This document shows positions 1-64,000 of a stretch of DNA of 64,000 nucleotides, in pieces. Numbering within the stretch: position 1 is the first letter of the stretch; every line of letters begins with the position of its first letter. The notes beneath the pieces were generated by a model. It saw only the letters and a program-made list of their open reading frames with translations. It ran no database searches and had not been told where the DNA came from. This stretch comes from Treponemataceae bacterium (GTDB taxonomy: Bacteria; Spirochaetota; Spirochaetia; Treponematales; Rectinemataceae), in NCBI GenBank assembly GCA_963677895.2, contig CAXXGJ010000038.1:606826-670825 (forward strand). Direction: 5' to 3'. The position numbers and the translations under genes were made by a program.

Positions 1-450
1 ATCATGCTGACCTTCGCTCCAGCCGCCGCCATGGGCGCGGTATTGTCGCTGCTCGGCGTGCCGCAGTCGATCACCGCCTTCCTGTTTGGGATTTCCAGCA
101 ACAAGATCGTCATTCTCCTCATCGTGAACGTTTTCCTCCTCTTCGTCGGCATGGTCATGGATACCACATCGGCGAACATCATCTTCTCGCCGATTCTCCT
201 GGCCGCGCTTCTGCCGTACGGAGTGGACCCAGTTCACTTCGGCCTCCTGATGACGGTCAACCTGGCCATCGGTTTCGTGACGCCTCCCGTCGCCGCCAAC
301 CTCTTCGTGGCTTCGGGCATGACGGGCATACCGCTCGACAAGATTGTGCGGAAGGCATGGCCCTTCATCGCGGCGATGTTCGTCGCCTTGATGGTGCTTA
401 CGTACATACCGGCGACCAGCATAGGGTTGTTGAAGTTGATGGGAAAATAA
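1..450 (+). CDS. dctM: TRAP transporter large permease (C-terminal part, truncated by window edge)
   Basis: Hydrophobic ORF with DctM motifs GVDPVHFG..M.VNLAIGF.TPP...NLFV; stop TAA at 448-450. Confidence 0.9.
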   Translation: MMLTFAPAAAMGAVLSLLGVPQSITAFLFGISSNKIVILLIVNVFLLFVGMVMDTTSANIIFSPILLAALLPYGVDPVHFGLLMTVNLAIGFVTPPVAANLFVASGMTGIPLDKIVRKAWPFIAAMFVALMVLTYIPATSIGLLKLMGK

Positions 451-470
451 TCCAGGGGAAAATAGAGAAT

Positions 471-519
471 AGGGAAGCGATCCGATGGCAAGACTGCCGG
501 ATTGCTTCCCTTTTTTTTA
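471..519 (+). terminator. Rho-independent terminator
   Basis: AGGGAAGCGATCCG...CGGATTGCTTCCCT stem followed by a T run. Confidence 0.85.
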
Positions 520-638
520 TACATACCTCCGCCGCGCTACACCTAGCCCTGCTCCTCTCGATTGACTAGCCTGCACACCCTTCGGATTCCGATAAAATCG
601 CCGATCGCCTCAATAAGATATAAAAAAATAAAAAAAGG

Positions 639-667
639 TTGACATATACAAAAACCCAGTCTACTGT
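639..667 (+). promoter_or_regulatory. sigma70-type promoter for the 727-15397 operon
   Basis: TTGACA (639-644), 17 bp, TACTGT (662-667), preceded by an A-rich UP-like tract. Confidence 0.7.
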
Positions 668-673
668 TCATCA

Positions 674-709
674 ATCATGCATGATGCATCATATATTTTA
701 TGATGCATC
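674..709. promoter_or_regulatory. Palindromic operator array (ATGCAT-core), probable GntR site
   Basis: Palindromes ATCATGCATGAT (674-685) and ATGATGCATCAT (681-692); inverted repeat GATGCATCAT-N7-ATGATGCATC (683-709) just downstream of the -10. Confidence 0.6.
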
Positions 710-726
710 TAGAATAGGAGGATCTT

Positions 727-1872
727 ATGAAAAAGCTCTCTCGAAAGGTTTTCGTAGGCTTGATTCTGCTCATCCTCATAAACGGCAACGTTTGGGGACA
801 GGGAAAAATCGACCCATCGAAGCCGATTAAAATTGCTCTCAGCGCCCCGTTCACAGGGCTGGGGTCGATCCTGGGCGACTACATCAAGCAGGGCGCTTTG
901 CTCGCCATAGACGAGATCAACGCGGCCGGCGGAGTCGCTGGCGCGAAGTTCGACCTCGTGGTCTATGACGACCAGGCGAACGCGAGCACGGCGGCTACGG
1001 TCGTTCGCAGGGCGCTCTTCGACGACAGAGCAGTGGCAATATTCGGCCCGAACATGAGCGCGGCGGTCATCGGCGTACATACCCTCGCCCAGCAGGCCAA
1101 GAAACCCATGCTCGTGGGAGCCACCTCCCCTTCCTTCCGCTTCGACAAGGTAAAGAACGACTATCTATTCAGACTTCGCGCCGATGACGGCATCAAAGTC
1201 GCCCAGCAAGTCAAGTACATAGCGGAAGTGCTCAAGGCGAAAAGACCGGGCGTCATCGTCGGATCCACGGACTATTGCACTTCGGCGCTCGATGTCGCCA
1301 AAGAAGCCTTCGCGAAATACGGCATCAAGATCGTCGATATCGAGAACATGAAAGAAGGCGACAAAGACGTCACCGCGCAGATCACCAAGCTCAAGAACGC
1401 GGGCATCGACTGTCTCGTCGGACTTACCCATGAGCCGGAAGCGGCCGTCGTGATGAAGCAGTATCGCCAGATGAAGCTCACCGCGCCTGTCGTCGGCTTC
1501 TCGGCTTGGGGCGTTCCCGCCTTCACGGACCTGGCCGGCGACGCGGCCGTGGGCGTAATCTCGGTACAAGGATTCAATCCCGCTGATACCGATCCGCCCG
1601 TGAAAGCCTTCGTGGATGCCTACAAGGCCAAGTGGGGCAGAGAGCCCAGCGATCCCGCCCAGTGCTATTATGATGGCGTTTACCTGCTGAAAAAGGCGAT
1701 CGAGACGGCCGGATCCACCGATTCCGTGAAGATTACCGAAGCCTTGGCGACCATCGAATACACTGGCGTACAGGGGAGAATGAAGATGGACGCGCTGCAC
1801 AATTACACCGACATCTGCTACATCTCGCAGTTCGACGGCAAGATATGGAAGATAATCACGAAGATTCAATAG
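727..1872 (+). CDS. ABC transporter substrate-binding protein, branched-chain amino acid (LivJ/K, Peripla_BP_6) family
   Basis: Signal peptide; IKIALSAPFTG, GALLAIDEINAAGGV, YDGVYLL, GVQG motifs; RBS AGGAGG. Confidence 0.9.
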   Translation: MKKLSRKVFVGLILLILINGNVWGQGKIDPSKPIKIALSAPFTGLGSILGDYIKQGALLAIDEINAAGGVAGAKFDLVVYDDQANASTAATVVRRALFDDRAVAIFGPNMSAAVIGVHTLAQQAKKPMLVGATSPSFRFDKVKNDYLFRLRADDGIKVAQQVKYIAEVLKAKRPGVIVGSTDYCTSALDVAKEAFAKYGIKIVDIENMKEGDKDVTAQITKLKNAGIDCLVGLTHEPEAAVVMKQYRQMKLTAPVVGFSAWGVPAFTDLAGDAAVGVISVQGFNPADTDPPVKAFVDAYKAKWGREPSDPAQCYYDGVYLLKKAIETAGSTDSVKITEALATIEYTGVQGRMKMDALHNYTDICYISQFDGKIWKIITKIQ

Positions 1873-1900
1873 TCAGACTTTCTTAGCGTTCGCTTCTTTA

Positions 1901-1937
1901 TAGCCAATTCGGCCGGCATTCCCGGCCGAATTGGCTA
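1901..1937. other. Perfect 16-bp stem-loop after the SBP gene (probable mRNA-stabilising hairpin)
   Basis: TAGCCAATTCGGCCGG-CATTC-CCGGCCGAATTGGCTA, no U-tract. Confidence 0.65.
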
Positions 1938-1964
1938 AATTCCAGGCTTTGAGAGGAAACATCC

Positions 1965-2858
1965 ATGCTTTTTAATGATCTTCTTCAAAATATTATTGGC
2001 GGTGTAACCGTGGGGTCCACCTATGGACTTATAGGCCTCGGCGTCGTTTTCCTCTGGCAAAGCATAAACAGGATAAATTTCGCGAACATAAGTTCGGCGA
2101 TGCTTGCCGCGTACTTGTTTTACACATTCTACACTCAGTTGCATTTCGGTTTTTTTCTATCCTTCATCTGTTCGATACTGATCATCGCGATTTATGGAAT
2201 GCTATTGCGCTATCTCGTCTATGAACCGATCACCCGGCACGGCGGAGACAAACTCGAATTCGTGGTCGCTACGCTGATGCTGTGCATTTTATGGTTGTCG
2301 GTTATAAACGCCACCTTCGGAGGTCTTCCGAAGCCATTCCCGCCCGTTTTCGGCGAATCCACGAGTTTTGTCCAGCTAGGCCCGATCAGTATCTCTTCGG
2401 TCTATTTCTGGATATTCCTGGTCGTATTGTTGTTGATTCTCGGTCTTTACTTTCTTCTCCGAAAAACGTTCATCGGGAAAATGCTCAGGGCGACCGCGCA
2501 GAACAAGGAAGCCGCGGCGCTTATGGGCGTCAACGTCAACCTGACAACATCCATCGCCTTCATGATGGCGACCACGATAGTCGGCATAGCGGGCATTTTG
2601 CTGGCCCCTATATATTTCGTATCCCTGGAACTCGGGGGCGGATCGATCGGCGTGAAAGGATTCGCTTCCGCGGTGATGGGAGGCTTGATCGATCCTTTCG
2701 GCGCGATTCTCGGCGGAATCACGATAGGTTTGATCGAGAACTTTTCCACGCTTTTCATTTCGTCGGCCTACAAGGATATCATCTCCTTCATGATTCTCGT
2801 TGTCGTGCTGCTCTGGAAGCCGCGAGGCATTTTTAACTGGACAACCAAAGGAGACTGA
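1965..2858 (+). CDS. livH: Branched-chain amino acid ABC permease
   Basis: G.TYGLIGLG, INFA, GK.LRATAQN..AA.LMG, VMGG motifs. Confidence 0.9.
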   Translation: MLFNDLLQNIIGGVTVGSTYGLIGLGVVFLWQSINRINFANISSAMLAAYLFYTFYTQLHFGFFLSFICSILIIAIYGMLLRYLVYEPITRHGGDKLEFVVATLMLCILWLSVINATFGGLPKPFPPVFGESTSFVQLGPISISSVYFWIFLVVLLLILGLYFLLRKTFIGKMLRATAQNKEAAALMGVNVNLTTSIAFMMATTIVGIAGILLAPIYFVSLELGGGSIGVKGFASAVMGGLIDPFGAILGGITIGLIENFSTLFISSAYKDIISFMILVVVLLWKPRGIFNWTTKGD

Positions 2859-2862
2859 AGCA

Positions 2863-3864
2863 ATGCGCCAAATAATAAAACGAATCGTCTATTTCCTGTT
2901 TTTCGCCTTCCTCCTCTGCATGCCTCTGCTGAGCAGGAACGATTATGATCTTTTCGTGACCAATCGAGCCTTGTTGAATGTGATCTTGGCTTCAGGCTTG
3001 GTATTTCTCACCGGCTTCGCGGGGCAGATTTCTCTTGGTCAGGCAGGCTTCTCCGCGATCGGAGCATATACCTCGGCGCTCGTGACCGTGAAACTGGGAC
3101 TGCCCATTCCCGTCGGCATCCTCGCGGGTGTCACGCTCAGCGCTCTCGCTGGACTTTTGGTGGCTGTCCCTTCATTCAAGCTGAAGGCTTTCTTCCTTTC
3201 GCTAATGACGATCGCATTCGGGCAGATCGTATGGCTTTTGCTCGTGAATCTGACGAAGCTGACCGGGGGGTCCCAGGGTCTGTTCAACATTCCTCTCATG
3301 AAAATAGGGAATAATCTGTTTTCGAACACGATGTACTATTATGTGTTTCTCGCTTTCGCCGTCCTGTCTCTCGTTTTGATTAACCGGATAAAATATTCGC
3401 ATATCGGACGAAAGATGTTCGCGGTGAACGACGACGAAATCGCCGCCGAAGCCTGCGGAATCAACTCCAAAAACACGAAGATTATGGCGTTCAGCATTTC
3501 CGCCGCCCTGGCGGGACTCTCGGGCAGTCTCTACGCCCATATGTTGGGATTTCTCACTCCGGAGCCTTTTGTCTTTTTCGAATCGGGCAACGCGGTCGCG
3601 ATGGCCGTCGTCGGCGGCCTGCGCCACATGAGCGGCGGCGTTGTTGGAGGTGTACTGCTCACATGGCTTCCCGAACTGCTCCGTCTGAACATAAGGGGTT
3701 TCGAGAATTATTACCTGATCGTCAACTCATCCATCGTTCTCCTCATCATCATCTTCCTTCCAAAGGGGCTCGGAGCAAGCCTTTTCAATGGTCTATCACG
3801 GCTTTGGGGCGAAAATCCGCGAGCTATGACCTTGCGTAACCCAAAAGGCAAGGAGAAAGCATAA
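2863..3864 (+). CDS. livM: Branched-chain amino acid ABC permease
   Basis: GFAGQISLGQAGFSAIGAY, TGGSQG, A.NDDE.AA motifs; start chosen at ATG 2863 after AAGGAG. Confidence 0.9.
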   Translation: MRQIIKRIVYFLFFAFLLCMPLLSRNDYDLFVTNRALLNVILASGLVFLTGFAGQISLGQAGFSAIGAYTSALVTVKLGLPIPVGILAGVTLSALAGLLVAVPSFKLKAFFLSLMTIAFGQIVWLLLVNLTKLTGGSQGLFNIPLMKIGNNLFSNTMYYYVFLAFAVLSLVLINRIKYSHIGRKMFAVNDDEIAAEACGINSKNTKIMAFSISAALAGLSGSLYAHMLGFLTPEPFVFFESGNAVAMAVVGGLRHMSGGVVGGVLLTWLPELLRLNIRGFENYYLIVNSSIVLLIIIFLPKGLGASLFNGLSRLWGENPRAMTLRNPKGKEKA

Positions 3865-3866
3865 TC

Positions 3867-4631
3867 ATGTCGTATATTCTGGAAACGAAAGCGCTTACGA
3901 AAAAATTCGGCGGCATCGTCGCGAACAACGGGATCGACCTTTTAATAACGGAAGGAAAAACGACCGGTCTGATTGGCCCCAACGGTTCGGGCAAGACGAC
4001 CTTCATCAATCAGATTTCCGGCATTTTCCCTCCCACATCGGGAAGCATCAAATTCAAGGGAACGGAGATATCGCAGCAACCGGCGTGCAAAGTAGCCTCC
4101 ATGGGAATCGCCAGGACTTTTCAAAGAATCCAGCTTTTCGATCGGCTGAATGTTCTGGAGAATGTATTGGTTCCAAGGGGCAAATTCATCTCGTCATCGC
4201 TTTTTGACGTGGCGTTCAGGTCAAAAAAACTGCGCCGCGAAGAAGACCAGCAATACGAAAAGTCGATGGAACTTCTGCGATTGTTGGGCCTCGAAAGCGA
4301 CGCGATGACCTATCCGTCCAAGCTTCCATACGGTAAAAGGCGCGCGCTGGAAATTGCCCGGGCTCTCGCGCTCGAACCTTCCCTGCTACTGCTCGACGAA
4401 CCAGCGGCCGGAATGACGAAGGAAGAATTTGTTGAGGTATTGCGCATCATGGATATACTCAAGGAAAAGAAAATCACCATGCTGCTGGTCGAACACACCA
4501 TGGAATTCATCAGAAAAGCCGTCGATTGGGTATATGTGCTTAATTTCGGCGAAGTGATCGCCCAGGGACCATTCGAGGAGATTGAAAAGAACAGGGCGGT
4601 CATAACCGCCTATTTGGGAGACGAAGAATGA
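3867..4631 (+). CDS. livG: ABC ATP-binding protein
   Basis: GPNGSGKTT, GIARTFQ, LPYG, LLLDEPAAG, VEH. Confidence 0.92.
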   Translation: MSYILETKALTKKFGGIVANNGIDLLITEGKTTGLIGPNGSGKTTFINQISGIFPPTSGSIKFKGTEISQQPACKVASMGIARTFQRIQLFDRLNVLENVLVPRGKFISSSLFDVAFRSKKLRREEDQQYEKSMELLRLLGLESDAMTYPSKLPYGKRRALEIARALALEPSLLLLDEPAAGMTKEEFVEVLRIMDILKEKKITMLLVEHTMEFIRKAVDWVYVLNFGEVIAQGPFEEIEKNRAVITAYLGDEE

Positions 4632-5359
4632 ATGGCAATCACGAAGCTATGCTCGAAATCGAAAACCTGAAAGTGGCGTATAACGGTATAACCGCGCTTA
4701 GATCCATTTCCATGTATGTCAATAAAGGTGAGGTGGTATCGGTTCTGGGCCCCAATGGGGCCGGAAAAACGACGCTCCTGCGCACGATTTCGGGACTGGT
4801 GAAGCCGGAGAGCGGCTCCAGCATCAAGTTCTGCGGCGCGCAACTTGTGGGCAAACCGGCATACACTATCGTCAAGGAAGGCGTTGCGCATGTTCCGGAA
4901 GGTAGACAGGTGTTTCCGGCGATGTCGGTGAACGAGAACCTCGAAGTCGCGGCCACCAGAATTCCGGGCTCTTCGCGCAAGGCGAAAATCGATGAGGTTT
5001 ATCAGCTCTTTCCGGAACTGGTAACCCGAAAGAATCAGCAGGCCGGATCCTTGAGCGGCGGCGAACAGCAGATGCTCGCCATCGGAAGGGCGATCGTCTC
5101 CAAATGCGATCTCGTCTTGATCGACGAACCTTCCATGGGTTTGGCCCCCGTTATCGTCCAGAGAATTTTCAGGACTTTGAAGGAAATCGTGAAGAACACG
5201 AAACTCACGCTTCTGATCGTGGAGCAAAACGCCAAGCTGTCCCTGCCGTTGAGCGATCGCATCTATATTCTGTCGCAGGGATCGATCGTCATGGAAGGCC
5301 CGGTGTCGGAGATCCACTCCAACCAGATGATCCAGGACATGTATTTCGCGAAAGATTGA
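4628..5359 (+). CDS. livF: ABC ATP-binding protein
   Basis: GPNGAGKTT, VPEGRQVF, LSGGEQQMLAIGR, DEPSMGLAP, VEQN. Confidence 0.92.
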   Translation: MNGNHEAMLEIENLKVAYNGITALRSISMYVNKGEVVSVLGPNGAGKTTLLRTISGLVKPESGSSIKFCGAQLVGKPAYTIVKEGVAHVPEGRQVFPAMSVNENLEVAATRIPGSSRKAKIDEVYQLFPELVTRKNQQAGSLSGGEQQMLAIGRAIVSKCDLVLIDEPSMGLAPVIVQRIFRTLKEIVKNTKLTLLIVEQNAKLSLPLSDRIYILSQGSIVMEGPVSEIHSNQMIQDMYFAKD

Positions 5360-5436
5360 GACGAAGTCGTCTGGAGCAGGCAATATCGAATATTTTTGAC
5401 GGCAAATTTATATAGCAAAGCTAGGAGGAAACGGAA

Positions 5437-6705
5437 ATGACAAACGAGTTACATGAATTAAAAGGCATGCCCATGAAAGGCACGCCATATTTTGACGCAC
5501 AGCGCTGGGTCTCCCCCCAGAATTACCTCGAAGGAGCCTCGTACGCCAAGCTGCCGAAAAGGGTCAGCATCCACGACGTCACCCTTCGGGACGGCGAGCA
5601 GACCTGCGGGCTTGTGTGGAGGGAAGATGACCGCGTCAGGATCGGCGAAGCCCTCGACGAGCTCGGCGTCGACCGCATCGAGGTGGGCATGCCCATCATC
5701 TCCGACGAGAACCGCAGGGCGATCAAGCGCCTGAAACAGATGCATCTCAAAAGCGAGATCGTCGCGTTCTGCAGGGCTATGCCCAAGGATATCGAGGCGG
5801 CCCTCGAAGTGGGCGTCGACCGTATCATCGTCGAACATGCGGTCAATCCCTACCTGAACGCCTATGTCTATCACAGCACCATGGATCAGGTCGTCGAGAA
5901 AGTGACGAACTGCATCGAAATGGCCAGGAAGAACGGCACCAAGGTGAGTTTCATGGGTTGGGACGCGACGCGCTCTTCGATAGACTACGTGCTCGACACC
6001 TTCGGCAGGATCGCCGCGGCGGCCAACCCGGAAACCGTAGCCTTCGTCGACAGTTTCGGCGTGGGTACGCCTTCGGCCATACAGTTCGCCTTCGAGGAAC
6101 TGCGAAAGGTAATCCCCGAAAAAATTGGCCTCGAATTCCACGTCCACAACGAATTCGGTCTCGCCATGGGATCGGTGATAGCCGCCGTCATGGGAGGCGC
6201 GAGGACAATTCACTCTTCGATGAATGGACTCGGCGAGAGGACGGGAAACGTCGCTACGGAGCAAGTGGCCGCGGCGCTCAAAATCCTGCTCAACATCGAT
6301 TCCGGCGTCGACATATCCAAATTGTGGAACGTGTCGAAACTGGTGCAGGATATAGCGAAGCTGTCGCCCGCGTACAACAGTCCCGTCGTAGGCGAAAGAC
6401 TGTTCTGGGTCGAATCGGGCGTCGTCGTCGACGCTCTCGACAAGTTGAACGACGCCGGCATCAACGCGGCGATGACACCCTACATGCCCCAGCTGGTGGG
6501 CAGGCCAGGTCCGGAAATAAAATACGGGGCCTTCAGCGGAAACGCAAGCGTAAAGTATTACCTGCGGCAGAACGGCATCGAGGCGACGGAAGATCAGCTC
6601 GAGGAAATACTCGAGAGGATACATGGGGAAGGTCGCATCAGAAAGACGGTCCTCGAAGAATCCCTGATCGCGAAGATCGTCGGCGACGTGAAAGGAAAGG
6701 CATAA
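5437..6705 (+). CDS. DRE-TIM metallolyase, homocitrate/isopropylmalate/Re-citrate synthase-like (no LeuA regulatory domain)
   Basis: DVTLRDGEQ, HVHNEFG, GLGERTGN motifs; RBS AGGAGG. Confidence 0.8.
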   Translation: MTNELHELKGMPMKGTPYFDAQRWVSPQNYLEGASYAKLPKRVSIHDVTLRDGEQTCGLVWREDDRVRIGEALDELGVDRIEVGMPIISDENRRAIKRLKQMHLKSEIVAFCRAMPKDIEAALEVGVDRIIVEHAVNPYLNAYVYHSTMDQVVEKVTNCIEMARKNGTKVSFMGWDATRSSIDYVLDTFGRIAAAANPETVAFVDSFGVGTPSAIQFAFEELRKVIPEKIGLEFHVHNEFGLAMGSVIAAVMGGARTIHSSMNGLGERTGNVATEQVAAALKILLNIDSGVDISKLWNVSKLVQDIAKLSPAYNSPVVGERLFWVESGVVVDALDKLNDAGINAAMTPYMPQLVGRPGPEIKYGAFSGNASVKYYLRQNGIEATEDQLEEILERIHGEGRIRKTVLEESLIAKIVGDVKGKA

Positions 6706-6708
6706 AAC

Positions 6709-7761
6709 ATGTTGATTCTGGCGGTGAATCCCGGTTCCACATCGACGCGCACCGCTCTCTTCGAAGATGAGCGATGCGTCGACAGCGCCAAGATGGAACA
6801 TGCCGGCGATTTTCTGGATCTGCCGCTTTTCCCCGATCAGTATCGCGCTCGCAGGCAAAGCGTCCTCGATCATCTGGAGCGCATCGGCGTAGATCCCCGA
6901 CAGCTTGACGGTTTCGCCGCCCGAGGAGGGCGGCTTAAGCCCATACCGTCGGGCGTCTACCGGGTGAACGAAGAGATGGTCAGGCACGCGAAACGAGGAC
7001 TTCAAGGCCAGCATCCCGCGAACATCGCGGTGGTCATGGCTTGGGATTTCGAAAAGGAATTCGGCGTACCCGGCTACACGGTTGACCCCATCAGCGTCGA
7101 CGAATTGGACGAGACGGCGAGGATCACTGGCATAAAAGGCATTCGCCGGGCTTCGCTGTCGCATGCCCTTTCCATGAAATCGGTCGCGAAAAAAGCCGCC
7201 CGGGAGATCGGGATGGAATACGCCGATGCGGGGCTTATAGTGACCCATCTCGGCGGAGGAGGATCCATCAGCGCCCATCGACGAGGGAGAATGGTCGATC
7301 TCTACAACAGCGACCAGGAGGGCCCCTTCGCCGTGGAGCGGGCCGGCGGGCTTCCTACCCTCAAGCTGCTGGAATACATGGAGACGAAAGCGATTTCCAT
7401 ACCTGAAGCGGTAAAAGAGCTGGCGCACGAAGGCGGCATGGTCTCGCACTTTGGCGTGAGAGACATTCAGGATATACTGAAGCTTGCCGAAGAAGACGCG
7501 GGGGCCACGTCGGTCATCGACGCCTACGTCTACCAGATCGCGAAGGGAGTCTCCAGCTTCCTTCCTCTCTTTGGCGGCAGACCCGATGCCCTCGCCTTCA
7601 CGGGAGGCGTGGTCCATAGCGAAAAAATACGGGGGATGCTCGCCGACTCCCTCGGATTCGCCGGCCGGCTGCTCTGGTATCCAGGCGAATTCGAGATGGA
7701 GGCGCTCGCCGAAGGCGTCCGCGGCGTCTTAAGAGGCGGTCTTCTCCCCCTGGACTATTGA
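6709..7761 (+). CDS. buk: Butyrate/branched-chain carboxylate kinase
   Basis: ILAVNPGSTST, VDP.SVDE, HLGGG.SISAH, EGPF, TGG, PGE.EM.ALA. Confidence 0.88.
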   Translation: MLILAVNPGSTSTRTALFEDERCVDSAKMEHAGDFLDLPLFPDQYRARRQSVLDHLERIGVDPRQLDGFAARGGRLKPIPSGVYRVNEEMVRHAKRGLQGQHPANIAVVMAWDFEKEFGVPGYTVDPISVDELDETARITGIKGIRRASLSHALSMKSVAKKAAREIGMEYADAGLIVTHLGGGGSISAHRRGRMVDLYNSDQEGPFAVERAGGLPTLKLLEYMETKAISIPEAVKELAHEGGMVSHFGVRDIQDILKLAEEDAGATSVIDAYVYQIAKGVSSFLPLFGGRPDALAFTGGVVHSEKIRGMLADSLGFAGRLLWYPGEFEMEALAEGVRGVLRGGLLPLDY

Positions 7762-7838
7762 GGGCGCCGGGAAAAGCGTCCCGATCGGTTAAATATCGAC
7801 GGGGGCAGCCTATTTTGTTTGAAAGGAGATCGAGAGAT

Positions 7839-8708
7839 ATGGCGGAGCTATCGAAGACACTGGCTCGATGCATCCAGAAGGCGGAATCCCGCGCACAGGA
7901 TTTCAAGGTAGGCCTGATCTTTCCCGATGAGGGACTTGTGAGAACGGCGCTGCGGGCACGCGAAAACGGAGTAGCCGATTCCATAGCCTTCAGCCCCTCG
8001 ACTATAGAAGGAATCGAGACGGTCCTGGCGCGTAGCCCCGCGGAGGCCATCGAAAAAGCGCTGGAGTTCTGCCTCCGGGGAGACCTGGACAGTCTGGTGA
8101 AGGGTTTGGTCAACACCAACATCTTCCTCAAGGGCCTCGTAAAATCGGCCTTCCGTACCAGCTATATCACGCACTGTTCCATTCTCGACCTGCCCGGCTA
8201 CGAAAAGCCGATTGTCGTATCAGACGGTACCGTAACCCCCTATCCGGATCTGGCGCAGAAAGTCGAGATTGTGCTCAATGCCATCCGTTGTTCCAGGATC
8301 CTGGGCGAGACGACGCCCAAAGTGGCCATCCTCAGCGCCAACGAACTCGTGCTGCCGGGCATAACATCGGGAAGCGACGCGGCAGTTCTCTCGACCATGG
8401 CCAGAAGAGGTCAGATCGCCGGCGCGATCGTCGACGGGCCGATGGCCTTGGATTCGGCGCTCTCTCCCCTCGCCTGCGAAAAGAAAGGCCTTCGCTTTTC
8501 ATTCGTCCCCCCCGCCGATGTCCTGATCGCGCCGGACCTGGAGAGCGCGGCCATGTTGATCAAGGCGGCCGTCCACCTTGCCGGAGCCTCGGTGGGCGGG
8601 ATTCTTTGGGGAACGAAGTGTCCGATCGTCCTCACCTCGCGCGCGGATTCCGATGAAGCGAAATATCTTTCTCTCTGCGTTTGCAAACTGGCGGCGAAGG
8701 CGCAATGA
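7839..8708 (+). CDS. ptb: Phosphate butyryl/acyltransferase
   Basis: LVKG, PKVAILSA.E, VDGPMALD.A, PIVLTSRADS; start after GAAAGGAG. Confidence 0.85.
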   Translation: MAELSKTLARCIQKAESRAQDFKVGLIFPDEGLVRTALRARENGVADSIAFSPSTIEGIETVLARSPAEAIEKALEFCLRGDLDSLVKGLVNTNIFLKGLVKSAFRTSYITHCSILDLPGYEKPIVVSDGTVTPYPDLAQKVEIVLNAIRCSRILGETTPKVAILSANELVLPGITSGSDAAVLSTMARRGQIAGAIVDGPMALDSALSPLACEKKGLRFSFVPPADVLIAPDLESAAMLIKAAVHLAGASVGGILWGTKCPIVLTSRADSDEAKYLSLCVCKLAAKAQ

Positions 8709-9538
8709 AAAAATCCTACATGTGGATCGATCCTTCCCTCCCCCGAGACCATGCCATCACCGGCCTTGATCTGCCGCTCCCCGAAGCTTTGTCACGCATG
8801 AAAGGGCTCGGGTTTGATGGCGTCGAAGTCATGATTGGCGATCCGGACCTCTTCGATCGGGATGTTTTCGGGAAGGCTGTCCTGGCGCATGGCCTTGAAG
8901 TCAGCCAGCTGTGCACCGGCGAACTCTTCGGTTCCCTGAACCTCATGCTGAACGACCCTGACGGCTCGGCAAGGATGGCCGCGCTAAAGAAGGCCGAAAG
9001 CGTGATCAGGCTGGCCGGCAGCCTAGGCCGTAAGGTCGGGATCGGGCGCTTTCGCGGAAAAATATGGAATGGAGATGCAACGTCATCGCTCGAGGCGATG
9101 GCAGGATCCTTTTCCGCGCTCGACAGGCTCGCCGGCGAAGAGGGCGTGGAACTGCTGATCGAGCCCCTTAGGCCCGACATCTGCGACACGCTCAACACCG
9201 TATCGCAGGCATGCTCCTTCATGGACGCCGCCGGTCTTTCCAATTTCGGCTGGCTTCTGGACACCGATCACGTGGGGCTCGACCAGGAAGCCGGCATCGT
9301 GGAAAATATGCGCCGATTGGGTTTCGTGCACCTCGCGGACACCTTTCATGTCCCCATGGGCAGGGGAAAGATCGATTTCCCGCGATATTTCGAGCTGCTC
9401 GGACGGCTTGAATACGCTGGCTACTGCAGCGTCGAAGTCTTCGGGGACAAGAAAATGGGAGAATCCGTCTTTTTGGCCGAAATGGCCGAGAAACTTGAGG
9501 ATTATATAGGTCACAACAATCGGGAAGGTAAGGTATGA
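8705..9538 (+). CDS. Sugar phosphate isomerase/epimerase (AP_endonuc_2 TIM barrel; IolO/5-keto-L-gluconate epimerase-like)
   Basis: GFDGVE, IEP, LDT.H, HLAD, G.GKIDF, SVE metal-site motifs. Confidence 0.75.
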   Translation: MKKSYMWIDPSLPRDHAITGLDLPLPEALSRMKGLGFDGVEVMIGDPDLFDRDVFGKAVLAHGLEVSQLCTGELFGSLNLMLNDPDGSARMAALKKAESVIRLAGSLGRKVGIGRFRGKIWNGDATSSLEAMAGSFSALDRLAGEEGVELLIEPLRPDICDTLNTVSQACSFMDAAGLSNFGWLLDTDHVGLDQEAGIVENMRRLGFVHLADTFHVPMGRGKIDFPRYFELLGRLEYAGYCSVEVFGDKKMGESVFLAEMAEKLEDYIGHNNREGKV

Positions 9539-10236
9539 ATATTGAACCCATTGAAGCGCAAAGCCTCGAGAAAGTCGTCTATCTGAATATCAAAAACAGG
9601 ATCATCTCGCTTGAGATTCCGCCGGAAGAAACGCTCAATATCAACTCCCTCGCGGCTTCCCTTAATGTGAGCATCACGCCGGTGAGAGGCGCGCTGCAGC
9701 TGCTCGAAAGGGAAGACCTCATCCGGAGGATTCACAATAAGGGCTTCTTCGTCGCGCCCATGACGAAGCTGGATTCCGAATATGTCTACGAAATGCGCCT
9801 CTCTCTCGAACTGCTCGCGCTGGAGAGAGCGATAGTCAATATCGACAAAAAAATGCTGAACAACCTCATAAAAAAAATGGTGGAACTCCTCGAGCTCCAC
9901 GACAAGTCTCCCACGAGCCTTCCGTACGAACTCGATTATTCTCTCCACGACCTCATAATCTCCTCATGCGGAAACCCTTACCTGCAGCATACCTATGAAA
10001 GGCTGATGGCCAATATCCAGCGCTACCGCAATGTCATCAGGAAATTTTCGCCGCCCGACGATATGAATTGGGTACGATCCGAACTCGAGCAGCATATTCA
10101 GATCGGCGAGCTTATATTGAAAGGCGACCTGGGCAGCGCGAAGGAACTGCTCGCCCGCCACATCAAGCATTTGATCTCGATCGTGAGCGAAAAGCTGTCG
10201 AATATAGCCTTCCCCATACCCATAACAAAGGAGTGA
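9535..10236 (+). CDS. GntR family regulator (FCD domain)
   Basis: wHTH LAASLNVSITPVRGALQ.L, YE.R..LE, D..LH, N.YL, EH..I. Confidence 0.9.
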   Translation: MNIEPIEAQSLEKVVYLNIKNRIISLEIPPEETLNINSLAASLNVSITPVRGALQLLEREDLIRRIHNKGFFVAPMTKLDSEYVYEMRLSLELLALERAIVNIDKKMLNNLIKKMVELLELHDKSPTSLPYELDYSLHDLIISSCGNPYLQHTYERLMANIQRYRNVIRKFSPPDDMNWVRSELEQHIQIGELILKGDLGSAKELLARHIKHLISIVSEKLSNIAFPIPITKE

Positions 10237-10240
10237 AGCA

Positions 10241-10519
10241 ATGAAGCGAGGACTGATAATGAATCGGCTCGACAATGTCGCCACCGTGCTGGACGATGTC
10301 GAGAAGAATGAAATCGTCTCGTGTAAGGGCTTGACCAATATCGTCGAATTGAAGGCCAACGAAAAAATCCCGCGCGGCCACAAGATTTCGCTCTCCATGA
10401 TTCCCGAGGGAGAAGCCGTCGTGAAATATGGTTTTGAAATTGGGTATTCCCTCTGCGAAATAGCGAAAGGTTCATATGTTCACGTGCACAATGTGGGAAG
10501 CAAGAGAACGGAGGAATAA
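10241..10519 (+). CDS. UxaA family dehydratase, small SAF-domain subunit
   Basis: DNVAT, IP.GHKI, V.KYG, G..VH.HN. Confidence 0.85.
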   Translation: MKRGLIMNRLDNVATVLDDVEKNEIVSCKGLTNIVELKANEKIPRGHKISLSMIPEGEAVVKYGFEIGYSLCEIAKGSYVHVHNVGSKRTEE

Positions 10520-10522
10520 ACG

Positions 10523-11704
10523 ATGAAGACATTATTCGGCTATCGCCGTCCCGACGGAAAAGTCGGCTTCCGCAATGTGACGCTCGTAATGCCCGTCGTC
10601 GCCTGCGTGAATCATATCGCTTCCCTGATCGCGAAGGACATTCCCGGCGCCGTGGCCGTCCACCACGAGGTAGGCTGCGCGCAGATTGGCGCCGATCATA
10701 GGCAGGCGTTCAGGACACTGCTGAATACGGGGCTAAATCCCAACGTGGGGGCCATCCTCCTCGTGGGCTTGGGATGCGAGAGGATCGATCCCCAGGAATT
10801 GGCCGCCGATTTGGCGAAGTCGGGAAAACCAGTCGAATTCATCGTTACCCAAGAGCTGGGTGGTACCCTTTCGACCGTGAAGAGAGGAAAGGAAATCGTG
10901 TCGGCCATGGTCCGCGACCTCGCGGGCATGAAACGCGAGGAGGTCCAGCCCTCGAGCATCGTGCTCGGCGTCGAATGCGGAGGAAGCGATTTTTCGTCCA
11001 GCCTCTCATCCAATCCCGTGGTGGGTTACGTCGCGGACGAACTCTTCACCTTGGGCGGGCGAATCGTCCTATCCGAGACCACCGAGGTCATAGGCACCGA
11101 GAGCATCCTCACCAAGCGCTGCGCCAGCACTGAAATCGCGGCGAAGCTGGTGGACCGCATCAAGAAGATGGTCGAGTACAGCCGAGGCGAGGACAGGGAC
11201 GAGGTGGACGGCGTCGCCGTACCCAACAACATCTCCCCGGGAAACGTCAGGGGAGGCCTCACTACTATTGAAGAAAAATCGCTGGGCGCCATTTCCAAAG
11301 GCGGATACACCTGCCCTATCGTCGGCGTCGTCGAATACGCCGAGATGGTGGGCTCCACGCCGGGACTGTGGTTCATGGATTCACCCGGCTACGATCCGGA
11401 ATGCACGACGGGGCTCATGGCCTGCGGCTGCAATCTGGTGCTTTTCACCACCGGGCTTGGGACTCCCCTGGGAAATCCCGTCACGCCTATCATCAAGGTC
11501 ACCGGCAACAGGAAAACCGCGATGCAGATGAAAGACGATATCGACATAGACGTTTCCTCGATTCTCGAGGAAGGCGGCACCTTCGCGGAGGAGTCCGCGA
11601 AGATGATCGATTTTGTCGCGGTCATAGCGAATGGAACGCTGACAAAATCGGAAGCCTTCGGCTACGCCGACTTCGGCATCACCAGGATCGGCCCCCGGCT
11701 CTGA
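10523..11704 (+). CDS. UxaA/GarD/SuyB family dehydratase, large subunit
   Basis: GYRRPDG.VG.RN, GC, GLGCE, ECGGSD, SETTE, PGN..GGLTTIEEKSLG, FTTG.G. Confidence 0.88.
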   Translation: MKTLFGYRRPDGKVGFRNVTLVMPVVACVNHIASLIAKDIPGAVAVHHEVGCAQIGADHRQAFRTLLNTGLNPNVGAILLVGLGCERIDPQELAADLAKSGKPVEFIVTQELGGTLSTVKRGKEIVSAMVRDLAGMKREEVQPSSIVLGVECGGSDFSSSLSSNPVVGYVADELFTLGGRIVLSETTEVIGTESILTKRCASTEIAAKLVDRIKKMVEYSRGEDRDEVDGVAVPNNISPGNVRGGLTTIEEKSLGAISKGGYTCPIVGVVEYAEMVGSTPGLWFMDSPGYDPECTTGLMACGCNLVLFTTGLGTPLGNPVTPIIKVTGNRKTAMQMKDDIDIDVSSILEEGGTFAEESAKMIDFVAVIANGTLTKSEAFGYADFGITRIGPRL

Positions 11705-11771
11705 TCCGCGGCCATCGGGCGGCGACATTTCGGGCGACGGCGTCTCTGGCGCCCTCACAACGGAGGATACA

Positions 11772-12821
11772 TTGGAAGACATTGCGATCGATTTTGAAGA
11801 GCTCGTGAAGATTTCCGCCGCCGCTCTCCAGCGCGCCGGATTTCCGGCCGACAAGAGCGAGGAAGCGGCTCGCGTGCTGGTCGAGGCGGACTCAAGAGGG
11901 ATCCGCTCCCACGGCGTCGTCCGCCTGACCCGATATCTCAGCGAAGCGAAACAAGGGTTCATCCGCCCCGAGGCCGAGCCCGAGGTCGTCTTCGAGACGC
12001 CAGTCTCCCTCGTGGTGGACGGAAACAGGGGTTTGGGGCAGCACGTGTCGATCTTCGCCATGGAGCGCTGCATCGAGAAGGCCGAAGCAAGCTATATCTG
12101 CTTCGCTACCGTCAGGAATTCCAACCATTTCGGGATCGCGGGCTATTACTCGGAGCTGGCGCAGAAAAAAGGCATGATAGGAATCTCGATGACCAACACC
12201 TATCCGCTGGTCGTCCCCACCTTCGGAAGGGAAGCCATGCTCGGAACGAATCCGATCGCCGTCTGCATCCCCGGCACGAGGGTTCCTTTCCACATGGACA
12301 TGGCGACGAGCGTGGTCCCGAGAGGCAAGATCGAAGTGAAGCTCCGCGCAGGGCAGCCGATACCCGAGGGCTGGGCCGTCGACGAGAACGGCTCTCGGAC
12401 CACGGATGCCGAAGCTGTCATCCACAACTTCAACACGCACTCCTATGGCGGCATCCTGCCTTTAGGCGGGGAAGGCGAAGGATTCGGCGGCCATAAGGGA
12501 TTCGGCCTGGCCACCCTCGTCGACCTGCTTTCCGCGGGCTTGTCGCTAGGACAGATGAGCCGCGACACCTACACCGACCAGGGAGGCGGCGTCTGCCACT
12601 TCTTCGGCGCGATCCGCGTGGAAGCCTTCGGGGACGCTCAGGCTATCAGGGCCGAGGTGCAGGACATCATGGATAGGCTCTGCGCCAGCCCCAGATCCTC
12701 GGGCAAGGATAAGATTTACTTCCACGGGGAGAAGGAGATGGCGGCGAGGGCGAATTCGATGAAGGATGGCGTGCGGCTGCCGAAATCCCTCCTCGACGAC
12801 ATCAGCGCCCTCGCGGAATAG
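11772..12821 (+). CDS. Ldh2 family 2-hydroxyacid dehydrogenase (malate/L-lactate/sulfolactate/ureidoglycolate type)
   Basis: SHGV, NSNHFG, GTNPI, DMATS, GHKG; TTG start after GGAGGA. Confidence 0.88.
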   Translation: MEDIAIDFEELVKISAAALQRAGFPADKSEEAARVLVEADSRGIRSHGVVRLTRYLSEAKQGFIRPEAEPEVVFETPVSLVVDGNRGLGQHVSIFAMERCIEKAEASYICFATVRNSNHFGIAGYYSELAQKKGMIGISMTNTYPLVVPTFGREAMLGTNPIAVCIPGTRVPFHMDMATSVVPRGKIEVKLRAGQPIPEGWAVDENGSRTTDAEAVIHNFNTHSYGGILPLGGEGEGFGGHKGFGLATLVDLLSAGLSLGQMSRDTYTDQGGGVCHFFGAIRVEAFGDAQAIRAEVQDIMDRLCASPRSSGKDKIYFHGEKEMAARANSMKDGVRLPKSLLDDISALAE

Positions 12822-12868
12822 AATCCCCCGAAAGTCTAGATAATTTTGCCATCGAAGGAATCGCGAAG

Positions 12869-14164
12869 ATGAATGCTGCGAAAATTCTTCCCAGATCCAA
12901 TTTTTCTTCCATCGAGGTGAGGCTCGATTCCGCGAACTCGATCGTCCTCGACGGATCGGCCGCGAAATCGGCGCGCTTCGCGCAAAGCCTGCCCGGGCCG
13001 CTGCCAAGACAGGGCGCCGCGCTACGCGGGGCGATCAACGAAGCCCTATCTTCCCGTCACGGGCCGGCCCTCGAGGACATCGTCAACCCGCGAAAGCGCG
13101 TGATCTACGCCATCGACGACCACACCCGGGGAACCCCTACGGCTCCCATTCTGGAGAGACTTCAGGAGCGGCTGAACGCCATGGGCCTCTCGGACTCGCA
13201 GACGATGATCCTGGTCTCGGCCGGCACGCATAGGCCTATGAACGAACAGGAACTCCGCATGAAGGTCGGCGGGCTTTACGGCCGCGTGGAAATTATCCTG
13301 CATGACTGCATGAATTCCGGGGAACTGTACAAAGCCGGGATTATCGATGGCATTCCCGTTCTTCTCAACAAGAACCTAAGGGACGCGGGCACGGTGATCG
13401 GCATCGGCAGCCTCGTGGCCCACAAGTTCTCGGGCTGGTCAGGCGGCGCCAAGATCGTCTGTCCAGGGCTGACAGGGTACGAAACGATCTATCGCTGCCA
13501 CTACAAATCCATCATCGAAGAACATATCATCCCCGGACAGAAGGACAACTGGTTCCGGGGATTCATCGACAGGATCGGCGATCTCGCGGGGCTGAAATAC
13601 AGCGTCAACTGTATCCCCACGATCGGCGGTCTCGTCGGCGTCGTGGCGGGCGATCCCCATGCCGCCTTTGACAGAAGCGTCTCCATCGCCGAAGACTTCA
13701 TGGCCACCTCGTTCGAGAAAAAACATGACCTCGTGGTGGTCTCGGCCTACCCAGCGACCACGGACCTATGGCAGAGCGGCAAAGGCTTTTACAATGGGGA
13801 CCTGCTCGTCAAGGATGGCGGGACTCTCGTCCTCGTCACGCCGCTCGATGAAGGGCTGGGCGACCACCCGGAGTTCATCTCTCTTCTCGAGAAAAGCCCC
13901 GCGGAAATCCTGGCTGTCCTCGATTCCGGAAAGCTTGAAGATCCCTTGGCGGCCGTGGCATCCTATGCAATCCGCCGCATCAGCGAAAGGTGCAGGTTGA
14001 GAATCGTGACGAACAACCGCTCGATCGTCGGGCATGACCTGCTGGGCGCGCCAATTTCGGGAGACATCGACAGCGCGACTGCCGAGGCTTTTCGGGATGG
14101 GGCTCGGGACCTCGCCGTTGTCAATGACAGCTATATCCTCCCAAAAACGCTTGTCGAAGGCTGA
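12869..14164 (+). CDS. larA: LarA-family nickel-pincer 2-hydroxyacid racemase/epimerase
   Basis: DD.TR.TP, GTHR.M, H.FSGWSGGAK...PG motifs. Confidence 0.82.
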   Translation: MNAAKILPRSNFSSIEVRLDSANSIVLDGSAAKSARFAQSLPGPLPRQGAALRGAINEALSSRHGPALEDIVNPRKRVIYAIDDHTRGTPTAPILERLQERLNAMGLSDSQTMILVSAGTHRPMNEQELRMKVGGLYGRVEIILHDCMNSGELYKAGIIDGIPVLLNKNLRDAGTVIGIGSLVAHKFSGWSGGAKIVCPGLTGYETIYRCHYKSIIEEHIIPGQKDNWFRGFIDRIGDLAGLKYSVNCIPTIGGLVGVVAGDPHAAFDRSVSIAEDFMATSFEKKHDLVVVSAYPATTDLWQSGKGFYNGDLLVKDGGTLVLVTPLDEGLGDHPEFISLLEKSPAEILAVLDSGKLEDPLAAVASYAIRRISERCRLRIVTNNRSIVGHDLLGAPISGDIDSATAEAFRDGARDLAVVNDSYILPKTLVEG

Positions 14165-14197
14165 TCCGATGGAGCATTATCCAGTATACAGGAGCGC

Positions 14198-15397
14198 GTG
14201 AACATGAAACCGAGCTTGCCAGGAAAAATCGTCGACAGGATACACGAGATGACGCCGTCCATGATCCAGCTGCGCCATAGATTGCACGGCCTGCCGGAGC
14301 TGAAATTCGAAGAGCGCGGGACAATGGCCATCATAAGGGATTTCGCGGCCGGCTGCGGCGTCGAGCTGATGGAACCGCTCATCGGAACCGACACGGTAGC
14401 CCTCCTCCGAGGAGGACGGCCAGGCCCGACGGTGCTTCTGCGGGCCGATATCGACGCGCTTCCGATTCAGGATTGTTCGGGCATGCCCTGGAGCTCCGCC
14501 ACTCAAGGAAGATCCCACGCCTGCGGACACGACGGCCATATGGCCATGCTGCTCGGCGCCATGAAAATCGCGGGCGAATTCGCGGGTGACCTCGCGGGCA
14601 ATGTCCGCTTCGTTTTCCAGCCGGCTGAGGAGGAGATAGGCGGAGGCAAGGCGCTTATCGAAAAAGGACTGCTCGAGCTTGAGCCCAGGGCCAACGTCGC
14701 CTTCGCCTTCCATGGATGGAGTGGCCTCCCCGCGGGAAAGATAAGCTGCGCTCCCGGTCCGGCGATGGCGGCCGCGGATAGTTTTTCGATCACGATAAAG
14801 GGAAAAGGCGGACATGGGGGCATGCCTCACGAGGCGATAGATCCGGTGGTGGCCGCTGCCCAGTCCATAATCGCGCTGCAGACGATAGCGTCGCGCAACG
14901 TCGATCCGCTGAAGCCCGTCGTCATCTCCATCTGCTCGCTCCACGGGGGGAGCACGCGCAACGTAATTCCCGACGAAGTGGTTCTCGAGGGGACGATACG
15001 CTATTTCGACAAAGAACTTCGGGACTATCTCGGCGAGAAGATGCGGTCGGTCGTCTCGAACACTTGCGCCGCCCTGGGCTGCACGAACAGCTTCACCCTC
15101 ATCGAAGGCTATATTCCTACGATAAACGACAGGAAAAGCGCGGAAATCGCGCGCTCTATCATCATTTCAACCATGGGCGAAGCCGCGTGGTCCGAAGACT
15201 TCATACCCTCGATGGGAACCGAGGACTTCGCCTATTACCTGGACAGGATTCCCGGAGCCTTCATGAGGCTGGGATTGGGAAAGGACTGGCCCAGGCTTCA
15301 CAACCCCGCCTTCGATTTCAACGACGAGGCGCTGGAGGCAGGGATGACGGCGCTCCTAGCCCTCGCTTTCGGATACGACGAGGCCTCGAAGCAATAG
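14198..15397 (+). CDS. M20D amidohydrolase (N-acyl-amino acid/hippurate hydrolase-like)
   Basis: LRADIDALP, HACGHDGH, FQPAEE, GKGGH..PH, EDF, LHNP. Confidence 0.9.
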   Translation: MNMKPSLPGKIVDRIHEMTPSMIQLRHRLHGLPELKFEERGTMAIIRDFAAGCGVELMEPLIGTDTVALLRGGRPGPTVLLRADIDALPIQDCSGMPWSSATQGRSHACGHDGHMAMLLGAMKIAGEFAGDLAGNVRFVFQPAEEEIGGGKALIEKGLLELEPRANVAFAFHGWSGLPAGKISCAPGPAMAAADSFSITIKGKGGHGGMPHEAIDPVVAAAQSIIALQTIASRNVDPLKPVVISICSLHGGSTRNVIPDEVVLEGTIRYFDKELRDYLGEKMRSVVSNTCAALGCTNSFTLIEGYIPTINDRKSAEIARSIIISTMGEAAWSEDFIPSMGTEDFAYYLDRIPGAFMRLGLGKDWPRLHNPAFDFNDEALEAGMTALLALAFGYDEASKQ

Positions 15398-15436
15398 CGC
15401 GCGAACGACGTCGGCGCCTTGCCGTGTGGATTGTCC

Positions 15437-16189
15437 TCAGCGAACGGGATTCACAAGCCGGCCTATGCCCTCGATCTCGACGGCGACCTCGTCTCCCGCC
15501 CGCATAGGCCCCACGCCCGAAGGAGTGCCCGTCATGATGATGTCGCCAGGCTCAAGGGTCATTATCGCCGATAGATATTCAATAAGCTTCGGCACCGCGA
15601 AGATAAGGTTGGCGGTAGTGGACGACTGTTTCGCCTGGCCGTTGAGAAAGGTTTGGATCTTGAGCGAAGAAGGATCCAATTCCGTCTCGATCCAGGGGCC
15701 GAAAGGCAGAAAGCTGTCGAATGATTTGGACATGGTCCACTGCCCTTCCTTGGGCTGAAGATCGCGCGCGGTGACGTCGTTGCCGCAGGTGTAGCCGAGT
15801 ATATAGCCGGAGGATTCGGCGGCCGGCACGTTCTTCGCTTTCTTCCCGATCACGACGACGAATTCCCCTTCAAACTCCACCTGTCCGGACATGGCCGGCC
15901 GCTCGATGTAGTCGAGAGGAGCGATGACAGCCGTAGAAGGCTTGATGAAAAAGACGGGAGTCTTGGGAATGGCGAGCCCGAACTCCACCGCGTGGTCGCG
16001 GTAATTGAGACCGATGCAGAGGGCCTTGCGGGGCATGCAGGGCGAGAGAAGCTTCACGGCCGACAGGGGAACGGTTGCTCCGGTTGTCTCGAAGGCGCCG
16101 AAAGGCGTGCCGGCGGCTATTCGAATCATGGATCCTTCGAGGATGCCATAAGTTTCCTTGGCTTCATGGAGGAAACGGACGATTTTCAT
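15437..16189 (-). CDS. Fumarylacetoacetate hydrolase family protein
   Basis: CIGLNY.DH, F.KP, EGE, GYT.GNDVTARD, KSFD, TGTP.GVG. Confidence 0.9.
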   Translation of the reverse strand: MKIVRFLHEAKETYGILEGSMIRIAAGTPFGAFETTGATVPLSAVKLLSPCMPRKALCIGLNYRDHAVEFGLAIPKTPVFFIKPSTAVIAPLDYIERPAMSGQVEFEGEFVVVIGKKAKNVPAAESSGYILGYTCGNDVTARDLQPKEGQWTMSKSFDSFLPFGPWIETELDPSSLKIQTFLNGQAKQSSTTANLIFAVPKLIEYLSAIMTLEPGDIIMTGTPSGVGPMRAGDEVAVEIEGIGRLVNPVR

Positions 16190-16204
16190 GAAAGACTCCT
16201 TCCT

Positions 16205-17125
16205 TTATCGGTGAATGGACGCGTAAGCGGAAGCTATGGCCGCCGCGAGCGCCGCGTTGTGCTTTACGAGGGCGATGTTGGATTCCAGGCTGTCCCCGCC
16301 CGTGAGTTCGACTATCCTGGCGAGGAGAAAGGGCGTGAGCCTTTTCCCGCTTATCCCCAGCCTGCGGGCATCCGCGACGGCGGCGTCTATGGCCGGATTG
16401 ATGGTTTCGGGATCCATGGAATATTCCTCGGGTATGGGATTGGCCACCACGACGCCGCCTTCGAGTCCCGCCGCCCATTTCGCCTCGAGCATGGCGGCGA
16501 TCTCGGAGGGACTCTCGGCCTTCTCCTCGAGCATTATTCCGGAATGGCTCGTATAGAAGGCGGGAAGCTCCTGGGTCCGGTAGCCGATGACGGGCACGCC
16601 CTTCGTTTCGAGGTATTCGAGGGTTTTGGGAAGATCGAGAATGGACTTCGCGCCCGCGCAGACGACAGCCACGCTTGTCCGCGACAGTTCCTCGAGGTCG
16701 GCGGAAATGTCCCAGGTGCTCTCGGCGCCCCGGTGGATGCCGCCCATCCCGCCCGTTGCGAAAATCCTGATCCCAGCCATGGAGGCCACGATCATGGTGC
16801 CCGCCACGGTGGTGGCTCCCATGCCGCCTTCGGCCAGGAGACGCGGGAAGTCGCGCCTGGATGCCTTCGTCACGGAGGGTCCGGCCTTTGCGAGGCGTTC
16901 GAGGTCGGCGCGGGATAGCCCGGCCTTCAGCCGGCCGCCTATGATGGCCACCGTGGCGGGCTGGGCGCCGGCCGCCCTCACCACCTCTTCCACTTCGAGG
17001 GCGGTGTCGAGGTTTTTCGGCCAGGGCATTCCGTGGCTGATTATGGTCGACTCGAGCGCCACGACGGGCTTGCCCGCCGCGATGGCGGACTTCACTTCTT
17101 CCGCGAGATCCAGGTATTTGTTCAT
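16205..17125 (-). CDS. psuG: Pseudouridine-5'-phosphate glycosidase
   Basis: VVALESTIISHGMP.P.N, K.SRRD, ATTV, GG.HRGA, DISADL, GAKSILD, TPFLL. Confidence 0.95.
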   Translation of the reverse strand: MNKYLDLAEEVKSAIAAGKPVVALESTIISHGMPWPKNLDTALEVEEVVRAAGAQPATVAIIGGRLKAGLSRADLERLAKAGPSVTKASRRDFPRLLAEGGMGATTVAGTMIVASMAGIRIFATGGMGGIHRGAESTWDISADLEELSRTSVAVVCAGAKSILDLPKTLEYLETKGVPVIGYRTQELPAFYTSHSGIMLEEKAESPSEIAAMLEAKWAAGLEGGVVVANPIPEEYSMDPETINPAIDAAVADARRLGISGKRLTPFLLARIVELTGGDSLESNIALVKHNAALAAAIASAYASIHR

Positions 17126-17129
17126 CGAA

Positions 17130-18131
17130 TCACTCCTCGGGAAACATGAGGCGCGTCCGCGTCTCAAGGGCGGTTCCATCCAGGTCGGGAGCCACGGGTT
17201 CGGGCGAAGCCGTCGTGAGCATGGCCGCTGCGAGGGCATAGCGAGCCTTGTCCCTCATTCCATAGCCCCTGGCGTCAGCCCAGACCAGGGCGGCGCAGGC
17301 CGCGTCGCCTGCGCCCGAACGGTTTATCGAGACGGGCCTCAATTCCGGCGCCGGAAGACAAACGCGTCCGCGGTCCGCTATATCTGTATAATAATATATT
17401 CCCTTTTCACCAAGCGATATGAAGAGCTCGCCGGGGATTTTTCCTCTGGAAGCCATCGCCGCGCAGAGGGTTTCGGGTTCGACAGTTTCCGTCCCCGCGA
17501 GCCCCGTGACCCCAGCCAGTATGGCCGCCTCTGCCCTGTTGGGTTTCATGCAGTCGAATTCGCCCGTCAGTTCTTTGGCTTTGACGGCCTTGGCCGAGGA
17601 CACGGTATCGAGGAAGAGGCGCGGCGAGCGCCTGCCTGTCGCCGCCCTCGCCGTTCTGCCGTAGCCTTGGGCGAGCCAAGCCAGGCTCGAGGCCGGAAGG
17701 TTGGCGTCGGCGACGATATAGTCCGTCGAATCGAGATAGGGTTTTCTGGACGCGAGAAACTCGGGCGTCAGCAAGTCGACGATCGCCATGTCGGCCACCG
17801 CCGCGACGAGGGATCCATCGTTATTTATGGCGCAGATATAGCGCGCGGTGGGTGCGTGAGCGCGAAGACTCGCGCTCACGACGATGCCTTTGCGCTCGCA
17901 GTCGGATTGGAGAAAGCGCGCGTCCTCATCGTCGCCGAAGGCCGTGATGAGCCATGTCGAAAGTCCCAGTCTGGCGCAGTTCTCGGCGATGTTGCGCCCC
18001 ACGCCGCCTGAAGCCTTGATGATTCTGCCGGGATTGGAATCCGCGAGGATGAAGGGGGCGTCCGACTTTCCCTGAATGTCGATATTGGTTCCGCCAATAA
18101 TGACAACGCGGACCTTTTCTTGGTTTTCCAT
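17130..18131 (-). CDS. psuK: Pseudouridine kinase (PfkB family)
   Basis: IGG.N.D, DSNPG, GGVGRNIAEN, KPNR.E, GAGDA; adjacent to psuG. Confidence 0.85.
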   Translation of the reverse strand: MENQEKVRVVIIGGTNIDIQGKSDAPFILADSNPGRIIKASGGVGRNIAENCARLGLSTWLITAFGDDEDARFLQSDCERKGIVVSASLRAHAPTARYICAINNDGSLVAAVADMAIVDLLTPEFLASRKPYLDSTDYIVADANLPASSLAWLAQGYGRTARAATGRRSPRLFLDTVSSAKAVKAKELTGEFDCMKPNRAEAAILAGVTGLAGTETVEPETLCAAMASRGKIPGELFISLGEKGIYYYTDIADRGRVCLPAPELRPVSINRSGAGDAACAALVWADARGYGMRDKARYALAAAMLTTASPEPVAPDLDGTALETRTRLMFPEE

Positions 18132-18145
18132 ACTGTTGCTGCTTC

Positions 18146-18216
18146 ATGATACACAGAGAAGGCCTCTTTGGCAAAGCCTGCCGGCCATTGAAAATGCCCC
18201 GTCCCTGCGGTAGAGT
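18146..18216. promoter_or_regulatory. Divergent sigma70-type promoters (psuK; J-domain/polA)
   Basis: Minus: TTGCCA (18174-18169)-17-TATCAT (18151-18146). Plus: TTGAAA (18188-18193)-17-TAGAGT (18211-18216). Confidence 0.55.
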
Positions 18217-18246
18217 AGCGCAAGAGTCAGGGTCAAGGAGCTATGG

Positions 18247-18759
18247 GTGGATCAGATTTTCGAGCGTCTGGAAAAGTTGGTGAAAGCGTGGGTCAGTTCC
18301 GGAACTTCGGCGGCTTCTTCTTCATACGGCAGGGCCGGAGCGCGGCAGACCTATGGCGACCCGGATCTGGACGCCGCCATGGCCGAACTGGACGATTTCC
18401 TCGACACGAGCAAAACCGAAAGCGAAAAACGCGAAGCCGAGGAACAGCGGGCGCAGGCCGAACGCGAGCGGCGAGCCAGGGAAGACCAGAACCGACGCTA
18501 CCGGACTTCCTGGGGCAACGGAGCCTCGGCCGACGCCACGAACGCCGTCATCGAGGACGCCTACAAATATCTCGGCCTCAAACCCTACAGCCCCTTCGCG
18601 GAAGTGAAGGCGGCCTACAAGAAGCTCCTCTTCAAGTACCACCCCGACAGGAACGCCTCCACGCCCGACCAGCTTAAAAATGCCACCGAGACGAGCACGA
18701 GAATCAACGCCGCTTACCAGATCATCGAAACGTACGAAGAATCCAAGAAGGCACGATGA
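18247..18759 (+). CDS. C-terminal J-domain (DnaJ-like) protein
   Basis: AY..LG, K.AYKKL..KYHPD, IN.AY; GTG start after AAGGAG. Confidence 0.85.
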   Translation: MDQIFERLEKLVKAWVSSGTSAASSSYGRAGARQTYGDPDLDAAMAELDDFLDTSKTESEKREAEEQRAQAERERRAREDQNRRYRTSWGNGASADATNAVIEDAYKYLGLKPYSPFAEVKAAYKKLLFKYHPDRNASTPDQLKNATETSTRINAAYQIIETYEESKKAR

Positions 18760-21701
18760 AAGAGGTCCCTATGAAACCCTCCCTCTATGTCCTCGATGTC
18801 TACGCCATCGTCTACCGTTCCTATTTCGCCTTTCTGTCCAGACCTTTGAGGAATTCCTCGGGCAGGAACGTGTCGGCCGTCTATGGTTTCTTCAGATTCC
18901 TTTTCTCGCTTTTTGATCAGCGAAAGCCGGATGCCTTCGCGGCCGTCTTCGATTCGAAGGGAAAAACTTTCCGGCATGGGATGTACGATGCCTACAAGGC
19001 CACCCGCCAGAAGACGCCCGAGGACCTCATAGACCAGGTTCCCATGGTCGAGGAAATTCTCGCGGCCCTGAAGGTCCCCATGCTGAGGGCCGAGGGCTAC
19101 GAAGCCGACGACGTGATAGCGACCATCGCCAAGTGGAGCCGCCGGGAAGAGCGAGACTGCTATGTCGTCTCAGGCGACAAGGATCTTCTCCAGCTTGTCG
19201 GAGGGAGCGTCAAGGCGCTTCGTCCACAGGAAGGTTTCGGTTTCAAGGAGCTGGACTCGGCGGAAGTGGAGGTCGAATGGGGCGTGGGTCCCGACAGGAT
19301 ACTCGACTATCTGTCGCTCACCGGAGACGCCTCGGACAATATCCCCGGCGTGCGCGGCATCGGGGATAAAACCGCCCTCAAGCTGCTCTCGCAGTTCAGG
19401 ACGGTCGACGGTATCTACGCTTCCCTCGACAGCGTCAAGCCCGATTCGCTGAAGGCGAAGCTGGAGCTCGGGCGGGAGGACGCCGCCCTCTCGCGCAAGC
19501 TTATAACGCTCGCCGATGAATTGCCCCTTGGGCTTGCATCCCTGGACGAACTCCATGTGGGAAAGCTCGACAAAGCGGCCGCATCGATTATCTTCTTGAG
19601 GGAAGGAATGAAGAGCCTTGCGCAGGGGGGAGGATCCGGGCAAGCAGCCGAGGCGTCGCAAGGATTGGCGTCGCAAGGATTGGCGTCGCAAGGATTGGCG
19701 TCGCAAGGATTGGCGTCGCAAGGATTGGCGGCTCCAGTGGCGGGAGCTGCGGCCGCGGCCGCGGTCCGCGCCGATCCAAAAAGGAAGGCGATGGTCGGAG
19801 GCCTTTTCGACGAGAATGACCTTGACGCCGCCTCCGCGCCGTCGGCGCAGCCGGTATCGTCCGCGCAACCAGCGCCGTCCGCGTCGCCCAACCTCTCGCC
19901 CGAGGATCTCAAGGGCGATGGAACATACCTGGCGGTCACGACCGAGGAGGAACTCGGCTCCCTCGTGGACGCGTGCATCGCCGCGGGAACTTTCGCCTTC
20001 GACACGGAAACGGACAGCGTCGACGCCATTGTGGCGAACATCGTCGGCTTTTCGCTTTCGAAGACTCCCAAGGAAGCTTTCTACGTTCCGCTCCAGTCGC
20101 CCGATTCGCCGACCGTCCCTCTCGATGCCGCACAACGTCAGCTAAAGCGGCTGTTCGCGTCGAAAGCGCTCATCGTCGGACACAACATAAAGTACGATTT
20201 CCATATAATGAAGAGAATCGGACTCACGATCGGCAACCGCATCTTTGACACCATGATAGCGGCCTGGATCATCGACGCCGAATCCAATTCCTTCTCCCTC
20301 GAGAGCCTTTCGGAGCGGCTTCTCGGACTGTCGGGGCTCAGTTTCGAAGCGGTCGTCGAGAAAGGAAAAACCTTCGATTCCGTGCCCATCGCCACGGCTA
20401 CGCGTTATGCGTCGGAGGACGCCGACTTCACGCTCCGCCTGCATCTTCTCCTGAGCGAAGAACTCAAGCGCGAAAAGCTCGAGGATATTTTCAGGTACAT
20501 GGAAATGCCGCTCATTCCCGTGCTCGCCGAGATGGAGGAGAAGGGCATCGTCGTCAACGCCGGGGAACTGCGCAAATACGGCGTCGAGCTGGAGGCTGAG
20601 CTCCGCGACATCGAAAAGAAGGTTTGGGAACTCGTCGGCCACGACTTCAACCTCGCCTCGACGAAACAGCTGCAGGAAGTGCTCTTCGTGGAGCGCAAGC
20701 TGCCGCCGCAGAAGCGGACGAAGACAGGGTATTCCACCGACACGATCGTCCTCGAGGAACTGGCGCCTCTCGACCCAGTTCCGCAGCTCATCCTGCGCCA
20801 GCGGCAGCTTGCCAAGCTCAAGAACACCTACGTGGACACGTTGGCCGAACTCGCCGAACGCACGCCTTCTGGCCGCGTCCACACGACTTATATACAGACG
20901 GGCGCGGCCACGGGGCGCCTCTCCAGCAAGGACCCAAACCTCCAGAACATTCCGATACGCGACGAGGAAGGCAGGCGGATACGGGCTTCGTTCACGGCCG
21001 CGCCCGGCCAGCGCCTCATTTCGGCCGACTATTCCCAGATAGAGCTCGTGGTGATGGCTCATCTTTCGGGCGACGCGAATCTCATCGCCGCCTTCAAGGA
21101 AGGCGTCGACATCCACAAGCGCACCGCCGCCTTCATCTTCGGGATCGACGAGGCAGCGGTGACGCCGGAACACCGCAGGGTCGCCAAGACCATAAATTTC
21201 GGCGTGATCTACGGCATGAGCGCCTTCAGGCTGGCCAGGGACCTGGGCATACCGAACGCCAAGGCCCAGGGGTTCATCGACGCTTATTTCACCACCTACT
21301 CGGGCGTCGCGGGCTTCATCCAGAAGACGATAGCCGAAACCGAGGCGTCGGGATATTCCACGACGTTGTTCGGCCGAAGACGAAAAATCGACGCGATCAA
21401 CTCGAGGAACAAGACGGAACGGCAGGCGGCGCAGCGCGTCGCGGTGAACACGCCCATCCAGGGGACGGCCGCCGACATCGTAAAAAGGGCCATGCTCCTC
21501 GTCGACGCCGAGCTGCGGGAAAAAATGCCCGAAGTCACCATGCTCCTCCAGGTGCACGACGAGCTCGTGTTCGAGGCTCCCGAGGCGAGCGTCGACGCCG
21601 CATGCGTCATCATAAAGAAGGAAATGGAGGCGGCGGCCGAACTTTCCATTCCGCTGAGAGTGAGCATGGAGTCGGCCTATTCCTGGGGCGACATGCATTA
21701 A
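18756..21701 (+). CDS. polA: DNA polymerase I
   Basis: 5'-3' exo (EADD, SGDKD, GD.SDNIPG), 3'-5' exo (FDTET, GHN.KYD, YA.ED), Pol A motifs (TGRLSS..PNLQNIP, ADYSQIELV, K.INFG..YG, QVHDE); start could be 18771. Confidence 0.97.
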   Translation: MKEVPMKPSLYVLDVYAIVYRSYFAFLSRPLRNSSGRNVSAVYGFFRFLFSLFDQRKPDAFAAVFDSKGKTFRHGMYDAYKATRQKTPEDLIDQVPMVEEILAALKVPMLRAEGYEADDVIATIAKWSRREERDCYVVSGDKDLLQLVGGSVKALRPQEGFGFKELDSAEVEVEWGVGPDRILDYLSLTGDASDNIPGVRGIGDKTALKLLSQFRTVDGIYASLDSVKPDSLKAKLELGREDAALSRKLITLADELPLGLASLDELHVGKLDKAAASIIFLREGMKSLAQGGGSGQAAEASQGLASQGLASQGLASQGLASQGLAAPVAGAAAAAAVRADPKRKAMVGGLFDENDLDAASAPSAQPVSSAQPAPSASPNLSPEDLKGDGTYLAVTTEEELGSLVDACIAAGTFAFDTETDSVDAIVANIVGFSLSKTPKEAFYVPLQSPDSPTVPLDAAQRQLKRLFASKALIVGHNIKYDFHIMKRIGLTIGNRIFDTMIAAWIIDAESNSFSLESLSERLLGLSGLSFEAVVEKGKTFDSVPIATATRYASEDADFTLRLHLLLSEELKREKLEDIFRYMEMPLIPVLAEMEEKGIVVNAGELRKYGVELEAELRDIEKKVWELVGHDFNLASTKQLQEVLFVERKLPPQKRTKTGYSTDTIVLEELAPLDPVPQLILRQRQLAKLKNTYVDTLAELAERTPSGRVHTTYIQTGAATGRLSSKDPNLQNIPIRDEEGRRIRASFTAAPGQRLISADYSQIELVVMAHLSGDANLIAAFKEGVDIHKRTAAFIFGIDEAAVTPEHRRVAKTINFGVIYGMSAFRLARDLGIPNAKAQGFIDAYFTTYSGVAGFIQKTIAETEASGYSTTLFGRRRKIDAINSRNKTERQAAQRVAVNTPIQGTAADIVKRAMLLVDAELREKMPEVTMLLQVHDELVFEAPEASVDAACVIIKKEMEAAAELSIPLRVSMESAYSWGDMH
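19652..19730 (+). repeat. 15-bp tandem repeat, 5 copies plus 4 bp, inside polA (ASQGL x5)
   Basis: GGCGTCGCAAGGATT x5 followed by GGCG. Confidence 0.97.
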
Positions 21702-22316
21702 ATGAAAAGAATAATCGGACTTACGGGCGGCTACTGCGCCGGGAAAAGCCAGGCCGCCGACATACTCGAAGCCATGGGCTTCGCCAATGTCGACGCCGAC
21801 AGGCTGGCGCACAAGGCACTCGCGCTCTGCGCGGAAAAGCTCGTCGCGACCTTCGGCCGGGGAATTCTCGCCGCCGACGGCTCGATCGACAGGAAAGCCC
21901 TGGGCGCGTTGGTCTTTTCGGACCCCGAACGCCTGCGCCTCCACGAATCCATCGTCCACCCCGTCATACTCGGGCTCATGGAGGAGGAGATCGCGGCGAA
22001 CGACTGGGTCTGCGTCAACGCCCCGCTCCTCTACAGGACCGACTACGCGCGGCGCTGCGATCTCATCATCGAGGTTCGGGCGCCGCTCTGCCAGAGAATC
22101 CGACGCGGCCGCAAGCGCGATGGCCTGGGCACGCTCGACATCCTCAGGCGGATCGCCAGCCAGCGATCCATGTGGAAACTGAGGCCCACGGGCCTGCCAA
22201 GCGGAAAGCCGCTCGTCGTCTTCGTGGACAATTCCGGCAGCCGCGAGGCGCTCGAGCGCGGCATCAAGGCGGCTCTCGCCGCCTTGCCTGCCGGCGGCAA
22301 CGGCGCTAAAGCGTAA
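21702..22316 (+). CDS. coaE: Dephospho-CoA kinase
   Basis: IGLTGG..AGKS, DAD, IDRKALG..VF, HP, PLL; follows polA. Confidence 0.92.
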   Translation: MKRIIGLTGGYCAGKSQAADILEAMGFANVDADRLAHKALALCAEKLVATFGRGILAADGSIDRKALGALVFSDPERLRLHESIVHPVILGLMEEEIAANDWVCVNAPLLYRTDYARRCDLIIEVRAPLCQRIRRGRKRDGLGTLDILRRIASQRSMWKLRPTGLPSGKPLVVFVDNSGSREALERGIKAALAALPAGGNGAKA

Positions 22317-22438
22317 AAAAAGCCTATATTCCGCCGCCGAAGCCTCCGATATTCTTGAATGGAAGAGGAAAAACCGGACATACACTTAAGCCTCGGTATG
22401 AAATCGCTGGCAAGCCGGACACCTCATGGAGTCGTTGA

Positions 22439-23173
22439 ATGGCAGAAAATTCCAAAAAATTGCTCTGGCTGGCGGCCGCCGTCAGTCTTTTCGTTCTTGT
22501 CGTGGTAGGCGCGGCCTTCCTTCTCTTCTCTCCCGGCAAATCCGTCGAGGAAGTGCCTTTCGACCTTACGGGGAAGGCGGAGCCGCGACAGGACTCTCCC
22601 CAGGATTTTCTCGCCGACGCCCCCACCGATCCTTCGACCACGAAGACCACAAGCGGCGGCGATATCATAATCGTGTACGGAAACGATCCCTCCGGCCAAT
22701 CGTCAGCGCCCGTGGAGCAGGCCAAGCCCGCCACGACTACAATCTATGTGACACCCTCGCCGACACCGTCCGCGCCCTCGGCAGCGACACCCTCAGCGAT
22801 CCCGGCCGCTCCCGTCGAAGCGCCCAAGGCTGTTCAGCCTAAACCCGTCCAGAAAGCGCCCTCGACCCCAGCCGTCAAGCCGACCGCCACGACTATCGCG
22901 AAAGCGCCGGCTAAGGCCGCGCCCGCCGCCCAGCCCTCAACGGGCGAATACTGGATTCAGGCAGGCAGCTTCTCGGTCAAGACCAACGCCGATTCGCTTA
23001 AGAGCGCCTTCATGGAAAAATCCCTCCCCGCCGTGATAACGGTAAAGGATATAGACGGAAAAAGCCGCTACAATGTAAGAGTAGGTCCCTACCCCACGCG
23101 CGCCGAAGCGGGCAAGTGGCTTTCTGCCGCGAAATCGGTGAAGGGAGCGGAACAAGCCTGGATCACCCAATAA
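22439..23173 (+). CDS. Membrane-anchored SPOR-domain (FtsN/DedD-like) protein
   Basis: N-terminal TM helix, Pro/Ala/Thr linker, YWIQAGSF...NA, VRVGPY. Confidence 0.85.
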   Translation: MAENSKKLLWLAAAVSLFVLVVVGAAFLLFSPGKSVEEVPFDLTGKAEPRQDSPQDFLADAPTDPSTTKTTSGGDIIIVYGNDPSGQSSAPVEQAKPATTTIYVTPSPTPSAPSAATPSAIPAAPVEAPKAVQPKPVQKAPSTPAVKPTATTIAKAPAKAAPAAQPSTGEYWIQAGSFSVKTNADSLKSAFMEKSLPAVITVKDIDGKSRYNVRVGPYPTRAEAGKWLSAAKSVKGAEQAWITQ

Positions 23174-23179
23174 AATAAA

Positions 23180-23208
23180 TTGACAGCCCTCTGACCAGAG
23201 GATAGTAT
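23180..23208 (+). promoter_or_regulatory. sigma70-type promoter of the nucleoside ABC operon
   Basis: TTGACA (23180-23185)-17-TAGTAT (23203-23208). Confidence 0.75.
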
Positions 23209-23280
23209 GACCCTAGCGCATGCTTCGCGCCGCGGGCTTCGTGCTCCCGTCGCATATCCGTCAGGTTGGAGGAGTTGTCG

Positions 23281-24354
23281 ATGAAAAAGCTGATCCTTGG
23301 ACTCATGGTTTTGGCCATGACATTTTCCCTGGTAGCCCCCATGGCCGCCCAGGCGAAAAAACCGCTTAAGATCGCCTTCGTGTATATTGGCCCTCCCGGA
23401 GATATGGGCTGGACCTATGAGCAGGATCGCGGTCGCCTGGCCGTCGAGAAGAAATTCGGCAACCAGATCGAGACCAAATACATCGAGAACGTCCCCGAAG
23501 GCCCCGATGCCGAGCGCGTCATCCGCCAGTACGCGATGGCCGGTTTCGACATGATCTTCACGACTAGCTTCGGCTACATGGATCCGACGTTCGCCGTGGC
23601 CAAGGAATTCCCCAACGTCAAGTTCGAGCACTGCTCGGGCTACAAGACCGCTCCCAACATGGCCACCTATTTCGGCCGCATCGAGGAAGCGCGCTACCTG
23701 ACCGGCATCATCGCCGGCCGCATGACCAAATCCAACGTCATCGGCTATGTCGCCGCCTTCCCCATTCCCGAGGTCGTGCGCGGCATCAACGGATTCACCC
23801 TCGGCGTCCGCTCGGTCAATCCCAAGGCCCAGGTCAAGGTCGTCTGGACCAATACCTGGTATGACCCCGTCAAGGAACGCGAGGCGGCCGTCGCCCTCCT
23901 CGATTCCGGCGCCGACATCATCGCCCAGCACCAGGACACCACGGAGCCGCAAAAAGCGGCCCAGGAACGCGGCAAGTACTCCATCGGCTACGATTCCGAC
24001 ATGGGCAAATTCGTGGGCGATTCCGTTCTCGCCAGCGCCGTCTGGGAGTGGAGCACCTACCTGACCGACACCATCCAGAACGCCCTTAACGGCACCTGGA
24101 AAAGCCACGAATACTGGGGCGGACTCAAGGACAAGGTCGTCAAAATTTCCGACATCAGTCCCAAGGTCCCCGCCAGCGTGAAAAAAGAAGTCGAGAACGC
24201 GCAGAAAAAGATTCTCGGCGGTTGGTCCATCTTCTCAGGCCCCCTCAAGGGTCAGGACGGGAAAGTGGTCTATCCGGCCGGACAGGTCGTGCCCGACGGC
24301 AAACAGGCTTCGATGGATTGGTTCGTCGAAGGCGTGGTCGGAAAGGTCCAGTAA
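23281..24354 (+). CDS. BMP-family purine/nucleoside ABC substrate-binding protein
   Basis: Signal peptide; YIGPPGD.GW, TSFGY, FPIPEV.RGIN, W...WYDP, QH.D; RBS GGAGGAG. Confidence 0.9.
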   Translation: MKKLILGLMVLAMTFSLVAPMAAQAKKPLKIAFVYIGPPGDMGWTYEQDRGRLAVEKKFGNQIETKYIENVPEGPDAERVIRQYAMAGFDMIFTTSFGYMDPTFAVAKEFPNVKFEHCSGYKTAPNMATYFGRIEEARYLTGIIAGRMTKSNVIGYVAAFPIPEVVRGINGFTLGVRSVNPKAQVKVVWTNTWYDPVKEREAAVALLDSGADIIAQHQDTTEPQKAAQERGKYSIGYDSDMGKFVGDSVLASAVWEWSTYLTDTIQNALNGTWKSHEYWGGLKDKVVKISDISPKVPASVKKEVENAQKKILGGWSIFSGPLKGQDGKVVYPAGQVVPDGKQASMDWFVEGVVGKVQ

Positions 24355-24366
24355 TCGTCGATCTGA

Positions 24367-24405
24367 AAAGAGCTGCCTGGGTCCTGGACCCGGGCGGCTT
24401 TTTTT
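24367..24405 (+). terminator. Terminator/attenuating hairpin after the SBP gene
   Basis: AGCTGCCTGGGTC..GACCCGGGCGGCT plus T run. Confidence 0.7.
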
Positions 24406-24466
24406 GTAATTTCAAGCATCTAAAATAAAAATCCCTTCAAGAATCCGGAAATCAAGGCAAGTTCAG

Positions 24467-26026
24467 ATGGAAAAAAACAGCAGGCAGGCCCTCGTCGAGA
24501 TGAGAGCGGTCTCCAAGTCCTTCCCGGGTGTCCAGGCGAACGATTGCGTCGATCTGGAGCTCTTTCCGGGAGAAGTCCTGGCCCTCCTGGGCGAAAACGG
24601 GGCGGGTAAAAGCACGCTCATGAATATTCTCTGCGGGCTGTACAGGCCGGATTCGGGGGAAATCCTCGTCAAGGGCAAGCCCGTCTCGATAGGCGGTCCT
24701 AAAGATTCTCAGGATTTGGGCATCGGAATGGTCCACCAGAACTTCAAGCTCGTCGATTCGATGACGGTGCTGGAGAACATCATTCTGGGGATGCGCGACC
24801 AGCCTCTCGTCCCGGACATGAAGCGAGTGAGGAAGGACGTCGAGGCGCTCTCTGAAAAATACAACCTGCGCGTCGATCCCGAAGCCTCGATCTGGCAGCT
24901 TTCGGTGGGCGAGCAGCAGCGCGTGGAAATCCTCAAGCTCCTCTACCGCAAGGCTGAAATCCTCATCCTCGACGAACCCACGGCCATCCTGACGCCGCAG
25001 GAGTCGGCCGAGCTGAGCAAGGTGATCCACCTCATGCGCGCCGAGGGGAAATCGGCCGTCTTCATCACCCACAAGATGGAGGAGGTGATGACCTTCTCCG
25101 ACAGGGTCATGGTCCTGCGGCGCGGAAAGGTGGTGGCGGGCGTGACCACGGCCGGGACGAGCCCCGCCGAACTGGCCAGGCTCATGGTCGGAAGGGAAAT
25201 CCTCTTTGAGCTTGAAAAGAAGCCTTTTTCTCCCGGAGATGTCATCCTGCGTCTCGAAAAAGTCTCGGCGAAGGATGACAGGGACCTGCCTGCCTTGAGG
25301 GAAGTGAACCTGGAAATCCGCTCGGGCGAGATCGTCGGCATAGCGGGCGTCGCGGGCAACGGACAGAGGGAGCTCGCCGAAGTCATCACCGGACTGCGGC
25401 GCCTCACCGCGGGCAAGGTAAGCGTCGGGAACAAGGATGTCACCAACGCCGCGCCCATCTCGGTGATCAGGGCCGGCGTCGCCCATATTCCCCAGGACCG
25501 CTCCTCGGTAGGGGCAGTGGGCGACATGAGCGTGGCCTCGAACCTGGCCATGAAGAGCTACAGGAAGCCTCCCCTCTCGACGGGCATTTTCCTTCTGCCC
25601 GGGCGCATAGCCTCGATGGCCAGGAAACTGATCGAATCCTTCAAGATCATGACGCCGAGCCCCGAGACGCAGGTTAAATTCCTCTCCGGAGGAAACATCC
25701 AGAAGACCATCCTCGCGAGGGAGATCGGCGCGTGCAGGAATCTCCTCGTCGCCGTCTATCCTTCCCGCGGCCTCGACATCGGGGCCACGGAATCGGTGCG
25801 AAGGCAGCTCGTGGCGCAGCGCGACCAGGGCCTGGGCGTGCTCTTCGTCTCGGAGGACATCGACGAGCTGCTTCAGGTGGCTGACACCATCGCGGTCATG
25901 TTCGAGGGAAGAATCATGGATTTGCTGCCGGCGGCCGAGGCTGAGGCGGAGACGCTGGGCCTCCTCATGGCGGGCGTCGACCCGGACTCGAAGGGAAAAG
26001 CGGCGGAACGCGAGGGGAGCCTGTGA
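24467..26026 (+). CDS. Nucleoside/sugar ABC ATP-binding protein (two NBDs)
   Basis: GENGAGKSTL, LSVGEQQRVEI, DEPT, LSGGNIQK. Confidence 0.92.
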   Translation: MEKNSRQALVEMRAVSKSFPGVQANDCVDLELFPGEVLALLGENGAGKSTLMNILCGLYRPDSGEILVKGKPVSIGGPKDSQDLGIGMVHQNFKLVDSMTVLENIILGMRDQPLVPDMKRVRKDVEALSEKYNLRVDPEASIWQLSVGEQQRVEILKLLYRKAEILILDEPTAILTPQESAELSKVIHLMRAEGKSAVFITHKMEEVMTFSDRVMVLRRGKVVAGVTTAGTSPAELARLMVGREILFELEKKPFSPGDVILRLEKVSAKDDRDLPALREVNLEIRSGEIVGIAGVAGNGQRELAEVITGLRRLTAGKVSVGNKDVTNAAPISVIRAGVAHIPQDRSSVGAVGDMSVASNLAMKSYRKPPLSTGIFLLPGRIASMARKLIESFKIMTPSPETQVKFLSGGNIQKTILAREIGACRNLLVAVYPSRGLDIGATESVRRQLVAQRDQGLGVLFVSEDIDELLQVADTIAVMFEGRIMDLLPAAEAEAETLGLLMAGVDPDSKGKAAEREGSL

Positions 26027-27126
26027 TGAAAATAGTCTTCGAAAAGCGGAAATCCATATCCAAGACGGCTCTTTTCGTGGTGCCGGCGGCATCCTTCATG
26101 GTTTCGCTGATCCTGACGGGCCTCGTCCTTTTCATCTTCCGCACGAATCCATTCACGACCTTCGTCGCCATGTTCCAGGGAGCCTTCGGTTCGGCCAACG
26201 GCTTTTCGGAAACCCTCGTGAAGGCCATTCCCCTTATGCTGACCGGCCTGGGCGTCGCCCTCGCCTTCAAGCTCAAGTTCTGGAATATCGGCGCCGAAGG
26301 CCAGCTGATGCTCGGCGGCATCGCGGCGGCCTGGGTAGCCCTGTTCCAAAGCGCGGGCCTCCCTCCCTCCCTGGTCCTCCCTGCCTGCCTCATCGTCGGC
26401 TGCGTGGGAGGAGCGCTCTGGGCGAGCATTCCCGCCTTCCTCAAGACAAGACTCAATGTGGACGAGACCCTCGTCACCCTGATGCTCAACTATGTGGCGA
26501 TTCTCTTCGCCGAATACCTCTACTACGGTCCCTGGCGCGATCCCAAGGGTTACGGATTCCCCGGTTCGGCGCCCTTCCCCGAAGCGGCATGGCTGCCGAG
26601 GCTGTTCGGGCGGGCCCACATCGGCATCTACTTCGCCCTCGTCCTCGCCGTCATCCTCTGGATCGTGATCAAGCGGACGCGCTGGGGCTTCGAGCTGACG
26701 ATCATAGGGGCAAGCCCCAAAGCCGCGCGGTATCAGGGCATAGCGGTGAAGCGCAACATCTTCCTCGCCGTCATCCTTTCGGGAGCCTTCTGCGGACTGG
26801 CCGGCGCCTGCGAGGTGACGGGCATCTCGCACCGGCTCCAGCAGGGGCTCAACCTGGGCTACGGCTTCACGGCCATCATCATCGCCTGGATGTCCCAGCT
26901 GAACCCCATCGCCATTCCCTTCGTCGCCCTGCTTATGGGAGGCATCCTCGTCGGCGGCGACCAGGTCCAGCTCATGATGGGACTGCCTTCCGCCATGGGT
27001 ATGGTGATGCAGGGCCTCATCCTTTTCCCCATGCTGGCCGGCTCCCTTTTCACCGAGTACAGGATCAGGAGAATTGGGCGCGGCAAGCGGGGCCAGCAGG
27101 ACGCCTGCGTCGAAGGAGAAGCGTGA
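26023..27126 (+). CDS. Nucleoside ABC permease
   Basis: NIGAEGQ, TLMLNY, GYGF..I. Confidence 0.9.
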   Translation: MMKIVFEKRKSISKTALFVVPAASFMVSLILTGLVLFIFRTNPFTTFVAMFQGAFGSANGFSETLVKAIPLMLTGLGVALAFKLKFWNIGAEGQLMLGGIAAAWVALFQSAGLPPSLVLPACLIVGCVGGALWASIPAFLKTRLNVDETLVTLMLNYVAILFAEYLYYGPWRDPKGYGFPGSAPFPEAAWLPRLFGRAHIGIYFALVLAVILWIVIKRTRWGFELTIIGASPKAARYQGIAVKRNIFLAVILSGAFCGLAGACEVTGISHRLQQGLNLGYGFTAIIIAWMSQLNPIAIPFVALLMGGILVGGDQVQLMMGLPSAMGMVMQGLILFPMLAGSLFTEYRIRRIGRGKRGQQDACVEGEA

Positions 27127-28076
27127 TGGACCTTATCACTTCGATTCTCGCGATCACGGTGAGGGCGGGCACGAGCCTCATCTTCGCCACCATCGGCGAG
27201 ATTCTGACCGAGCGGGCGGGAATCCTCAACCTGGGCATCGAGGGCATCATGCTCATGGGCGCGGTGACGAGTTTCGCGGCTTCCTTCTACAGCCAGAATC
27301 TCGTGGTCGCCCTCCTCGTGGCCGCGGCCGTAGGCGCGGCCATGGCGACGGTCCATGCTTTCCTCACGGTGACCATGCGCGCGAACCAGGTAGTCTCCGG
27401 CCTCTCGATCACGCTTTTCGGCACGGGTTTCTCGAGTTTCCTTGGCCAGCGTCTGGGACCGACTTCCAATAGTCTGCGCCTCATGGGACTGAAGGCCGCG
27501 AAATTCACGCCCCTGAAACTCGAGGCCGTCGCCGAGGTTCCCATACTCGGAGCCCTCTTCAGCCAGGACATCCTGACCTATGCCGTCTACCTTCTCATAC
27601 CGATATCCTGGTTCTACCTCTACAAGACGCGACCCGGCCTGTGGCTCCGTTCCATCGGGGAGGACCCACAGACGGCCGACGCCATGGGCATCGACGTCAT
27701 CAAGTCCAAGTATCTCTACACGATCCTGGGGGGCGCCCTGATGGGTCTGGGTGGCGCCCACCTCTCACTCTCCTACACGCCGGGCTGGTCCGAGAACATC
27801 ACAGGCGGCCGCGGATGGATCGTGGTGGCCCTCGTGATCTTCTCGATGTGGAATCCGGCGCGCTCGATCTGGGGCGCCCTGCTTTTCGGCGGAATCAACG
27901 CCGTCCAGTTCAGGCTCCAGGCTTCCGGCACTAATATCCCCGCCGCCTTCCTCAACATGCTTCCCTATCTAGGGACGATCGCTGTGCTCGTGCTCATGAC
28001 CTGGTGGGAGGCGCTGTCGAAGAAGATCGGGGCGCCCGCCGCCTTGAGCAAGGCCTATATGAGGGAAGACAAGTAG
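27126..28076 (+). CDS. Nucleoside ABC permease
   Basis: ERAG.LNLG.EG.M, ANQ.VSG, GRGW, LPY; TGATG overlap with the upstream gene. Confidence 0.9.
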   Translation: MDLITSILAITVRAGTSLIFATIGEILTERAGILNLGIEGIMLMGAVTSFAASFYSQNLVVALLVAAAVGAAMATVHAFLTVTMRANQVVSGLSITLFGTGFSSFLGQRLGPTSNSLRLMGLKAAKFTPLKLEAVAEVPILGALFSQDILTYAVYLLIPISWFYLYKTRPGLWLRSIGEDPQTADAMGIDVIKSKYLYTILGGALMGLGGAHLSLSYTPGWSENITGGRGWIVVALVIFSMWNPARSIWGALLFGGINAVQFRLQASGTNIPAAFLNMLPYLGTIAVLVLMTWWEALSKKIGAPAALSKAYMREDK

Positions 28077-28093
28077 CGGAATTCCGACGTCGC

Positions 28094-28127
28094 GAAAACT
28101 GGGCGTTCCCGCGGGGACGCCTTTTTC
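28094..28127 (+). terminator. Rho-independent terminator
   Basis: GGCGTTCC-loop-GGGACGCC plus T5. Confidence 0.65.
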
Positions 28128-28152
28128 ATGTCCCGCGCTCCATAGAAAAACA

Positions 28153-28181
28153 TTGCGCGCCGCAGGCTTTCCGGCTATCAT
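28153..28181 (+). promoter_or_regulatory. sigma70-type promoter upstream of ade
   Basis: TTGCGC-17-TATCAT. Confidence 0.5.
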
Positions 28182-28212
28182 TGAGAGCTAAGCATTCTGA
28201 CGAGGAGCGGGC

Positions 28213-29931
28213 ATGAACAAAGACCTTATCGATACCGCGGCCGGAAAGGTTCCGTGCGACCTCAACATCAGAAACTGCACGATCGTCGATGTGCTCGGCG
28301 GTACCTTCATCGAGAAGGCCACGGTATCGGTTCGCAGCGGCAGGATCGTCGGGGTGAACGACGGTCTCGAAGCCAAGGCCGAGATCGATTTGGGCGGGAA
28401 ATTCCTCGCCCCCGGCCTGGTGGATGCCCATGTCCACATAGAATCGTCGCTGCTTACCCCTGCCGAATATTCCCGCGTCGTCCTGCCTCACGGCACCACG
28501 ACGGTGGTGGCCGATCCTCACGAAATCGTCAACGTCATGGGCTACGACGGCATGCGCTTCATGCTGGCCGCCTCGGACAACCTTCCCCTGGATATTTTCT
28601 TCATGGTTCCGTCCTGCGTGCCGGCCACCGAGTTCGATACGGCGGGCGCGGCGCTCTATGCCTCCGACATGTACCCCTTTCTCCAGGACAAAAGGGTTCT
28701 CGGCCTGGGCGAAGTGATGAATTACCCGGGCGTCCTGGCGCGCGAACAGCGGCTCATGGACAAGATCGCCCTCTTCACGAACGCGCATAAGCCCGTGGAC
28801 GGACACGCGCCGGGTCTTTCGGGGGCCGCCCTCTCGGCTTACATACTGGCCGGAATCGGCTCGGACCACGAGTGCACGACGCCCGCGGAGGCGGCGGAAA
28901 AGCTGTCCAAGGGCATGTATATCATGCTCAGGGAGGGTTCGACGGCCCGCGACCTGGGTCATCTCATCTCGGTCATAACGCCTTCCTCGGTATCCAGATT
29001 CATGATCTGCTCGGACGACAGGCATTCCAACGACCTGCGCGACGAAGGCCACATGGACCACGCGCTCAGGCTTCTCCTCGCGGGTGGCGTGGCGCCCGTG
29101 GACGCCTTCAGGATAGCGGCGGCCAACCCCGCCCAGTGGTTCGGGATGAAGGACATCGGCGTGATCGCGCCGGGATGCAAGGCCGATTTCGTCGCTTTTT
29201 CCTCATTCAAGGATTTCAGGGCGGAGATGGTGTTCAAGCGCGGCCGTCTCATCGCCGAAAACGGAGTTCTCCTGGAAAATTTCCCGCCGCGGCAGGTTTC
29301 GCTCCGGGACTCGGTGAACATCAAGTGGCTTACGGCGGGGGATTTCGTCATCCCCGACCAGGGCAAGAAGATCCGCGTCATCGAAGCCAGGCAGGATTCC
29401 ATCATCACCGGCCATCTCGTGGAAAAGCCGACGGTAAGGAACGGCGAATGCGTCTCCGATCCTGAACGGGACCTCATCAAGATATTCGTGATCGAGCGTC
29501 ACATCGGCTCGGGGCGCATCGGCAAGGGTTTCATCAGGGGGCTCGGCCTGAAGCGCGGCGCCATCGGCGGCACGATCAGCCACGACTCGCACAACATGAT
29601 CATCGCTGGCGTGGACGACACCTCCATTTTCAAGGCGGCCCGGCATCTCAACAAGATGAAGGGCGGTCTCGTCTATGCCGTGGGCAACGATATAATCCTC
29701 GATCTCCCGCTTCCTGTTGGGGGTCTCATGAGCGATCAAAACGCCGACTTCGTCATCGAGAGGCTTCGCGCTTTCGAGGAAATATTCATCCGCGAAGGCT
29801 TGACGAACCATTCGCCGCTGATGACTCTTTCTTTCATGGCCCTTCCCGTGATTCCCAGTCTCAAGATCACGGATGTGGGGCTCATCGACGTGGACCGCTT
29901 CGCGCCGGTGGATCTCTATGTGGATGAGTGA
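28213..29931 (+). CDS. ade: Adenine deaminase
   Basis: DAHVHIESS, DPHEI.NV, PSCVPAT, EVMN.PG, DGHAP, DHE, HDSHN, L.VIP.LK.TD. Confidence 0.95.
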   Translation: MNKDLIDTAAGKVPCDLNIRNCTIVDVLGGTFIEKATVSVRSGRIVGVNDGLEAKAEIDLGGKFLAPGLVDAHVHIESSLLTPAEYSRVVLPHGTTTVVADPHEIVNVMGYDGMRFMLAASDNLPLDIFFMVPSCVPATEFDTAGAALYASDMYPFLQDKRVLGLGEVMNYPGVLAREQRLMDKIALFTNAHKPVDGHAPGLSGAALSAYILAGIGSDHECTTPAEAAEKLSKGMYIMLREGSTARDLGHLISVITPSSVSRFMICSDDRHSNDLRDEGHMDHALRLLLAGGVAPVDAFRIAAANPAQWFGMKDIGVIAPGCKADFVAFSSFKDFRAEMVFKRGRLIAENGVLLENFPPRQVSLRDSVNIKWLTAGDFVIPDQGKKIRVIEARQDSIITGHLVEKPTVRNGECVSDPERDLIKIFVIERHIGSGRIGKGFIRGLGLKRGAIGGTISHDSHNMIIAGVDDTSIFKAARHLNKMKGGLVYAVGNDIILDLPLPVGGLMSDQNADFVIERLRAFEEIFIREGLTNHSPLMTLSFMALPVIPSLKITDVGLIDVDRFAPVDLYVDE

Positions 29932-29962
29932 GAAAAAAGCGGGTAAGGAACAGATAATAAAG

Positions 29963-31624
29963 ATGGAAACGTTCAGGATATTCGTGAATGACGCCTGGGT
30001 CGAACCGAAAACGGGGCCCGGCACGCCCGCCCTCGACTTCATTCGGGGGGAGCTGGGGCTGACGGGAACGAAGGAAGGCTGCAGGGAGGGCGACTGCGGC
30101 GCCTGCGCCGTGCTGGTGGGGGAATTCGCCGCCGGCTGCGGAGACGGAGGCGACTGCGGCGGAGGCGCGCCGCGGTACCTGGCGGTACCGTCCTGCCTGC
30201 TGTCGCTGGGCGATCTCGCCGGAAAACACCTGATAACGATCGAAGGTTTGAGCGCTTCCGCGCCCGAGGGGCTGACTCCCGTGATGCAGGCCTTCCTGGA
30301 AGAAAACGCGAGCCAGTGCGGATTCTGCAGCCCCGGCTTCGTCGTCAGCCTGAGCGCCTGGCTTGCGGGTCCGGGCAGGCCGGATCTGGCGGGAGCCATG
30401 ATCGCCGCTGACGGCAACCTGTGCCGATGCACCGGGTATGGCGCCATAAGGAGAGCCGCCGAATGCCTCGCGAGGGAGTTCGGGGAACTGCCGCGGGATC
30501 CCACGGAGCGCCTGAAAGCGCTCGTGGAGAAAAGCGTGCTGCCGCGCTCGGTCCTCGCTTTTATGGCAGAGGCGAGACCCATGGTAAGTACCGAGACGAA
30601 GGTTTCGGCGGACAACGCGCCGGAGGCAGCCGACTCGCCGGATGGGGCCGACTTGCTGGAGGCGGCCACCTTGGTCGCCCTGGGCGGCGGAACCGACTAC
30701 TATGTCAGGAATCCCTATCCGGCCGGCGATTTCAGGCCTCTACGCCTCCGCTCGTCCGATGATTTCAAGAAAATCGCCCGGATAAAATCCGCTGGTTCTC
30801 CGTGGATCAGGATAGGCGCCGCCGTGACCCTGCGCGATTTTTTCGCCTCCCTGTTGGTGCGGGAAGCCGCCCCCGGCATCGATACTTACGAAGGACAGTT
30901 CGCCAGCACGTTGATCAGGAATATCGCCACCGTAGGGGGCAACATCGCCAACGCTTCGCCCGTGGGGGACATCACCTCCATGCTGATGGCTCTGGGCGCG
31001 AGGCTGGAAATTGGCGGGTACGCGGCTCAATCGGGCGGGTACGCCGGCGCGGCCGCAGGCGCCGACGCCGGCCCGGCCGCGGGCGCTGAAGCCGGATCGC
31101 GGCTCATTCCCATCGAGGATTTTTTCACAGGCTACAAGACGACGGCGCTCCGGAAAAACGAAATCATACGCGCCATTCTGATACCGGACGCGCGAAAACG
31201 CCCCGATGAATCGGGCGGCCAATCGGGCGCTCCGGGGGCAAGGTCGGGGCTCCTGTTTTCCTTCGAGAAGATCGCGAAAAGGGAAAAACTCGATATCGCG
31301 GCGGTCAATACGGCCATTTCATTCCGTGTCGAGGAGGGCTTCGCGCGCGGAGTCAGGATCAGCGCTGGCGGCGTCGCCGCCGTTCCGACGCTGCTGAGGA
31401 AGGCTTCGGCGGCGCTGGAGGGTGCGGCTATCGACAGGAAGGACGCGAAGGCTCTGGCGAGACTCGCCAGGGAGGTCGGCTCGGCCGCCGAAGCCGAAAT
31501 CTCGCCCATTGGCGACGTTCGAGGTTCGGCTTCCTACCGGAAAAGGATGACGGGCAGGCTCGTGCTGGCCCATTTCGTCCGCCTCTTCGGCGCCGACGGC
31601 ATCGCGAAGGAGCTGTTTCCATGA
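29963..31624 (+). CDS. xdhA: Xanthine dehydrogenase small subunit (2x[2Fe-2S] plus FAD)
   Basis: GTKEGC.EGDCGAC, SQCGFC.PG, GNLCRCTGY, GGTD, GGNIANASP.GD, K..KR...DI; alternative start 29924. Confidence 0.88.
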   Translation: METFRIFVNDAWVEPKTGPGTPALDFIRGELGLTGTKEGCREGDCGACAVLVGEFAAGCGDGGDCGGGAPRYLAVPSCLLSLGDLAGKHLITIEGLSASAPEGLTPVMQAFLEENASQCGFCSPGFVVSLSAWLAGPGRPDLAGAMIAADGNLCRCTGYGAIRRAAECLAREFGELPRDPTERLKALVEKSVLPRSVLAFMAEARPMVSTETKVSADNAPEAADSPDGADLLEAATLVALGGGTDYYVRNPYPAGDFRPLRLRSSDDFKKIARIKSAGSPWIRIGAAVTLRDFFASLLVREAAPGIDTYEGQFASTLIRNIATVGGNIANASPVGDITSMLMALGARLEIGGYAAQSGGYAGAAAGADAGPAAGAEAGSRLIPIEDFFTGYKTTALRKNEIIRAILIPDARKRPDESGGQSGAPGARSGLLFSFEKIAKREKLDIAAVNTAISFRVEEGFARGVRISAGGVAAVPTLLRKASAALEGAAIDRKDAKALARLAREVGSAAEAEISPIGDVRGSASYRKRMTGRLVLAHFVRLFGADGIAKELFP

Positions 31625-33885
31625 AAACCATCGCCGAATCCGCCCTGAACCTGAGGGGCGCCACGAGATATATCGACGACCTGCCCGAGCCCAGGGACTG
31701 CCTCCAGGCCGCGGCGAAGCTCTCCGAGAGCGCGCACGGACGGATATTGTCCATCGACGCCTCGGCGGCCCTCGCCCTCGATCCCTCGGTCAGGGTGATC
31801 ACCGCCAAGGATGTGCCGGGCCAGAACCAGATAGGCTTCAATAAGCCGGATGAACCGCTCCTTCCCGACGAAGAATGGGAATACTGGGGACAGCCTATAG
31901 CGCTCGTGCTCGCGAGGACGCGCTCGCTCGCGAGGAGAGCGGCCGCTGCCGTCCGGGTCAGCGGCGAGAACTTGCCGGCCGTGTTCGATCCGAGGGAAGC
32001 GGCCGCCGCCGCCGATTTCATACTGCCCTCGCGGACGATCAAGTGTGGAGAGCCCGAATCCGCTTTCGCGAGCTGCGTCCATGTGGTTTCGGGGCGAGTG
32101 GATTCGGGCGGCCAGGAGCATGTCTACCTCGAAACGCAGGGAGCTTACGCGGAGATCCGCGACGACAGAAAGGTCTTCGTCATTTCGAGCACGCAGGGTC
32201 CGACCGGCGTCCAGCGCGCCGTGGCGCAGTCCCTGGGCCTCGCCATGAACATGGTGGAAGTGGAAGCGCGCCGTCTTGGCGGAGGCTTCGGCGGCAAGGA
32301 AGATCAGGCCGCCATATGGGGCTCCCTCGCGGCGCTGGGAGCCTGGGTAAGCAGAAAACCCGTCAAGCTCTACCTCGACCGGCGTGTGGATATGCAAGCC
32401 ACAGGGAAAAGGCATCCCTACTCAAGCGATTTCCGGATAGGCGCCGACGCCGACGGAAGGCTTCTGGCTTTCGAGGCCGACTACTACCAGAACTCCGGCT
32501 GCACCTGCGACCTTTCTCCCGCCATTCTCTCCAGAACCCTCCTCCACGCGACAGGCGCCTACAAAATTCCCAACGTGAGGGTGACGGGCAACATGTGCCG
32601 CACGAACCTGCCCTCCTTCACCGCCTTCCGCGGTTTCGGGGCTCCACAGGGCTTCTTCGTCATAGAAGCCGCCCTGGACGCTCTCGCTCGCTCCATGGGA
32701 ATGGACAGGGTCGAACTCCAGCGCAGAAATCTCTACCGCGAAGGGGATTCTACCTATTTCGGCATGCCGCTCGAGCGCGTGCGCGCAGAGGAGTCCTTCG
32801 ACAGGCTTCTCGAGAAAGTCTCCTGGAAGGAGCTTCGCGCCGACATCGAAGCCTTCAACGCCTCGAACAGCCTGGAAAAAAGAGGCGCCGCCATTCTTCC
32901 CCTCTGTTTCGGCATTTCCTTCACGAAGCTGCCGATGAACCAGGCGGGAGCCCTCGTGCATGTATACACGGACGGCTCCGTCCTCGTCTCGACAGGCGCC
33001 ATCGAGATGGGCCAGCAGGTGTCGCGGAAAATCGCGCTGATCGCCGCGAAGACCCTGGGTATTCCCCAGGAAAGGGTTTCCGTGGAACGCACCACGACCC
33101 TGACCGTGGCCAACACCGTCCCCACGGCGGCGAGCACGGGCAGCGACCTCAACGGCATGGCGGCAAAAATCGCCTGCGAGAAAATCAAGACAAGGCTGGC
33201 GGCGAAAGCGGCGTCCATGTTAGGCGTCGATCCCTCTTCGATCGAAATAAAGGACGGAAAGATCCTCGTCGATAGGAAATCGAGCGCGCTCGGCTGGAAC
33301 GAACTCGTCGCGGCGGCGAACGAGGCGAGGATAGATCTCTCGGCTCACGGTTTCTATTCGACGCCGGGGCTTTTCTATGATATGAAGGCTGAGCGCGGGA
33401 CGCCCTTCGCCTATCATGTTTACGGCGCTGCCTGTCTCACGGCGCGGGTCGATCTCGTCCACGCGACCTGTAGGATAGAATCGGCGACCATCGTCCACGA
33501 CTCGGGCAACAGCCTGGACGAGCGCGTCGACATCGGGCAGATCGAGGGCGCCTTCGCCCAGGGCTTAGGCTGGACGCTCCTCGAGGATCTCCGCTTCGGC
33601 GCAGACGGCAGGCCATTGTCGGATACGCTCTCGACCTACAAGCTCCCGAACGATTCCTTCCTGCCCGAGAAGATAGAGATAGAATTGATGTCCGACATGG
33701 ACAATCCCTTTGCTCCCTTCAACTCGAAGGCCGTGGGCGAACCGCCCCTGCAGTACGGCATTGCGGCTTACTTCGCCGTCCTGGACGCGTTGCGGGCGGC
33801 GAAACCGGACGGAAAGACGACCTACGATATTCCCTTCATCCCCGAAAAAATCGAGGCTTTCCTGAGCGGGGAGGGCTTATGCTGA
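31621..33885 (+). CDS. xdhB: Xanthine dehydrogenase molybdopterin subunit
   Basis: GGQEH.YLE, GGGFGGKE, AFRGFG.PQG, TAAS.GSD.NG, GQIEG, KAVGEPP. Confidence 0.92.
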   Translation: MKTIAESALNLRGATRYIDDLPEPRDCLQAAAKLSESAHGRILSIDASAALALDPSVRVITAKDVPGQNQIGFNKPDEPLLPDEEWEYWGQPIALVLARTRSLARRAAAAVRVSGENLPAVFDPREAAAAADFILPSRTIKCGEPESAFASCVHVVSGRVDSGGQEHVYLETQGAYAEIRDDRKVFVISSTQGPTGVQRAVAQSLGLAMNMVEVEARRLGGGFGGKEDQAAIWGSLAALGAWVSRKPVKLYLDRRVDMQATGKRHPYSSDFRIGADADGRLLAFEADYYQNSGCTCDLSPAILSRTLLHATGAYKIPNVRVTGNMCRTNLPSFTAFRGFGAPQGFFVIEAALDALARSMGMDRVELQRRNLYREGDSTYFGMPLERVRAEESFDRLLEKVSWKELRADIEAFNASNSLEKRGAAILPLCFGISFTKLPMNQAGALVHVYTDGSVLVSTGAIEMGQQVSRKIALIAAKTLGIPQERVSVERTTTLTVANTVPTAASTGSDLNGMAAKIACEKIKTRLAAKAASMLGVDPSSIEIKDGKILVDRKSSALGWNELVAAANEARIDLSAHGFYSTPGLFYDMKAERGTPFAYHVYGAACLTARVDLVHATCRIESATIVHDSGNSLDERVDIGQIEGAFAQGLGWTLLEDLRFGADGRPLSDTLSTYKLPNDSFLPEKIEIELMSDMDNPFAPFNSKAVGEPPLQYGIAAYFAVLDALRAAKPDGKTTYDIPFIPEKIEAFLSGEGLC

Positions 33886-35249
33886 TCGCGAACGCCCTGG
33901 CAGCCCTACCCGGTGAGAAGGATTTCCGCAGGGCCGACATTCTCGTGCGCGAGGGAAAAATCGCCCGTATCGCCGCCGCGGGAAGCCTCGCCGATCTATC
34001 GTCGGCCGACGAGGAAACGATCGACGCGACCGGGCTCATGATGTTCCCCGGAGCCATAGATCCCCATGTCCACTTCGACGAGCCGGGGTTCACGCAGAGA
34101 GAGGACTTTCTCCACGGCAGCTCCGAAGCGGCGCGCGGCGGCGTGACGACGGTGATCGACATGCCCTGCACCTCCCTGCCGCCTGTCACGAGCCTCGCCG
34201 CGCTGAAGAACAAGCTCGCCATTGTCTCGAAAAGCGCGGTGGTCGATTTCGCCTTTTACGGCGGCGTCAACGGTCTCTTCGACGACGCGTCGATGGATCT
34301 GGCGATCGACGCCCTCGCCTCGCGCGTCGTCGGCTTCAAGTGCTATTTCGTGTCGGGAATGGACAGTTTCACGGCGGTCACGCCGGCCCAGTTCGCCAGG
34401 GCTTACGAACGCTGCGCGGCAGCCGGCAGGCCGCTTCTCCTCCACGCCGAGGATCCAGGCGTGATAGCGGCGGCCCAGGCCGCCCTGAGCGCGGCTCGAG
34501 GCGGAAAGGCTCCCGCTTGGAAGGATTACTATGCCTCGCGCCCCATGGAGGCCGAAACGGCGGCCTGCTCCGCCGCGCTGCGGCTTGCCGGAGCGCGGCC
34601 GCAATGGCTCCACATCGTCCACGTCGGCACGGCCGAGGCGGCCGCGCTCGTCGCCGCCTCAGGCGCGAGCTGCGAAACCTGCGCCCACTACCTCGCCTTC
34701 GACGAGGATGATTTCGAAACCCTGGGGGCGGCGCTCAAGACAGCCCCGCCGGTCAAGGAAGCTTCCCAGAAAGCCCTGCTCTGGAAGCAGCTCGCGGAAG
34801 GCGCGATATCCTTCGTGGCGTCTGACCATGCCGGCGCGCCCGACTACGAAAAATTCACGGGCGACCCTTTGAGCGCCTATGGCGGTATTCCCGGCACTGG
34901 CACCTTCTTTCCCTACCTCCTTTCCGAAGGTCTCTTCGCCAAAAGGCTCAGCCTCCCCCGCTTCCTCGAAGCGACCTCGGGAGCAGCCGCGGCCCGCTAC
35001 GGAATTTCGGGCGGCAAGGGCTCGCTCGCCGAAGGCAAGGACGCGGACTTCGTCCTCGTGGACCCAGAAGCCAGCACCCTTCTCGACCCGGCTTCGATGT
35101 ACAGCAAGAGTCGCATAACGCCTTTCGCGGGCATGCGGCTTGCCGGCAGGATCGCGGGAACCTTCGTCAGGGGATCTCGTGTCTACGGCGCGGGCGGAAT
35201 ACTCGCCCTTCCGGGCAGCGGAAAATTCATCCAATGGGGTTATCGATGA
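33879..35249 (+). CDS. Allantoinase/dihydropyrimidinase-like cyclic amidohydrolase
   Basis: D.HVHF.EPG, AA.GGVTTVIDMP, GFKC, HAED, H.VH, SDHA. Confidence 0.8.
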   Translation: MLIANALAALPGEKDFRRADILVREGKIARIAAAGSLADLSSADEETIDATGLMMFPGAIDPHVHFDEPGFTQREDFLHGSSEAARGGVTTVIDMPCTSLPPVTSLAALKNKLAIVSKSAVVDFAFYGGVNGLFDDASMDLAIDALASRVVGFKCYFVSGMDSFTAVTPAQFARAYERCAAAGRPLLLHAEDPGVIAAAQAALSAARGGKAPAWKDYYASRPMEAETAACSAALRLAGARPQWLHIVHVGTAEAAALVAASGASCETCAHYLAFDEDDFETLGAALKTAPPVKEASQKALLWKQLAEGAISFVASDHAGAPDYEKFTGDPLSAYGGIPGTGTFFPYLLSEGLFAKRLSLPRFLEATSGAAAARYGISGGKGSLAEGKDADFVLVDPEASTLLDPASMYSKSRITPFAGMRLAGRIAGTFVRGSRVYGAGGILALPGSGKFIQWGYR

Positions 35250-38200
35250 GCAAAATCATGAAAACGACCTCGCTTTCGGCGCTTCTCGCGCGGGCGGCGG
35301 GAGAATTCGCGGCCAAGGATTCAATCTACGAAATCCCGGGAAGCGTTTTCCGCGGAATCTTCGATCTGGAAGCGGAGAGCCCGGGACTCACGGTCATGTC
35401 GGGAAGGGCAAGCATCCCCGTTGGCCCAGCCGCCGGCCCCCATACGCAGATTGCCCCGAACATCCTCGCCGCGTACTTGTCGGGAGCTCGCGTCTTCGAA
35501 CTCAAGACCGTCCAGCAGAACGACCGCCTCGATATCGACAAGCCATGCATCGACGCGCTGGACGAGGGACACAATGTCGAATGGTCGACTGAACTGAGCC
35601 TGGAGGAAGCCAGGAAGGAATATATCGACGCATGGATCGCGGTGAATCTCTTCTCCTTCCTCTGGTCCCGCAAGCCCACCGAGTTCTTCTTCAACATGTC
35701 GGTCGGCTACACGCTCGACGGGATAAAAAGCGGGAAGGTCGATGCCTTCATCGAGGGGATGAGGCGACCGGAAACCACCGAGTATTGGTCGAAGGCGATG
35801 GCGGAACTCGAACATTTCATCGCGGGCGAGCCTTTCGCCCGGGCATTCGGCGACGCGCTGGCCGAGAAGGCGAGAACCCTCGCCGCGCACATGCCGGTGC
35901 GGCCCGTTCACTCGGTGACGCTCTCCACGATGCACGGCTGCCCGCCTGAGGAAATCGAACGCATAGGCCTCTATCTGATAGAAGAGAAAGGCTTCGACAC
36001 CTATATCAAGCTCAATCCCACCCTCCTCGGCTTCGACGAGGCGCGGCGGATTCTGGACAGCCTGGGCTGGGACGATATTGTCATCAAAAGGGAGACTTTC
36101 GAACACGACCTGCAGTTCGACGCCGCCCTCGCCCTCGTCAAGAAACTGGGCGAGACGGCTCAGGCAAGGGGCCGCCGGTTCGGCATCAAGCTTTCGAACA
36201 CCCTCGCCAACGCCAACGACGGCGCGAATCTCCCCGGACAGGAGCGCTATATGTCCGGACGGGCGCTTTTCCCCATCACCATGAAGCTCGCGGCAAAGAT
36301 AGCTAAAGCCCTCCCCGATCCGGGAATGCGCATCTCTTACTGCGGCGGCGTTTCGGCGCTCAACGCCGCTGACCTCATCGCCGCGGGGCTCGGGCCTCTT
36401 ACTGTCGCCACCGACATTCTGAAACCAGGTGGATACCTGCGCCTGGCGCAGATCGCGAGGGAAGCCGTCGGCGCCCTGCCTCTCCCGCTTGAGCCGAGGT
36501 TGACCAGCCCCGAGGCTCTGGAATCCCTGGCCGAGGCCGCTCTCGGAAGACCCGAGTATCGAAAAGGGTGGAAGGCGGGCAAGGCTTCCATCGCGAAGAA
36601 ACTGCCGCTCTATGACTGCTTCGCCGCCCCCTGCATCGAAGCCTGCCCCGTAAACCAGAAGGCGCCGTCCTATATCAAGGCGCAGGGATCCGGCTTGAGC
36701 GAACAGGCTCTCGCCGCCATACTCTCTGACAATCCCCTCGCCCACATAACGGGCGTGCTCTGCGACCATGTCTGCCAGGAACATTGTTCCCGGCTCGATT
36801 ACGAGGGCTCGGTACGGATACGAGACGTGAAGCTGACAGCCGCGAGAGCCGCCGATCTGCCCGCGTCTCCCCTGCCCGAAGCGCTCTGCGTACCCGGAGG
36901 AAAAAGTGCCGTGATAGGCGCCGGGCCGGCCGGCCTCGCCTGCGCCTATTACCTGGCTTCGGCGCGCCACGACGTGAAAGTGTTCGACTCAGGCCCGGCG
37001 CCCGGAGGAGTCCCCGCCAACGTCATACCCGGCTTCAGGATCGCGAGGGAGGAAATCACCCGCGATATCGACAGGATAGCCTCCATGGGGGTCGAATTCG
37101 AATTCGGTCGGACCATCGCCTCGCTCGACGAACTCAAGAAGGAAGGCTACACGAGCTTCTTTGTCTGCACGGGGGCCGATTCCGCGCGCCAACTGACGTT
37201 GAAGGGTTCGGGGCTCAAGACCATGGACGCCCTCGAATTCCTGAAACGTTTCGGGGCAGAAGGCGCCGAAGCCTTCGCCGGTCTCCGCCATGTCATCGTG
37301 GCGGGCGGCGGCAACACTGCCTGCGACGCGGTGCGCGCCGCCACGCGCGTTCCCGGGATGGAATCCGTCCACCTTTCCTACAGAAGGACGCGCAAGGAAA
37401 TGCCCGCCGATCTGGAAGAACTGGAAAACGCGCTCAAGGAATCCAAGGCGCTCGCCGGCGAGCGGAATACGATGCTGGAACTCTCCCAACCCGAGGAAGC
37501 GAAGCCGGGCAGCCTCGTGCTGAGACGCATGGTCCTCGGCGAGAAGGACGCCTCCGGGCGACGTTCTCCCCTTCCCTCGGAGGAAACCTTCGAACTTCCC
37601 TGCGATCTCCTCATAACGGCGGTAGGCGAAGAGCCAGACGCGCGGCTTCTCGAGAAGCTGGGAGTACGTCTTGGAAGAAACCATCTGCCCATCGTTAATC
37701 CCGACACCATGGAAACCGAGGTGAAGGGCTTTTACGTCGGCGGCGACGCCAGACGCGGTCCTGCCTCCATCATCGCCGCGGAAGCCGACGGAAGGGCGGC
37801 CGCCAGGGCCATTCTCGCCGCCGAAGGATTCGTCCTGCCGACGGCCGATTACCGCCCGCCCCGCATGGACAAGTCCAAGCTGACGAAGCGTGGAGAGATC
37901 CTACCTTCCCTTGATTTCGACGATCCTAAATTCGCCGAGAGGGAGGCCGAACGCTGCCTCGCCTGCGACTCGGCGTGTTTACGCTGCGTCGAGGTCTGCC
38001 CCAACCGCGCCAACATGTTCATCGAATCCGGCCAGCCCTTCGCCCAGGATGCCCAGATCCTCCATCTGGACCGTCTCTGCAACGAATGCGGCAACTGCGG
38101 CTTCTTCTGCCCCTTCGAGGGGGAGCCATTCTCCGGCAAAGTCACTCTCTTCGACGGCGAGGAAGATCTCGCCGCCTCGAAGAACGCCGGATTCGCCTTC

Positions 38201-38377
38201 GTTTCCGAAGGCGGTCTCCCCAATCTTGTCCTGAGAACCGAGATCGGCGCTCCCCCGCATAGGCTCGATTACGCATCCTGGAACGGAGCGGTTTCCGCGC
38301 CGGCTGATTCGGCCATGGTGGCCTTCGCGCGCGAAGTCTACCGAACCCATCGCTATCTTCTGGAGGAAGCTCCATGA
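35246..38377 (+). CDS. ygfK: YgfK Fe-S/flavin oxidoreductase
   Basis: GPAAGPHTQ, ELKTVQ, KPCID, N.EWSTEL, STMHGCPP.EIE, KLNPTLLG, KL.NT, YMSGR; C-terminal 4Fe-4S motifs; ATGA overlap. Confidence 0.92.
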   Translation: MSKIMKTTSLSALLARAAGEFAAKDSIYEIPGSVFRGIFDLEAESPGLTVMSGRASIPVGPAAGPHTQIAPNILAAYLSGARVFELKTVQQNDRLDIDKPCIDALDEGHNVEWSTELSLEEARKEYIDAWIAVNLFSFLWSRKPTEFFFNMSVGYTLDGIKSGKVDAFIEGMRRPETTEYWSKAMAELEHFIAGEPFARAFGDALAEKARTLAAHMPVRPVHSVTLSTMHGCPPEEIERIGLYLIEEKGFDTYIKLNPTLLGFDEARRILDSLGWDDIVIKRETFEHDLQFDAALALVKKLGETAQARGRRFGIKLSNTLANANDGANLPGQERYMSGRALFPITMKLAAKIAKALPDPGMRISYCGGVSALNAADLIAAGLGPLTVATDILKPGGYLRLAQIAREAVGALPLPLEPRLTSPEALESLAEAALGRPEYRKGWKAGKASIAKKLPLYDCFAAPCIEACPVNQKAPSYIKAQGSGLSEQALAAILSDNPLAHITGVLCDHVCQEHCSRLDYEGSVRIRDVKLTAARAADLPASPLPEALCVPGGKSAVIGAGPAGLACAYYLASARHDVKVFDSGPAPGGVPANVIPGFRIAREEITRDIDRIASMGVEFEFGRTIASLDELKKEGYTSFFVCTGADSARQLTLKGSGLKTMDALEFLKRFGAEGAEAFAGLRHVIVAGGGNTACDAVRAATRVPGMESVHLSYRRTRKEMPADLEELENALKESKALAGERNTMLELSQPEEAKPGSLVLRRMVLGEKDASGRRSPLPSEETFELPCDLLITAVGEEPDARLLEKLGVRLGRNHLPIVNPDTMETEVKGFYVGGDARRGPASIIAAEADGRAAARAILAAEGFVLPTADYRPPRMDKSKLTKRGEILPSLDFDDPKFAEREAERCLACDSACLRCVEVCPNRANMFIESGQPFAQDAQILHLDRLCNECGNCGFFCPFEGEPFSGKVTLFDGEEDLAASKNAGFAFVSEGGLPNLVLRTEIGAPPHRLDYASWNGAVSAPADSAMVAFAREVYRTHRYLLEEAP

Positions 38378-39732
38378 TCCTTTTCGAGAACGTAAAGCTC
38401 CTTTCATTCAACCCGCCCGCCGTTTCGGGGGAATGCGACCTCGTCGCCTATGGACCGGAGGAGGAAGGCGCTAAGGCCGGGACGATCGCGGAGATCGGCG
38501 CCGGGCTGCGCGCGAAATACCCGCGGGCCGAACTCGCGGGCTCAGGCGGCTATCTCTCGCCGGGCCTCGTTTGCGCCCACACGCACCTTTATTCCGCGCT
38601 CGCGCGGGGCATGGAGGTGTCCATCCAGCCCTCCAAGGACTTCTGCCAGATCCTCGAGCACCTCTGGTGGAGGCTAGATAGGGCGATCGACTTGCCCATC
38701 ATCGAGGCGAGCGCACTCGCGGGCTGCGCCGACGCGCTGGCGGCCGGCGTCACCTCCCTCGTCGACCATCACGCGAGCCCCAGCGCCATCGACGGGAGCC
38801 TGTCGGTGATCAGGCAGGCTTACGAGGAAGTGGGCTTGCGCGGCATACTCTGCTACGAGACGACGGACCGGAATGGCGCCGATGACGCGCGCGGGGGGCT
38901 GTCCGAAAACCTGCGCTTCGCGCGCGAAGTGGACGGGATGCGCGCGCGCGGCCAGCGCCCACAGGTCGAGGCCGCCATAGGCGGCCACGCCGGCTTCACC
39001 GTCGGCCAGGAGACGCTGGAAGGCCTCGCCGACGCGGTGAAAGCCTCCGGCAGGGGCATCCACATCCACCTCGCCGAGGACAGGTACGACGCCGTCGATT
39101 CACGCTATCGCCACGGCCTCGATCTCGTCGAAAGGCTGGAAAAAGTCGGGGCTCTCACCCCCAAGGGCATCATCGGCCACGGCCTCTGGCTCACGCCCTC
39201 GGAGATCGAGATCATGAACGCCCGAGACGTCTTCCTCGCCCACAACGCGAGATCCAACATGAACAACGCGGTAGGCTACAACGCCCTCCTCCCGAAGCAC
39301 AGGAACGTCGTCCTCGGCACCGACGGCATGGGCGCGGACATGCTCGAGGAATTCAAGTTCGCCGTCTTCCGGCACAGGGAATCGGCCGGCCCCTGGTGGC
39401 CCGACAACTTCCTCGCCTGCCTCGACCGCGGCAACAGGCTTCTCGAGCGCTATTTTGCGGCCGATTTCGCGGCACCCGTCGCCTTCGGCGTCCTCGCCCC
39501 CGGCAATCCGGCCGATCTTGTCCTCTGGGACTACGACCCGCCCACCCCCCTCGACGCGGCCAACATCGCGGGACACATGGCCTTCGGCATGAGTTCGCGC
39601 TCCGTGCGCAGCGTCGCCGTCGCGGGTAAAATTCGCATCCAGGACAGGAAGCCCCTGTTCGATATGGAAAAAATCCAGGCAATGGCGCGCGCCCAGGCTC
39701 GCCGTCTCTGGAACAACATGGAAGGAAGGTGA
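38374..39732 (+). CDS. ssnA: SsnA aminohydrolase
   Basis: C.H.H.YSALARG, LWWRLDRA, DHHASP, CYET.DR, HNARSNMNN.VG, GTDG. Confidence 0.92.
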   Translation: MILFENVKLLSFNPPAVSGECDLVAYGPEEEGAKAGTIAEIGAGLRAKYPRAELAGSGGYLSPGLVCAHTHLYSALARGMEVSIQPSKDFCQILEHLWWRLDRAIDLPIIEASALAGCADALAAGVTSLVDHHASPSAIDGSLSVIRQAYEEVGLRGILCYETTDRNGADDARGGLSENLRFAREVDGMRARGQRPQVEAAIGGHAGFTVGQETLEGLADAVKASGRGIHIHLAEDRYDAVDSRYRHGLDLVERLEKVGALTPKGIIGHGLWLTPSEIEIMNARDVFLAHNARSNMNNAVGYNALLPKHRNVVLGTDGMGADMLEEFKFAVFRHRESAGPWWPDNFLACLDRGNRLLERYFAADFAAPVAFGVLAPGNPADLVLWDYDPPTPLDAANIAGHMAFGMSSRSVRSVAVAGKIRIQDRKPLFDMEKIQAMARAQARRLWNNMEGR

Positions 39733-40943
39733 CTATGGACAACGCGAAGATTCTAGCGAAAGCGAAGGAATACAGGGACTACACCGCACGCAACCTAAGC
39801 GAAATGATCAAGGTGCCGGGCTTCAGCACGACGGAAAAAGACCGCGTCCTCCTGCTGAAGAAACTCTGCGCCGAAGCGGGCATGGAAGATATCCACATCG
39901 ACGGCCTCGGCTCCCTTCTCGGACGCGTCGGAAAGGGCAAAAGAAAGCTCGTTTTCGACGCCCACATCGACACGGTCGGCGTCGGCGATCCCGCCCAGTG
40001 GAAAACCCCGCCCCACTCGGGCATGATAAAGGACGGCCTCGTCTACGGGCGCGGCTCCTCCGATCAGCTGGGCGGCGCCGCCTCTATGATCACCGCGGCG
40101 CGCATCCTGAAGGAACTGGCCTACGAAGGCGACTTCACCGTCTGGTTCGCCTTCACCGTCATCGAGGAAGACTGCGACGGGCTCTGTTGGAAATACCTCA
40201 TCGAGGAAGAGAAATTCGTCCCCGATTTCGCCGTCTCCACCGAACCCACCTCCTGCAGGCTCTACCGCGGTCACCGCGGGCGCATGGAAATCCAGATCGA
40301 CATCAAAGGCATCTCCTGCCACGGCTCGGCGCCCGAGCGCGGCGACTCGGCTGCCTACAAGGCGGCGCGCGCCGCCCTCGCCATCGAGAAGCTCAACACC
40401 GAACTGAAGCCGGATGACGACGAATTCCTCGGCAAGGGCACCATCACGGTATCGCAGATCAAGGTGCAGGGACCGAGCCAGTGCGCCGTGCCTGACCAGG
40501 CCATGCTCTACTGCGACCGCCGCCTCACCTGGGGCGAAAACGACGCGATCGCCATCGCTCAGGTCGAAAAAGCCCTGATGGAAGCCGGCGTGAACAACTT
40601 CACGGTAAAAATGCCCGAGTACGCCCAGCCGGCATACACGGGAACCCTCTACAGGCAGGAACTCTATTTCCCCACATGGAAAATCAAGGCCGACCATCCT
40701 CTCGTCCGTTCGGGCGTGGAAGCCTACGGCGACCTTTTCGGCAAGCCTCCCGTCGTGGACAAATGGACCTTCTCGACAAACTGCGTCGCCATCTGCGGCC
40801 GCCACCAGATCCCCTGCATCGGCTTCGGCCCCGGCGACGAGAGCCAGGCCCACGCACCCAACGAAATAAACAGGATCGATGACCTCGAGATCTGCGCCGC
40901 CTTCTACGCCGCCCTCCCCGGCAGGCTGGAGAAACGCGCGTGA
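39729..40943 (+). CDS. ygeY: YgeY M20 hydrolase
   Basis: DAHIDTV, GRG.SDQ.GG, EEDCDGLCW, EPT, RG.RGRMEI, FSTN, GFGPG.E..AHAPNE. Confidence 0.92.
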   Translation: MTMDNAKILAKAKEYRDYTARNLSEMIKVPGFSTTEKDRVLLLKKLCAEAGMEDIHIDGLGSLLGRVGKGKRKLVFDAHIDTVGVGDPAQWKTPPHSGMIKDGLVYGRGSSDQLGGAASMITAARILKELAYEGDFTVWFAFTVIEEDCDGLCWKYLIEEEKFVPDFAVSTEPTSCRLYRGHRGRMEIQIDIKGISCHGSAPERGDSAAYKAARAALAIEKLNTELKPDDDEFLGKGTITVSQIKVQGPSQCAVPDQAMLYCDRRLTWGENDAIAIAQVEKALMEAGVNNFTVKMPEYAQPAYTGTLYRQELYFPTWKIKADHPLVRSGVEAYGDLFGKPPVVDKWTFSTNCVAICGRHQIPCIGFGPGDESQAHAPNEINRIDDLEICAAFYAALPGRLEKRA

Positions 40944-42130
40944 AATGGCTCTACCGTTGCCCCACCTGCGGCGCCGCGTACGCGATTGAGCCCGGACGCT
41001 ACCTCTGCGATGAATGCGGCAAGAAAAACAAGCCGGGCATTCCCCTGGAAGGCGTCCTCGAATGCGTCTGGGAGAAGGAAGCGGGCGAACTGCCTGCTGG
41101 CATTCCCCTGCCCGTCGAGGCCGAATATTTTCCGCCTCTCCCCGTGGGCGAAACGCCGCTTTGGCAACCATCCAGGCTCCGCGAAGCCCTCGGGGCTCCA
41201 AACCTTTATCTGAAAGACGACACCTGCAATCCCTCAGGCTCCTACAAGGACAGGGCGAGCTGGCTCGTGGCGGCTTTCGCGCGCAAGTTCGGGCTCAAGG
41301 AAATCGCCCTCGCTTCCACAGGCAACGCCGCCTCGAGCATGGCCTGCGTGGGAGCGGCCGCCGGCCTCAAAATCACCGTCTTCCTGCCGGCCTCCGCGCC
41401 GGCGGCCAAGCGCGTCCAGGTCCTCCAGTATGGCGCCGAGCTGCGCGAGGTCCAGGGCACCTACGATCAGGCCTTCGACGAATCCCTCGCCTATTCGACG
41501 GCCACCGGCGTCCTCTCGCGGAACACCGCCTACAATCCCCTCACCATCGAAGGGAAAAAGACGGCCAGCTTCGAGATCGCTCGGAACCTGGCGCGCGCGC
41601 TCGCGCCCGCCTCCCACGCGAACGCCGTCGCCACCTACATCGCCCCCGATCACGTCTTCGTGCCCACGGGCGACGGCGTCATCCTGGCCGGCGTAATCAA
41701 AGGCTTCGAGGATCTGCTCAGGCTGGGCCTTACCGCCAAAATGCCGACCTTCTGGGCAGCCCAAGCCGAAGGCTCGAGCGCCATCGCGCGCGCCCTCGCG
41801 ACGGGCAGCTTCGAGGAACGTTCCTCCGATACCCTCGCCGACTCGATCTCCGTCGATGTGCCGCGCAACGGCAGCTTCGTCCTCGCCAAATTGAGAAAGT
41901 ACGGCGGCAAGGGCGTAACCGTCACCGACGAGGAAATCCTCGCCGCCCAGCGTATGCTCTCGTCCATGTCCGGCCTCTTCGCGGAACCCTCGAGCGCCTG
42001 CGCCTTTGCCTCCTACCTGAAAGCCATGCCGGTAATTCCCCGCGACGAATCCGTCGTCGTCATGCTCACGGGTTCGGGCCTCAAGGACATAAAGAGCGCC
42101 GCGAAGGCGGTGGGCGCCCGGCTCTCGTAA
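40940..42130 (+). CDS. Threonine synthase-like fold-type II PLP enzyme with N-terminal Cys4 ribbon
   Basis: CxxC..CxxC; NPSGSYKDR, ASTGNA, EGKKT, P.GDG, LTG.GLK. Confidence 0.85.
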   Translation: MKWLYRCPTCGAAYAIEPGRYLCDECGKKNKPGIPLEGVLECVWEKEAGELPAGIPLPVEAEYFPPLPVGETPLWQPSRLREALGAPNLYLKDDTCNPSGSYKDRASWLVAAFARKFGLKEIALASTGNAASSMACVGAAAGLKITVFLPASAPAAKRVQVLQYGAELREVQGTYDQAFDESLAYSTATGVLSRNTAYNPLTIEGKKTASFEIARNLARALAPASHANAVATYIAPDHVFVPTGDGVILAGVIKGFEDLLRLGLTAKMPTFWAAQAEGSSAIARALATGSFEERSSDTLADSISVDVPRNGSFVLAKLRKYGGKGVTVTDEEILAAQRMLSSMSGLFAEPSSACAFASYLKAMPVIPRDESVVVMLTGSGLKDIKSAAKAVGARLS

Positions 42131-42147
42131 CAAAGCGAAAAAGCATT

Positions 42148-42184
42148 AAAAAAGCGGCCGTCGATTCCCGACGACCGCTTTTTC
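42148..42184. terminator. Bidirectional terminator between convergent genes
   Basis: AAAAAAGCGGCCGTCG-ATTCC-CGACGACCGCTTTTT. Confidence 0.8.
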
Positions 42185-42197
42185 ATGAAACGAAAAA

Positions 42198-42884
42198 TCA
42201 ATGCGCGCACTCATGTCCTGGTTCGCCATGGCCCGCGCAGCCAAGGCCCGAATCGGCGAGGGTGCCCTTCGAGACCGCTAAAGCGGCTGCCTCGGCGGCC
42301 GCCTTGGCCGAACCCGAGGCCCCGCGCGTCACGACGATTCCCTGAGAGCCTAAAACGCGGACGGCTCCGTCTCCCATGTTGCCCGCCACGAGGTGGGTGA
42401 CTCCCGATTTCGCGAGGATTGAAGCCACGCCTGACTTGCAGCCGCATCCCTCGAGCGACGGTATGGACTGTTCTTCCACAAGCCCGTCGTTCTCGACGCG
42501 AAAAATAAGGAATTCCTTGCAGTGGCCAAAATGCTCGTCCACAAGCCCATCCCGTGAAGGTACCGCTATTTTCATGATCGTCTCTCCTTGTTCTCGTATG
42601 GTGATTTCGCCGCCCTCGATCCGCAGGGCTTTTCCGTTCAATATCGCGTCGGCGACCTTGTGCCGCGCGGCCTCCACGATCCGGCCGAAGGTCTGCCGCG
42701 ATACGCCCATGGAACGCGCGGCCGCCTCCTGGTAGAGTCCCTCATAGTCGGCGAGCCTGAGCGCCTCGGCCTCGTCGAAACCCAGTATGATTTCCTCCAG
42801 TCCGCGGGCGGGGATGCCGGCGGGCTTCATCACCCGCGAGGGAAGAGGGGCGCCAAGACGACGTTCGCTGATCGGACGTGGCAT
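42198..42884 (-). CDS. DUF134 HTH domain fused to a NifB/NifX (FeMo-cofactor-binding) domain
   Basis: MPRP, EALRLAD.EG..Q..AA..M.VSR.T, then MKIAVP..HFG.C..F..GCG.K. Confidence 0.85.
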   Translation of the reverse strand: MPRPISERRLGAPLPSRVMKPAGIPARGLEEIILGFDEAEALRLADYEGLYQEAAARSMGVSRQTFGRIVEAARHKVADAILNGKALRIEGGEITIREQGETIMKIAVPSRDGLVDEHFGHCKEFLIFRVENDGLVEEQSIPSLEGCGCKSGVASILAKSGVTHLVAGNMGDGAVRVLGSQGIVVTRGASGSAKAAAEAAALAVSKGTLADSGLGCAGHGEPGHECAH

Positions 42885-42893
42885 TACATTCTC

Positions 42894-43709
42894 CTAGCGG
42901 GGGCTCTTCCCGGCCTGAGCGGGACTTCCGGAAAGACCGGCAATGGCGAGTTCCACCTCGTTCGCTATCAGATCGGCTTCCTTTCGCGCTTCTTCCGAAA
43001 TCGCCGACCAGCGAATGGATCTTGCCTGGGCGATTTCCTTCCTCCAGGGAAGACTCGCGATGAGGGGCATACCCATCTGAGTAGCCCCGCTCTCGCTTCC
43101 GTCATCGAACAACGAGACCTTTTCCCCGCAGGAGGGGCAGATCATCGTTCTCATGTTCTCGACGATGCCGAGGACAGGCACCTTCAGCATGGCCGCCATC
43201 TTTACCGATTTCGAGACGATCATCGACACGTAGTCCTGAGGCGTGCCTACCACGACGATCCCGGCGAAAGGAAGCGTCTGCAACGCCGTGAGGGCGACGT
43301 CCGACGTGCCCGGGGGGAAATCGACGACGAGATAATCTAGCTCGCCCCAATCGGTATCCTCCCAGAACTGCTCGATCGCCTTCCCTAGAAGAGGGCCTCG
43401 CCAGATCACCGGCGCGTCCTCGTCTTCGTTGAGAAGATTGATCGAAAGGACCTTGATGCCCTCCTCGTTGACGATGGGGTATAGCTTTTGGCCGTCCGAT
43501 TCGGCCCGGAAGGAATCGACGCCCAGAAGCCTTGGCAGACTCGGCCCCGTGATGTCGGCATCGAGGACCCCGACCTTTCTGCCTTTGGCCGCGAGCGATT
43601 CCGCCAGCAGCACCGCCACGGTGGATTTGCCGACGCCGCCCTTTCCGCTCATGACGCCCACAACCCGCTTTATCGCGGGATTCCGCTTTTTCTCAGGAAC
43701 CAGATCCAT
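42894..43709 (-). CDS. Mrp/NBP35 (ApbC) Fe-S carrier ATPase
   Basis: SGKGGVGKS, DADITGPS, WRGP, WG.LDYL.VD.PPGTSD, ENM...CP.C. Confidence 0.92.
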   Translation of the reverse strand: MDLVPEKKRNPAIKRVVGVMSGKGGVGKSTVAVLLAESLAAKGRKVGVLDADITGPSLPRLLGVDSFRAESDGQKLYPIVNEEGIKVLSINLLNEDEDAPVIWRGPLLGKAIEQFWEDTDWGELDYLVVDFPPGTSDVALTALQTLPFAGIVVVGTPQDYVSMIVSKSVKMAAMLKVPVLGIVENMRTMICPSCGEKVSLFDDGSESGATQMGMPLIASLPWRKEIAQARSIRWSAISEEARKEADLIANEVELAIAGLSGSPAQAGKSPR

Positions 43710-43738
43710 AGCGCGACTCCTTATCGGTTCATATCGAT

Positions 43739-43784
43739 ATTATTGTCATATGCTCATAATGAAGCGATCGAAGAACATTGTCAA
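43739..43784 (-). promoter_or_regulatory. Promoter plus palindromic operator for the mrp-DUF134/NifX operon
   Basis: TTGACA (43784-43779)-17-CATTAT (43761-43756); imperfect palindrome ATTAT-TGT-CATATG-CTC-ATAAT (43739-43760). Confidence 0.6.
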
Positions 43785-43884
43785 GTTGCCCTGTAAAATT
43801 TCCGGAATGCGTCGTATACTATTCGAGCCGCGGGCGGTTCTCGCCGCCCGCGGTCTTCCATCACGCGTTTCAAAGGAGCCGCCG

Positions 43885-45342
43885 ATGATCGACCTTAACG
43901 TCAACGAAACTCAAAGAAAGAAAAATATCCAGCGATGCAGGGAAAAAGGCATTATCCTTCCCACCTACGCCCAGATGAGGGATCCGGCCAAGATTCCCGC
44001 CTCGGTGAAGAAAGAGCTGTCCGGCATCGGTCTTTGGGACGTCCATCCACGCAACCTTTTCCGAGTCAACTGGCACAATGCCCCCGTCGAAAAGGGCGGC
44101 GGCTTCGGCGGCGTCAATTTCCTCGAGATTCCGCGCGCCATTACCGGCACGAAGGCACGCATCATCGGTCTCGTCGGTAAATGGTTCCCCACGGGAGCGC
44201 ACAAGGTCGGCGCGGCCTATTCCTGCCTGGTGCCCGAGCTCGTCACCGGCCGGTTCGACCCGACGACCAAGAAGGCCGTATGGCCTTCGACCGGCAACTA
44301 CTGCAGGGGCGGCGCCTATATCTCCCGCCTCCTCTCCTGCCCCTCGATCGCCATCCTCCCGGCCGGCATGAGCCGCGAGCGCTTCGAATGGCTCAAGACC
44401 ATGGCCGAGGAAGTGATCGCTACCCCGGGATGCGAATCCAACGTCAAGGAAATCTTCGACAAGTGCATCGAACTCGAGCGGACGCGCCCCGACGCCGTCA
44501 TCTTCAATCAGTTCGACCAGCTGCCCAACAATCTCTGGCACTATCAGGTCACGGGACCGGCCATGGCCGAAGTCTTCGCGAAGGTGGCCAAGCCGGGCGA
44601 CCATGTCGCTGGCGCCGTCCTCTCCTCGGGATCGGCCGGAACGCTCGGTTCAGGCTCCTACCTGCGCGACCACTTCCCCGGCGCCAAGGTCGCCGTGGCC
44701 GAGGCCCTCCAGTGCCCGACCATCCTCGAGAATGGATTCGGCGACCACCGCATCGAGGGCATCGGCGACAAACATATTCCATGGATCCACAACCTTCGCG
44801 AAACCGACGCCGCCATCGGCGTCGACGACGAACTGCCCATCCGCTTCATCCGCCTCTTCAACGAGAAGGCGGGCCGCGACGCCCTTGTCGCCGCGGGAGC
44901 CGATCCCGAAGCCGTGGCCCAGCTGGGACTCCTCGGCATCTCGGGCGTCGGCAACCTCATCGGCGCGATCAAGATGGCGAAATACTACGAAATGGACGAG
45001 CACGACGTCGTCTTCACCATGTTCACCGACTCCATGGCCATGTACCAGTCCAGGCTCGACGAACTCAACGCGGAGCGCGGTCCCTACGGCCAGCGCCAGT
45101 CCGACAGGGACCAGGACAGACTCGCCGGAATTTCCGTGGATCATGTGTTCGAACTCTCGCAGGTGGACAAGCGCCGCATCCACAACCTCAAATACTTCAC
45201 CTGGATCGAGCAGCAGGGCAAAGATCTGGCCGAACTCAGGGCGCAGTGGGACGACCATCGAAATTACTGGGGCGGCCTCCACGCCCAGGTTGAAGCGTTG
45301 GACGATCTCATCGACGAGTTCAACGCGGAGGTTATGCGGTGA
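43885..45342 (+). CDS. Uncharacterised fold-type II PLP-dependent enzyme (cysteine synthase-like, ~485 aa)
   Basis: FPTGAHKVGA (Schiff-base Lys), PSTGNY, NQF, GSAGT, H.IEGIGDK; start after AAGGAG. Confidence 0.82.
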   Translation: MIDLNVNETQRKKNIQRCREKGIILPTYAQMRDPAKIPASVKKELSGIGLWDVHPRNLFRVNWHNAPVEKGGGFGGVNFLEIPRAITGTKARIIGLVGKWFPTGAHKVGAAYSCLVPELVTGRFDPTTKKAVWPSTGNYCRGGAYISRLLSCPSIAILPAGMSRERFEWLKTMAEEVIATPGCESNVKEIFDKCIELERTRPDAVIFNQFDQLPNNLWHYQVTGPAMAEVFAKVAKPGDHVAGAVLSSGSAGTLGSGSYLRDHFPGAKVAVAEALQCPTILENGFGDHRIEGIGDKHIPWIHNLRETDAAIGVDDELPIRFIRLFNEKAGRDALVAAGADPEAVAQLGLLGISGVGNLIGAIKMAKYYEMDEHDVVFTMFTDSMAMYQSRLDELNAERGPYGQRQSDRDQDRLAGISVDHVFELSQVDKRRIHNLKYFTWIEQQGKDLAELRAQWDDHRNYWGGLHAQVEALDDLIDEFNAEVMR

Positions 45343-46697
45343 TACTCCTCCGGAACTGCTTCAGGGTGCTCGCTGCCGACGCCGAACTATCAGGCGTCGA
45401 TATCCTCGTCGACAAAAATCGCATAACGCGGATAGGAGCGAACATCGTCGCTCCCGCGGGAGCCGATATCGTCGACGCGTCGCGCCATGTCGTCCTTCCG
45501 GGTCTCGTCAACACGCATCACCATTTCTACCAGACGCTGACGCGCAACCTGCCCGCCGTGCAAAACGCGAAGCTCTTCGACTGGCTCCTCTATCTCTACG
45601 AAATCTGGAAACATCTCGATCCCGAAGCCGTTTACTGGTCCTCGATGCTCGCGATGGCCGAGCTCGCCAAGACGGGCTGCACCCTCACCACCGACCATCA
45701 TTACCTCTACCCGGAAGGTTTCGGCGACGACATACCGGCGCTGCAGTTCAAGGCTGCGGCGGACCTGGGACTGCGCTTCGCGCCCACGAGGGGCTCGATG
45801 AGCCGCTCGAAGAAGGACGGCGGACTGCCTCCCGATTCCACGGTCCAGGACGAGGATAAGATCCTCGCTCATTGCGAGGCGACGATAAAGCGCTTCCACG
45901 ACCCGGCCCCCGATTCGATGCGGAAGGTAGCCCTCGCCCCCTGCTCGCCCTTTTCCGTATCCGAAGGCTTGATGCGCCGCAGCGCCGAACTGGCGCGCAA
46001 GCATGACGTCCGCCTCCACACCCACCTCGCCGAGACGAGCGACGAGGAAGCCTACTGCGTGCAGATGTACGGCAGGCGGCCCCTCAGGCTCATGGAGGAC
46101 TGCGGCTTCGTCGGCCCCGACGTCTGGTTCGCCCACGGCATCTTCTTCAACGACGAGGAACTCGATCTCCTCGCGAAAACGAAAACGGGCATCGCCCATT
46201 GCCCTTCCTCGAACATGCGACTGGGCTCGGGCATCTGCCGGGTTCGCGAGATGATCGACCGCGGCATACCCGTCGGCCTCGCCGTCGACGGTTCGGCCTC
46301 GAACGACTCCTCCGACATGCTGGGCGAGGCGCGCCAAGCCCTGCTGCTGCAGCGCGTCCGCTACGGATCGGCGGGCATAACGGCGCGGGAAGTGCTGAAC
46401 ATCGCCACGAAGGGCGGCGCCAACCTCCTCGGCTACGACGAGGCCGGGGTCATCCGCGAGGGCGCCCTCGCCGACCTCGCCCTCTTCGACGTCATGAAGC
46501 TCGAATACGTCGGCGCCCTGTCGGACCCGGTCGCCGCGCTTCTCTTTTCAGGGTACAACCACGGCGTCGATCACCTCATCGTGAACGGACGCTTCGTCGT
46601 GCGTTCCGGCCGGCTTCGCGGCGCCGACGAGGAGCTGATCCGCGTCAACGCCGAAAAAGCGGCCCGCCGGCTCTATACGTCCGCGGGCATTCTGTAG
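45339..46697 (+). CDS. 8-oxoguanine deaminase-like amidohydrolase
   Basis: PGLVNTHHHFYQTLTR, LF.WL..LY, DHHY, APCSPFS, HTHLAET, HCP.SNMRL.SG, VDGSASND. Confidence 0.82.
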   Translation: MILLRNCFRVLAADAELSGVDILVDKNRITRIGANIVAPAGADIVDASRHVVLPGLVNTHHHFYQTLTRNLPAVQNAKLFDWLLYLYEIWKHLDPEAVYWSSMLAMAELAKTGCTLTTDHHYLYPEGFGDDIPALQFKAAADLGLRFAPTRGSMSRSKKDGGLPPDSTVQDEDKILAHCEATIKRFHDPAPDSMRKVALAPCSPFSVSEGLMRRSAELARKHDVRLHTHLAETSDEEAYCVQMYGRRPLRLMEDCGFVGPDVWFAHGIFFNDEELDLLAKTKTGIAHCPSSNMRLGSGICRVREMIDRGIPVGLAVDGSASNDSSDMLGEARQALLLQRVRYGSAGITAREVLNIATKGGANLLGYDEAGVIREGALADLALFDVMKLEYVGALSDPVAALLFSGYNHGVDHLIVNGRFVVRSGRLRGADEELIRVNAEKAARRLYTSAGIL

Positions 46698-46706
46698 GAA
46701 AACCAT

Positions 46707-47531
46707 ATGGTAAAAGCATATTTCAGGCCAAAAACCGCCAGGGAAGCGCTCGAACTGCTTTCGAGCGAAGAGGGCGCCGTCCTCCTGGCCGGCGGCACCT
46801 GGCTCATGACATCCCAATTCGCCGAACGCCCCATGACCGCGATCGCGATCACGGACCTCGTCCCGAAGGGAATCGAGCGCCATGGCGACAGGATCATCAT
46901 AGGCGCGGGCGCGACTTTCCAGGATATAACCGATTCCGCGCTGCTTCCAGCCGCGCTGCGTGAGGCCGCCCTCTGTATGGCCGACAGGAACGTACGCAAC
47001 AGGGCGACGATAGGCGGCAACATAGGCGCCGATAAATCCTGCTCCAGCCTCCTGCCCTTCCTCCTCGTGGCCGAAGCGCGCTACAGCCGCGCCCAGGCCC
47101 CGGCCGTCACGGCGGCGGAATGGCAAGCGGCCAACCCGGCCGAAAAGGGATTGATCGCCGGCATCGAATTTGAACTTCCCGCGTCGCGCCGCTTCGCCGT
47201 CGGACGCTACGCCCGCACCTCCTGCGACGTGGCCGTCCTCACCTGCGCGGTCTCGGCCGAGCTAAGGGCCGAGGGCGCCTTAAGGGGCAATCAACCGGCC
47301 CTTCACGGCCTCCGAATCGCCATGGGCGGCCTCTCGCCCCACGCGCGCCGCTTCCCAGAACTGGAAAGCCTCTTTGAGGGCGTGCCGCCGCCGGACAAGG
47401 CCGCGATCGAAGCCGCAGCCGCGCCCCTCTTCGCTCCCGTCGACGACGTGAGGGGCGGCGCGGCCTTCAAGCGCCTCAGGGCGGCCGCCCTCCTCGCCGA
47501 TGTCCTTGTCTCGCTGGAGGCCTCCCTATGA
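46707..47531 (+). CDS. ygfM: Molybdopterin dehydrogenase FAD-binding subunit (YgfM-like)
   Basis: YFRP, LAGGT, IGA, RN.ATIGGN, DVRG; precedes xdhD. Confidence 0.75.
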   Translation: MVKAYFRPKTAREALELLSSEEGAVLLAGGTWLMTSQFAERPMTAIAITDLVPKGIERHGDRIIIGAGATFQDITDSALLPAALREAALCMADRNVRNRATIGGNIGADKSCSSLLPFLLVAEARYSRAQAPAVTAAEWQAANPAEKGLIAGIEFELPASRRFAVGRYARTSCDVAVLTCAVSAELRAEGALRGNQPALHGLRIAMGGLSPHARRFPELESLFEGVPPPDKAAIEAAAAPLFAPVDDVRGGAAFKRLRAAALLADVLVSLEASL

Positions 47532-50398
47532 CCACGACATTCACGCTCAACGGCCGCGCTGCCAGCTACTCATGCGAACCCGGCGAAAGCCTGAAAACCG
47601 TATTGCGCCGGGCAGGCATCGTCTCGCTGCGAAACGGCTGCGACGGCGAAGGCTCCTGCGGCCTCTGCGCTCTCCTCCTCGACGGCAAGCTCGTCAATTC
47701 CTGCCTCGTCCTCGCCGCCGAGGCCGAGGGCCACGATATCGTCACTATCGACCACTACAATAAAGATCCCATCCTGCAGACAATCCAGCGCGCCCTCATC
47801 GATTGCGCTTGCGTCCAGTGCGGCTACTGCACGCCGGCCGTCGCCCTCTCCATACGCGAACTCCTCGCGCGATCGCCCGAGCCTTCCGACGCGGAAGTCG
47901 CCGACGCTCTTTCGGGCACCCTCTGCCGCTGCACCGGCTACAAGCAGTATTTCGAGGCCGTGCGCCTCTCCGCCCGCCGGCTTTCCGAACCCGGCTATAT
48001 GCCACCTGCCGGCCCCGAATTCCGGCCCGACCTCCGCCATGTGGGCAAGGACCGCGAGAAGGTCGACGCAGAAACCTTGAGCCGGGGCGAGCGCGCCTTT
48101 GTCGAGGACCGGGTCACGGGCGACGCCTGCGCCCTGAAAGTCCTCGGAAGCCCCTATGCCCATGCCTGGATCGCCTCCATCGACACGGCCGAAGCCGAAG
48201 CCATGCCCGGCGTCGTCGCCGTCCTCACGCACAAGAACACGCCCGAGCGGGTGTACACGACGGCGGGCCAGGGCTTCCCCGAACCCTCCCCCTACGATCA
48301 GCGCATGTTCCCGCGCAAGATGCGCCATGTCGGCGACAGGGTCGCCGCCGTTCTCGCCGAGAGTCCCGAAATCGCGGTGGCCGCCCTCGCCACCATAAAA
48401 GTGATCTATGAGGTCCTTCCGCCCGTCCTCTCGATAACCCAGGCCAAGGCCGAGGGAGCCCCCGTCATCCACTCGGGCGAAATCTCCTATGTCGCGGGTT
48501 CGCCCCCTGTCGGCACGGACACGAAGGGCGACGGCCGCGACGATCCTGTCGTCTACCAGTTCCCCCTGCATTCCGACCCGCACCGCAACCTCGCGGCCTC
48601 GGCCTCGGGCGGCATAGGCGACATAGAGGCGGGCTTCGCGGCAGCCGACATCGTCATCGAACGCGGCTACAAGACCAACAGGGTGCAGTGCACGCCCATG
48701 GAGCCCCATGTCGTCTTCGCGAAGATCGAGGCCGGACGACTCGTCCTCCACGCCTCGACCCAGGTGCCCTGGCACGTGCGGCGCATCGTCGCCCGGGCCG
48801 TCGGCATCTCAGAGAATAAGGTGCGCGTGATAAAGGAAAGGGTCGGCGGCGGTTTCGGCGCCAAGCAGGACATCGTCGTCGAGGACATCGCTGGCTATCT
48901 CACCTGGACGACGCGGCGGCCGGTATATTTCCGCTACACCAGGGAAGAGGAATTCATCGCGAGCCGGACCCGCCACGCCATGGAGATCAAGGTGAAGCTG
49001 GGCGCCAAGCGCGACGGCAAGCTCACCGCCATCCTCATGAATCTCGACGCCGACACCGGCCCCTACGGCCAGCACTGCCTCACCGTGCCGATGAACGCGA
49101 TCTCGAAGAGCCTACCCCTCCTCCTCTGCGACAACGCGCGCTTCGAGGTGAAATCTTACTACACGAACCTCTCGCCGGCGGGAGCCTACCAGGGCTATGG
49201 CGCCCCGAAGGGTTCCTTCGCTCTGCAGACGGCCTTCGCCGAGATGGCCGAAGCCCTCGGCATGGACCAGCTCGATTTCCTCGAGAAGAACCGCGTGCGC
49301 TCAGGTTCCCGCATCGACATCCTCAAAAGCCTCGGCGAGGGGCGCGAAGGCGCCGCCGTCATGCTGGGAAAATGCGGCCTGGGCGACATGATGGCGCGCG
49401 GCCGCCAAGCCTTCGGCTGGGATTTTCCCAAGCCGCTCGCCCCGGGATCCGACTGGAAGATCGGCCGCGGGGCCGTCATCATTCAACAGGGATCGGGCCT
49501 TCCCGGCCTCGACGCGGCCAACGCCGAAGTGCGCCTTCTCTCCGACGGCACCCTCCTTATGCTCTCGGGCGGGGCCGACCTCGGCACAGGCCTCGATACC
49601 GTCACCGCCAAGGCCGCCGCCGAGATACTCGGCCTCGACCTGACCGACGTTACGGTGGTCTCGGGCGACACCGACATCACTCCCTTCGACAAGGGCGCCT
49701 ACGCCTCCTCGGGCACCTATTTCTCCGGCAATGCCGCCCTCAAGGCCGCCGAGGATCTGAGACGGCGAGTGTTCGAAGCCGCCGCGCCCATCCTCGGCGA
49801 GGCCCCCGAAGACCTCCGCATCGAATACAAGGGCATGGTGGTCGGCAAAAAGGGCAAAATCAGCCTTGCAGCCCTCGGCCACCGCTCCGTCCAGGGTGAA
49901 GGCCACGGCGAGCTTTCGGGCTTCGGAAGCTTCAAGACCGATCACTCGGCCTTCCCCTACGGCGCTCATTTCGTCCAGGTCGCTGTAAACGAACGCACGG
50001 GCGAGGTGAAGGTCCAGCGCTACCATGCCTATCAGGACTGCGGCACCCCCATCAACCCGGCCCTCGCGACCGGGCAGGTGTACGGGGCCATCCTCAAGGC
50101 CATAGGCCATTCGCTCTACGAGGAAATGCTCTACGACGGCGAAGGCCGCTGCCTCAATCCTCGTTTCCTCGACTACAAGATCCCGACCATCGCCGAGGTG
50201 CCCGCCGACTTCCATGTCGAACTCATGCCTGTGGAGGACGAGATCGGCCCCTTCGGCGCCAAGAGCGTCTCCGAGATATCGGTGAACGGCGCGGCCCCGG
50301 CGATATCGATCGCCATCCACGACGCCGTCGGCGCCTGGGTGAGGGAATGGCCCTTCTCGCCGGAGCGGGTGCTACGGGCTTTGGGAAAGTTGGAATAA
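47528..50398 (+). CDS. xdhD: Fused Fe-S/molybdopterin oxidoreductase (XdhD/YgfN type)
   Basis: GC.GEG.CG.C, QCGYC.P, CRCTGY, AGQ..PEPSP.D, GGGFGAKQ, GAYQGYGAPKG, KS.SEI. Confidence 0.88.
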   Translation: MTTTFTLNGRAASYSCEPGESLKTVLRRAGIVSLRNGCDGEGSCGLCALLLDGKLVNSCLVLAAEAEGHDIVTIDHYNKDPILQTIQRALIDCACVQCGYCTPAVALSIRELLARSPEPSDAEVADALSGTLCRCTGYKQYFEAVRLSARRLSEPGYMPPAGPEFRPDLRHVGKDREKVDAETLSRGERAFVEDRVTGDACALKVLGSPYAHAWIASIDTAEAEAMPGVVAVLTHKNTPERVYTTAGQGFPEPSPYDQRMFPRKMRHVGDRVAAVLAESPEIAVAALATIKVIYEVLPPVLSITQAKAEGAPVIHSGEISYVAGSPPVGTDTKGDGRDDPVVYQFPLHSDPHRNLAASASGGIGDIEAGFAAADIVIERGYKTNRVQCTPMEPHVVFAKIEAGRLVLHASTQVPWHVRRIVARAVGISENKVRVIKERVGGGFGAKQDIVVEDIAGYLTWTTRRPVYFRYTREEEFIASRTRHAMEIKVKLGAKRDGKLTAILMNLDADTGPYGQHCLTVPMNAISKSLPLLLCDNARFEVKSYYTNLSPAGAYQGYGAPKGSFALQTAFAEMAEALGMDQLDFLEKNRVRSGSRIDILKSLGEGREGAAVMLGKCGLGDMMARGRQAFGWDFPKPLAPGSDWKIGRGAVIIQQGSGLPGLDAANAEVRLLSDGTLLMLSGGADLGTGLDTVTAKAAAEILGLDLTDVTVVSGDTDITPFDKGAYASSGTYFSGNAALKAAEDLRRRVFEAAAPILGEAPEDLRIEYKGMVVGKKGKISLAALGHRSVQGEGHGELSGFGSFKTDHSAFPYGAHFVQVAVNERTGEVKVQRYHAYQDCGTPINPALATGQVYGAILKAIGHSLYEEMLYDGEGRCLNPRFLDYKIPTIAEVPADFHVELMPVEDEIGPFGAKSVSEISVNGAAPAISIAIHDAVGAWVREWPFSPERVLRALGKLE

Positions 50399-50412
50399 AT
50401 ACTATTATGAAC

Positions 50413-50450
50413 TTGACATCATATGAACTATAGTGCATATTATTCATATG
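50413..50450 (+). promoter_or_regulatory. TA promoter with inverted-repeat operator
   Basis: TTGACA (50413-50418); CATATGAA-N15-TTCATATG (50420-50450) ending on the toxin ATG. Confidence 0.65.
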
Positions 50451-50786
50451 TGGCACATTGAGGCCACCGAGGAATATCTCGAATGGTTCCGTGAGCAGGA
50501 GCCAGACGTCCAGGATGCAGTGCTCTCAAAGGTCCTTCTCCTTGAAACTTTCGGTCCGCAGTTGGGGCGACCTCATGCTGACACTTTAAAAGGAAGCAGG
50601 GTTAAGAACCTCAAGGAGCTTCGAGCGAGGACGCGTGTTCATGTTCTTCGCGTTCTGTACTACTTCGATGAAAACCGTCAGGCCTTGCTCCTCATCGGGG
50701 GCGACAAGAAGGGTAAGAACGAAAGGGACTTCTATAAGAGTTTGATCCAGGCCGCCGAAACGCTCATCGAGCGATATAGGCAATGA
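50448..50786 (+). CDS. Type II toxin, RelE/ParE superfamily (Gp49/HigB-like)
   Basis: W...WF, GPQLGRPHADTLKGS...NLKELR, LLL.GGDK. Confidence 0.88.
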   Translation: MWHIEATEEYLEWFREQEPDVQDAVLSKVLLLETFGPQLGRPHADTLKGSRVKNLKELRARTRVHVLRVLYYFDENRQALLLIGGDKKGKNERDFYKSLIQAAETLIERYRQ

Positions 50787-50798
50787 AAGGGGACTGAT

Positions 50799-51113
50799 AT
50801 GGCAATCGTGAAGAACGCGATCAAAGCGATGGAAGGAATGATGACCGAGGAACAGATTCGTCATGCTCATACCATTACCGAGCGTGAAATACTAGCGATC
50901 AGGCTCGCCGAACTCAGGGAGCGCCGCGGTATCAAACAAACTGATTTCTCAACATTCAGCCAGACCGCTGTGTCCAAGTTTGAGAAACGGAAGGATATGA
51001 AAGTATCTACTCTTGTGGAATACCTTGATGAAATTGGCTTTGGATTGGAGCTCCGGGTTTATCCAAAGGGCTCAATTGGGACGACTCAAGGCGAAATCTT
51101 GCTTAAGGTATGA
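50799..51113 (+). CDS. XRE-HTH antitoxin (HigA-like)
   Basis: LAELRE..G..Q, Q..VSK.E.R.D..VSTL..Y. Confidence 0.85.
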   Translation: MAIVKNAIKAMEGMMTEEQIRHAHTITEREILAIRLAELRERRGIKQTDFSTFSQTAVSKFEKRKDMKVSTLVEYLDEIGFGLELRVYPKGSIGTTQGEILLKV

Positions 51114-51162
51114 GGCTTGCTTTGCAGCCCTTGCTCTGGGAAAATGAAGATTCGGAGGAATT

Positions 51163-52377
51163 ATGGACAAGCATGGAATCGCGGCGCTGATCGCCGAACT
51201 CACAACGAAAAAAATAGCCATGAAGGGCAAGGACTTTTTTCTCACCTGGGAAAAGTCCAGGGATGAACTGGACGCCACCTTCCTCGTCGCCGACATTCTG
51301 CGGGGGATGAGGGACAACAACATCAGCCCCAGAATTTGGGATTCAGGCATCGCCGTCTCCAACTTCCGCGACAACTCGACGCGCACCCGCTTCTCCTACG
51401 CGTCGGCCTGCGACCTCCTCGGCCTTTATATCCAGGACCTGGACGAGGGCAAGAGCCAGATCGCCCACGGCGAGACGGTGCGCGAGACGGCCAACATGAT
51501 CAGCTTCCTCACCGAGGCGATCGGCATACGCGACGACATGTACCTCGGCGAAGGCGACAAGTATCAGCGCGAGGTGGCGAAAGCCCTCGACGAAGGCGTC
51601 GCCGCTGGCGTCCTCCCCTCCAGGCCCACCGTCGTCAATCTCCAGTCCGACATCGACCATCCCACGCAGTCCATGGCCGATTTCCTCCATCTGGCCCACT
51701 GTTTCGGCGGAATCGAGGCGCTCAAGGGCAAGAAGATCGCCATGTCCTGGGCCTATTCGCCCTCCTACGGCAAGCCCCTTTCGGTGCCCCAGGGCATCAT
51801 CGGCCTCGCGAGCCGCTTCGGCATGGAAATCGCCCTCGCCTATCCCGAGGGCTACGATCTCATCCCCGAGGTTGTCCAGCTCTCGAGAGACCAGGCCGAG
51901 GCTTCGGGCGGCCTCCTCACCGTCGGGCACTCGATGGACGCGGCCTTCGCCGGCGCCGACATCGTCTACCCGAAGAGTTGGGCTCCCTTCGACGTGATGC
52001 AGAAGCGCGTTCCCCTCCTCCACTCGGGCGATCAGGCGGGCCTGAAGGAACTCGAGAAGAGCTGCCTCGCGAACAACGCGAAGTTCAAGGATTGGGAGTG
52101 CACGGAAGAGAAGATGAAGCTGACCAGGCACGGCGACGCCGCGGGGCCGCAGGCGCTCTACATGCACTGCCTGCCCGCCGACATCACCGACGTATCCTGC
52201 AAGGCGGGCGAGGTGGCCGCTTCCGTCTTCGACCGCTACCGCGACGATACGTACAGGGAAGCCAGCTACAAGCCCTACATCATTGCCGCGATGATCGTCC
52301 TCGGCAAATTCAAGGACCCGGCCGCGCTGCTCAAGGCGGCCATGGAACGCGGCGCTTCGCGCGCTCTGGGGCTCTGA
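51163..52377 (+). CDS. ygeW: Knotted carbamoyltransferase YgeW
   Basis: DF.LTW, FRDNSTRTRFS, SQIAHGET, GIRDD, D.DHPTQ, WAYSPSYGKPLSVPQG, HCLPAD. Confidence 0.95.
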   Translation: MDKHGIAALIAELTTKKIAMKGKDFFLTWEKSRDELDATFLVADILRGMRDNNISPRIWDSGIAVSNFRDNSTRTRFSYASACDLLGLYIQDLDEGKSQIAHGETVRETANMISFLTEAIGIRDDMYLGEGDKYQREVAKALDEGVAAGVLPSRPTVVNLQSDIDHPTQSMADFLHLAHCFGGIEALKGKKIAMSWAYSPSYGKPLSVPQGIIGLASRFGMEIALAYPEGYDLIPEVVQLSRDQAEASGGLLTVGHSMDAAFAGADIVYPKSWAPFDVMQKRVPLLHSGDQAGLKELEKSCLANNAKFKDWECTEEKMKLTRHGDAAGPQALYMHCLPADITDVSCKAGEVAASVFDRYRDDTYREASYKPYIIAAMIVLGKFKDPAALLKAAMERGASRALGL

Positions 52378-52407
52378 AGGCTTCCGGGCAGGCTTTCGAG
52401 GAATATC

Positions 52408-53877
52408 ATGCGCCATTCGCCATGCCGCCGTCCCGGCTTTTCCCCGACGGCCCTGATCGCCGTCATCCTCGCCGCCTGCCTGCTCCTGCCGGCCTGTTCC
52501 CTGCTTCCCTCGAAAAAATCCGTTCAGATCGCCGCCGTCGCGCGGCCTCCGGAGCTCGTCGCGCGGCCGCCAGAGCCCGCGACGAAACCCACGCCGCTCG
52601 CGCCGTCCGCGTGGCCTGACCTTTCCCTCTACCGGAACGGCCAGATCGATCCCCGAGTTCGCGCCCTGAGCGAGAAGATCCAGGCGGCGGCCTTCAGGAA
52701 CCCGGTGACAGGCCTCAAGGATCTCACCGCGGCCCTCGTCGGCCAGGAAAAAGATCCCTTCATGAAGATCAAACTCATCCACGACTGGATCTGCGTCAAC
52801 ATTTCCTACGATGTGGCCATGCTGAGGAACCAGTTCGCCGCTGACCAGGATATCGAGCATGTGATGAATTCCAGGAAGGCGGTATGCAGCGGCTATTCGC
52901 GGGTTTTCCAGGCCATGGCCGAACAGGCCAGCTTTTCCTGCGTCACCGTCAGCGGCTTCACGAAAAACCAAGTAGGCCCCCGCGGCCTCACGGCGGGCAA
53001 CTCGCACGCTTGGAATATTGTACAGATCAACGGCGGCCGGTATATCGTCGACACCACTTTCGACTCGGGACACGTGAAGGACTGGCTCTTCATCAAACGT
53101 TATTCGACCGATAACCTCTTCGTCGATCCCCAGGTCAGTCTCTATATGCGCTACCCGAAACAGGAAGAGCAGCAGCTCGTCACCCGCCCCATCTCCCCGG
53201 AAGAATTCCTGAATTCCCCCGATGTCGAGAACGCCTTCTTTTCCTATGGCCTAAAATTGCCCGGCTCCGGACTATCCTGGAAAATGGCCTCGGCGGGCGA
53301 ATTTTCCTTCGATATCGGGCTGACAAAGCACGGAATCGTCATCGACGCCGTCCTCAGCGGCCCCAATGGCGCCGAAATCGAACAGGGGACGATGATCCAG
53401 AAACTCTCGCCCGATTCGCGGAGGATACAAGTCATCCTCCCCTCGGCAGGTCTCTACACGCTGGAAGTATTCGCCAAGGATATCGGGGAAAAACGTCCTG
53501 ATTCCCCGATACCCTCATCGAAATCCGAGGGTCCTCTTCAGAAGGTGCTTACCTTCCAGCTGGAGAACGCGGCGGCTTCCAAGCAGAGTCGCTTCCCGCT
53601 TTTCTACGCGCAGTACCAGAACGCCCCCGGCGATTCCCTCGTCGAACCCCTCTCGGGCGATCTCCGGCATGGAAAAAAGGTGCGCTTCGGCTATCTCTCG
53701 CCCGCGGCGGCCAAGGCGGCGCTTCTGGCCAACGGCGCCCTCTATCCCATGGAAAAAGGTAGCGACGGAGTCTTCCGCCTCGAGATGGAGATTCCCACGG
53801 CGGATACCATAAAACTCGCCGTCACCGAAAACGGAAAGGACTATTGGGTGGCTGTCGCCTGGCGGATCGTCAAGTGA
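52408..53877 (+). CDS. Transglutaminase-like domain lipoprotein
   Basis: Lipobox LLPAC; catalytic triad motifs VCSGY, HAWN, VD.T. Confidence 0.75.
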   Translation: MRHSPCRRPGFSPTALIAVILAACLLLPACSLLPSKKSVQIAAVARPPELVARPPEPATKPTPLAPSAWPDLSLYRNGQIDPRVRALSEKIQAAAFRNPVTGLKDLTAALVGQEKDPFMKIKLIHDWICVNISYDVAMLRNQFAADQDIEHVMNSRKAVCSGYSRVFQAMAEQASFSCVTVSGFTKNQVGPRGLTAGNSHAWNIVQINGGRYIVDTTFDSGHVKDWLFIKRYSTDNLFVDPQVSLYMRYPKQEEQQLVTRPISPEEFLNSPDVENAFFSYGLKLPGSGLSWKMASAGEFSFDIGLTKHGIVIDAVLSGPNGAEIEQGTMIQKLSPDSRRIQVILPSAGLYTLEVFAKDIGEKRPDSPIPSSKSEGPLQKVLTFQLENAAASKQSRFPLFYAQYQNAPGDSLVEPLSGDLRHGKKVRFGYLSPAAAKAALLANGALYPMEKGSDGVFRLEMEIPTADTIKLAVTENGKDYWVAVAWRIVK

Positions 53878-53939
53878 TGAGATGCGAGAAGATGTGAGGG
53901 AAATACATTTCGCTTGCTTAAAAACGGCGCCAGGGCGCT

Positions 53940-54737
53940 TCAGGTCGCCGCCGCGTCCGGGGCTTTCTGGTAGCGCAGTTCCATGTCGTTCTGGTCGCCC
54001 GATACCATGAGCGAATAGACGCAGCGGTCGCCCAGGACCAGATAGTGGGAATAATGCACGGGAAGATCCAGCGGGTCGTAGATGACTTTAGTAATGGAAA
54101 AAAGCGGATCGCCCGGAACGCATTTCAGGAATTCGGCGTGTTCGGGGCCGGCGCGGATGACGCCCAGCGTCTTGTACGCCTTCGCGAAGACGATGCCGTA
54201 TTTCTTCTGCATGATGCCGAAGGTGGAGATGTTGTCCACGAGCAGATCGCCCAAGCCCGGATACATCGATTCGATGAAATAGGCGTCGTCGATCATATAG
54301 GGAATCTGGGAGTCCGACATCAGGCGGCGCAGGTGGATGACCTTGGTACCGGGCTCGATTCCGAGCTTGTCGGCGACTTCGATCTCGGCGCCCTCCACTT
54401 CTTTCGAGAGCACCCGGCTGTATTTGTTCTTGACGCCGTCGTTGGAGGACTCGCTGAAGCCCCCGAAGGAGCGCAGCTGGCGTTTCACGTGGCGGTAACT
54501 GACGAAGGTTCCCCTGCCCTGCTGGGATGAAAGGTAGCCTTCCTCGACAAGTTCCGACAGGGCGCGGCGCACCGTTATCCTGCTGATGCCGTAGGTTTCC
54601 ACCAGGCTCAGCTCCCCCGGAAGACGCTCGCCGAAGGCATAGGATCCATCCAGTATTTTCCCTATAAGCGTCTGCTTGAGCTGTTCATACAGAGGCCGGG
54701 CGCTGGTCTGCGTCAACATTTCCAGATCAATCTCCAA
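53940..54737 (-). CDS. frlR: GntR/HutC (UTRA) regulator, FrlR-like
   Basis: PLY.Q, LP.E..L, SRITVRRA, GRGTFV; last gene of the frl operon. Confidence 0.75.
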   Translation of the reverse strand: MEIDLEMLTQTSARPLYEQLKQTLIGKILDGSYAFGERLPGELSLVETYGISRITVRRALSELVEEGYLSSQQGRGTFVSYRHVKRQLRSFGGFSESSNDGVKNKYSRVLSKEVEGAEIEVADKLGIEPGTKVIHLRRLMSDSQIPYMIDDAYFIESMYPGLGDLLVDNISTFGIMQKKYGIVFAKAYKTLGVIRAGPEHAEFLKCVPGDPLFSITKVIYDPLDLPVHYSHYLVLGDRCVYSLMVSGDQNDMELRYQKAPDAAAT

Positions 54738-55562
54738 TCAGCGTTCGAAATCGTGGGGATAACCGAATCCTCCGAAATATCCGCAGGTGATGGCGGCCCT
54801 CTCGGCCGCGAAATCGAGGGAGGCGGCCATGTCGCCGCTCTCGTAGAAACGCGTCAGGAAGCCGGCTATGAAACTGTCGCCCGCTCCCATGGTGTCCACC
54901 ACCTTCTCGGCGGCCTTCACGGGCTGGAAAAAACGCTGTCCGCGCCGCGAAAAGAGGGCGCCTTTCGATCCCAAGGTGATGCCCACCGTTTCGGTGCCGA
55001 AGGCGTGGCAACTTTCGATGATAGAGTCAAGCTTGGTTTCTGTCAACGCGGCGCCGGAAAAGAAAGCGAAACGCACATGGGGACATACTTCCGCCAGATA
55101 GTCTTCCTCGTTCCTGGTGGAAAAATCGTAGGAGACATCGGTCTTCGAGGCCAGCCTCGCGAGCTCGGGCTCGATTCCGGAATAGCAGGAAGTATGGCAG
55201 AGGTCGAAGGCGCCGATATACTCCAGGTCGGGAGGCGTAAGCCTGATCCGAAGGATATGCTGGGCCGTGTCCTTCGGTCCCCCGACGAAGACCCTGTCCC
55301 CATCGGGAGAAAGGTTGACGGCGGGATGTCCCGACGCGGCATACACCTTGCGGGAATGCCTCCATTCGACCCCTTCCAGGTCCAGGCAGCGCTTGATATG
55401 CTCGGCTTCCGGATCGTCCCCGAAGACGCCCATGTAGGCCACGGGATTAGCCCCGTTCCGGCGGCAGTTGACGGCCACGTTCACCGCGTTTCCGCCCGGA
55501 TAGTACATTTTCTGGTCGAGATAACAGTCGACGACATTGTCGCCCACGCCGATCATTTTCAT
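54738..55562 (-). CDS. frlD: Fructoselysine/fructosamine 6-kinase
   Basis: GDNVVD.Y, YPGGNA.N, DFS, VDT.GAGDSFIAGF. Confidence 0.85.
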   Translation of the reverse strand: MKMIGVGDNVVDCYLDQKMYYPGGNAVNVAVNCRRNGANPVAYMGVFGDDPEAEHIKRCLDLEGVEWRHSRKVYAASGHPAVNLSPDGDRVFVGGPKDTAQHILRIRLTPPDLEYIGAFDLCHTSCYSGIEPELARLASKTDVSYDFSTRNEEDYLAEVCPHVRFAFFSGAALTETKLDSIIESCHAFGTETVGITLGSKGALFSRRGQRFFQPVKAAEKVVDTMGAGDSFIAGFLTRFYESGDMAASLDFAAERAAITCGYFGGFGYPHDFER

Positions 55563-55623
55563 CGTTTTCTTTCCTTTCTCGCGGCTATCGCGGCGGGCGC
55601 CTGAGCGCCAGCCCAAATCCGGC

Positions 55624-56478
55624 TCAGCCCTTGACCGAACCCGCCATCATGCCGCGGATGAAGTATTTCTGCACCAGGATGAAAAACACCATGAGGGGCA
55701 GCGCCGAAATCGCCATGCCGGCGAGCAGGGGGCCCCAGTCTATCTGCAGCGCGTCCCTGAAACTCATGAGACCCGCGGGTATCGTTCTGTATTTGTTCGA
55801 ATCGATGAAGATGATGGCGAAGAGGAATTCGTTCCAGGCGTAGTAGGCCGTGAGGATCGCGCTCGTGAGGAGGATAGGCCTGGACATCGGAAGGAAAATC
55901 TTCGAGAAGGTCTGGACGCTCGTGCAGCCGTCCAGCGTTGCCGACTCCTCAATCTCCTTGGGTACGCTCAGGAAGAAAGTGCGTATGAGGAGGGTGTTGA
56001 GGGGAAGCCTGAAAGCCACATAGGGGATGATGAGGGCGAGATAGGTGTTCCTGATCTTCAGCGCCGTGAGGAGGCCATAGAGTGGAACGAGACAGACCTG
56101 CGGATTCAGCATCATGCCGCCCATGATGGCGATGAGGACATACTTGAGCCAGGGAGCCTTGTACCTGGCGAGGCCATAGGCGCAGAGCGAGGAGAGGGCG
56201 AGGACGCCCGCTATGGTGCTCAAGGTCACGATGAGACTGTTGACGAAATAGCCCGAAATGCCCCTGTTCCACGCGTTGGCGTAGTTCTGCCATTGGGGAA
56301 CCGTCGGAAGCGCCCAGATGTTGAGGGTGATATCCTCGGTGGTCTTGAGCGAGGACATGACGACCCAGAAAAGCGGGTATGCCACCATCACGAAGCCGAT
56401 GCAGAGAACGATGAGAAGGAGTATCTGCGCTGGTCCGATGGAATTCCTTCTGTATCGGAAAATTCCTGCGTTGGTCAT
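55624..56478 (-). CDS. Carbohydrate ABC permease
   Basis: EAA loop EESATLDG, WNEF. Confidence 0.9.
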   Translation of the reverse strand: MTNAGIFRYRRNSIGPAQILLLIVLCIGFVMVAYPLFWVVMSSLKTTEDITLNIWALPTVPQWQNYANAWNRGISGYFVNSLIVTLSTIAGVLALSSLCAYGLARYKAPWLKYVLIAIMGGMMLNPQVCLVPLYGLLTALKIRNTYLALIIPYVAFRLPLNTLLIRTFFLSVPKEIEESATLDGCTSVQTFSKIFLPMSRPILLTSAILTAYYAWNEFLFAIIFIDSNKYRTIPAGLMSFRDALQIDWGPLLAGMAISALPLMVFFILVQKYFIRGMMAGSVKG

Positions 56479-56481
56479 GGT

Positions 56482-57372
56482 TCAGTCCTCCCCGCTCTTG
56501 AAAGCCTTGAGCTGAACGACAGAAAGAGCGGCCGAGATCAGGAAGATGACGACGGCGATCGTGGAGGCGTAGCCCATCATGTCCTTGAAAAAGCCCGACT
56601 GGTACATGTGCACCGCCAGCGTCACGGAACTCGTGCCCGGGCCTCCGCCCTTGGTGAGGATGTAGGGCTCGTTGAAGACGAGGAAGGATCCCGTCACCGT
56701 TATGACCGAGGTGACAAAGAACATTTCCTTGACCTGGGGAAGCGTGATGACGAAAAACCTGCGGAGCTTGCCAGCCCCATCGATTTCGGCGGCCTCGTAG
56801 AGTTCATCGGGAATCTTCTGGATCGCGACGATGAAGAGCATCATGACATAACCGACGCTCTGCCATTGGGAGACGGCTATCGTCGCCCAGATCGCCGTCT
56901 TTCCCGACCCAAGCCAGGGCCGGGCCCAGGAGCCGAGGCCGACGAGGGTGAGGAAGTTGTTGAGAATGCCGTCTATCGGGCTGTAGATGAAGCCGAAAAG
57001 CAGGCAGATTACGGAAATGGAGATGACGACGGGGAGGAAGAAGGTGGTGCGAAAGAAGGGCGATACCCGCCTCAGGGCTTTGTCCTCGAGGAGGGCCGCG
57101 AGAACAAGACCCCAACACACCTGGATGATGACGGAAACGATGGCGTAGCGGAGGTTGTTTCTCAGCGCCGTGAGGATGACGCCGTCCTTGAGCAGCATCC
57201 GGTAGTTCTCTAAGCCGATGAAAATCTTCTCGGGTGAGAAGGCCGAAAACCTGAAGAAGCTGTAAATCACGTTCTGCACGAGGGGATAATAGACGAATAT
57301 CCCCAGCATGAGGATGCAAGGCAGGACGAAGCCGAGGGGCTCCACCGTCGACCGAAGTCTTCTCGAGATCAT
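56482..57372 (-). CDS. Carbohydrate ABC permease
   Basis: GLENY, ELYEAAEIDGA, ITLP. Confidence 0.9.
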   Translation of the reverse strand: MISRRLRSTVEPLGFVLPCILMLGIFVYYPLVQNVIYSFFRFSAFSPEKIFIGLENYRMLLKDGVILTALRNNLRYAIVSVIIQVCWGLVLAALLEDKALRRVSPFFRTTFFLPVVISISVICLLFGFIYSPIDGILNNFLTLVGLGSWARPWLGSGKTAIWATIAVSQWQSVGYVMMLFIVAIQKIPDELYEAAEIDGAGKLRRFFVITLPQVKEMFFVTSVITVTGSFLVFNEPYILTKGGGPGTSSVTLAVHMYQSGFFKDMMGYASTIAVVIFLISAALSVVQLKAFKSGED

Positions 57373-57400
57373 GTAAAGGCTCCTCCCCTATCCATAAGCG

Positions 57401-57428
57401 AGGGGACGCGGGCTAGCCCGCGTCCCCT
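57401..57428. other. Perfect 28-bp palindrome between the SBP and permease genes
   Basis: AGGGGACGCGGGCTAGCCCGCGTCCCCT is self-complementary. Confidence 0.8.
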
Positions 57429-57444
57429 GATTCTAGCACAGCGC

Positions 57445-58716
57445 TTACTTTTTCGCTTCGCTTCTCACAATCTTGGCCGCGGCCTGGGCGTCGGCTATCA
57501 CCTGGTCGATGGTCTTGTCGCCCGTAGCGACGGCCTGCGAGCCGCGCATAAAGGCATCGGCGATCTTGATGTTGACCGCGTTGTCGAACCAGGGCATGGA
57601 ACCTTTTACGCTGAGGATGAGGTCGATCGCGCCCATGAGCGCCGGGTAGGAGTTATCCTTGTTGACGGCGCCGATGACGGCCACGGGAGCGCCCACATCC
57701 TTCACGAACTTGATCATGTTCTCCTTGGAGAGGAGGAATTTGAAGAATTTCTCGGCGGCTTCGGGATTTTTGCTGGTGTTGGACAGCATGAAGCCCTCGG
57801 GAGCTCCGGTGAGAAGCCCGGGGTCGCCTTTTCCATCGGCGAAAGCGGGGAAATTGAAGTAGCCGAATTCGGGTTTGGACTTGGCGTTGTTGATATAGGA
57901 GAACTCGGCCAGCTGGAGGTAGATCAGGGGGAGTTTCCCGGCGATGAACTGATTGCGCACTTCGGTGTGGCTCAAGGAGGTGGCGTTCGGCCCCATATAG
58001 CTCACGAGTTTCTGGAAGCGCTCCAGGACGACCTTGTAGCCGGGGTTGGTGAACTCACCGGTGGCTTCGGTGTAGTCTTTCGCGAGGACTTCGGCAGGGA
58101 GATAGCGCTGCAGCATCGTGCCCTGATAGTGGGAGATCGCCCAGGCATCGGAGAGGCCTTCGAGGAGGGGAACGGGATTTCCCTTGGCCTTGAGGGTATC
58201 GAGGACGGCGAGCAGCTCATCCCAGGTCTTGGGATCCTTCGTGATTCCGGCTTTAGCGAACATTTCCTTATTGTAGACGAAGACCTTGCCGTCGATCGTC
58301 AGCGGCATGCCGTAGGTTACGCCGTCGAAGCTGAAGGGCTTGATCTGGGACTGTATGAAGGAACTCGCGAAAGCTTTGTCCTTGGCGAGCATGTCGTTGA
58401 GGGGTTTGACCTTCCCGGATTTCACGAGGTTGGCTGCGAAGCTGTCGGACCAGGACAGGAAGACGTCGGGGACGTCGTTCGAGGAGATGAGTACGCGGAT
58501 TTTCTCCTTGTAGGCGTCGTTGACGACGCTGTCCATCTCGATCTTGATGTTGGGATTCTGCTTCTCGAACTCGGCCACTACCTGGTTGAAGTAGCTGAAT
58601 CGCGGTTCCATCGGCCAGCGGTGGAAGAAGCGGATCGTTACCTTGCCGCTCTGCGCCGCAGCGAAAGACACTGTCATGGCGAGCAGGACAGATACGGCTA
58701 AAAGTTTCTTGAACAT
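57445..58716 (-). CDS. Carbohydrate ABC substrate-binding protein (FrlO-like)
   Basis: Signal peptide; FE..NP.I, PDVF, YG.P, YNK..F, P.TW.EL. Confidence 0.88.
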   Translation of the reverse strand: MFKKLLAVSVLLAMTVSFAAAQSGKVTIRFFHRWPMEPRFSYFNQVVAEFEKQNPNIKIEMDSVVNDAYKEKIRVLISSNDVPDVFLSWSDSFAANLVKSGKVKPLNDMLAKDKAFASSFIQSQIKPFSFDGVTYGMPLTIDGKVFVYNKEMFAKAGITKDPKTWDELLAVLDTLKAKGNPVPLLEGLSDAWAISHYQGTMLQRYLPAEVLAKDYTEATGEFTNPGYKVVLERFQKLVSYMGPNATSLSHTEVRNQFIAGKLPLIYLQLAEFSYINNAKSKPEFGYFNFPAFADGKGDPGLLTGAPEGFMLSNTSKNPEAAEKFFKFLLSKENMIKFVKDVGAPVAVIGAVNKDNSYPALMGAIDLILSVKGSMPWFDNAVNIKIADAFMRGSQAVATGDKTIDQVIADAQAAAKIVRSEAKK

Positions 58717-58822
58717 GAAAGCCTCCTATGTATCGTGCTGCCCCGCGCCAGGCGCGAGGCGTAGCTACCTACCGTAAATGCCCGAACGAGGGCTTGAACC
58801 CGCGTTCGGACCATCGCGACGA

Positions 58823-59797
58823 TCAGTATTCCATTTTCCACATATAGCGACGCACCGAAAGAGGATGCCCGCGGTGTTCGGCCAGACGCTCGGCGTAGAC
58901 GCGGAGCACGGCGCCGAAGATCGGCGCCGAGAGGTAACTCTTCAGGCTCGCGTCGATGCCGGTCCAGTCGAAACCTTCGGCATCCACCACCGTCACCTTC
59001 TTCGAGAATTTCGTCGCGAAGGCGAGCGCCCGCTCGTCCAGCGGCCTCGTCTCCCCCGCCGTCTTCATGAGAAGGAAGGGAACGTCGTAATCCGTGATCT
59101 CGAAGGGTCCATGGAAATATTCGCCCGAGTGGATGGCGGCGGAGTGGACCCACTGCATCTCCTGGAGGAGGCAGATGGCGAAGGAATAGGCCTCGCCGTA
59201 GACAGGGCCGGAAGCCATGGTATAGACGATGGGCTCGCGCTTGTGGCTCGAGCCGAAAACATCGGCGGCGGCGGCGAACTTGGCCTTGTTGCGGGCGAAA
59301 ATGTCCTGAAGGCCTTTGATGTTCTCGAGAGCCGTCTTGTAGAGCGGCTTGGGCTGGATCGCGTCGAGGATGCCGAACATGAAGCGGAGCGCCATGCCGG
59401 CGCGGTGCTCATAGGCGTCGGCCTCGGGACCCCAGTCGTAGTGGAGGTTGTATTCGGCGGCCAGCCAGAGGGGAGAATCCACCTTGAAGGAATAGGCGAC
59501 GGTGAGGGCGCCTTTCCGGCGCGCGAAGGCCGTAGCCTCGACGGTTTCGGGCGTGTTGCCCGAGTGGCTGCAGGTTATGACGAGGGAATCCTTCCCCAGC
59601 CCCTTGGGATCGCGATGGATGAACTCGTTGGAGGAAAGGACGAAGGAGGGGATCGCCGTTTCCCTGTCGATCAGGTACTGCTGATTGTACATATAGGCGA
59701 GAGAGCCGCCGCAGGCGACAAAGTAAATATTTTTGGGATTTCTCCGCTTCACAGCCTCAATAGCCTGGACTAGCAATGCTCCATGGTCGACGGTCAT
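58823..59797 (-). CDS. frlB: Fructosamine-6-phosphate deglycase (SIS domain)
   Basis: VACGGS, SHSGNTPET, C.L.EMQW, HSGE.FHGPFE, R.LDER, HPL..RRYM. Confidence 0.92.
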   Translation of the reverse strand: MTVDHGALLVQAIEAVKRRNPKNIYFVACGGSLAYMYNQQYLIDRETAIPSFVLSSNEFIHRDPKGLGKDSLVITCSHSGNTPETVEATAFARRKGALTVAYSFKVDSPLWLAAEYNLHYDWGPEADAYEHRAGMALRFMFGILDAIQPKPLYKTALENIKGLQDIFARNKAKFAAAADVFGSSHKREPIVYTMASGPVYGEAYSFAICLLQEMQWVHSAAIHSGEYFHGPFEITDYDVPFLLMKTAGETRPLDERALAFATKFSKKVTVVDAEGFDWTGIDASLKSYLSAPIFGAVLRVYAERLAEHRGHPLSVRRYMWKMEY

Positions 59798-59812
59798 CGG
59801 GATTCCTCTCAT

Positions 59813-59877
59813 ATGTCATTATAATACATCTTATGATGTATTAAGTCGTATTGTATGTCGTTTTTTGGATTTGTCAA
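59813..59877 (-). promoter_or_regulatory. frl promoter and operator palindromes
   Basis: TTGACA (59877-59872)-16-TACAAT (59855-59850); inverted repeat TAATACATC-TTAT-GATGTATTA (59822-59843). Confidence 0.65.
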
Positions 59878-59918
59878 GACGAAAAAATGTAAAACGTCAT
59901 TTTTTTAAAAGACTTGTT

Positions 59919-60689
59919 CTAGCGCGCGGAAGCCGCCGGATATGCCGTGGGTATCTGCCCTATGCCGAACTCGACGCCGAAGGCCTCCTCGAGGAATTCC
60001 GGGGTGAGCACTTCGGAAGGGGAGCCCGTGCGCAGGAGCCGGCGCTGTCCAAGCATGAGGATGGTGTCGGCGAGGGAGCGCGCGAGCGCCATGTCGTGGG
60101 TGGTGAAGACGATGGTCTTGCCCTTGGAGGCCAGGGCGGCGAGCTCGCGCGCGACGCGCTGTGCGTTGGCGGGATCGAGGAGGGATGTCGGTTCGTCCAG
60201 GAGGAGGATTTCCGCTTCCTGGGCCAGGCAGCGCGCTATCCTGACGAGCTGGTATTCGCCGCCTGATAGTTCGCCCGCCCTGCGTCCGGCGAGGGATTCC
60301 AACCCCAGTTCCGCGAGGGCTCCGAGAGCCGCCGCTTCGTCGCCCGCGTCGGGCTGGGCGAGCGCCGCGATATGGGGAGCCCTGCCCATGAGGACGAACT
60401 CCAGCACCCTATAGTTGAAGGAAAGCCGCTCTATCTGGGGAAGGAAAGCGACCTTCCGGGCCAAGGCGCGCGGGGAAAACTCGCGCACGGAGCCGCCGTC
60501 GAGAAGCACGTCGCCGGTCTTGGGGATAAGTCTCCCGCCCAGAAGCGACAGGAGGGTCGTCTTGCCGGCGCCGTTGGCGCCGAGAATCGCAACCTTCTTC
60601 CCCTCGCCTACCCTGAACGAGACATCGTCGAGGATAGGACCTCCCGCCGCCCAGGAGAAAGAGAGGTTCCTGGCTTCGAGTTGCTTCAT
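59919..60689 (-). CDS. Iron-chelate/cobalamin ABC ATP-binding protein
   Basis: GANGAGKTT, MGR.PH, LSGGE.Q, LDEPTS.LD, HD. Confidence 0.9.
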   Translation of the reverse strand: MKQLEARNLSFSWAAGGPILDDVSFRVGEGKKVAILGANGAGKTTLLSLLGGRLIPKTGDVLLDGGSVREFSPRALARKVAFLPQIERLSFNYRVLEFVLMGRAPHIAALAQPDAGDEAAALGALAELGLESLAGRRAGELSGGEYQLVRIARCLAQEAEILLLDEPTSLLDPANAQRVARELAALASKGKTIVFTTHDMALARSLADTILMLGQRRLLRTGSPSEVLTPEFLEEAFGVEFGIGQIPTAYPAASAR

Positions 60690-61708
60690 TTAGTCAGCTC
60701 CGTCGAGCGGGAAGCCAGCAAGGCGGAGAAAGCGAGGGCGCCGAGCAGGGCGGTCACGATGCCCAGGGGCAACTCGCCGGGGAAAAGCGTCCGGGCGAGA
60801 CCGTCGGCAGCGAGGGCGAATATCGCTCCTCCCGCCATCGACAGGGGGATGGAATTTCTTCCGTCGGCGCCGGCGTAAAGCCTTGCCACATGCGGCACGA
60901 CGAGCCCAATCCACGAGACGATGCCGCAGGCGGCCGTCACCGCCGCGACGCCCGTGGCGGCGACCATCGCGATGGCCGCCCGCTCGATCTCCGGTCTCAA
61001 GCCCATCGAACGGCTCACTTCGTCGTCGAGGGACAGAAGCGTCGTCCGCCAGCGCATGAGGTAAAGAAACCCGAGGGAGAATATGGAGACGGGCGCAATC
61101 GTCCAGAACCGCTGCCATCCCATGGCCGTCAGCGAGCCCATCGTCCAGAAGACGATATCGGGCAGCTGGGACAGAGGATCGGCCACGTACTTCACGGCCG
61201 CGAGCAGGGAAGAGAAGAATGCTGAAACGGCCAGGCCCGCGAGAATGAGGCGCAGCACCTGTCCGCCGAATTTGAAGCGTTTCGAGAGGGCGAGGCTCGC
61301 TCCCAGCGCCGCGAGCGCCATGGCGAAGGATGAGAGCGAAACGAAGGCGTTGAGGGCGAACCCGGAGAAAAGGGCTTTGAGAGGCTGCCAGGATCCGGCG
61401 ACGAGCGCCAGTGCCGCCCCGAAAGCCGCGCCCTGGGAGACGCCGAGAAAGCCCGCGTCCACGAGAGGATTTCCGAAGATCGTCTGGAAAGCCGCCCCCG
61501 ACCCGCCCAGGACGGCCCCGAGGAGAATGGCTCCCAGGGCGCGCGGCAGCCTGATGGAGAGGAAAATGCGCCTCGCCGTCTCGTCGGAGAAAAGCAGGCT
61601 TGGTCTCATGAATCCCGGCCCGGGATATCGCCCCGCGAACAGGTAGAGCAAAAGGGCCGCCGTGAAAACGGCGGCGAAAGCGAAGCGGACCGACCGGAGG
61701 TTTTTCAT
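60686..61708 (-). CDS. FecCD/BtuC family permease
   Basis: IRLPR, Q..F.NPL, LGVS.GA, W.MGS, G.V.W.GL..PH, ELP.G. Confidence 0.9.
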   Translation of the reverse strand: MKNLRSVRFAFAAVFTAALLLYLFAGRYPGPGFMRPSLLFSDETARRIFLSIRLPRALGAILLGAVLGGSGAAFQTIFGNPLVDAGFLGVSQGAAFGAALALVAGSWQPLKALFSGFALNAFVSLSSFAMALAALGASLALSKRFKFGGQVLRLILAGLAVSAFFSSLLAAVKYVADPLSQLPDIVFWTMGSLTAMGWQRFWTIAPVSIFSLGFLYLMRWRTTLLSLDDEVSRSMGLRPEIERAAIAMVAATGVAAVTAACGIVSWIGLVVPHVARLYAGADGRNSIPLSMAGGAIFALAADGLARTLFPGELPLGIVTALLGALAFSALLASRSTELTK

Positions 61709-61728
61709 CGACTGAAGATTTCCCGGTT

Positions 61729-62819
61729 TCACTTGGCCAGGTCGCCGGCGAGCTTCGGCGCCACCGTGGCGTCGAAAGCGGCGGCGTCCATGCCGTACAT
61801 GGCCGAGAAAAACGCCCTCGCTTCTGCGAGGATGGGTTTGTCGGCGAACTGGGCTGGATAGAGCTTCCCCGCCATCCATTCGAGGCCAAGGATCCAGCGC
61901 GTATCGGGCTGGTCCCAGGAGTAGAAATCCTGGGCAAAGCCGTGGACGGCCCCGTTTTTTACCGCAGCGACGCGGGAAAGCCTCGCGTCGGATGAGAAAA
62001 TCCTCGCCGAACTCGCCGCGTCCGCCCTGTAGTTGACGACGAACACCGCGTCGGGATTCCAGGCCGCTATCTGTTCGGGATTCACCTTCGCCCAGCCCGA
62101 GCCGGGGTTGGCGCCTACCCAGACAGGGATGCCCCCGGCGAGCTCCACGAGCCTCGTCTGCATCCACGAAGCGGGAGGCACTTCCCACACGCCCTCGGTC
62201 GGGCTGGCCGCCTGGACGAGGAGAACCTTCGGTTTCGTGGTCTTGCCGGCGCCCGGAGCCGCGGATGCGCCCGGAGCCGGGGGGGCGCCCGGAGCCGCGA
62301 GGGTGCCCTGAGCCGCGCCCACGCGCTTCGAAACCTCGGCCAGCGCATTCTTATAGAAGGAAACGATCTCGTTGGCCCTCGCTTTCTGGCCCAGGAAATC
62401 GCCCAGCCGCGCGATATCGGCCTCATAGTCTTCGGGCGTTTCCAGGTTCAGGTAAATCTGCTTGATACCCAGCGCGTCGAGCGAAGGCCCGAGGCTCTTT
62501 TTCATCGCTGTTTTTAGTATCACCGTGTCGGGCTTGAGCGAGGCGTACACCTCCACGCCCGCGGTCTTGTCGATAACCGGCTTTTTCGGAAAACCGGTGT
62601 CGATGGCGGAAAGGAAGGTTCCCAACCCCTGGTCGGCTCCGGCCACGGCGATGACGCGCCTGCCCGCGTCGGGGAAAAGATATACGGCATCGGCGACCAT
62701 GATCACCGCTTTTCCCCGAGTACGAGACGCTGCTGGGCGAAAGGCGATGCCGTCACGACAAAGAATAAAAAAGCCGCGATGGCCGCTCTGGCGGTCTTTT
62801 TGATGTTATTTGTTTTCAT
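61729..62819 (-). pseudogene. Iron-chelate/cobalamin ABC substrate-binding protein, frameshifted after the signal peptide (real or sequencing error)
   Basis: MKTNN...FAQQRLVL signal peptide starts at 62819 in a different frame from GKAVIMVADAVY...EQIAAWNPD...WDQP; 1-nt loss near 62712-62719. Confidence 0.65.
62249..62315. repeat. 18-bp-period imperfect tandem repeat inside the SBP gene
   Basis: GCGCCCGGAGCCG at 62249, 62267, 62285 and a degenerate copy at 62303. Confidence 0.8.
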
Positions 62820-62860
62820 GCATCCCAGCCTACCTCGCGTATATCTCGACGTCAATGGAA

Positions 62861-64000
62861 CTACCCGCTTATATGCGACGCGACGAAAGCCCTGTATTCG
62901 CCGTTGGTATCCATGAGCTTTTCGTGGCGGCCGAATCCGGCGACGGAACCTTCCTTGAGGAAAAGCACCTTGTCCACGTACTGTATGCTCGAAAGCCGGT
63001 GGGAAACGGCGATGATCGTCGTGCCGCCCCTGTCGAGGGCCTTCCAGAGCCTCTCCTCGTTCTTCGTGTCGAGACTCGCCGTCATATCGTCCAGAAGGAG
63101 GAGCTCGGGCTCGCGGGCAAGCGCCCTCGCTATCGCGATGCGCTGCTTCTGCCCTCCCAGAAACGCTCACGCCGCGCTGGCCCAGCGGCGTTTTTTTCCT
63201 TGAGAGGGAAGGAACGGACCTCCTCGTCTATCTGGGCTGTTTCCGCCAGCTCCCAGAATCGTTCGGAGGAGAGGACCGGCGGGGTCCGCCTGACGCCGAA
63301 GGCCACGTTTTCCTCGATGGTTCCCGAAAAGAGCAAGGCTTCCTGGGGTACATAGCCGACGAGCGCCGCCCAATCGCTCTTTGAAAGTCCGGCAAGGGGA
63401 ATCCCGTTTACCGATATGCCGCCTTCCTGAGCTGGCAGGAGGCCGGCGATCATCTTCACGAGACTAGTCTTGCCGCAGCCTACAGGGACCTATGACGAGG
63501 AGGCGTTCGCCGCGCGCGAGCTCGAAGGAAACCTCCGAAACCGCGCGTTTCTCCCCTTCCCTTGTACCCGAAGGAAGCCTTCCTGACTTCGAGTTTCTCG
63601 AAACGCGAAATGGCGATGGGCGACGAGGTCTCAGGGGCGCGTGGGAATCTGCCTATTTCCTCCAGCCGGTCGATGTTGACGAAAGCCCTCTTGCCGAAAA
63701 TGAAAAGCTGTGGGAATGTCGAGGATCGGATAGATGAGGAGGTTGAGGTAATTGTAGAAGGCGTAGAACGTCCCTATGGTTATCTCTCCCTTCACCACCA
63801 TGAGGCCGCCCGCGAAGATGAGGGCGATCTGCGCCACATAATCGATATTCTGATAGATGAGGTTGAGGATCGTATCGAGTTTTATGACGTCCATCTCTGT
63901 CTTGTAGCGCCGCTCGAGGGCTTCCGAGAAGAATCGCTCGTACTTCGCCTCGCTGGCGAAGGCCTTGATGATTCTCGCGCCCGAAAAGCTCAGCTCGAGC
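62861..64000 (-). pseudogene. ABC exporter (MsbA/Mdl-like TMD-NBD) 3' part with about 4 frameshifts
   Basis: Fragments in different frames: G.ITIGTF, GPVGCGKT, YVPQEALLFSGTIEEN, SGGQKQRIAIARAL..DD.TASLD, VSHRLS. Confidence 0.7.

Follow-up and report, generated by a model that had tools for sequence, protein, structure and literature searches.

Within the 64 000-nucleotide window analysed, positions 727–15397 hold 15 open reading frames, all on the forward strand and separated by −4 to 92 bp, or 14 units when the SAF and GD_AH frames are taken as one split UxaA; a plausible ribosome-binding site lies ahead of most of the genes. The families, called with Pfam and NCBIfam profiles, bear out the initial annotation, which had described co-directional, closely spaced genes of these families. 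Upstream, a probable promoter on the same strand (639–667) comprises TTGACA, a spacer of 17 nt and a weak −10 element, TACTGT. It was missed by a consensus scan because the −10 element matches at three of six positions; TTGACA stands at the same position in three other loci (L021–L023). A probable GntR/FCD operator, recognized by motif conservation and assigned to no strand, follows at 678–709, with the palindrome ATGATGCATCAT (681–692) and a second one, ATGATGCATC (700–709). In the 3.5-Mb genome the operator 12-mer is unique, and the motif lies upstream of the gene for the substrate-binding protein (SBP) in 9/9 loci with an FCD-GntR and in 0/9 without (in three of those nine the SBP gene is not the first). 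The operon, a GntR-type palindrome followed by catabolic genes, is thus confirmed as a real unit.

The first five genes encode a Liv-type (LivK) SBP of 381 amino acids (727–1872; PF13458), the permeases LivH (1965–2858) and LivM (2863–3864), both PF02653, and the ATPases LivG (3867–4631) and LivF (4628–5359), assigned from Pfam/NCBIfam. The SBP pocket motifs GPNMS, GATS, LTHE and F[ST]AWG are conserved in 20/20 aligned cluster SBPs, which implies that these proteins probably bind one ligand. The GntR-FCD regulator (9535–10236; PF00392 and PF07729) is replaced at other loci by PucR or another GntR. The last gene encodes an M20D amidohydrolase (14198–15397; TIGR01891 at 304 bits, cut-off 154) whose best PDB match is YxeP. 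Its Cys/His/Glu/His/His metal site is present as C109, H111, E144/E145, H172 and H368, presumably the metal ligands. An ArgE/DapE-type M20A stands in for it in seven loci.

Four further proteins belong to families acting on hydroxyacids and their stereocentres. A SAF subunit (10241–10519; weak PF08666 match, GarD N-terminus) and a GD_AH large subunit (10523–11704; PF04295 and PF20629) form a split dehydratase of the UxaA/GarD family, to which it belongs by both domains and by four iron-binding cysteines (C28, C52, C85 and C152) retained in all aligned cluster members. The Ldh2-family 2-hydroxyacid dehydrogenase (11772–12821; PF02615), whose best PDB match, 1V9N, is named malate dehydrogenase, appears accessory: it is present in 8 of the 26 well-flanked loci, and a D-2-hydroxyacid dehydrogenase, or ETF together with GlcD-like genes, is found at others. 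An IolO-like TIM-barrel epimerase/isomerase (8705–9538; AP_endonuc_2, best PDB match TM0416) retains E153, D186, H189, H209 and E244. We rejected its identity as the 5-keto-L-gluconate epimerase IolO, as it reaches 114 of the 300 bits required by IolO, still its best model, its EPLNR and SNRW signatures are altered relative to both TM0416 and the IolO-type gene of an inositol-like operon, and an inositol context is lacking.

The LarA homologue (12869–14164; Lar_N) keeps the catalytic and NPN residues, with D84, R87, H121, H185, K195, H211 and K305 equivalent to D72, R75, H108, H174, K184, H200 and K298. At the four published specificity positions it has K186/F187 and L360/A361, a new signature unlike those of LAR, MAR, HGR, GntE and HHR, and in most cluster members a Lys or Arg comes next after the catalytic His. 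All specificity models fall under their cut-offs, malate-racemase models scoring highest and the hexonate and LarAH14/15/16 models lowest. The genes larB, larC and larE were not found in the host genome (G000, 92.8% complete), an absence that the initial annotation had not mentioned. Each was also found in 0/22 other carrier genomes (completeness unstated); two of these searches included positive controls, of which 2/2 were recovered. This gap is common in the host family and independent of the cluster: LarA occurs without larBCE in 44 of its 51 LarA-bearing genomes, and 39 genomes have LarA with neither LarC nor the cluster. The pattern raises a separate question of cofactor sharing.

At the centre of the operon lies a 422-residue DRE-TIM enzyme (5437–6705; HMGL-like and HCS_D2, no LeuA_dimer). 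Its AlphaFold model (pLDDT 94.5) contains the TIM barrel and subdomains I/II and superposes on homocitrate synthase 6KTQ with a TM-score of 0.83 (0.82–0.83 across synthases); the fold is near to synthases (E 1e-31) and much further from the DRE-TIM aldolase 4LRT (E 6e-15). With the LeuA-family Claisen synthases (IPMS, 6KTQ, MAMS 6E1J and CimA) it shares these subdomains, the DRE motif, the HxH metal site and the 2-oxoacid-binding Thr/Ser. R51, D52, E54, Q55, H235, H237, S206 and R113 are all retained, R51/D52 in 119/121 homologues (the other two being gaps) and H235/H237 in 121/121. In contrast to those synthases, it has an N-terminal WVSP extension, no regulatory domain, a catabolic gene context and at best 32% identity.

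The synthase triad has also been replaced. Glu227, His388 and Tyr399 are, in the accessible part of the MAMS report, required by MAMS and conserved in IPMS, and the variants E227A, H388A and Y399S are described there as having no detectable activity. In the cluster enzyme the Glu227 position is W175 (Trp in 121/121 homologues) and the His388 position V330 (Val, Pro or Ala in 121/121, His in none), and Tyr is not conserved in the Tyr399 column; the genome's own LeuA and CimA retain the Glu and the His. The labels ‘citrate-synthase-type’ and ‘synthase’ of the initial annotation are therefore unsupported. All synthase models (leuA, nifV, cimA and AksA-type) miss their cut-offs, the two best scores being 304 bits (cut-off 517) and 294 bits (cut-off 485). 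The enzyme is not a member of the HMGL lyase family either (NF004283, 69 of 246 bits), though it may behave like an acyl-CoA C–C lyase such as the HMG-CoA, citramalyl-CoA and malyl-CoA lyases.

The next two genes encode a butyrate-kinase paralogue (Buk, 6709–7761) and a phosphotransacylase of the Ptb family (7839–8708; PF01515 and PTA_PTB, below the Ptb cut-offs). Buk scores 313 bits against TIGR02707 (cut-off 289) and has the catalytic motifs NPGSTST, HLGGG and ERAG; it thus shares phosphate-binding and catalytic motifs with kinases of the butyrate and branched-chain acid Ptb/Buk route such as Thermotoga maritima Buk2 (1X9J). It does not keep their hydrophobic acyl pocket (GGL..., IFHALNQK), having RGGR and SLSHAL instead, so that Leu becomes Arg (R75) and Phe becomes Ser (S151) near the pocket. 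R75 presumably lies at the acyl pocket, since its motif appears to correspond to the one at Val93 of acetate kinase; pocket roles here are drawn from sequence alignments and residue numbering. R75 occurs in 25/25 cluster loci and in 6 of the 30 best Bacillota matches, five of those six within this cluster. The host genome also has a normal buk-ptb pair elsewhere, its housekeeping buk (contig C18) carrying GGV and IFH, and in an unrooted tree the cluster Buks lie apart from non-cluster Buks. By these sequence measures the cluster Buk is a dedicated paralogue with a reshaped pocket, proposed to act on a carboxylated acid; this specialization was not part of the initial annotation.

The gene set recurs with reshuffled order, and hence beyond chance, in 37 loci (some of them from one genome, or from near-duplicates, encountered along two search routes) of anaerobes from four phyla, namely Spirochaetota, Cryosericota, Kosmotogales and Bacillota; co-occurrence elsewhere, the check named in the initial annotation, is thereby borne out. 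Among the 26 well-flanked loci, Buk is present in 26, Ptb or the unrelated PduL (PF06130; L031, L033 and L066) in 26, UxaA in 25, M20 in 21 and LarA in 21. IolO-like and IlvD genes are mutually exclusive (19 and 5 loci, both in none, neither in 2). Transporter, regulator, amidohydrolase and dehydrogenase are exchanged for unrelated proteins between loci, which argues for one modular pathway. The single catabolic unit suggested earlier (importer, amide hydrolase, stereo-funnel, dehydratase and acyl-CoA/acyl-phosphate step) thus stands. Literature searches found no described pathway with this enzyme set, in agreement with the initial annotation.

Outside the cluster the picture differs. Buk occurs in 1 of 85 gene loci of the wider DRE-TIM family, against 26/26 for both Buk and Ptb/PduL above, and the CoA-ester step is therefore obligatory in the cluster. 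An acid-to-CoA module of any kind was found in 16/85 wider triad-less gene loci (9/31 well-flanked), several on the opposite strand and the hits partly inspected. Some relatives are followed immediately by genes for a SucCD-type ligase or for a CoA-transferase of family III (L227), others by those for a CoA-transferase of family I (L090) or a ligase of the ADP-forming type (L110). Ten further sister loci had neither Buk nor Ptb. CoA-ester cleavage thus cannot be extended to the whole family. In the parallel operons L224 and L228 an altered acetate kinase is found with no phosphotransacylase nearby.

From gene content, conservation, residue changes and gene replacements, we tentatively propose one modular fermentative pathway, plausible but well short of probable, in which a branched hydroxy-dicarboxylic acid, taken up as its N-acyl amide and built like malate, citramalate or citrate but with one more hydroxyl, would be converted to a CoA ester and then split. 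The Liv system would import the amide and M20 release the acid; Buk, with its Arg pocket, would phosphorylate one carboxylate, and Ptb or PduL would form the CoA ester. The DRE-TIM enzyme would split this malyl-type ester without hydrolysis to an acyl-CoA and a small 3-hydroxy-2-oxoacid, the acyl-CoA giving ATP back. A 2-hydroxyacid dehydrogenase would reduce the oxoacid to a 2,3-dihydroxy acid, IolO-like enzyme (C3) and LarA (C2) would correct its stereocentres, or IlvD take the other isomer, and UxaA would dehydrate it to a 2-oxoacid. In its favour are the constant presence of Buk and of Ptb or PduL, the loss of the triad beside a retained metal site, S206, R113 and subdomain II, the Arg of Buk, the Lys/Arg and malate-racemase leaning of LarA, the mutual exclusion of IolO-like and IlvD genes, and the ligase or CoA-transferase genes next to DRE-TIM relatives. 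Against it count the wider-family loci without an acid-to-CoA module, the parallel operons L224 and L228, and a LarA in genomes where larBCE were not found; further, no natural amide with such a skeleton was identified, and E133, new and near-invariant (119/121 close homologues, 74/81 wider sequences) at the end of the strand adjoining the lost Glu position, could be a relocated base.

The logic has precedents. ATP-citrate lyase, malate thiokinase with malyl-CoA lyase, and CoA-transferase with (R)-citramalyl-CoA lyase each convert a hydroxy-diacid to its CoA ester, which is then cleaved to an acyl-CoA and a 2-oxoacid. The cluster would do the same with unrelated proteins: Buk/Ptb or PduL would take the part of the ATP-grasp ligase or of the CoA-transferase, and a LeuA-fold enzyme that of the lyase, whose fold in those systems is of the CitE, citrate-synthase or short HMGL kind. 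The Thermotoga inositol/hexuronate funnel employs IolO and a GntE-type LarA; this funnel and the UxaA/GarD aldonate pathways bring together IolO-like, LarA and UxaA families as here, whereas the cluster core is without IolM/IolN, sugar-acid kinase and KDPG aldolase.

Alternatively, though this is unlikely, the DRE-TIM enzyme could cleave a free keto acid from UxaA, either by retro-aldol reaction of a 2-keto-3-deoxy acid to pyruvate and an aldehyde or by splitting a 2,4-diketo acid with CoA into pyruvate and a hydroxyacyl-CoA; Ptb/Buk would then gain ATP from a polar acyl-CoA that arises in this step or through a 2-oxoacid oxidoreductase. Triad loss fits such chemistry, UxaA, IlvD, IolO and LarA represent families typical of aldonate funnels, and wider-family members, most without a CoA-activating gene, adjoin SDR, Zn-ADH, FAH and molybdenum oxidoreductases. 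Moreover, one RGGR-Buk (G254) lies beside Ptb, E1/E2 2-oxoacid dehydrogenase, M20 and PucR, on a contig that ends at buk and in a genome that yielded no DRE-TIM match; this arrangement favours the ATP-forming direction and also counts against the main proposal. However, the core loci contain neither an aldehyde or C4 dehydrogenase nor an oxidoreductase, and the fold is far nearer to synthases than to the aldolase.

Less likely again, the same enzymes could run as a condensation of glyoxylate or another small 2-oxoacid with acetyl- or glycolyl-CoA to a CoA ester of the (R)-malyl or tartryl type, from which Ptb/Buk would yield acid and ATP, and LarA, Ldh2 and UxaA would lead the product on to oxaloacetate. 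The bulky M173 (118/121 homologues) suggests a small 2-oxoacid pocket, and GlcD-like, glyoxylate-reductase-like and fumarase/tartrate-dehydratase neighbours exist. A malyl-CoA glyoxylate fermentation is reported for the anaerobes Syntrophobotulus and Moorella, in the part of that work available; by chemistry rather than genes, it may share a Claisen step in which an energy-rich ester of the malyl type is left unhydrolysed, whereas the cluster adds importer, amidohydrolase, dehydratase and epimerases. Against condensation, ABC import would be too costly for a C2 substrate, and the M20 and IolO-like enzymes are left without a role. If true, it would represent substrate-level phosphorylation from a Claisen condensation, which would be new.

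In the alternative of the initial annotation, Buk/Ptb activate an acid for a synthase. Such an enzyme, which would still hydrolyse its thioester through a base moved to E133/H134 and would receive an unusual acyl-CoA as in a methylcitrate-like cycle, appears improbable: the conservation of E133 and the database names of the homologues (homocitrate or isopropylmalate synthase) speak for it, but the triad is lost at all three positions, every synthase model falls below cut-off and core loci contained no aconitase or LeuCD-type partner. Sulfolactate-type chemistry (SuyAB and ComC-like), also raised there, is very improbable despite the split UxaA, a sulfolactate dehydrogenase model as the best NCBIfam match of Ldh2 and a Buk Arg that could bind sulfonate, since Ldh2 reaches 231 of the 500 bits needed and is sporadic, the four UxaA cysteines are absent from SuyAB as far as the accessible description extends, and the loci showed no gene for exporting or reducing sulfite. 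That the cluster, in place of larBCE, provides the nickel-pincer cofactor by synthesis or salvage, as a Lar_N match in 19/22 carriers might suggest, is largely refuted by the cluster-free host-family genomes above and by the three carriers without any Lar_N match, and can practically be set aside.

Returning to CoA-ester cleavage, we postulate, with a confidence just short of probable, that a large uncharacterized LeuA-fold branch, currently annotated as homocitrate or isopropylmalate synthases, has lost hydrolysis and become a reversible acyl-CoA C–C lyase. Joined here to a dicarboxylate-adapted Buk and a phosphotransacylase, it would have arrived independently at the function of ATP-citrate lyase or of malate thiokinase/malyl-CoA lyase, serving an amide substrate widespread in digesters and sediments, with the LarA cofactor external or dispensable. 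If true, the DRE-TIM superfamily would gain a reaction type, many ‘homocitrate synthase’ annotations in anaerobes would be wrong, and Buk would provide a naturally occurring kinase for acids resembling malate or succinate, the listed work on malyl phosphate being, in its accessible part, an engineered route. The cluster would then represent a new way to split (or join) hydroxy-diacids via CoA and ATP, and a conserved catabolic capacity could be named in bacteria from four phyla that ferment amino acids and sugars.

The operon (727..15397) comprises 15 ORFs, all on the + strand with intergenic gaps of -4 to 92 bp, and every gene family named in the initial annotation was borne out by Pfam and NCBIfam. 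A probable promoter (639-667) lies upstream of the palindrome ATGATGCATCAT, which occurs a single time in the genome. The palindrome motif precedes the gene for the Liv-type substrate-binding protein (SBP) in 9/9 loci with an FCD-GntR regulator and 0/9 loci without one, the SBP gene not being first in three of the nine motif-negative loci. Counts from a promoter/terminator scan of the sequence were the same as for shuffles (7 vs 7.4; 15 vs 13.7), and no plasmid match was found at E 1e-50. Just upstream of the window and co-directional with the operon (L243:467-7776) lie two FadR-type regulators, two tandem enolase-superfamily sugar-acid dehydratases (best model galactonate dehydratase, below cut-off) and a TRAP transporter whose DctM ends at window position 450; downstream, PfkB kinase, pseudouridine-glycosidase-like (Indigoidine_A) and FAH-family genes (15437-18131, - strand) converge on the operon. 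Both the TRAP/enolase operon and the FAH gene were rejected as parts of the pathway, being retained solely in the closest relatives. As separate observations, a perfect 15-bp tandem repeat of 5.3 copies (19652-19730) lengthens the interdomain linker of a gene that we take from its motifs to be PolA-like, and a presumably xylose-isomerase-like gene of the same genome, also named from motifs (G000:C38:594548-595892, - strand), lies in two overlapping frames, possibly reflecting a frameshift or assembly error.

Co-occurrence of these genes elsewhere, which the initial annotation had put forward as a check, is now established, and the operon is real, conserved and unexplained. The closest named relative is a Rectinemataceae (Spirochaetota) genome whose DRE-TIM enzyme is 99% identical. 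Close homologues are also listed in databases under Mesotoga sp. and Tissierella praeacuta. Searches anchored on the DRE-TIM enzyme returned 22 genome loci from Spirochaetota, Cryosericum, Kosmotogales/Thermotogaceae and Bacillota, to which 12 metagenome loci of the same DRE-TIM subfamily and three found through the butyrate kinase (Buk) were added; several of the resulting 37 loci come from the same or near-identical genomes, so that counts overstate independence. Gene order varies from phylum to phylum (the placement of Kosmotogales being our assumption). Among the 26 loci flanked by 5 kb or more at both ends (the other 11, near contig ends, were left out), Buk is present in 26 and a phosphotransacylase in 26 (Ptb 23, PduL 3), UxaA in 25, LarA in 21, any 2-hydroxyacid dehydrogenase in 14, and an amidohydrolase as M20D in 14 or M20A in 7, with M20 farther upstream in two more. 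Loci lacking Ptb have instead the unrelated PduL, located after UxaA; the acyl-phosphate/acyl-CoA step is therefore required.

Other modules are interchangeable. The importer may be Liv, TRAP, TctABC, NMT1-type ABC or sugar-type ABC, the regulator FCD-GntR, another GntR or PucR, the amidohydrolase M20D or M20A, and the dehydrogenase Ldh2, a D-2-hydroxyacid dehydrogenase or ETF with a GlcD-like protein. SBP pocket motifs are identical in 20/20 aligned sequences. The 26 loci carry either an IolO-like protein (19) or IlvD (5), never both, and two have neither. Three of the four IlvD genomes yielded no IolO-like match, and that of the fourth sits in an inositol-like operon; a second IolO match in genome G139 was rejected as a breach of the exclusion on the same grounds of location. 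This pattern suggests two ways of dealing with a 2,3-dihydroxy acid in a second stereoisomeric form, though it may be the product of only one or two swaps. A second LarA present in Bacillota loci reaches 516 of 540 bits with the broad-range LarAH10 model, and the IlvD of these loci exceeds the ilvD cut-off.

The DRE-TIM enzyme (5437..6705) is not a standard synthase. Its predicted structure has the homocitrate-synthase/MAMS fold (pLDDT 94.5, TM 0.83), and on alignment to MAMS (6E1J) Glu227 is replaced by W175 and His388 by V330, while Tyr399 has no Tyr counterpart. According to the accessible part of PMC11532901, IPMS shares this conserved triad, the base is probably His388, and among the mutants activity was left only in E227Q, H388N, T257S and Y399F. 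In an alignment of the window protein with its 120 best matches, W175 occurs in 121/121 rows and His at 330 in 0/121; R51, D52, Q55, H235, H237, S/T206 and R113 are retained, and E133 is present in 119/121. We take E133 to line the 2-oxoacid pocket, equivalent to Tyr169 of M. tuberculosis IPMS. Glu and His are both present in the LeuA and CimA of this same genome. Across 81 rows of the wider family, Glu at 175 occurs in none and His at 330 in at most one, and judged by these alignments triad loss reaches across a wide family. ESM Atlas returned nothing but HMGL-like clusters, and PDB searches with the operon proteins gave family names and no substrates.

The large triad-less LeuA-like family (L057-L135, L223-L238), whose members are often named homocitrate synthase in databases, is spread over many different catabolic operons, with partners including cyclase, PreA-like, molybdenum enzymes, CoA-transferases, fumarase/tartrate dehydratase and aconitase X. 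One genome has two such enzymes 12 kb apart (L227:5015-8286 and 16863-19301), SucCD-type genes following one and a family III CoA-transferase the other. The commonest neighbour is a cyclase-type protein (23/85 loci), with creatininase, M24 or M20 at other loci, and amide hydrolysis ahead of the DRE-TIM step therefore looks general in the wider family.

The Buk of the operon is, by its motifs, specialised. Relative to Thermotoga Buk2, RGGL has become RGGR and IFHAL has become LSHAL. The Arg (R75) is found in 25/25 cluster loci, not in housekeeping Buk, and in 6/30 best Bacillota matches, five of the six being from this cluster; the Ser change (S151) is more widespread and not diagnostic. From a motif match, R75 presumably lies beside the position of acetate kinase Val93 and S151 on residue 181. 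In acetate kinase, Val93 and Ala/Phe181 limit acyl size (PMC3475010, in part), and the Arg would suit a second carboxylate; the portion of PMC8085960 available lists only monocarboxylic acids as butyrate kinase substrates. Two parallel operons combine another triad-less DRE-TIM, LarA, UxaA, D-2-hydroxyacid dehydrogenase and Liv with an acetate-kinase paralogue (L224:15597-16784, L228:4386-5579), and no phosphotransacylase was seen in either. These paralogues carry an altered pocket motif, FKVVHAK, where we take HRVVHGG to be usual, and are predicted to be a second, convergent kinase type. At L173 and L189 (G254), RGGR-Buk and Ptb stand alongside E1alpha/E1beta/E2, M20, PucR, Liv, a divergent S-Me-THD-like gene, a hydantoin racemase and a probable permease, in what is probably another pathway with the same kinase type.

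The window LarA has every catalytic and cofactor residue listed in the available text of PMC7583248 and matches no specificity signature in that of PMC11770544. Searches for larB, larC and larE found none in this genome or in 22 carrier genomes (2/2 positive controls were found in two of the searches), which makes the LarA step of the pathway conditional. In a family survey of 69 genomes, 51 had a strong Lar_N match, 12 LarC and 7 both; 44/51 thus have LarA, in some cases several genes, and no larC. The gap is not specific to the cluster, since 39 of these 44 genomes lack it, and this control led us to reject the cluster as an alternative nickel-pincer supply. LarA without larC suggests cofactor uptake, another route to the nickel-pincer cofactor or a cofactor-free function; the reverse case, larBCE without larA, appears in the accessible part of PMC13524815.

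Our best explanation, held tentatively, is the simplest series of steps in which every gene has a use: the substrate would be imported, its amide hydrolysed, the acid activated by Buk/Ptb and the product cleaved by the lyase, after which a 3-hydroxy-2-oxoacid would be reduced, epimerised and dehydrated. It is supported by DRE-TIM relatives encoded directly upstream of SucCD-type ligases, CoA-transferases or an ADP-forming ligase, and weakened first by the occurrence of an acid-to-CoA module of any type at only 16/85 wider-family loci, and second by G254, where RGGR-Buk adjoins the E1/E2 dehydrogenase though DRE-TIM was not detected. Cleavage of a free keto acid by DRE-TIM is a possible if doubtful alternative. 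Rather unlikely is the same lyase running in the condensation direction with ATP gain, for which the malyl-CoA route, as far as the available parts of PMC8092247 and PMC6313629 describe it, offers an analogue. A non-hydrolysing lyase, its two readings taken together, is slightly favoured overall. A synthase with a relocated base is improbable. Sulfolactate chemistry is a very poor candidate, because the window UxaA keeps the four cysteines that, in the accessible part of PMC6336799, all UxaA/GarD members have except sulfolactate sulfo-lyase.

Our literature search, with subscription journals and the supplementary gene-context file of PMC7583248 outside its reach, found no description combining these enzymes, and the available parts of PMC3156405 and PMC8085960 hold nothing on a Buk/Ptb and DRE-TIM module. 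Every part belongs to a superfamily already known; what appears uncharacterised so far is the pathway, together with the triad-less subfamily and the Arg-pocket Buk.
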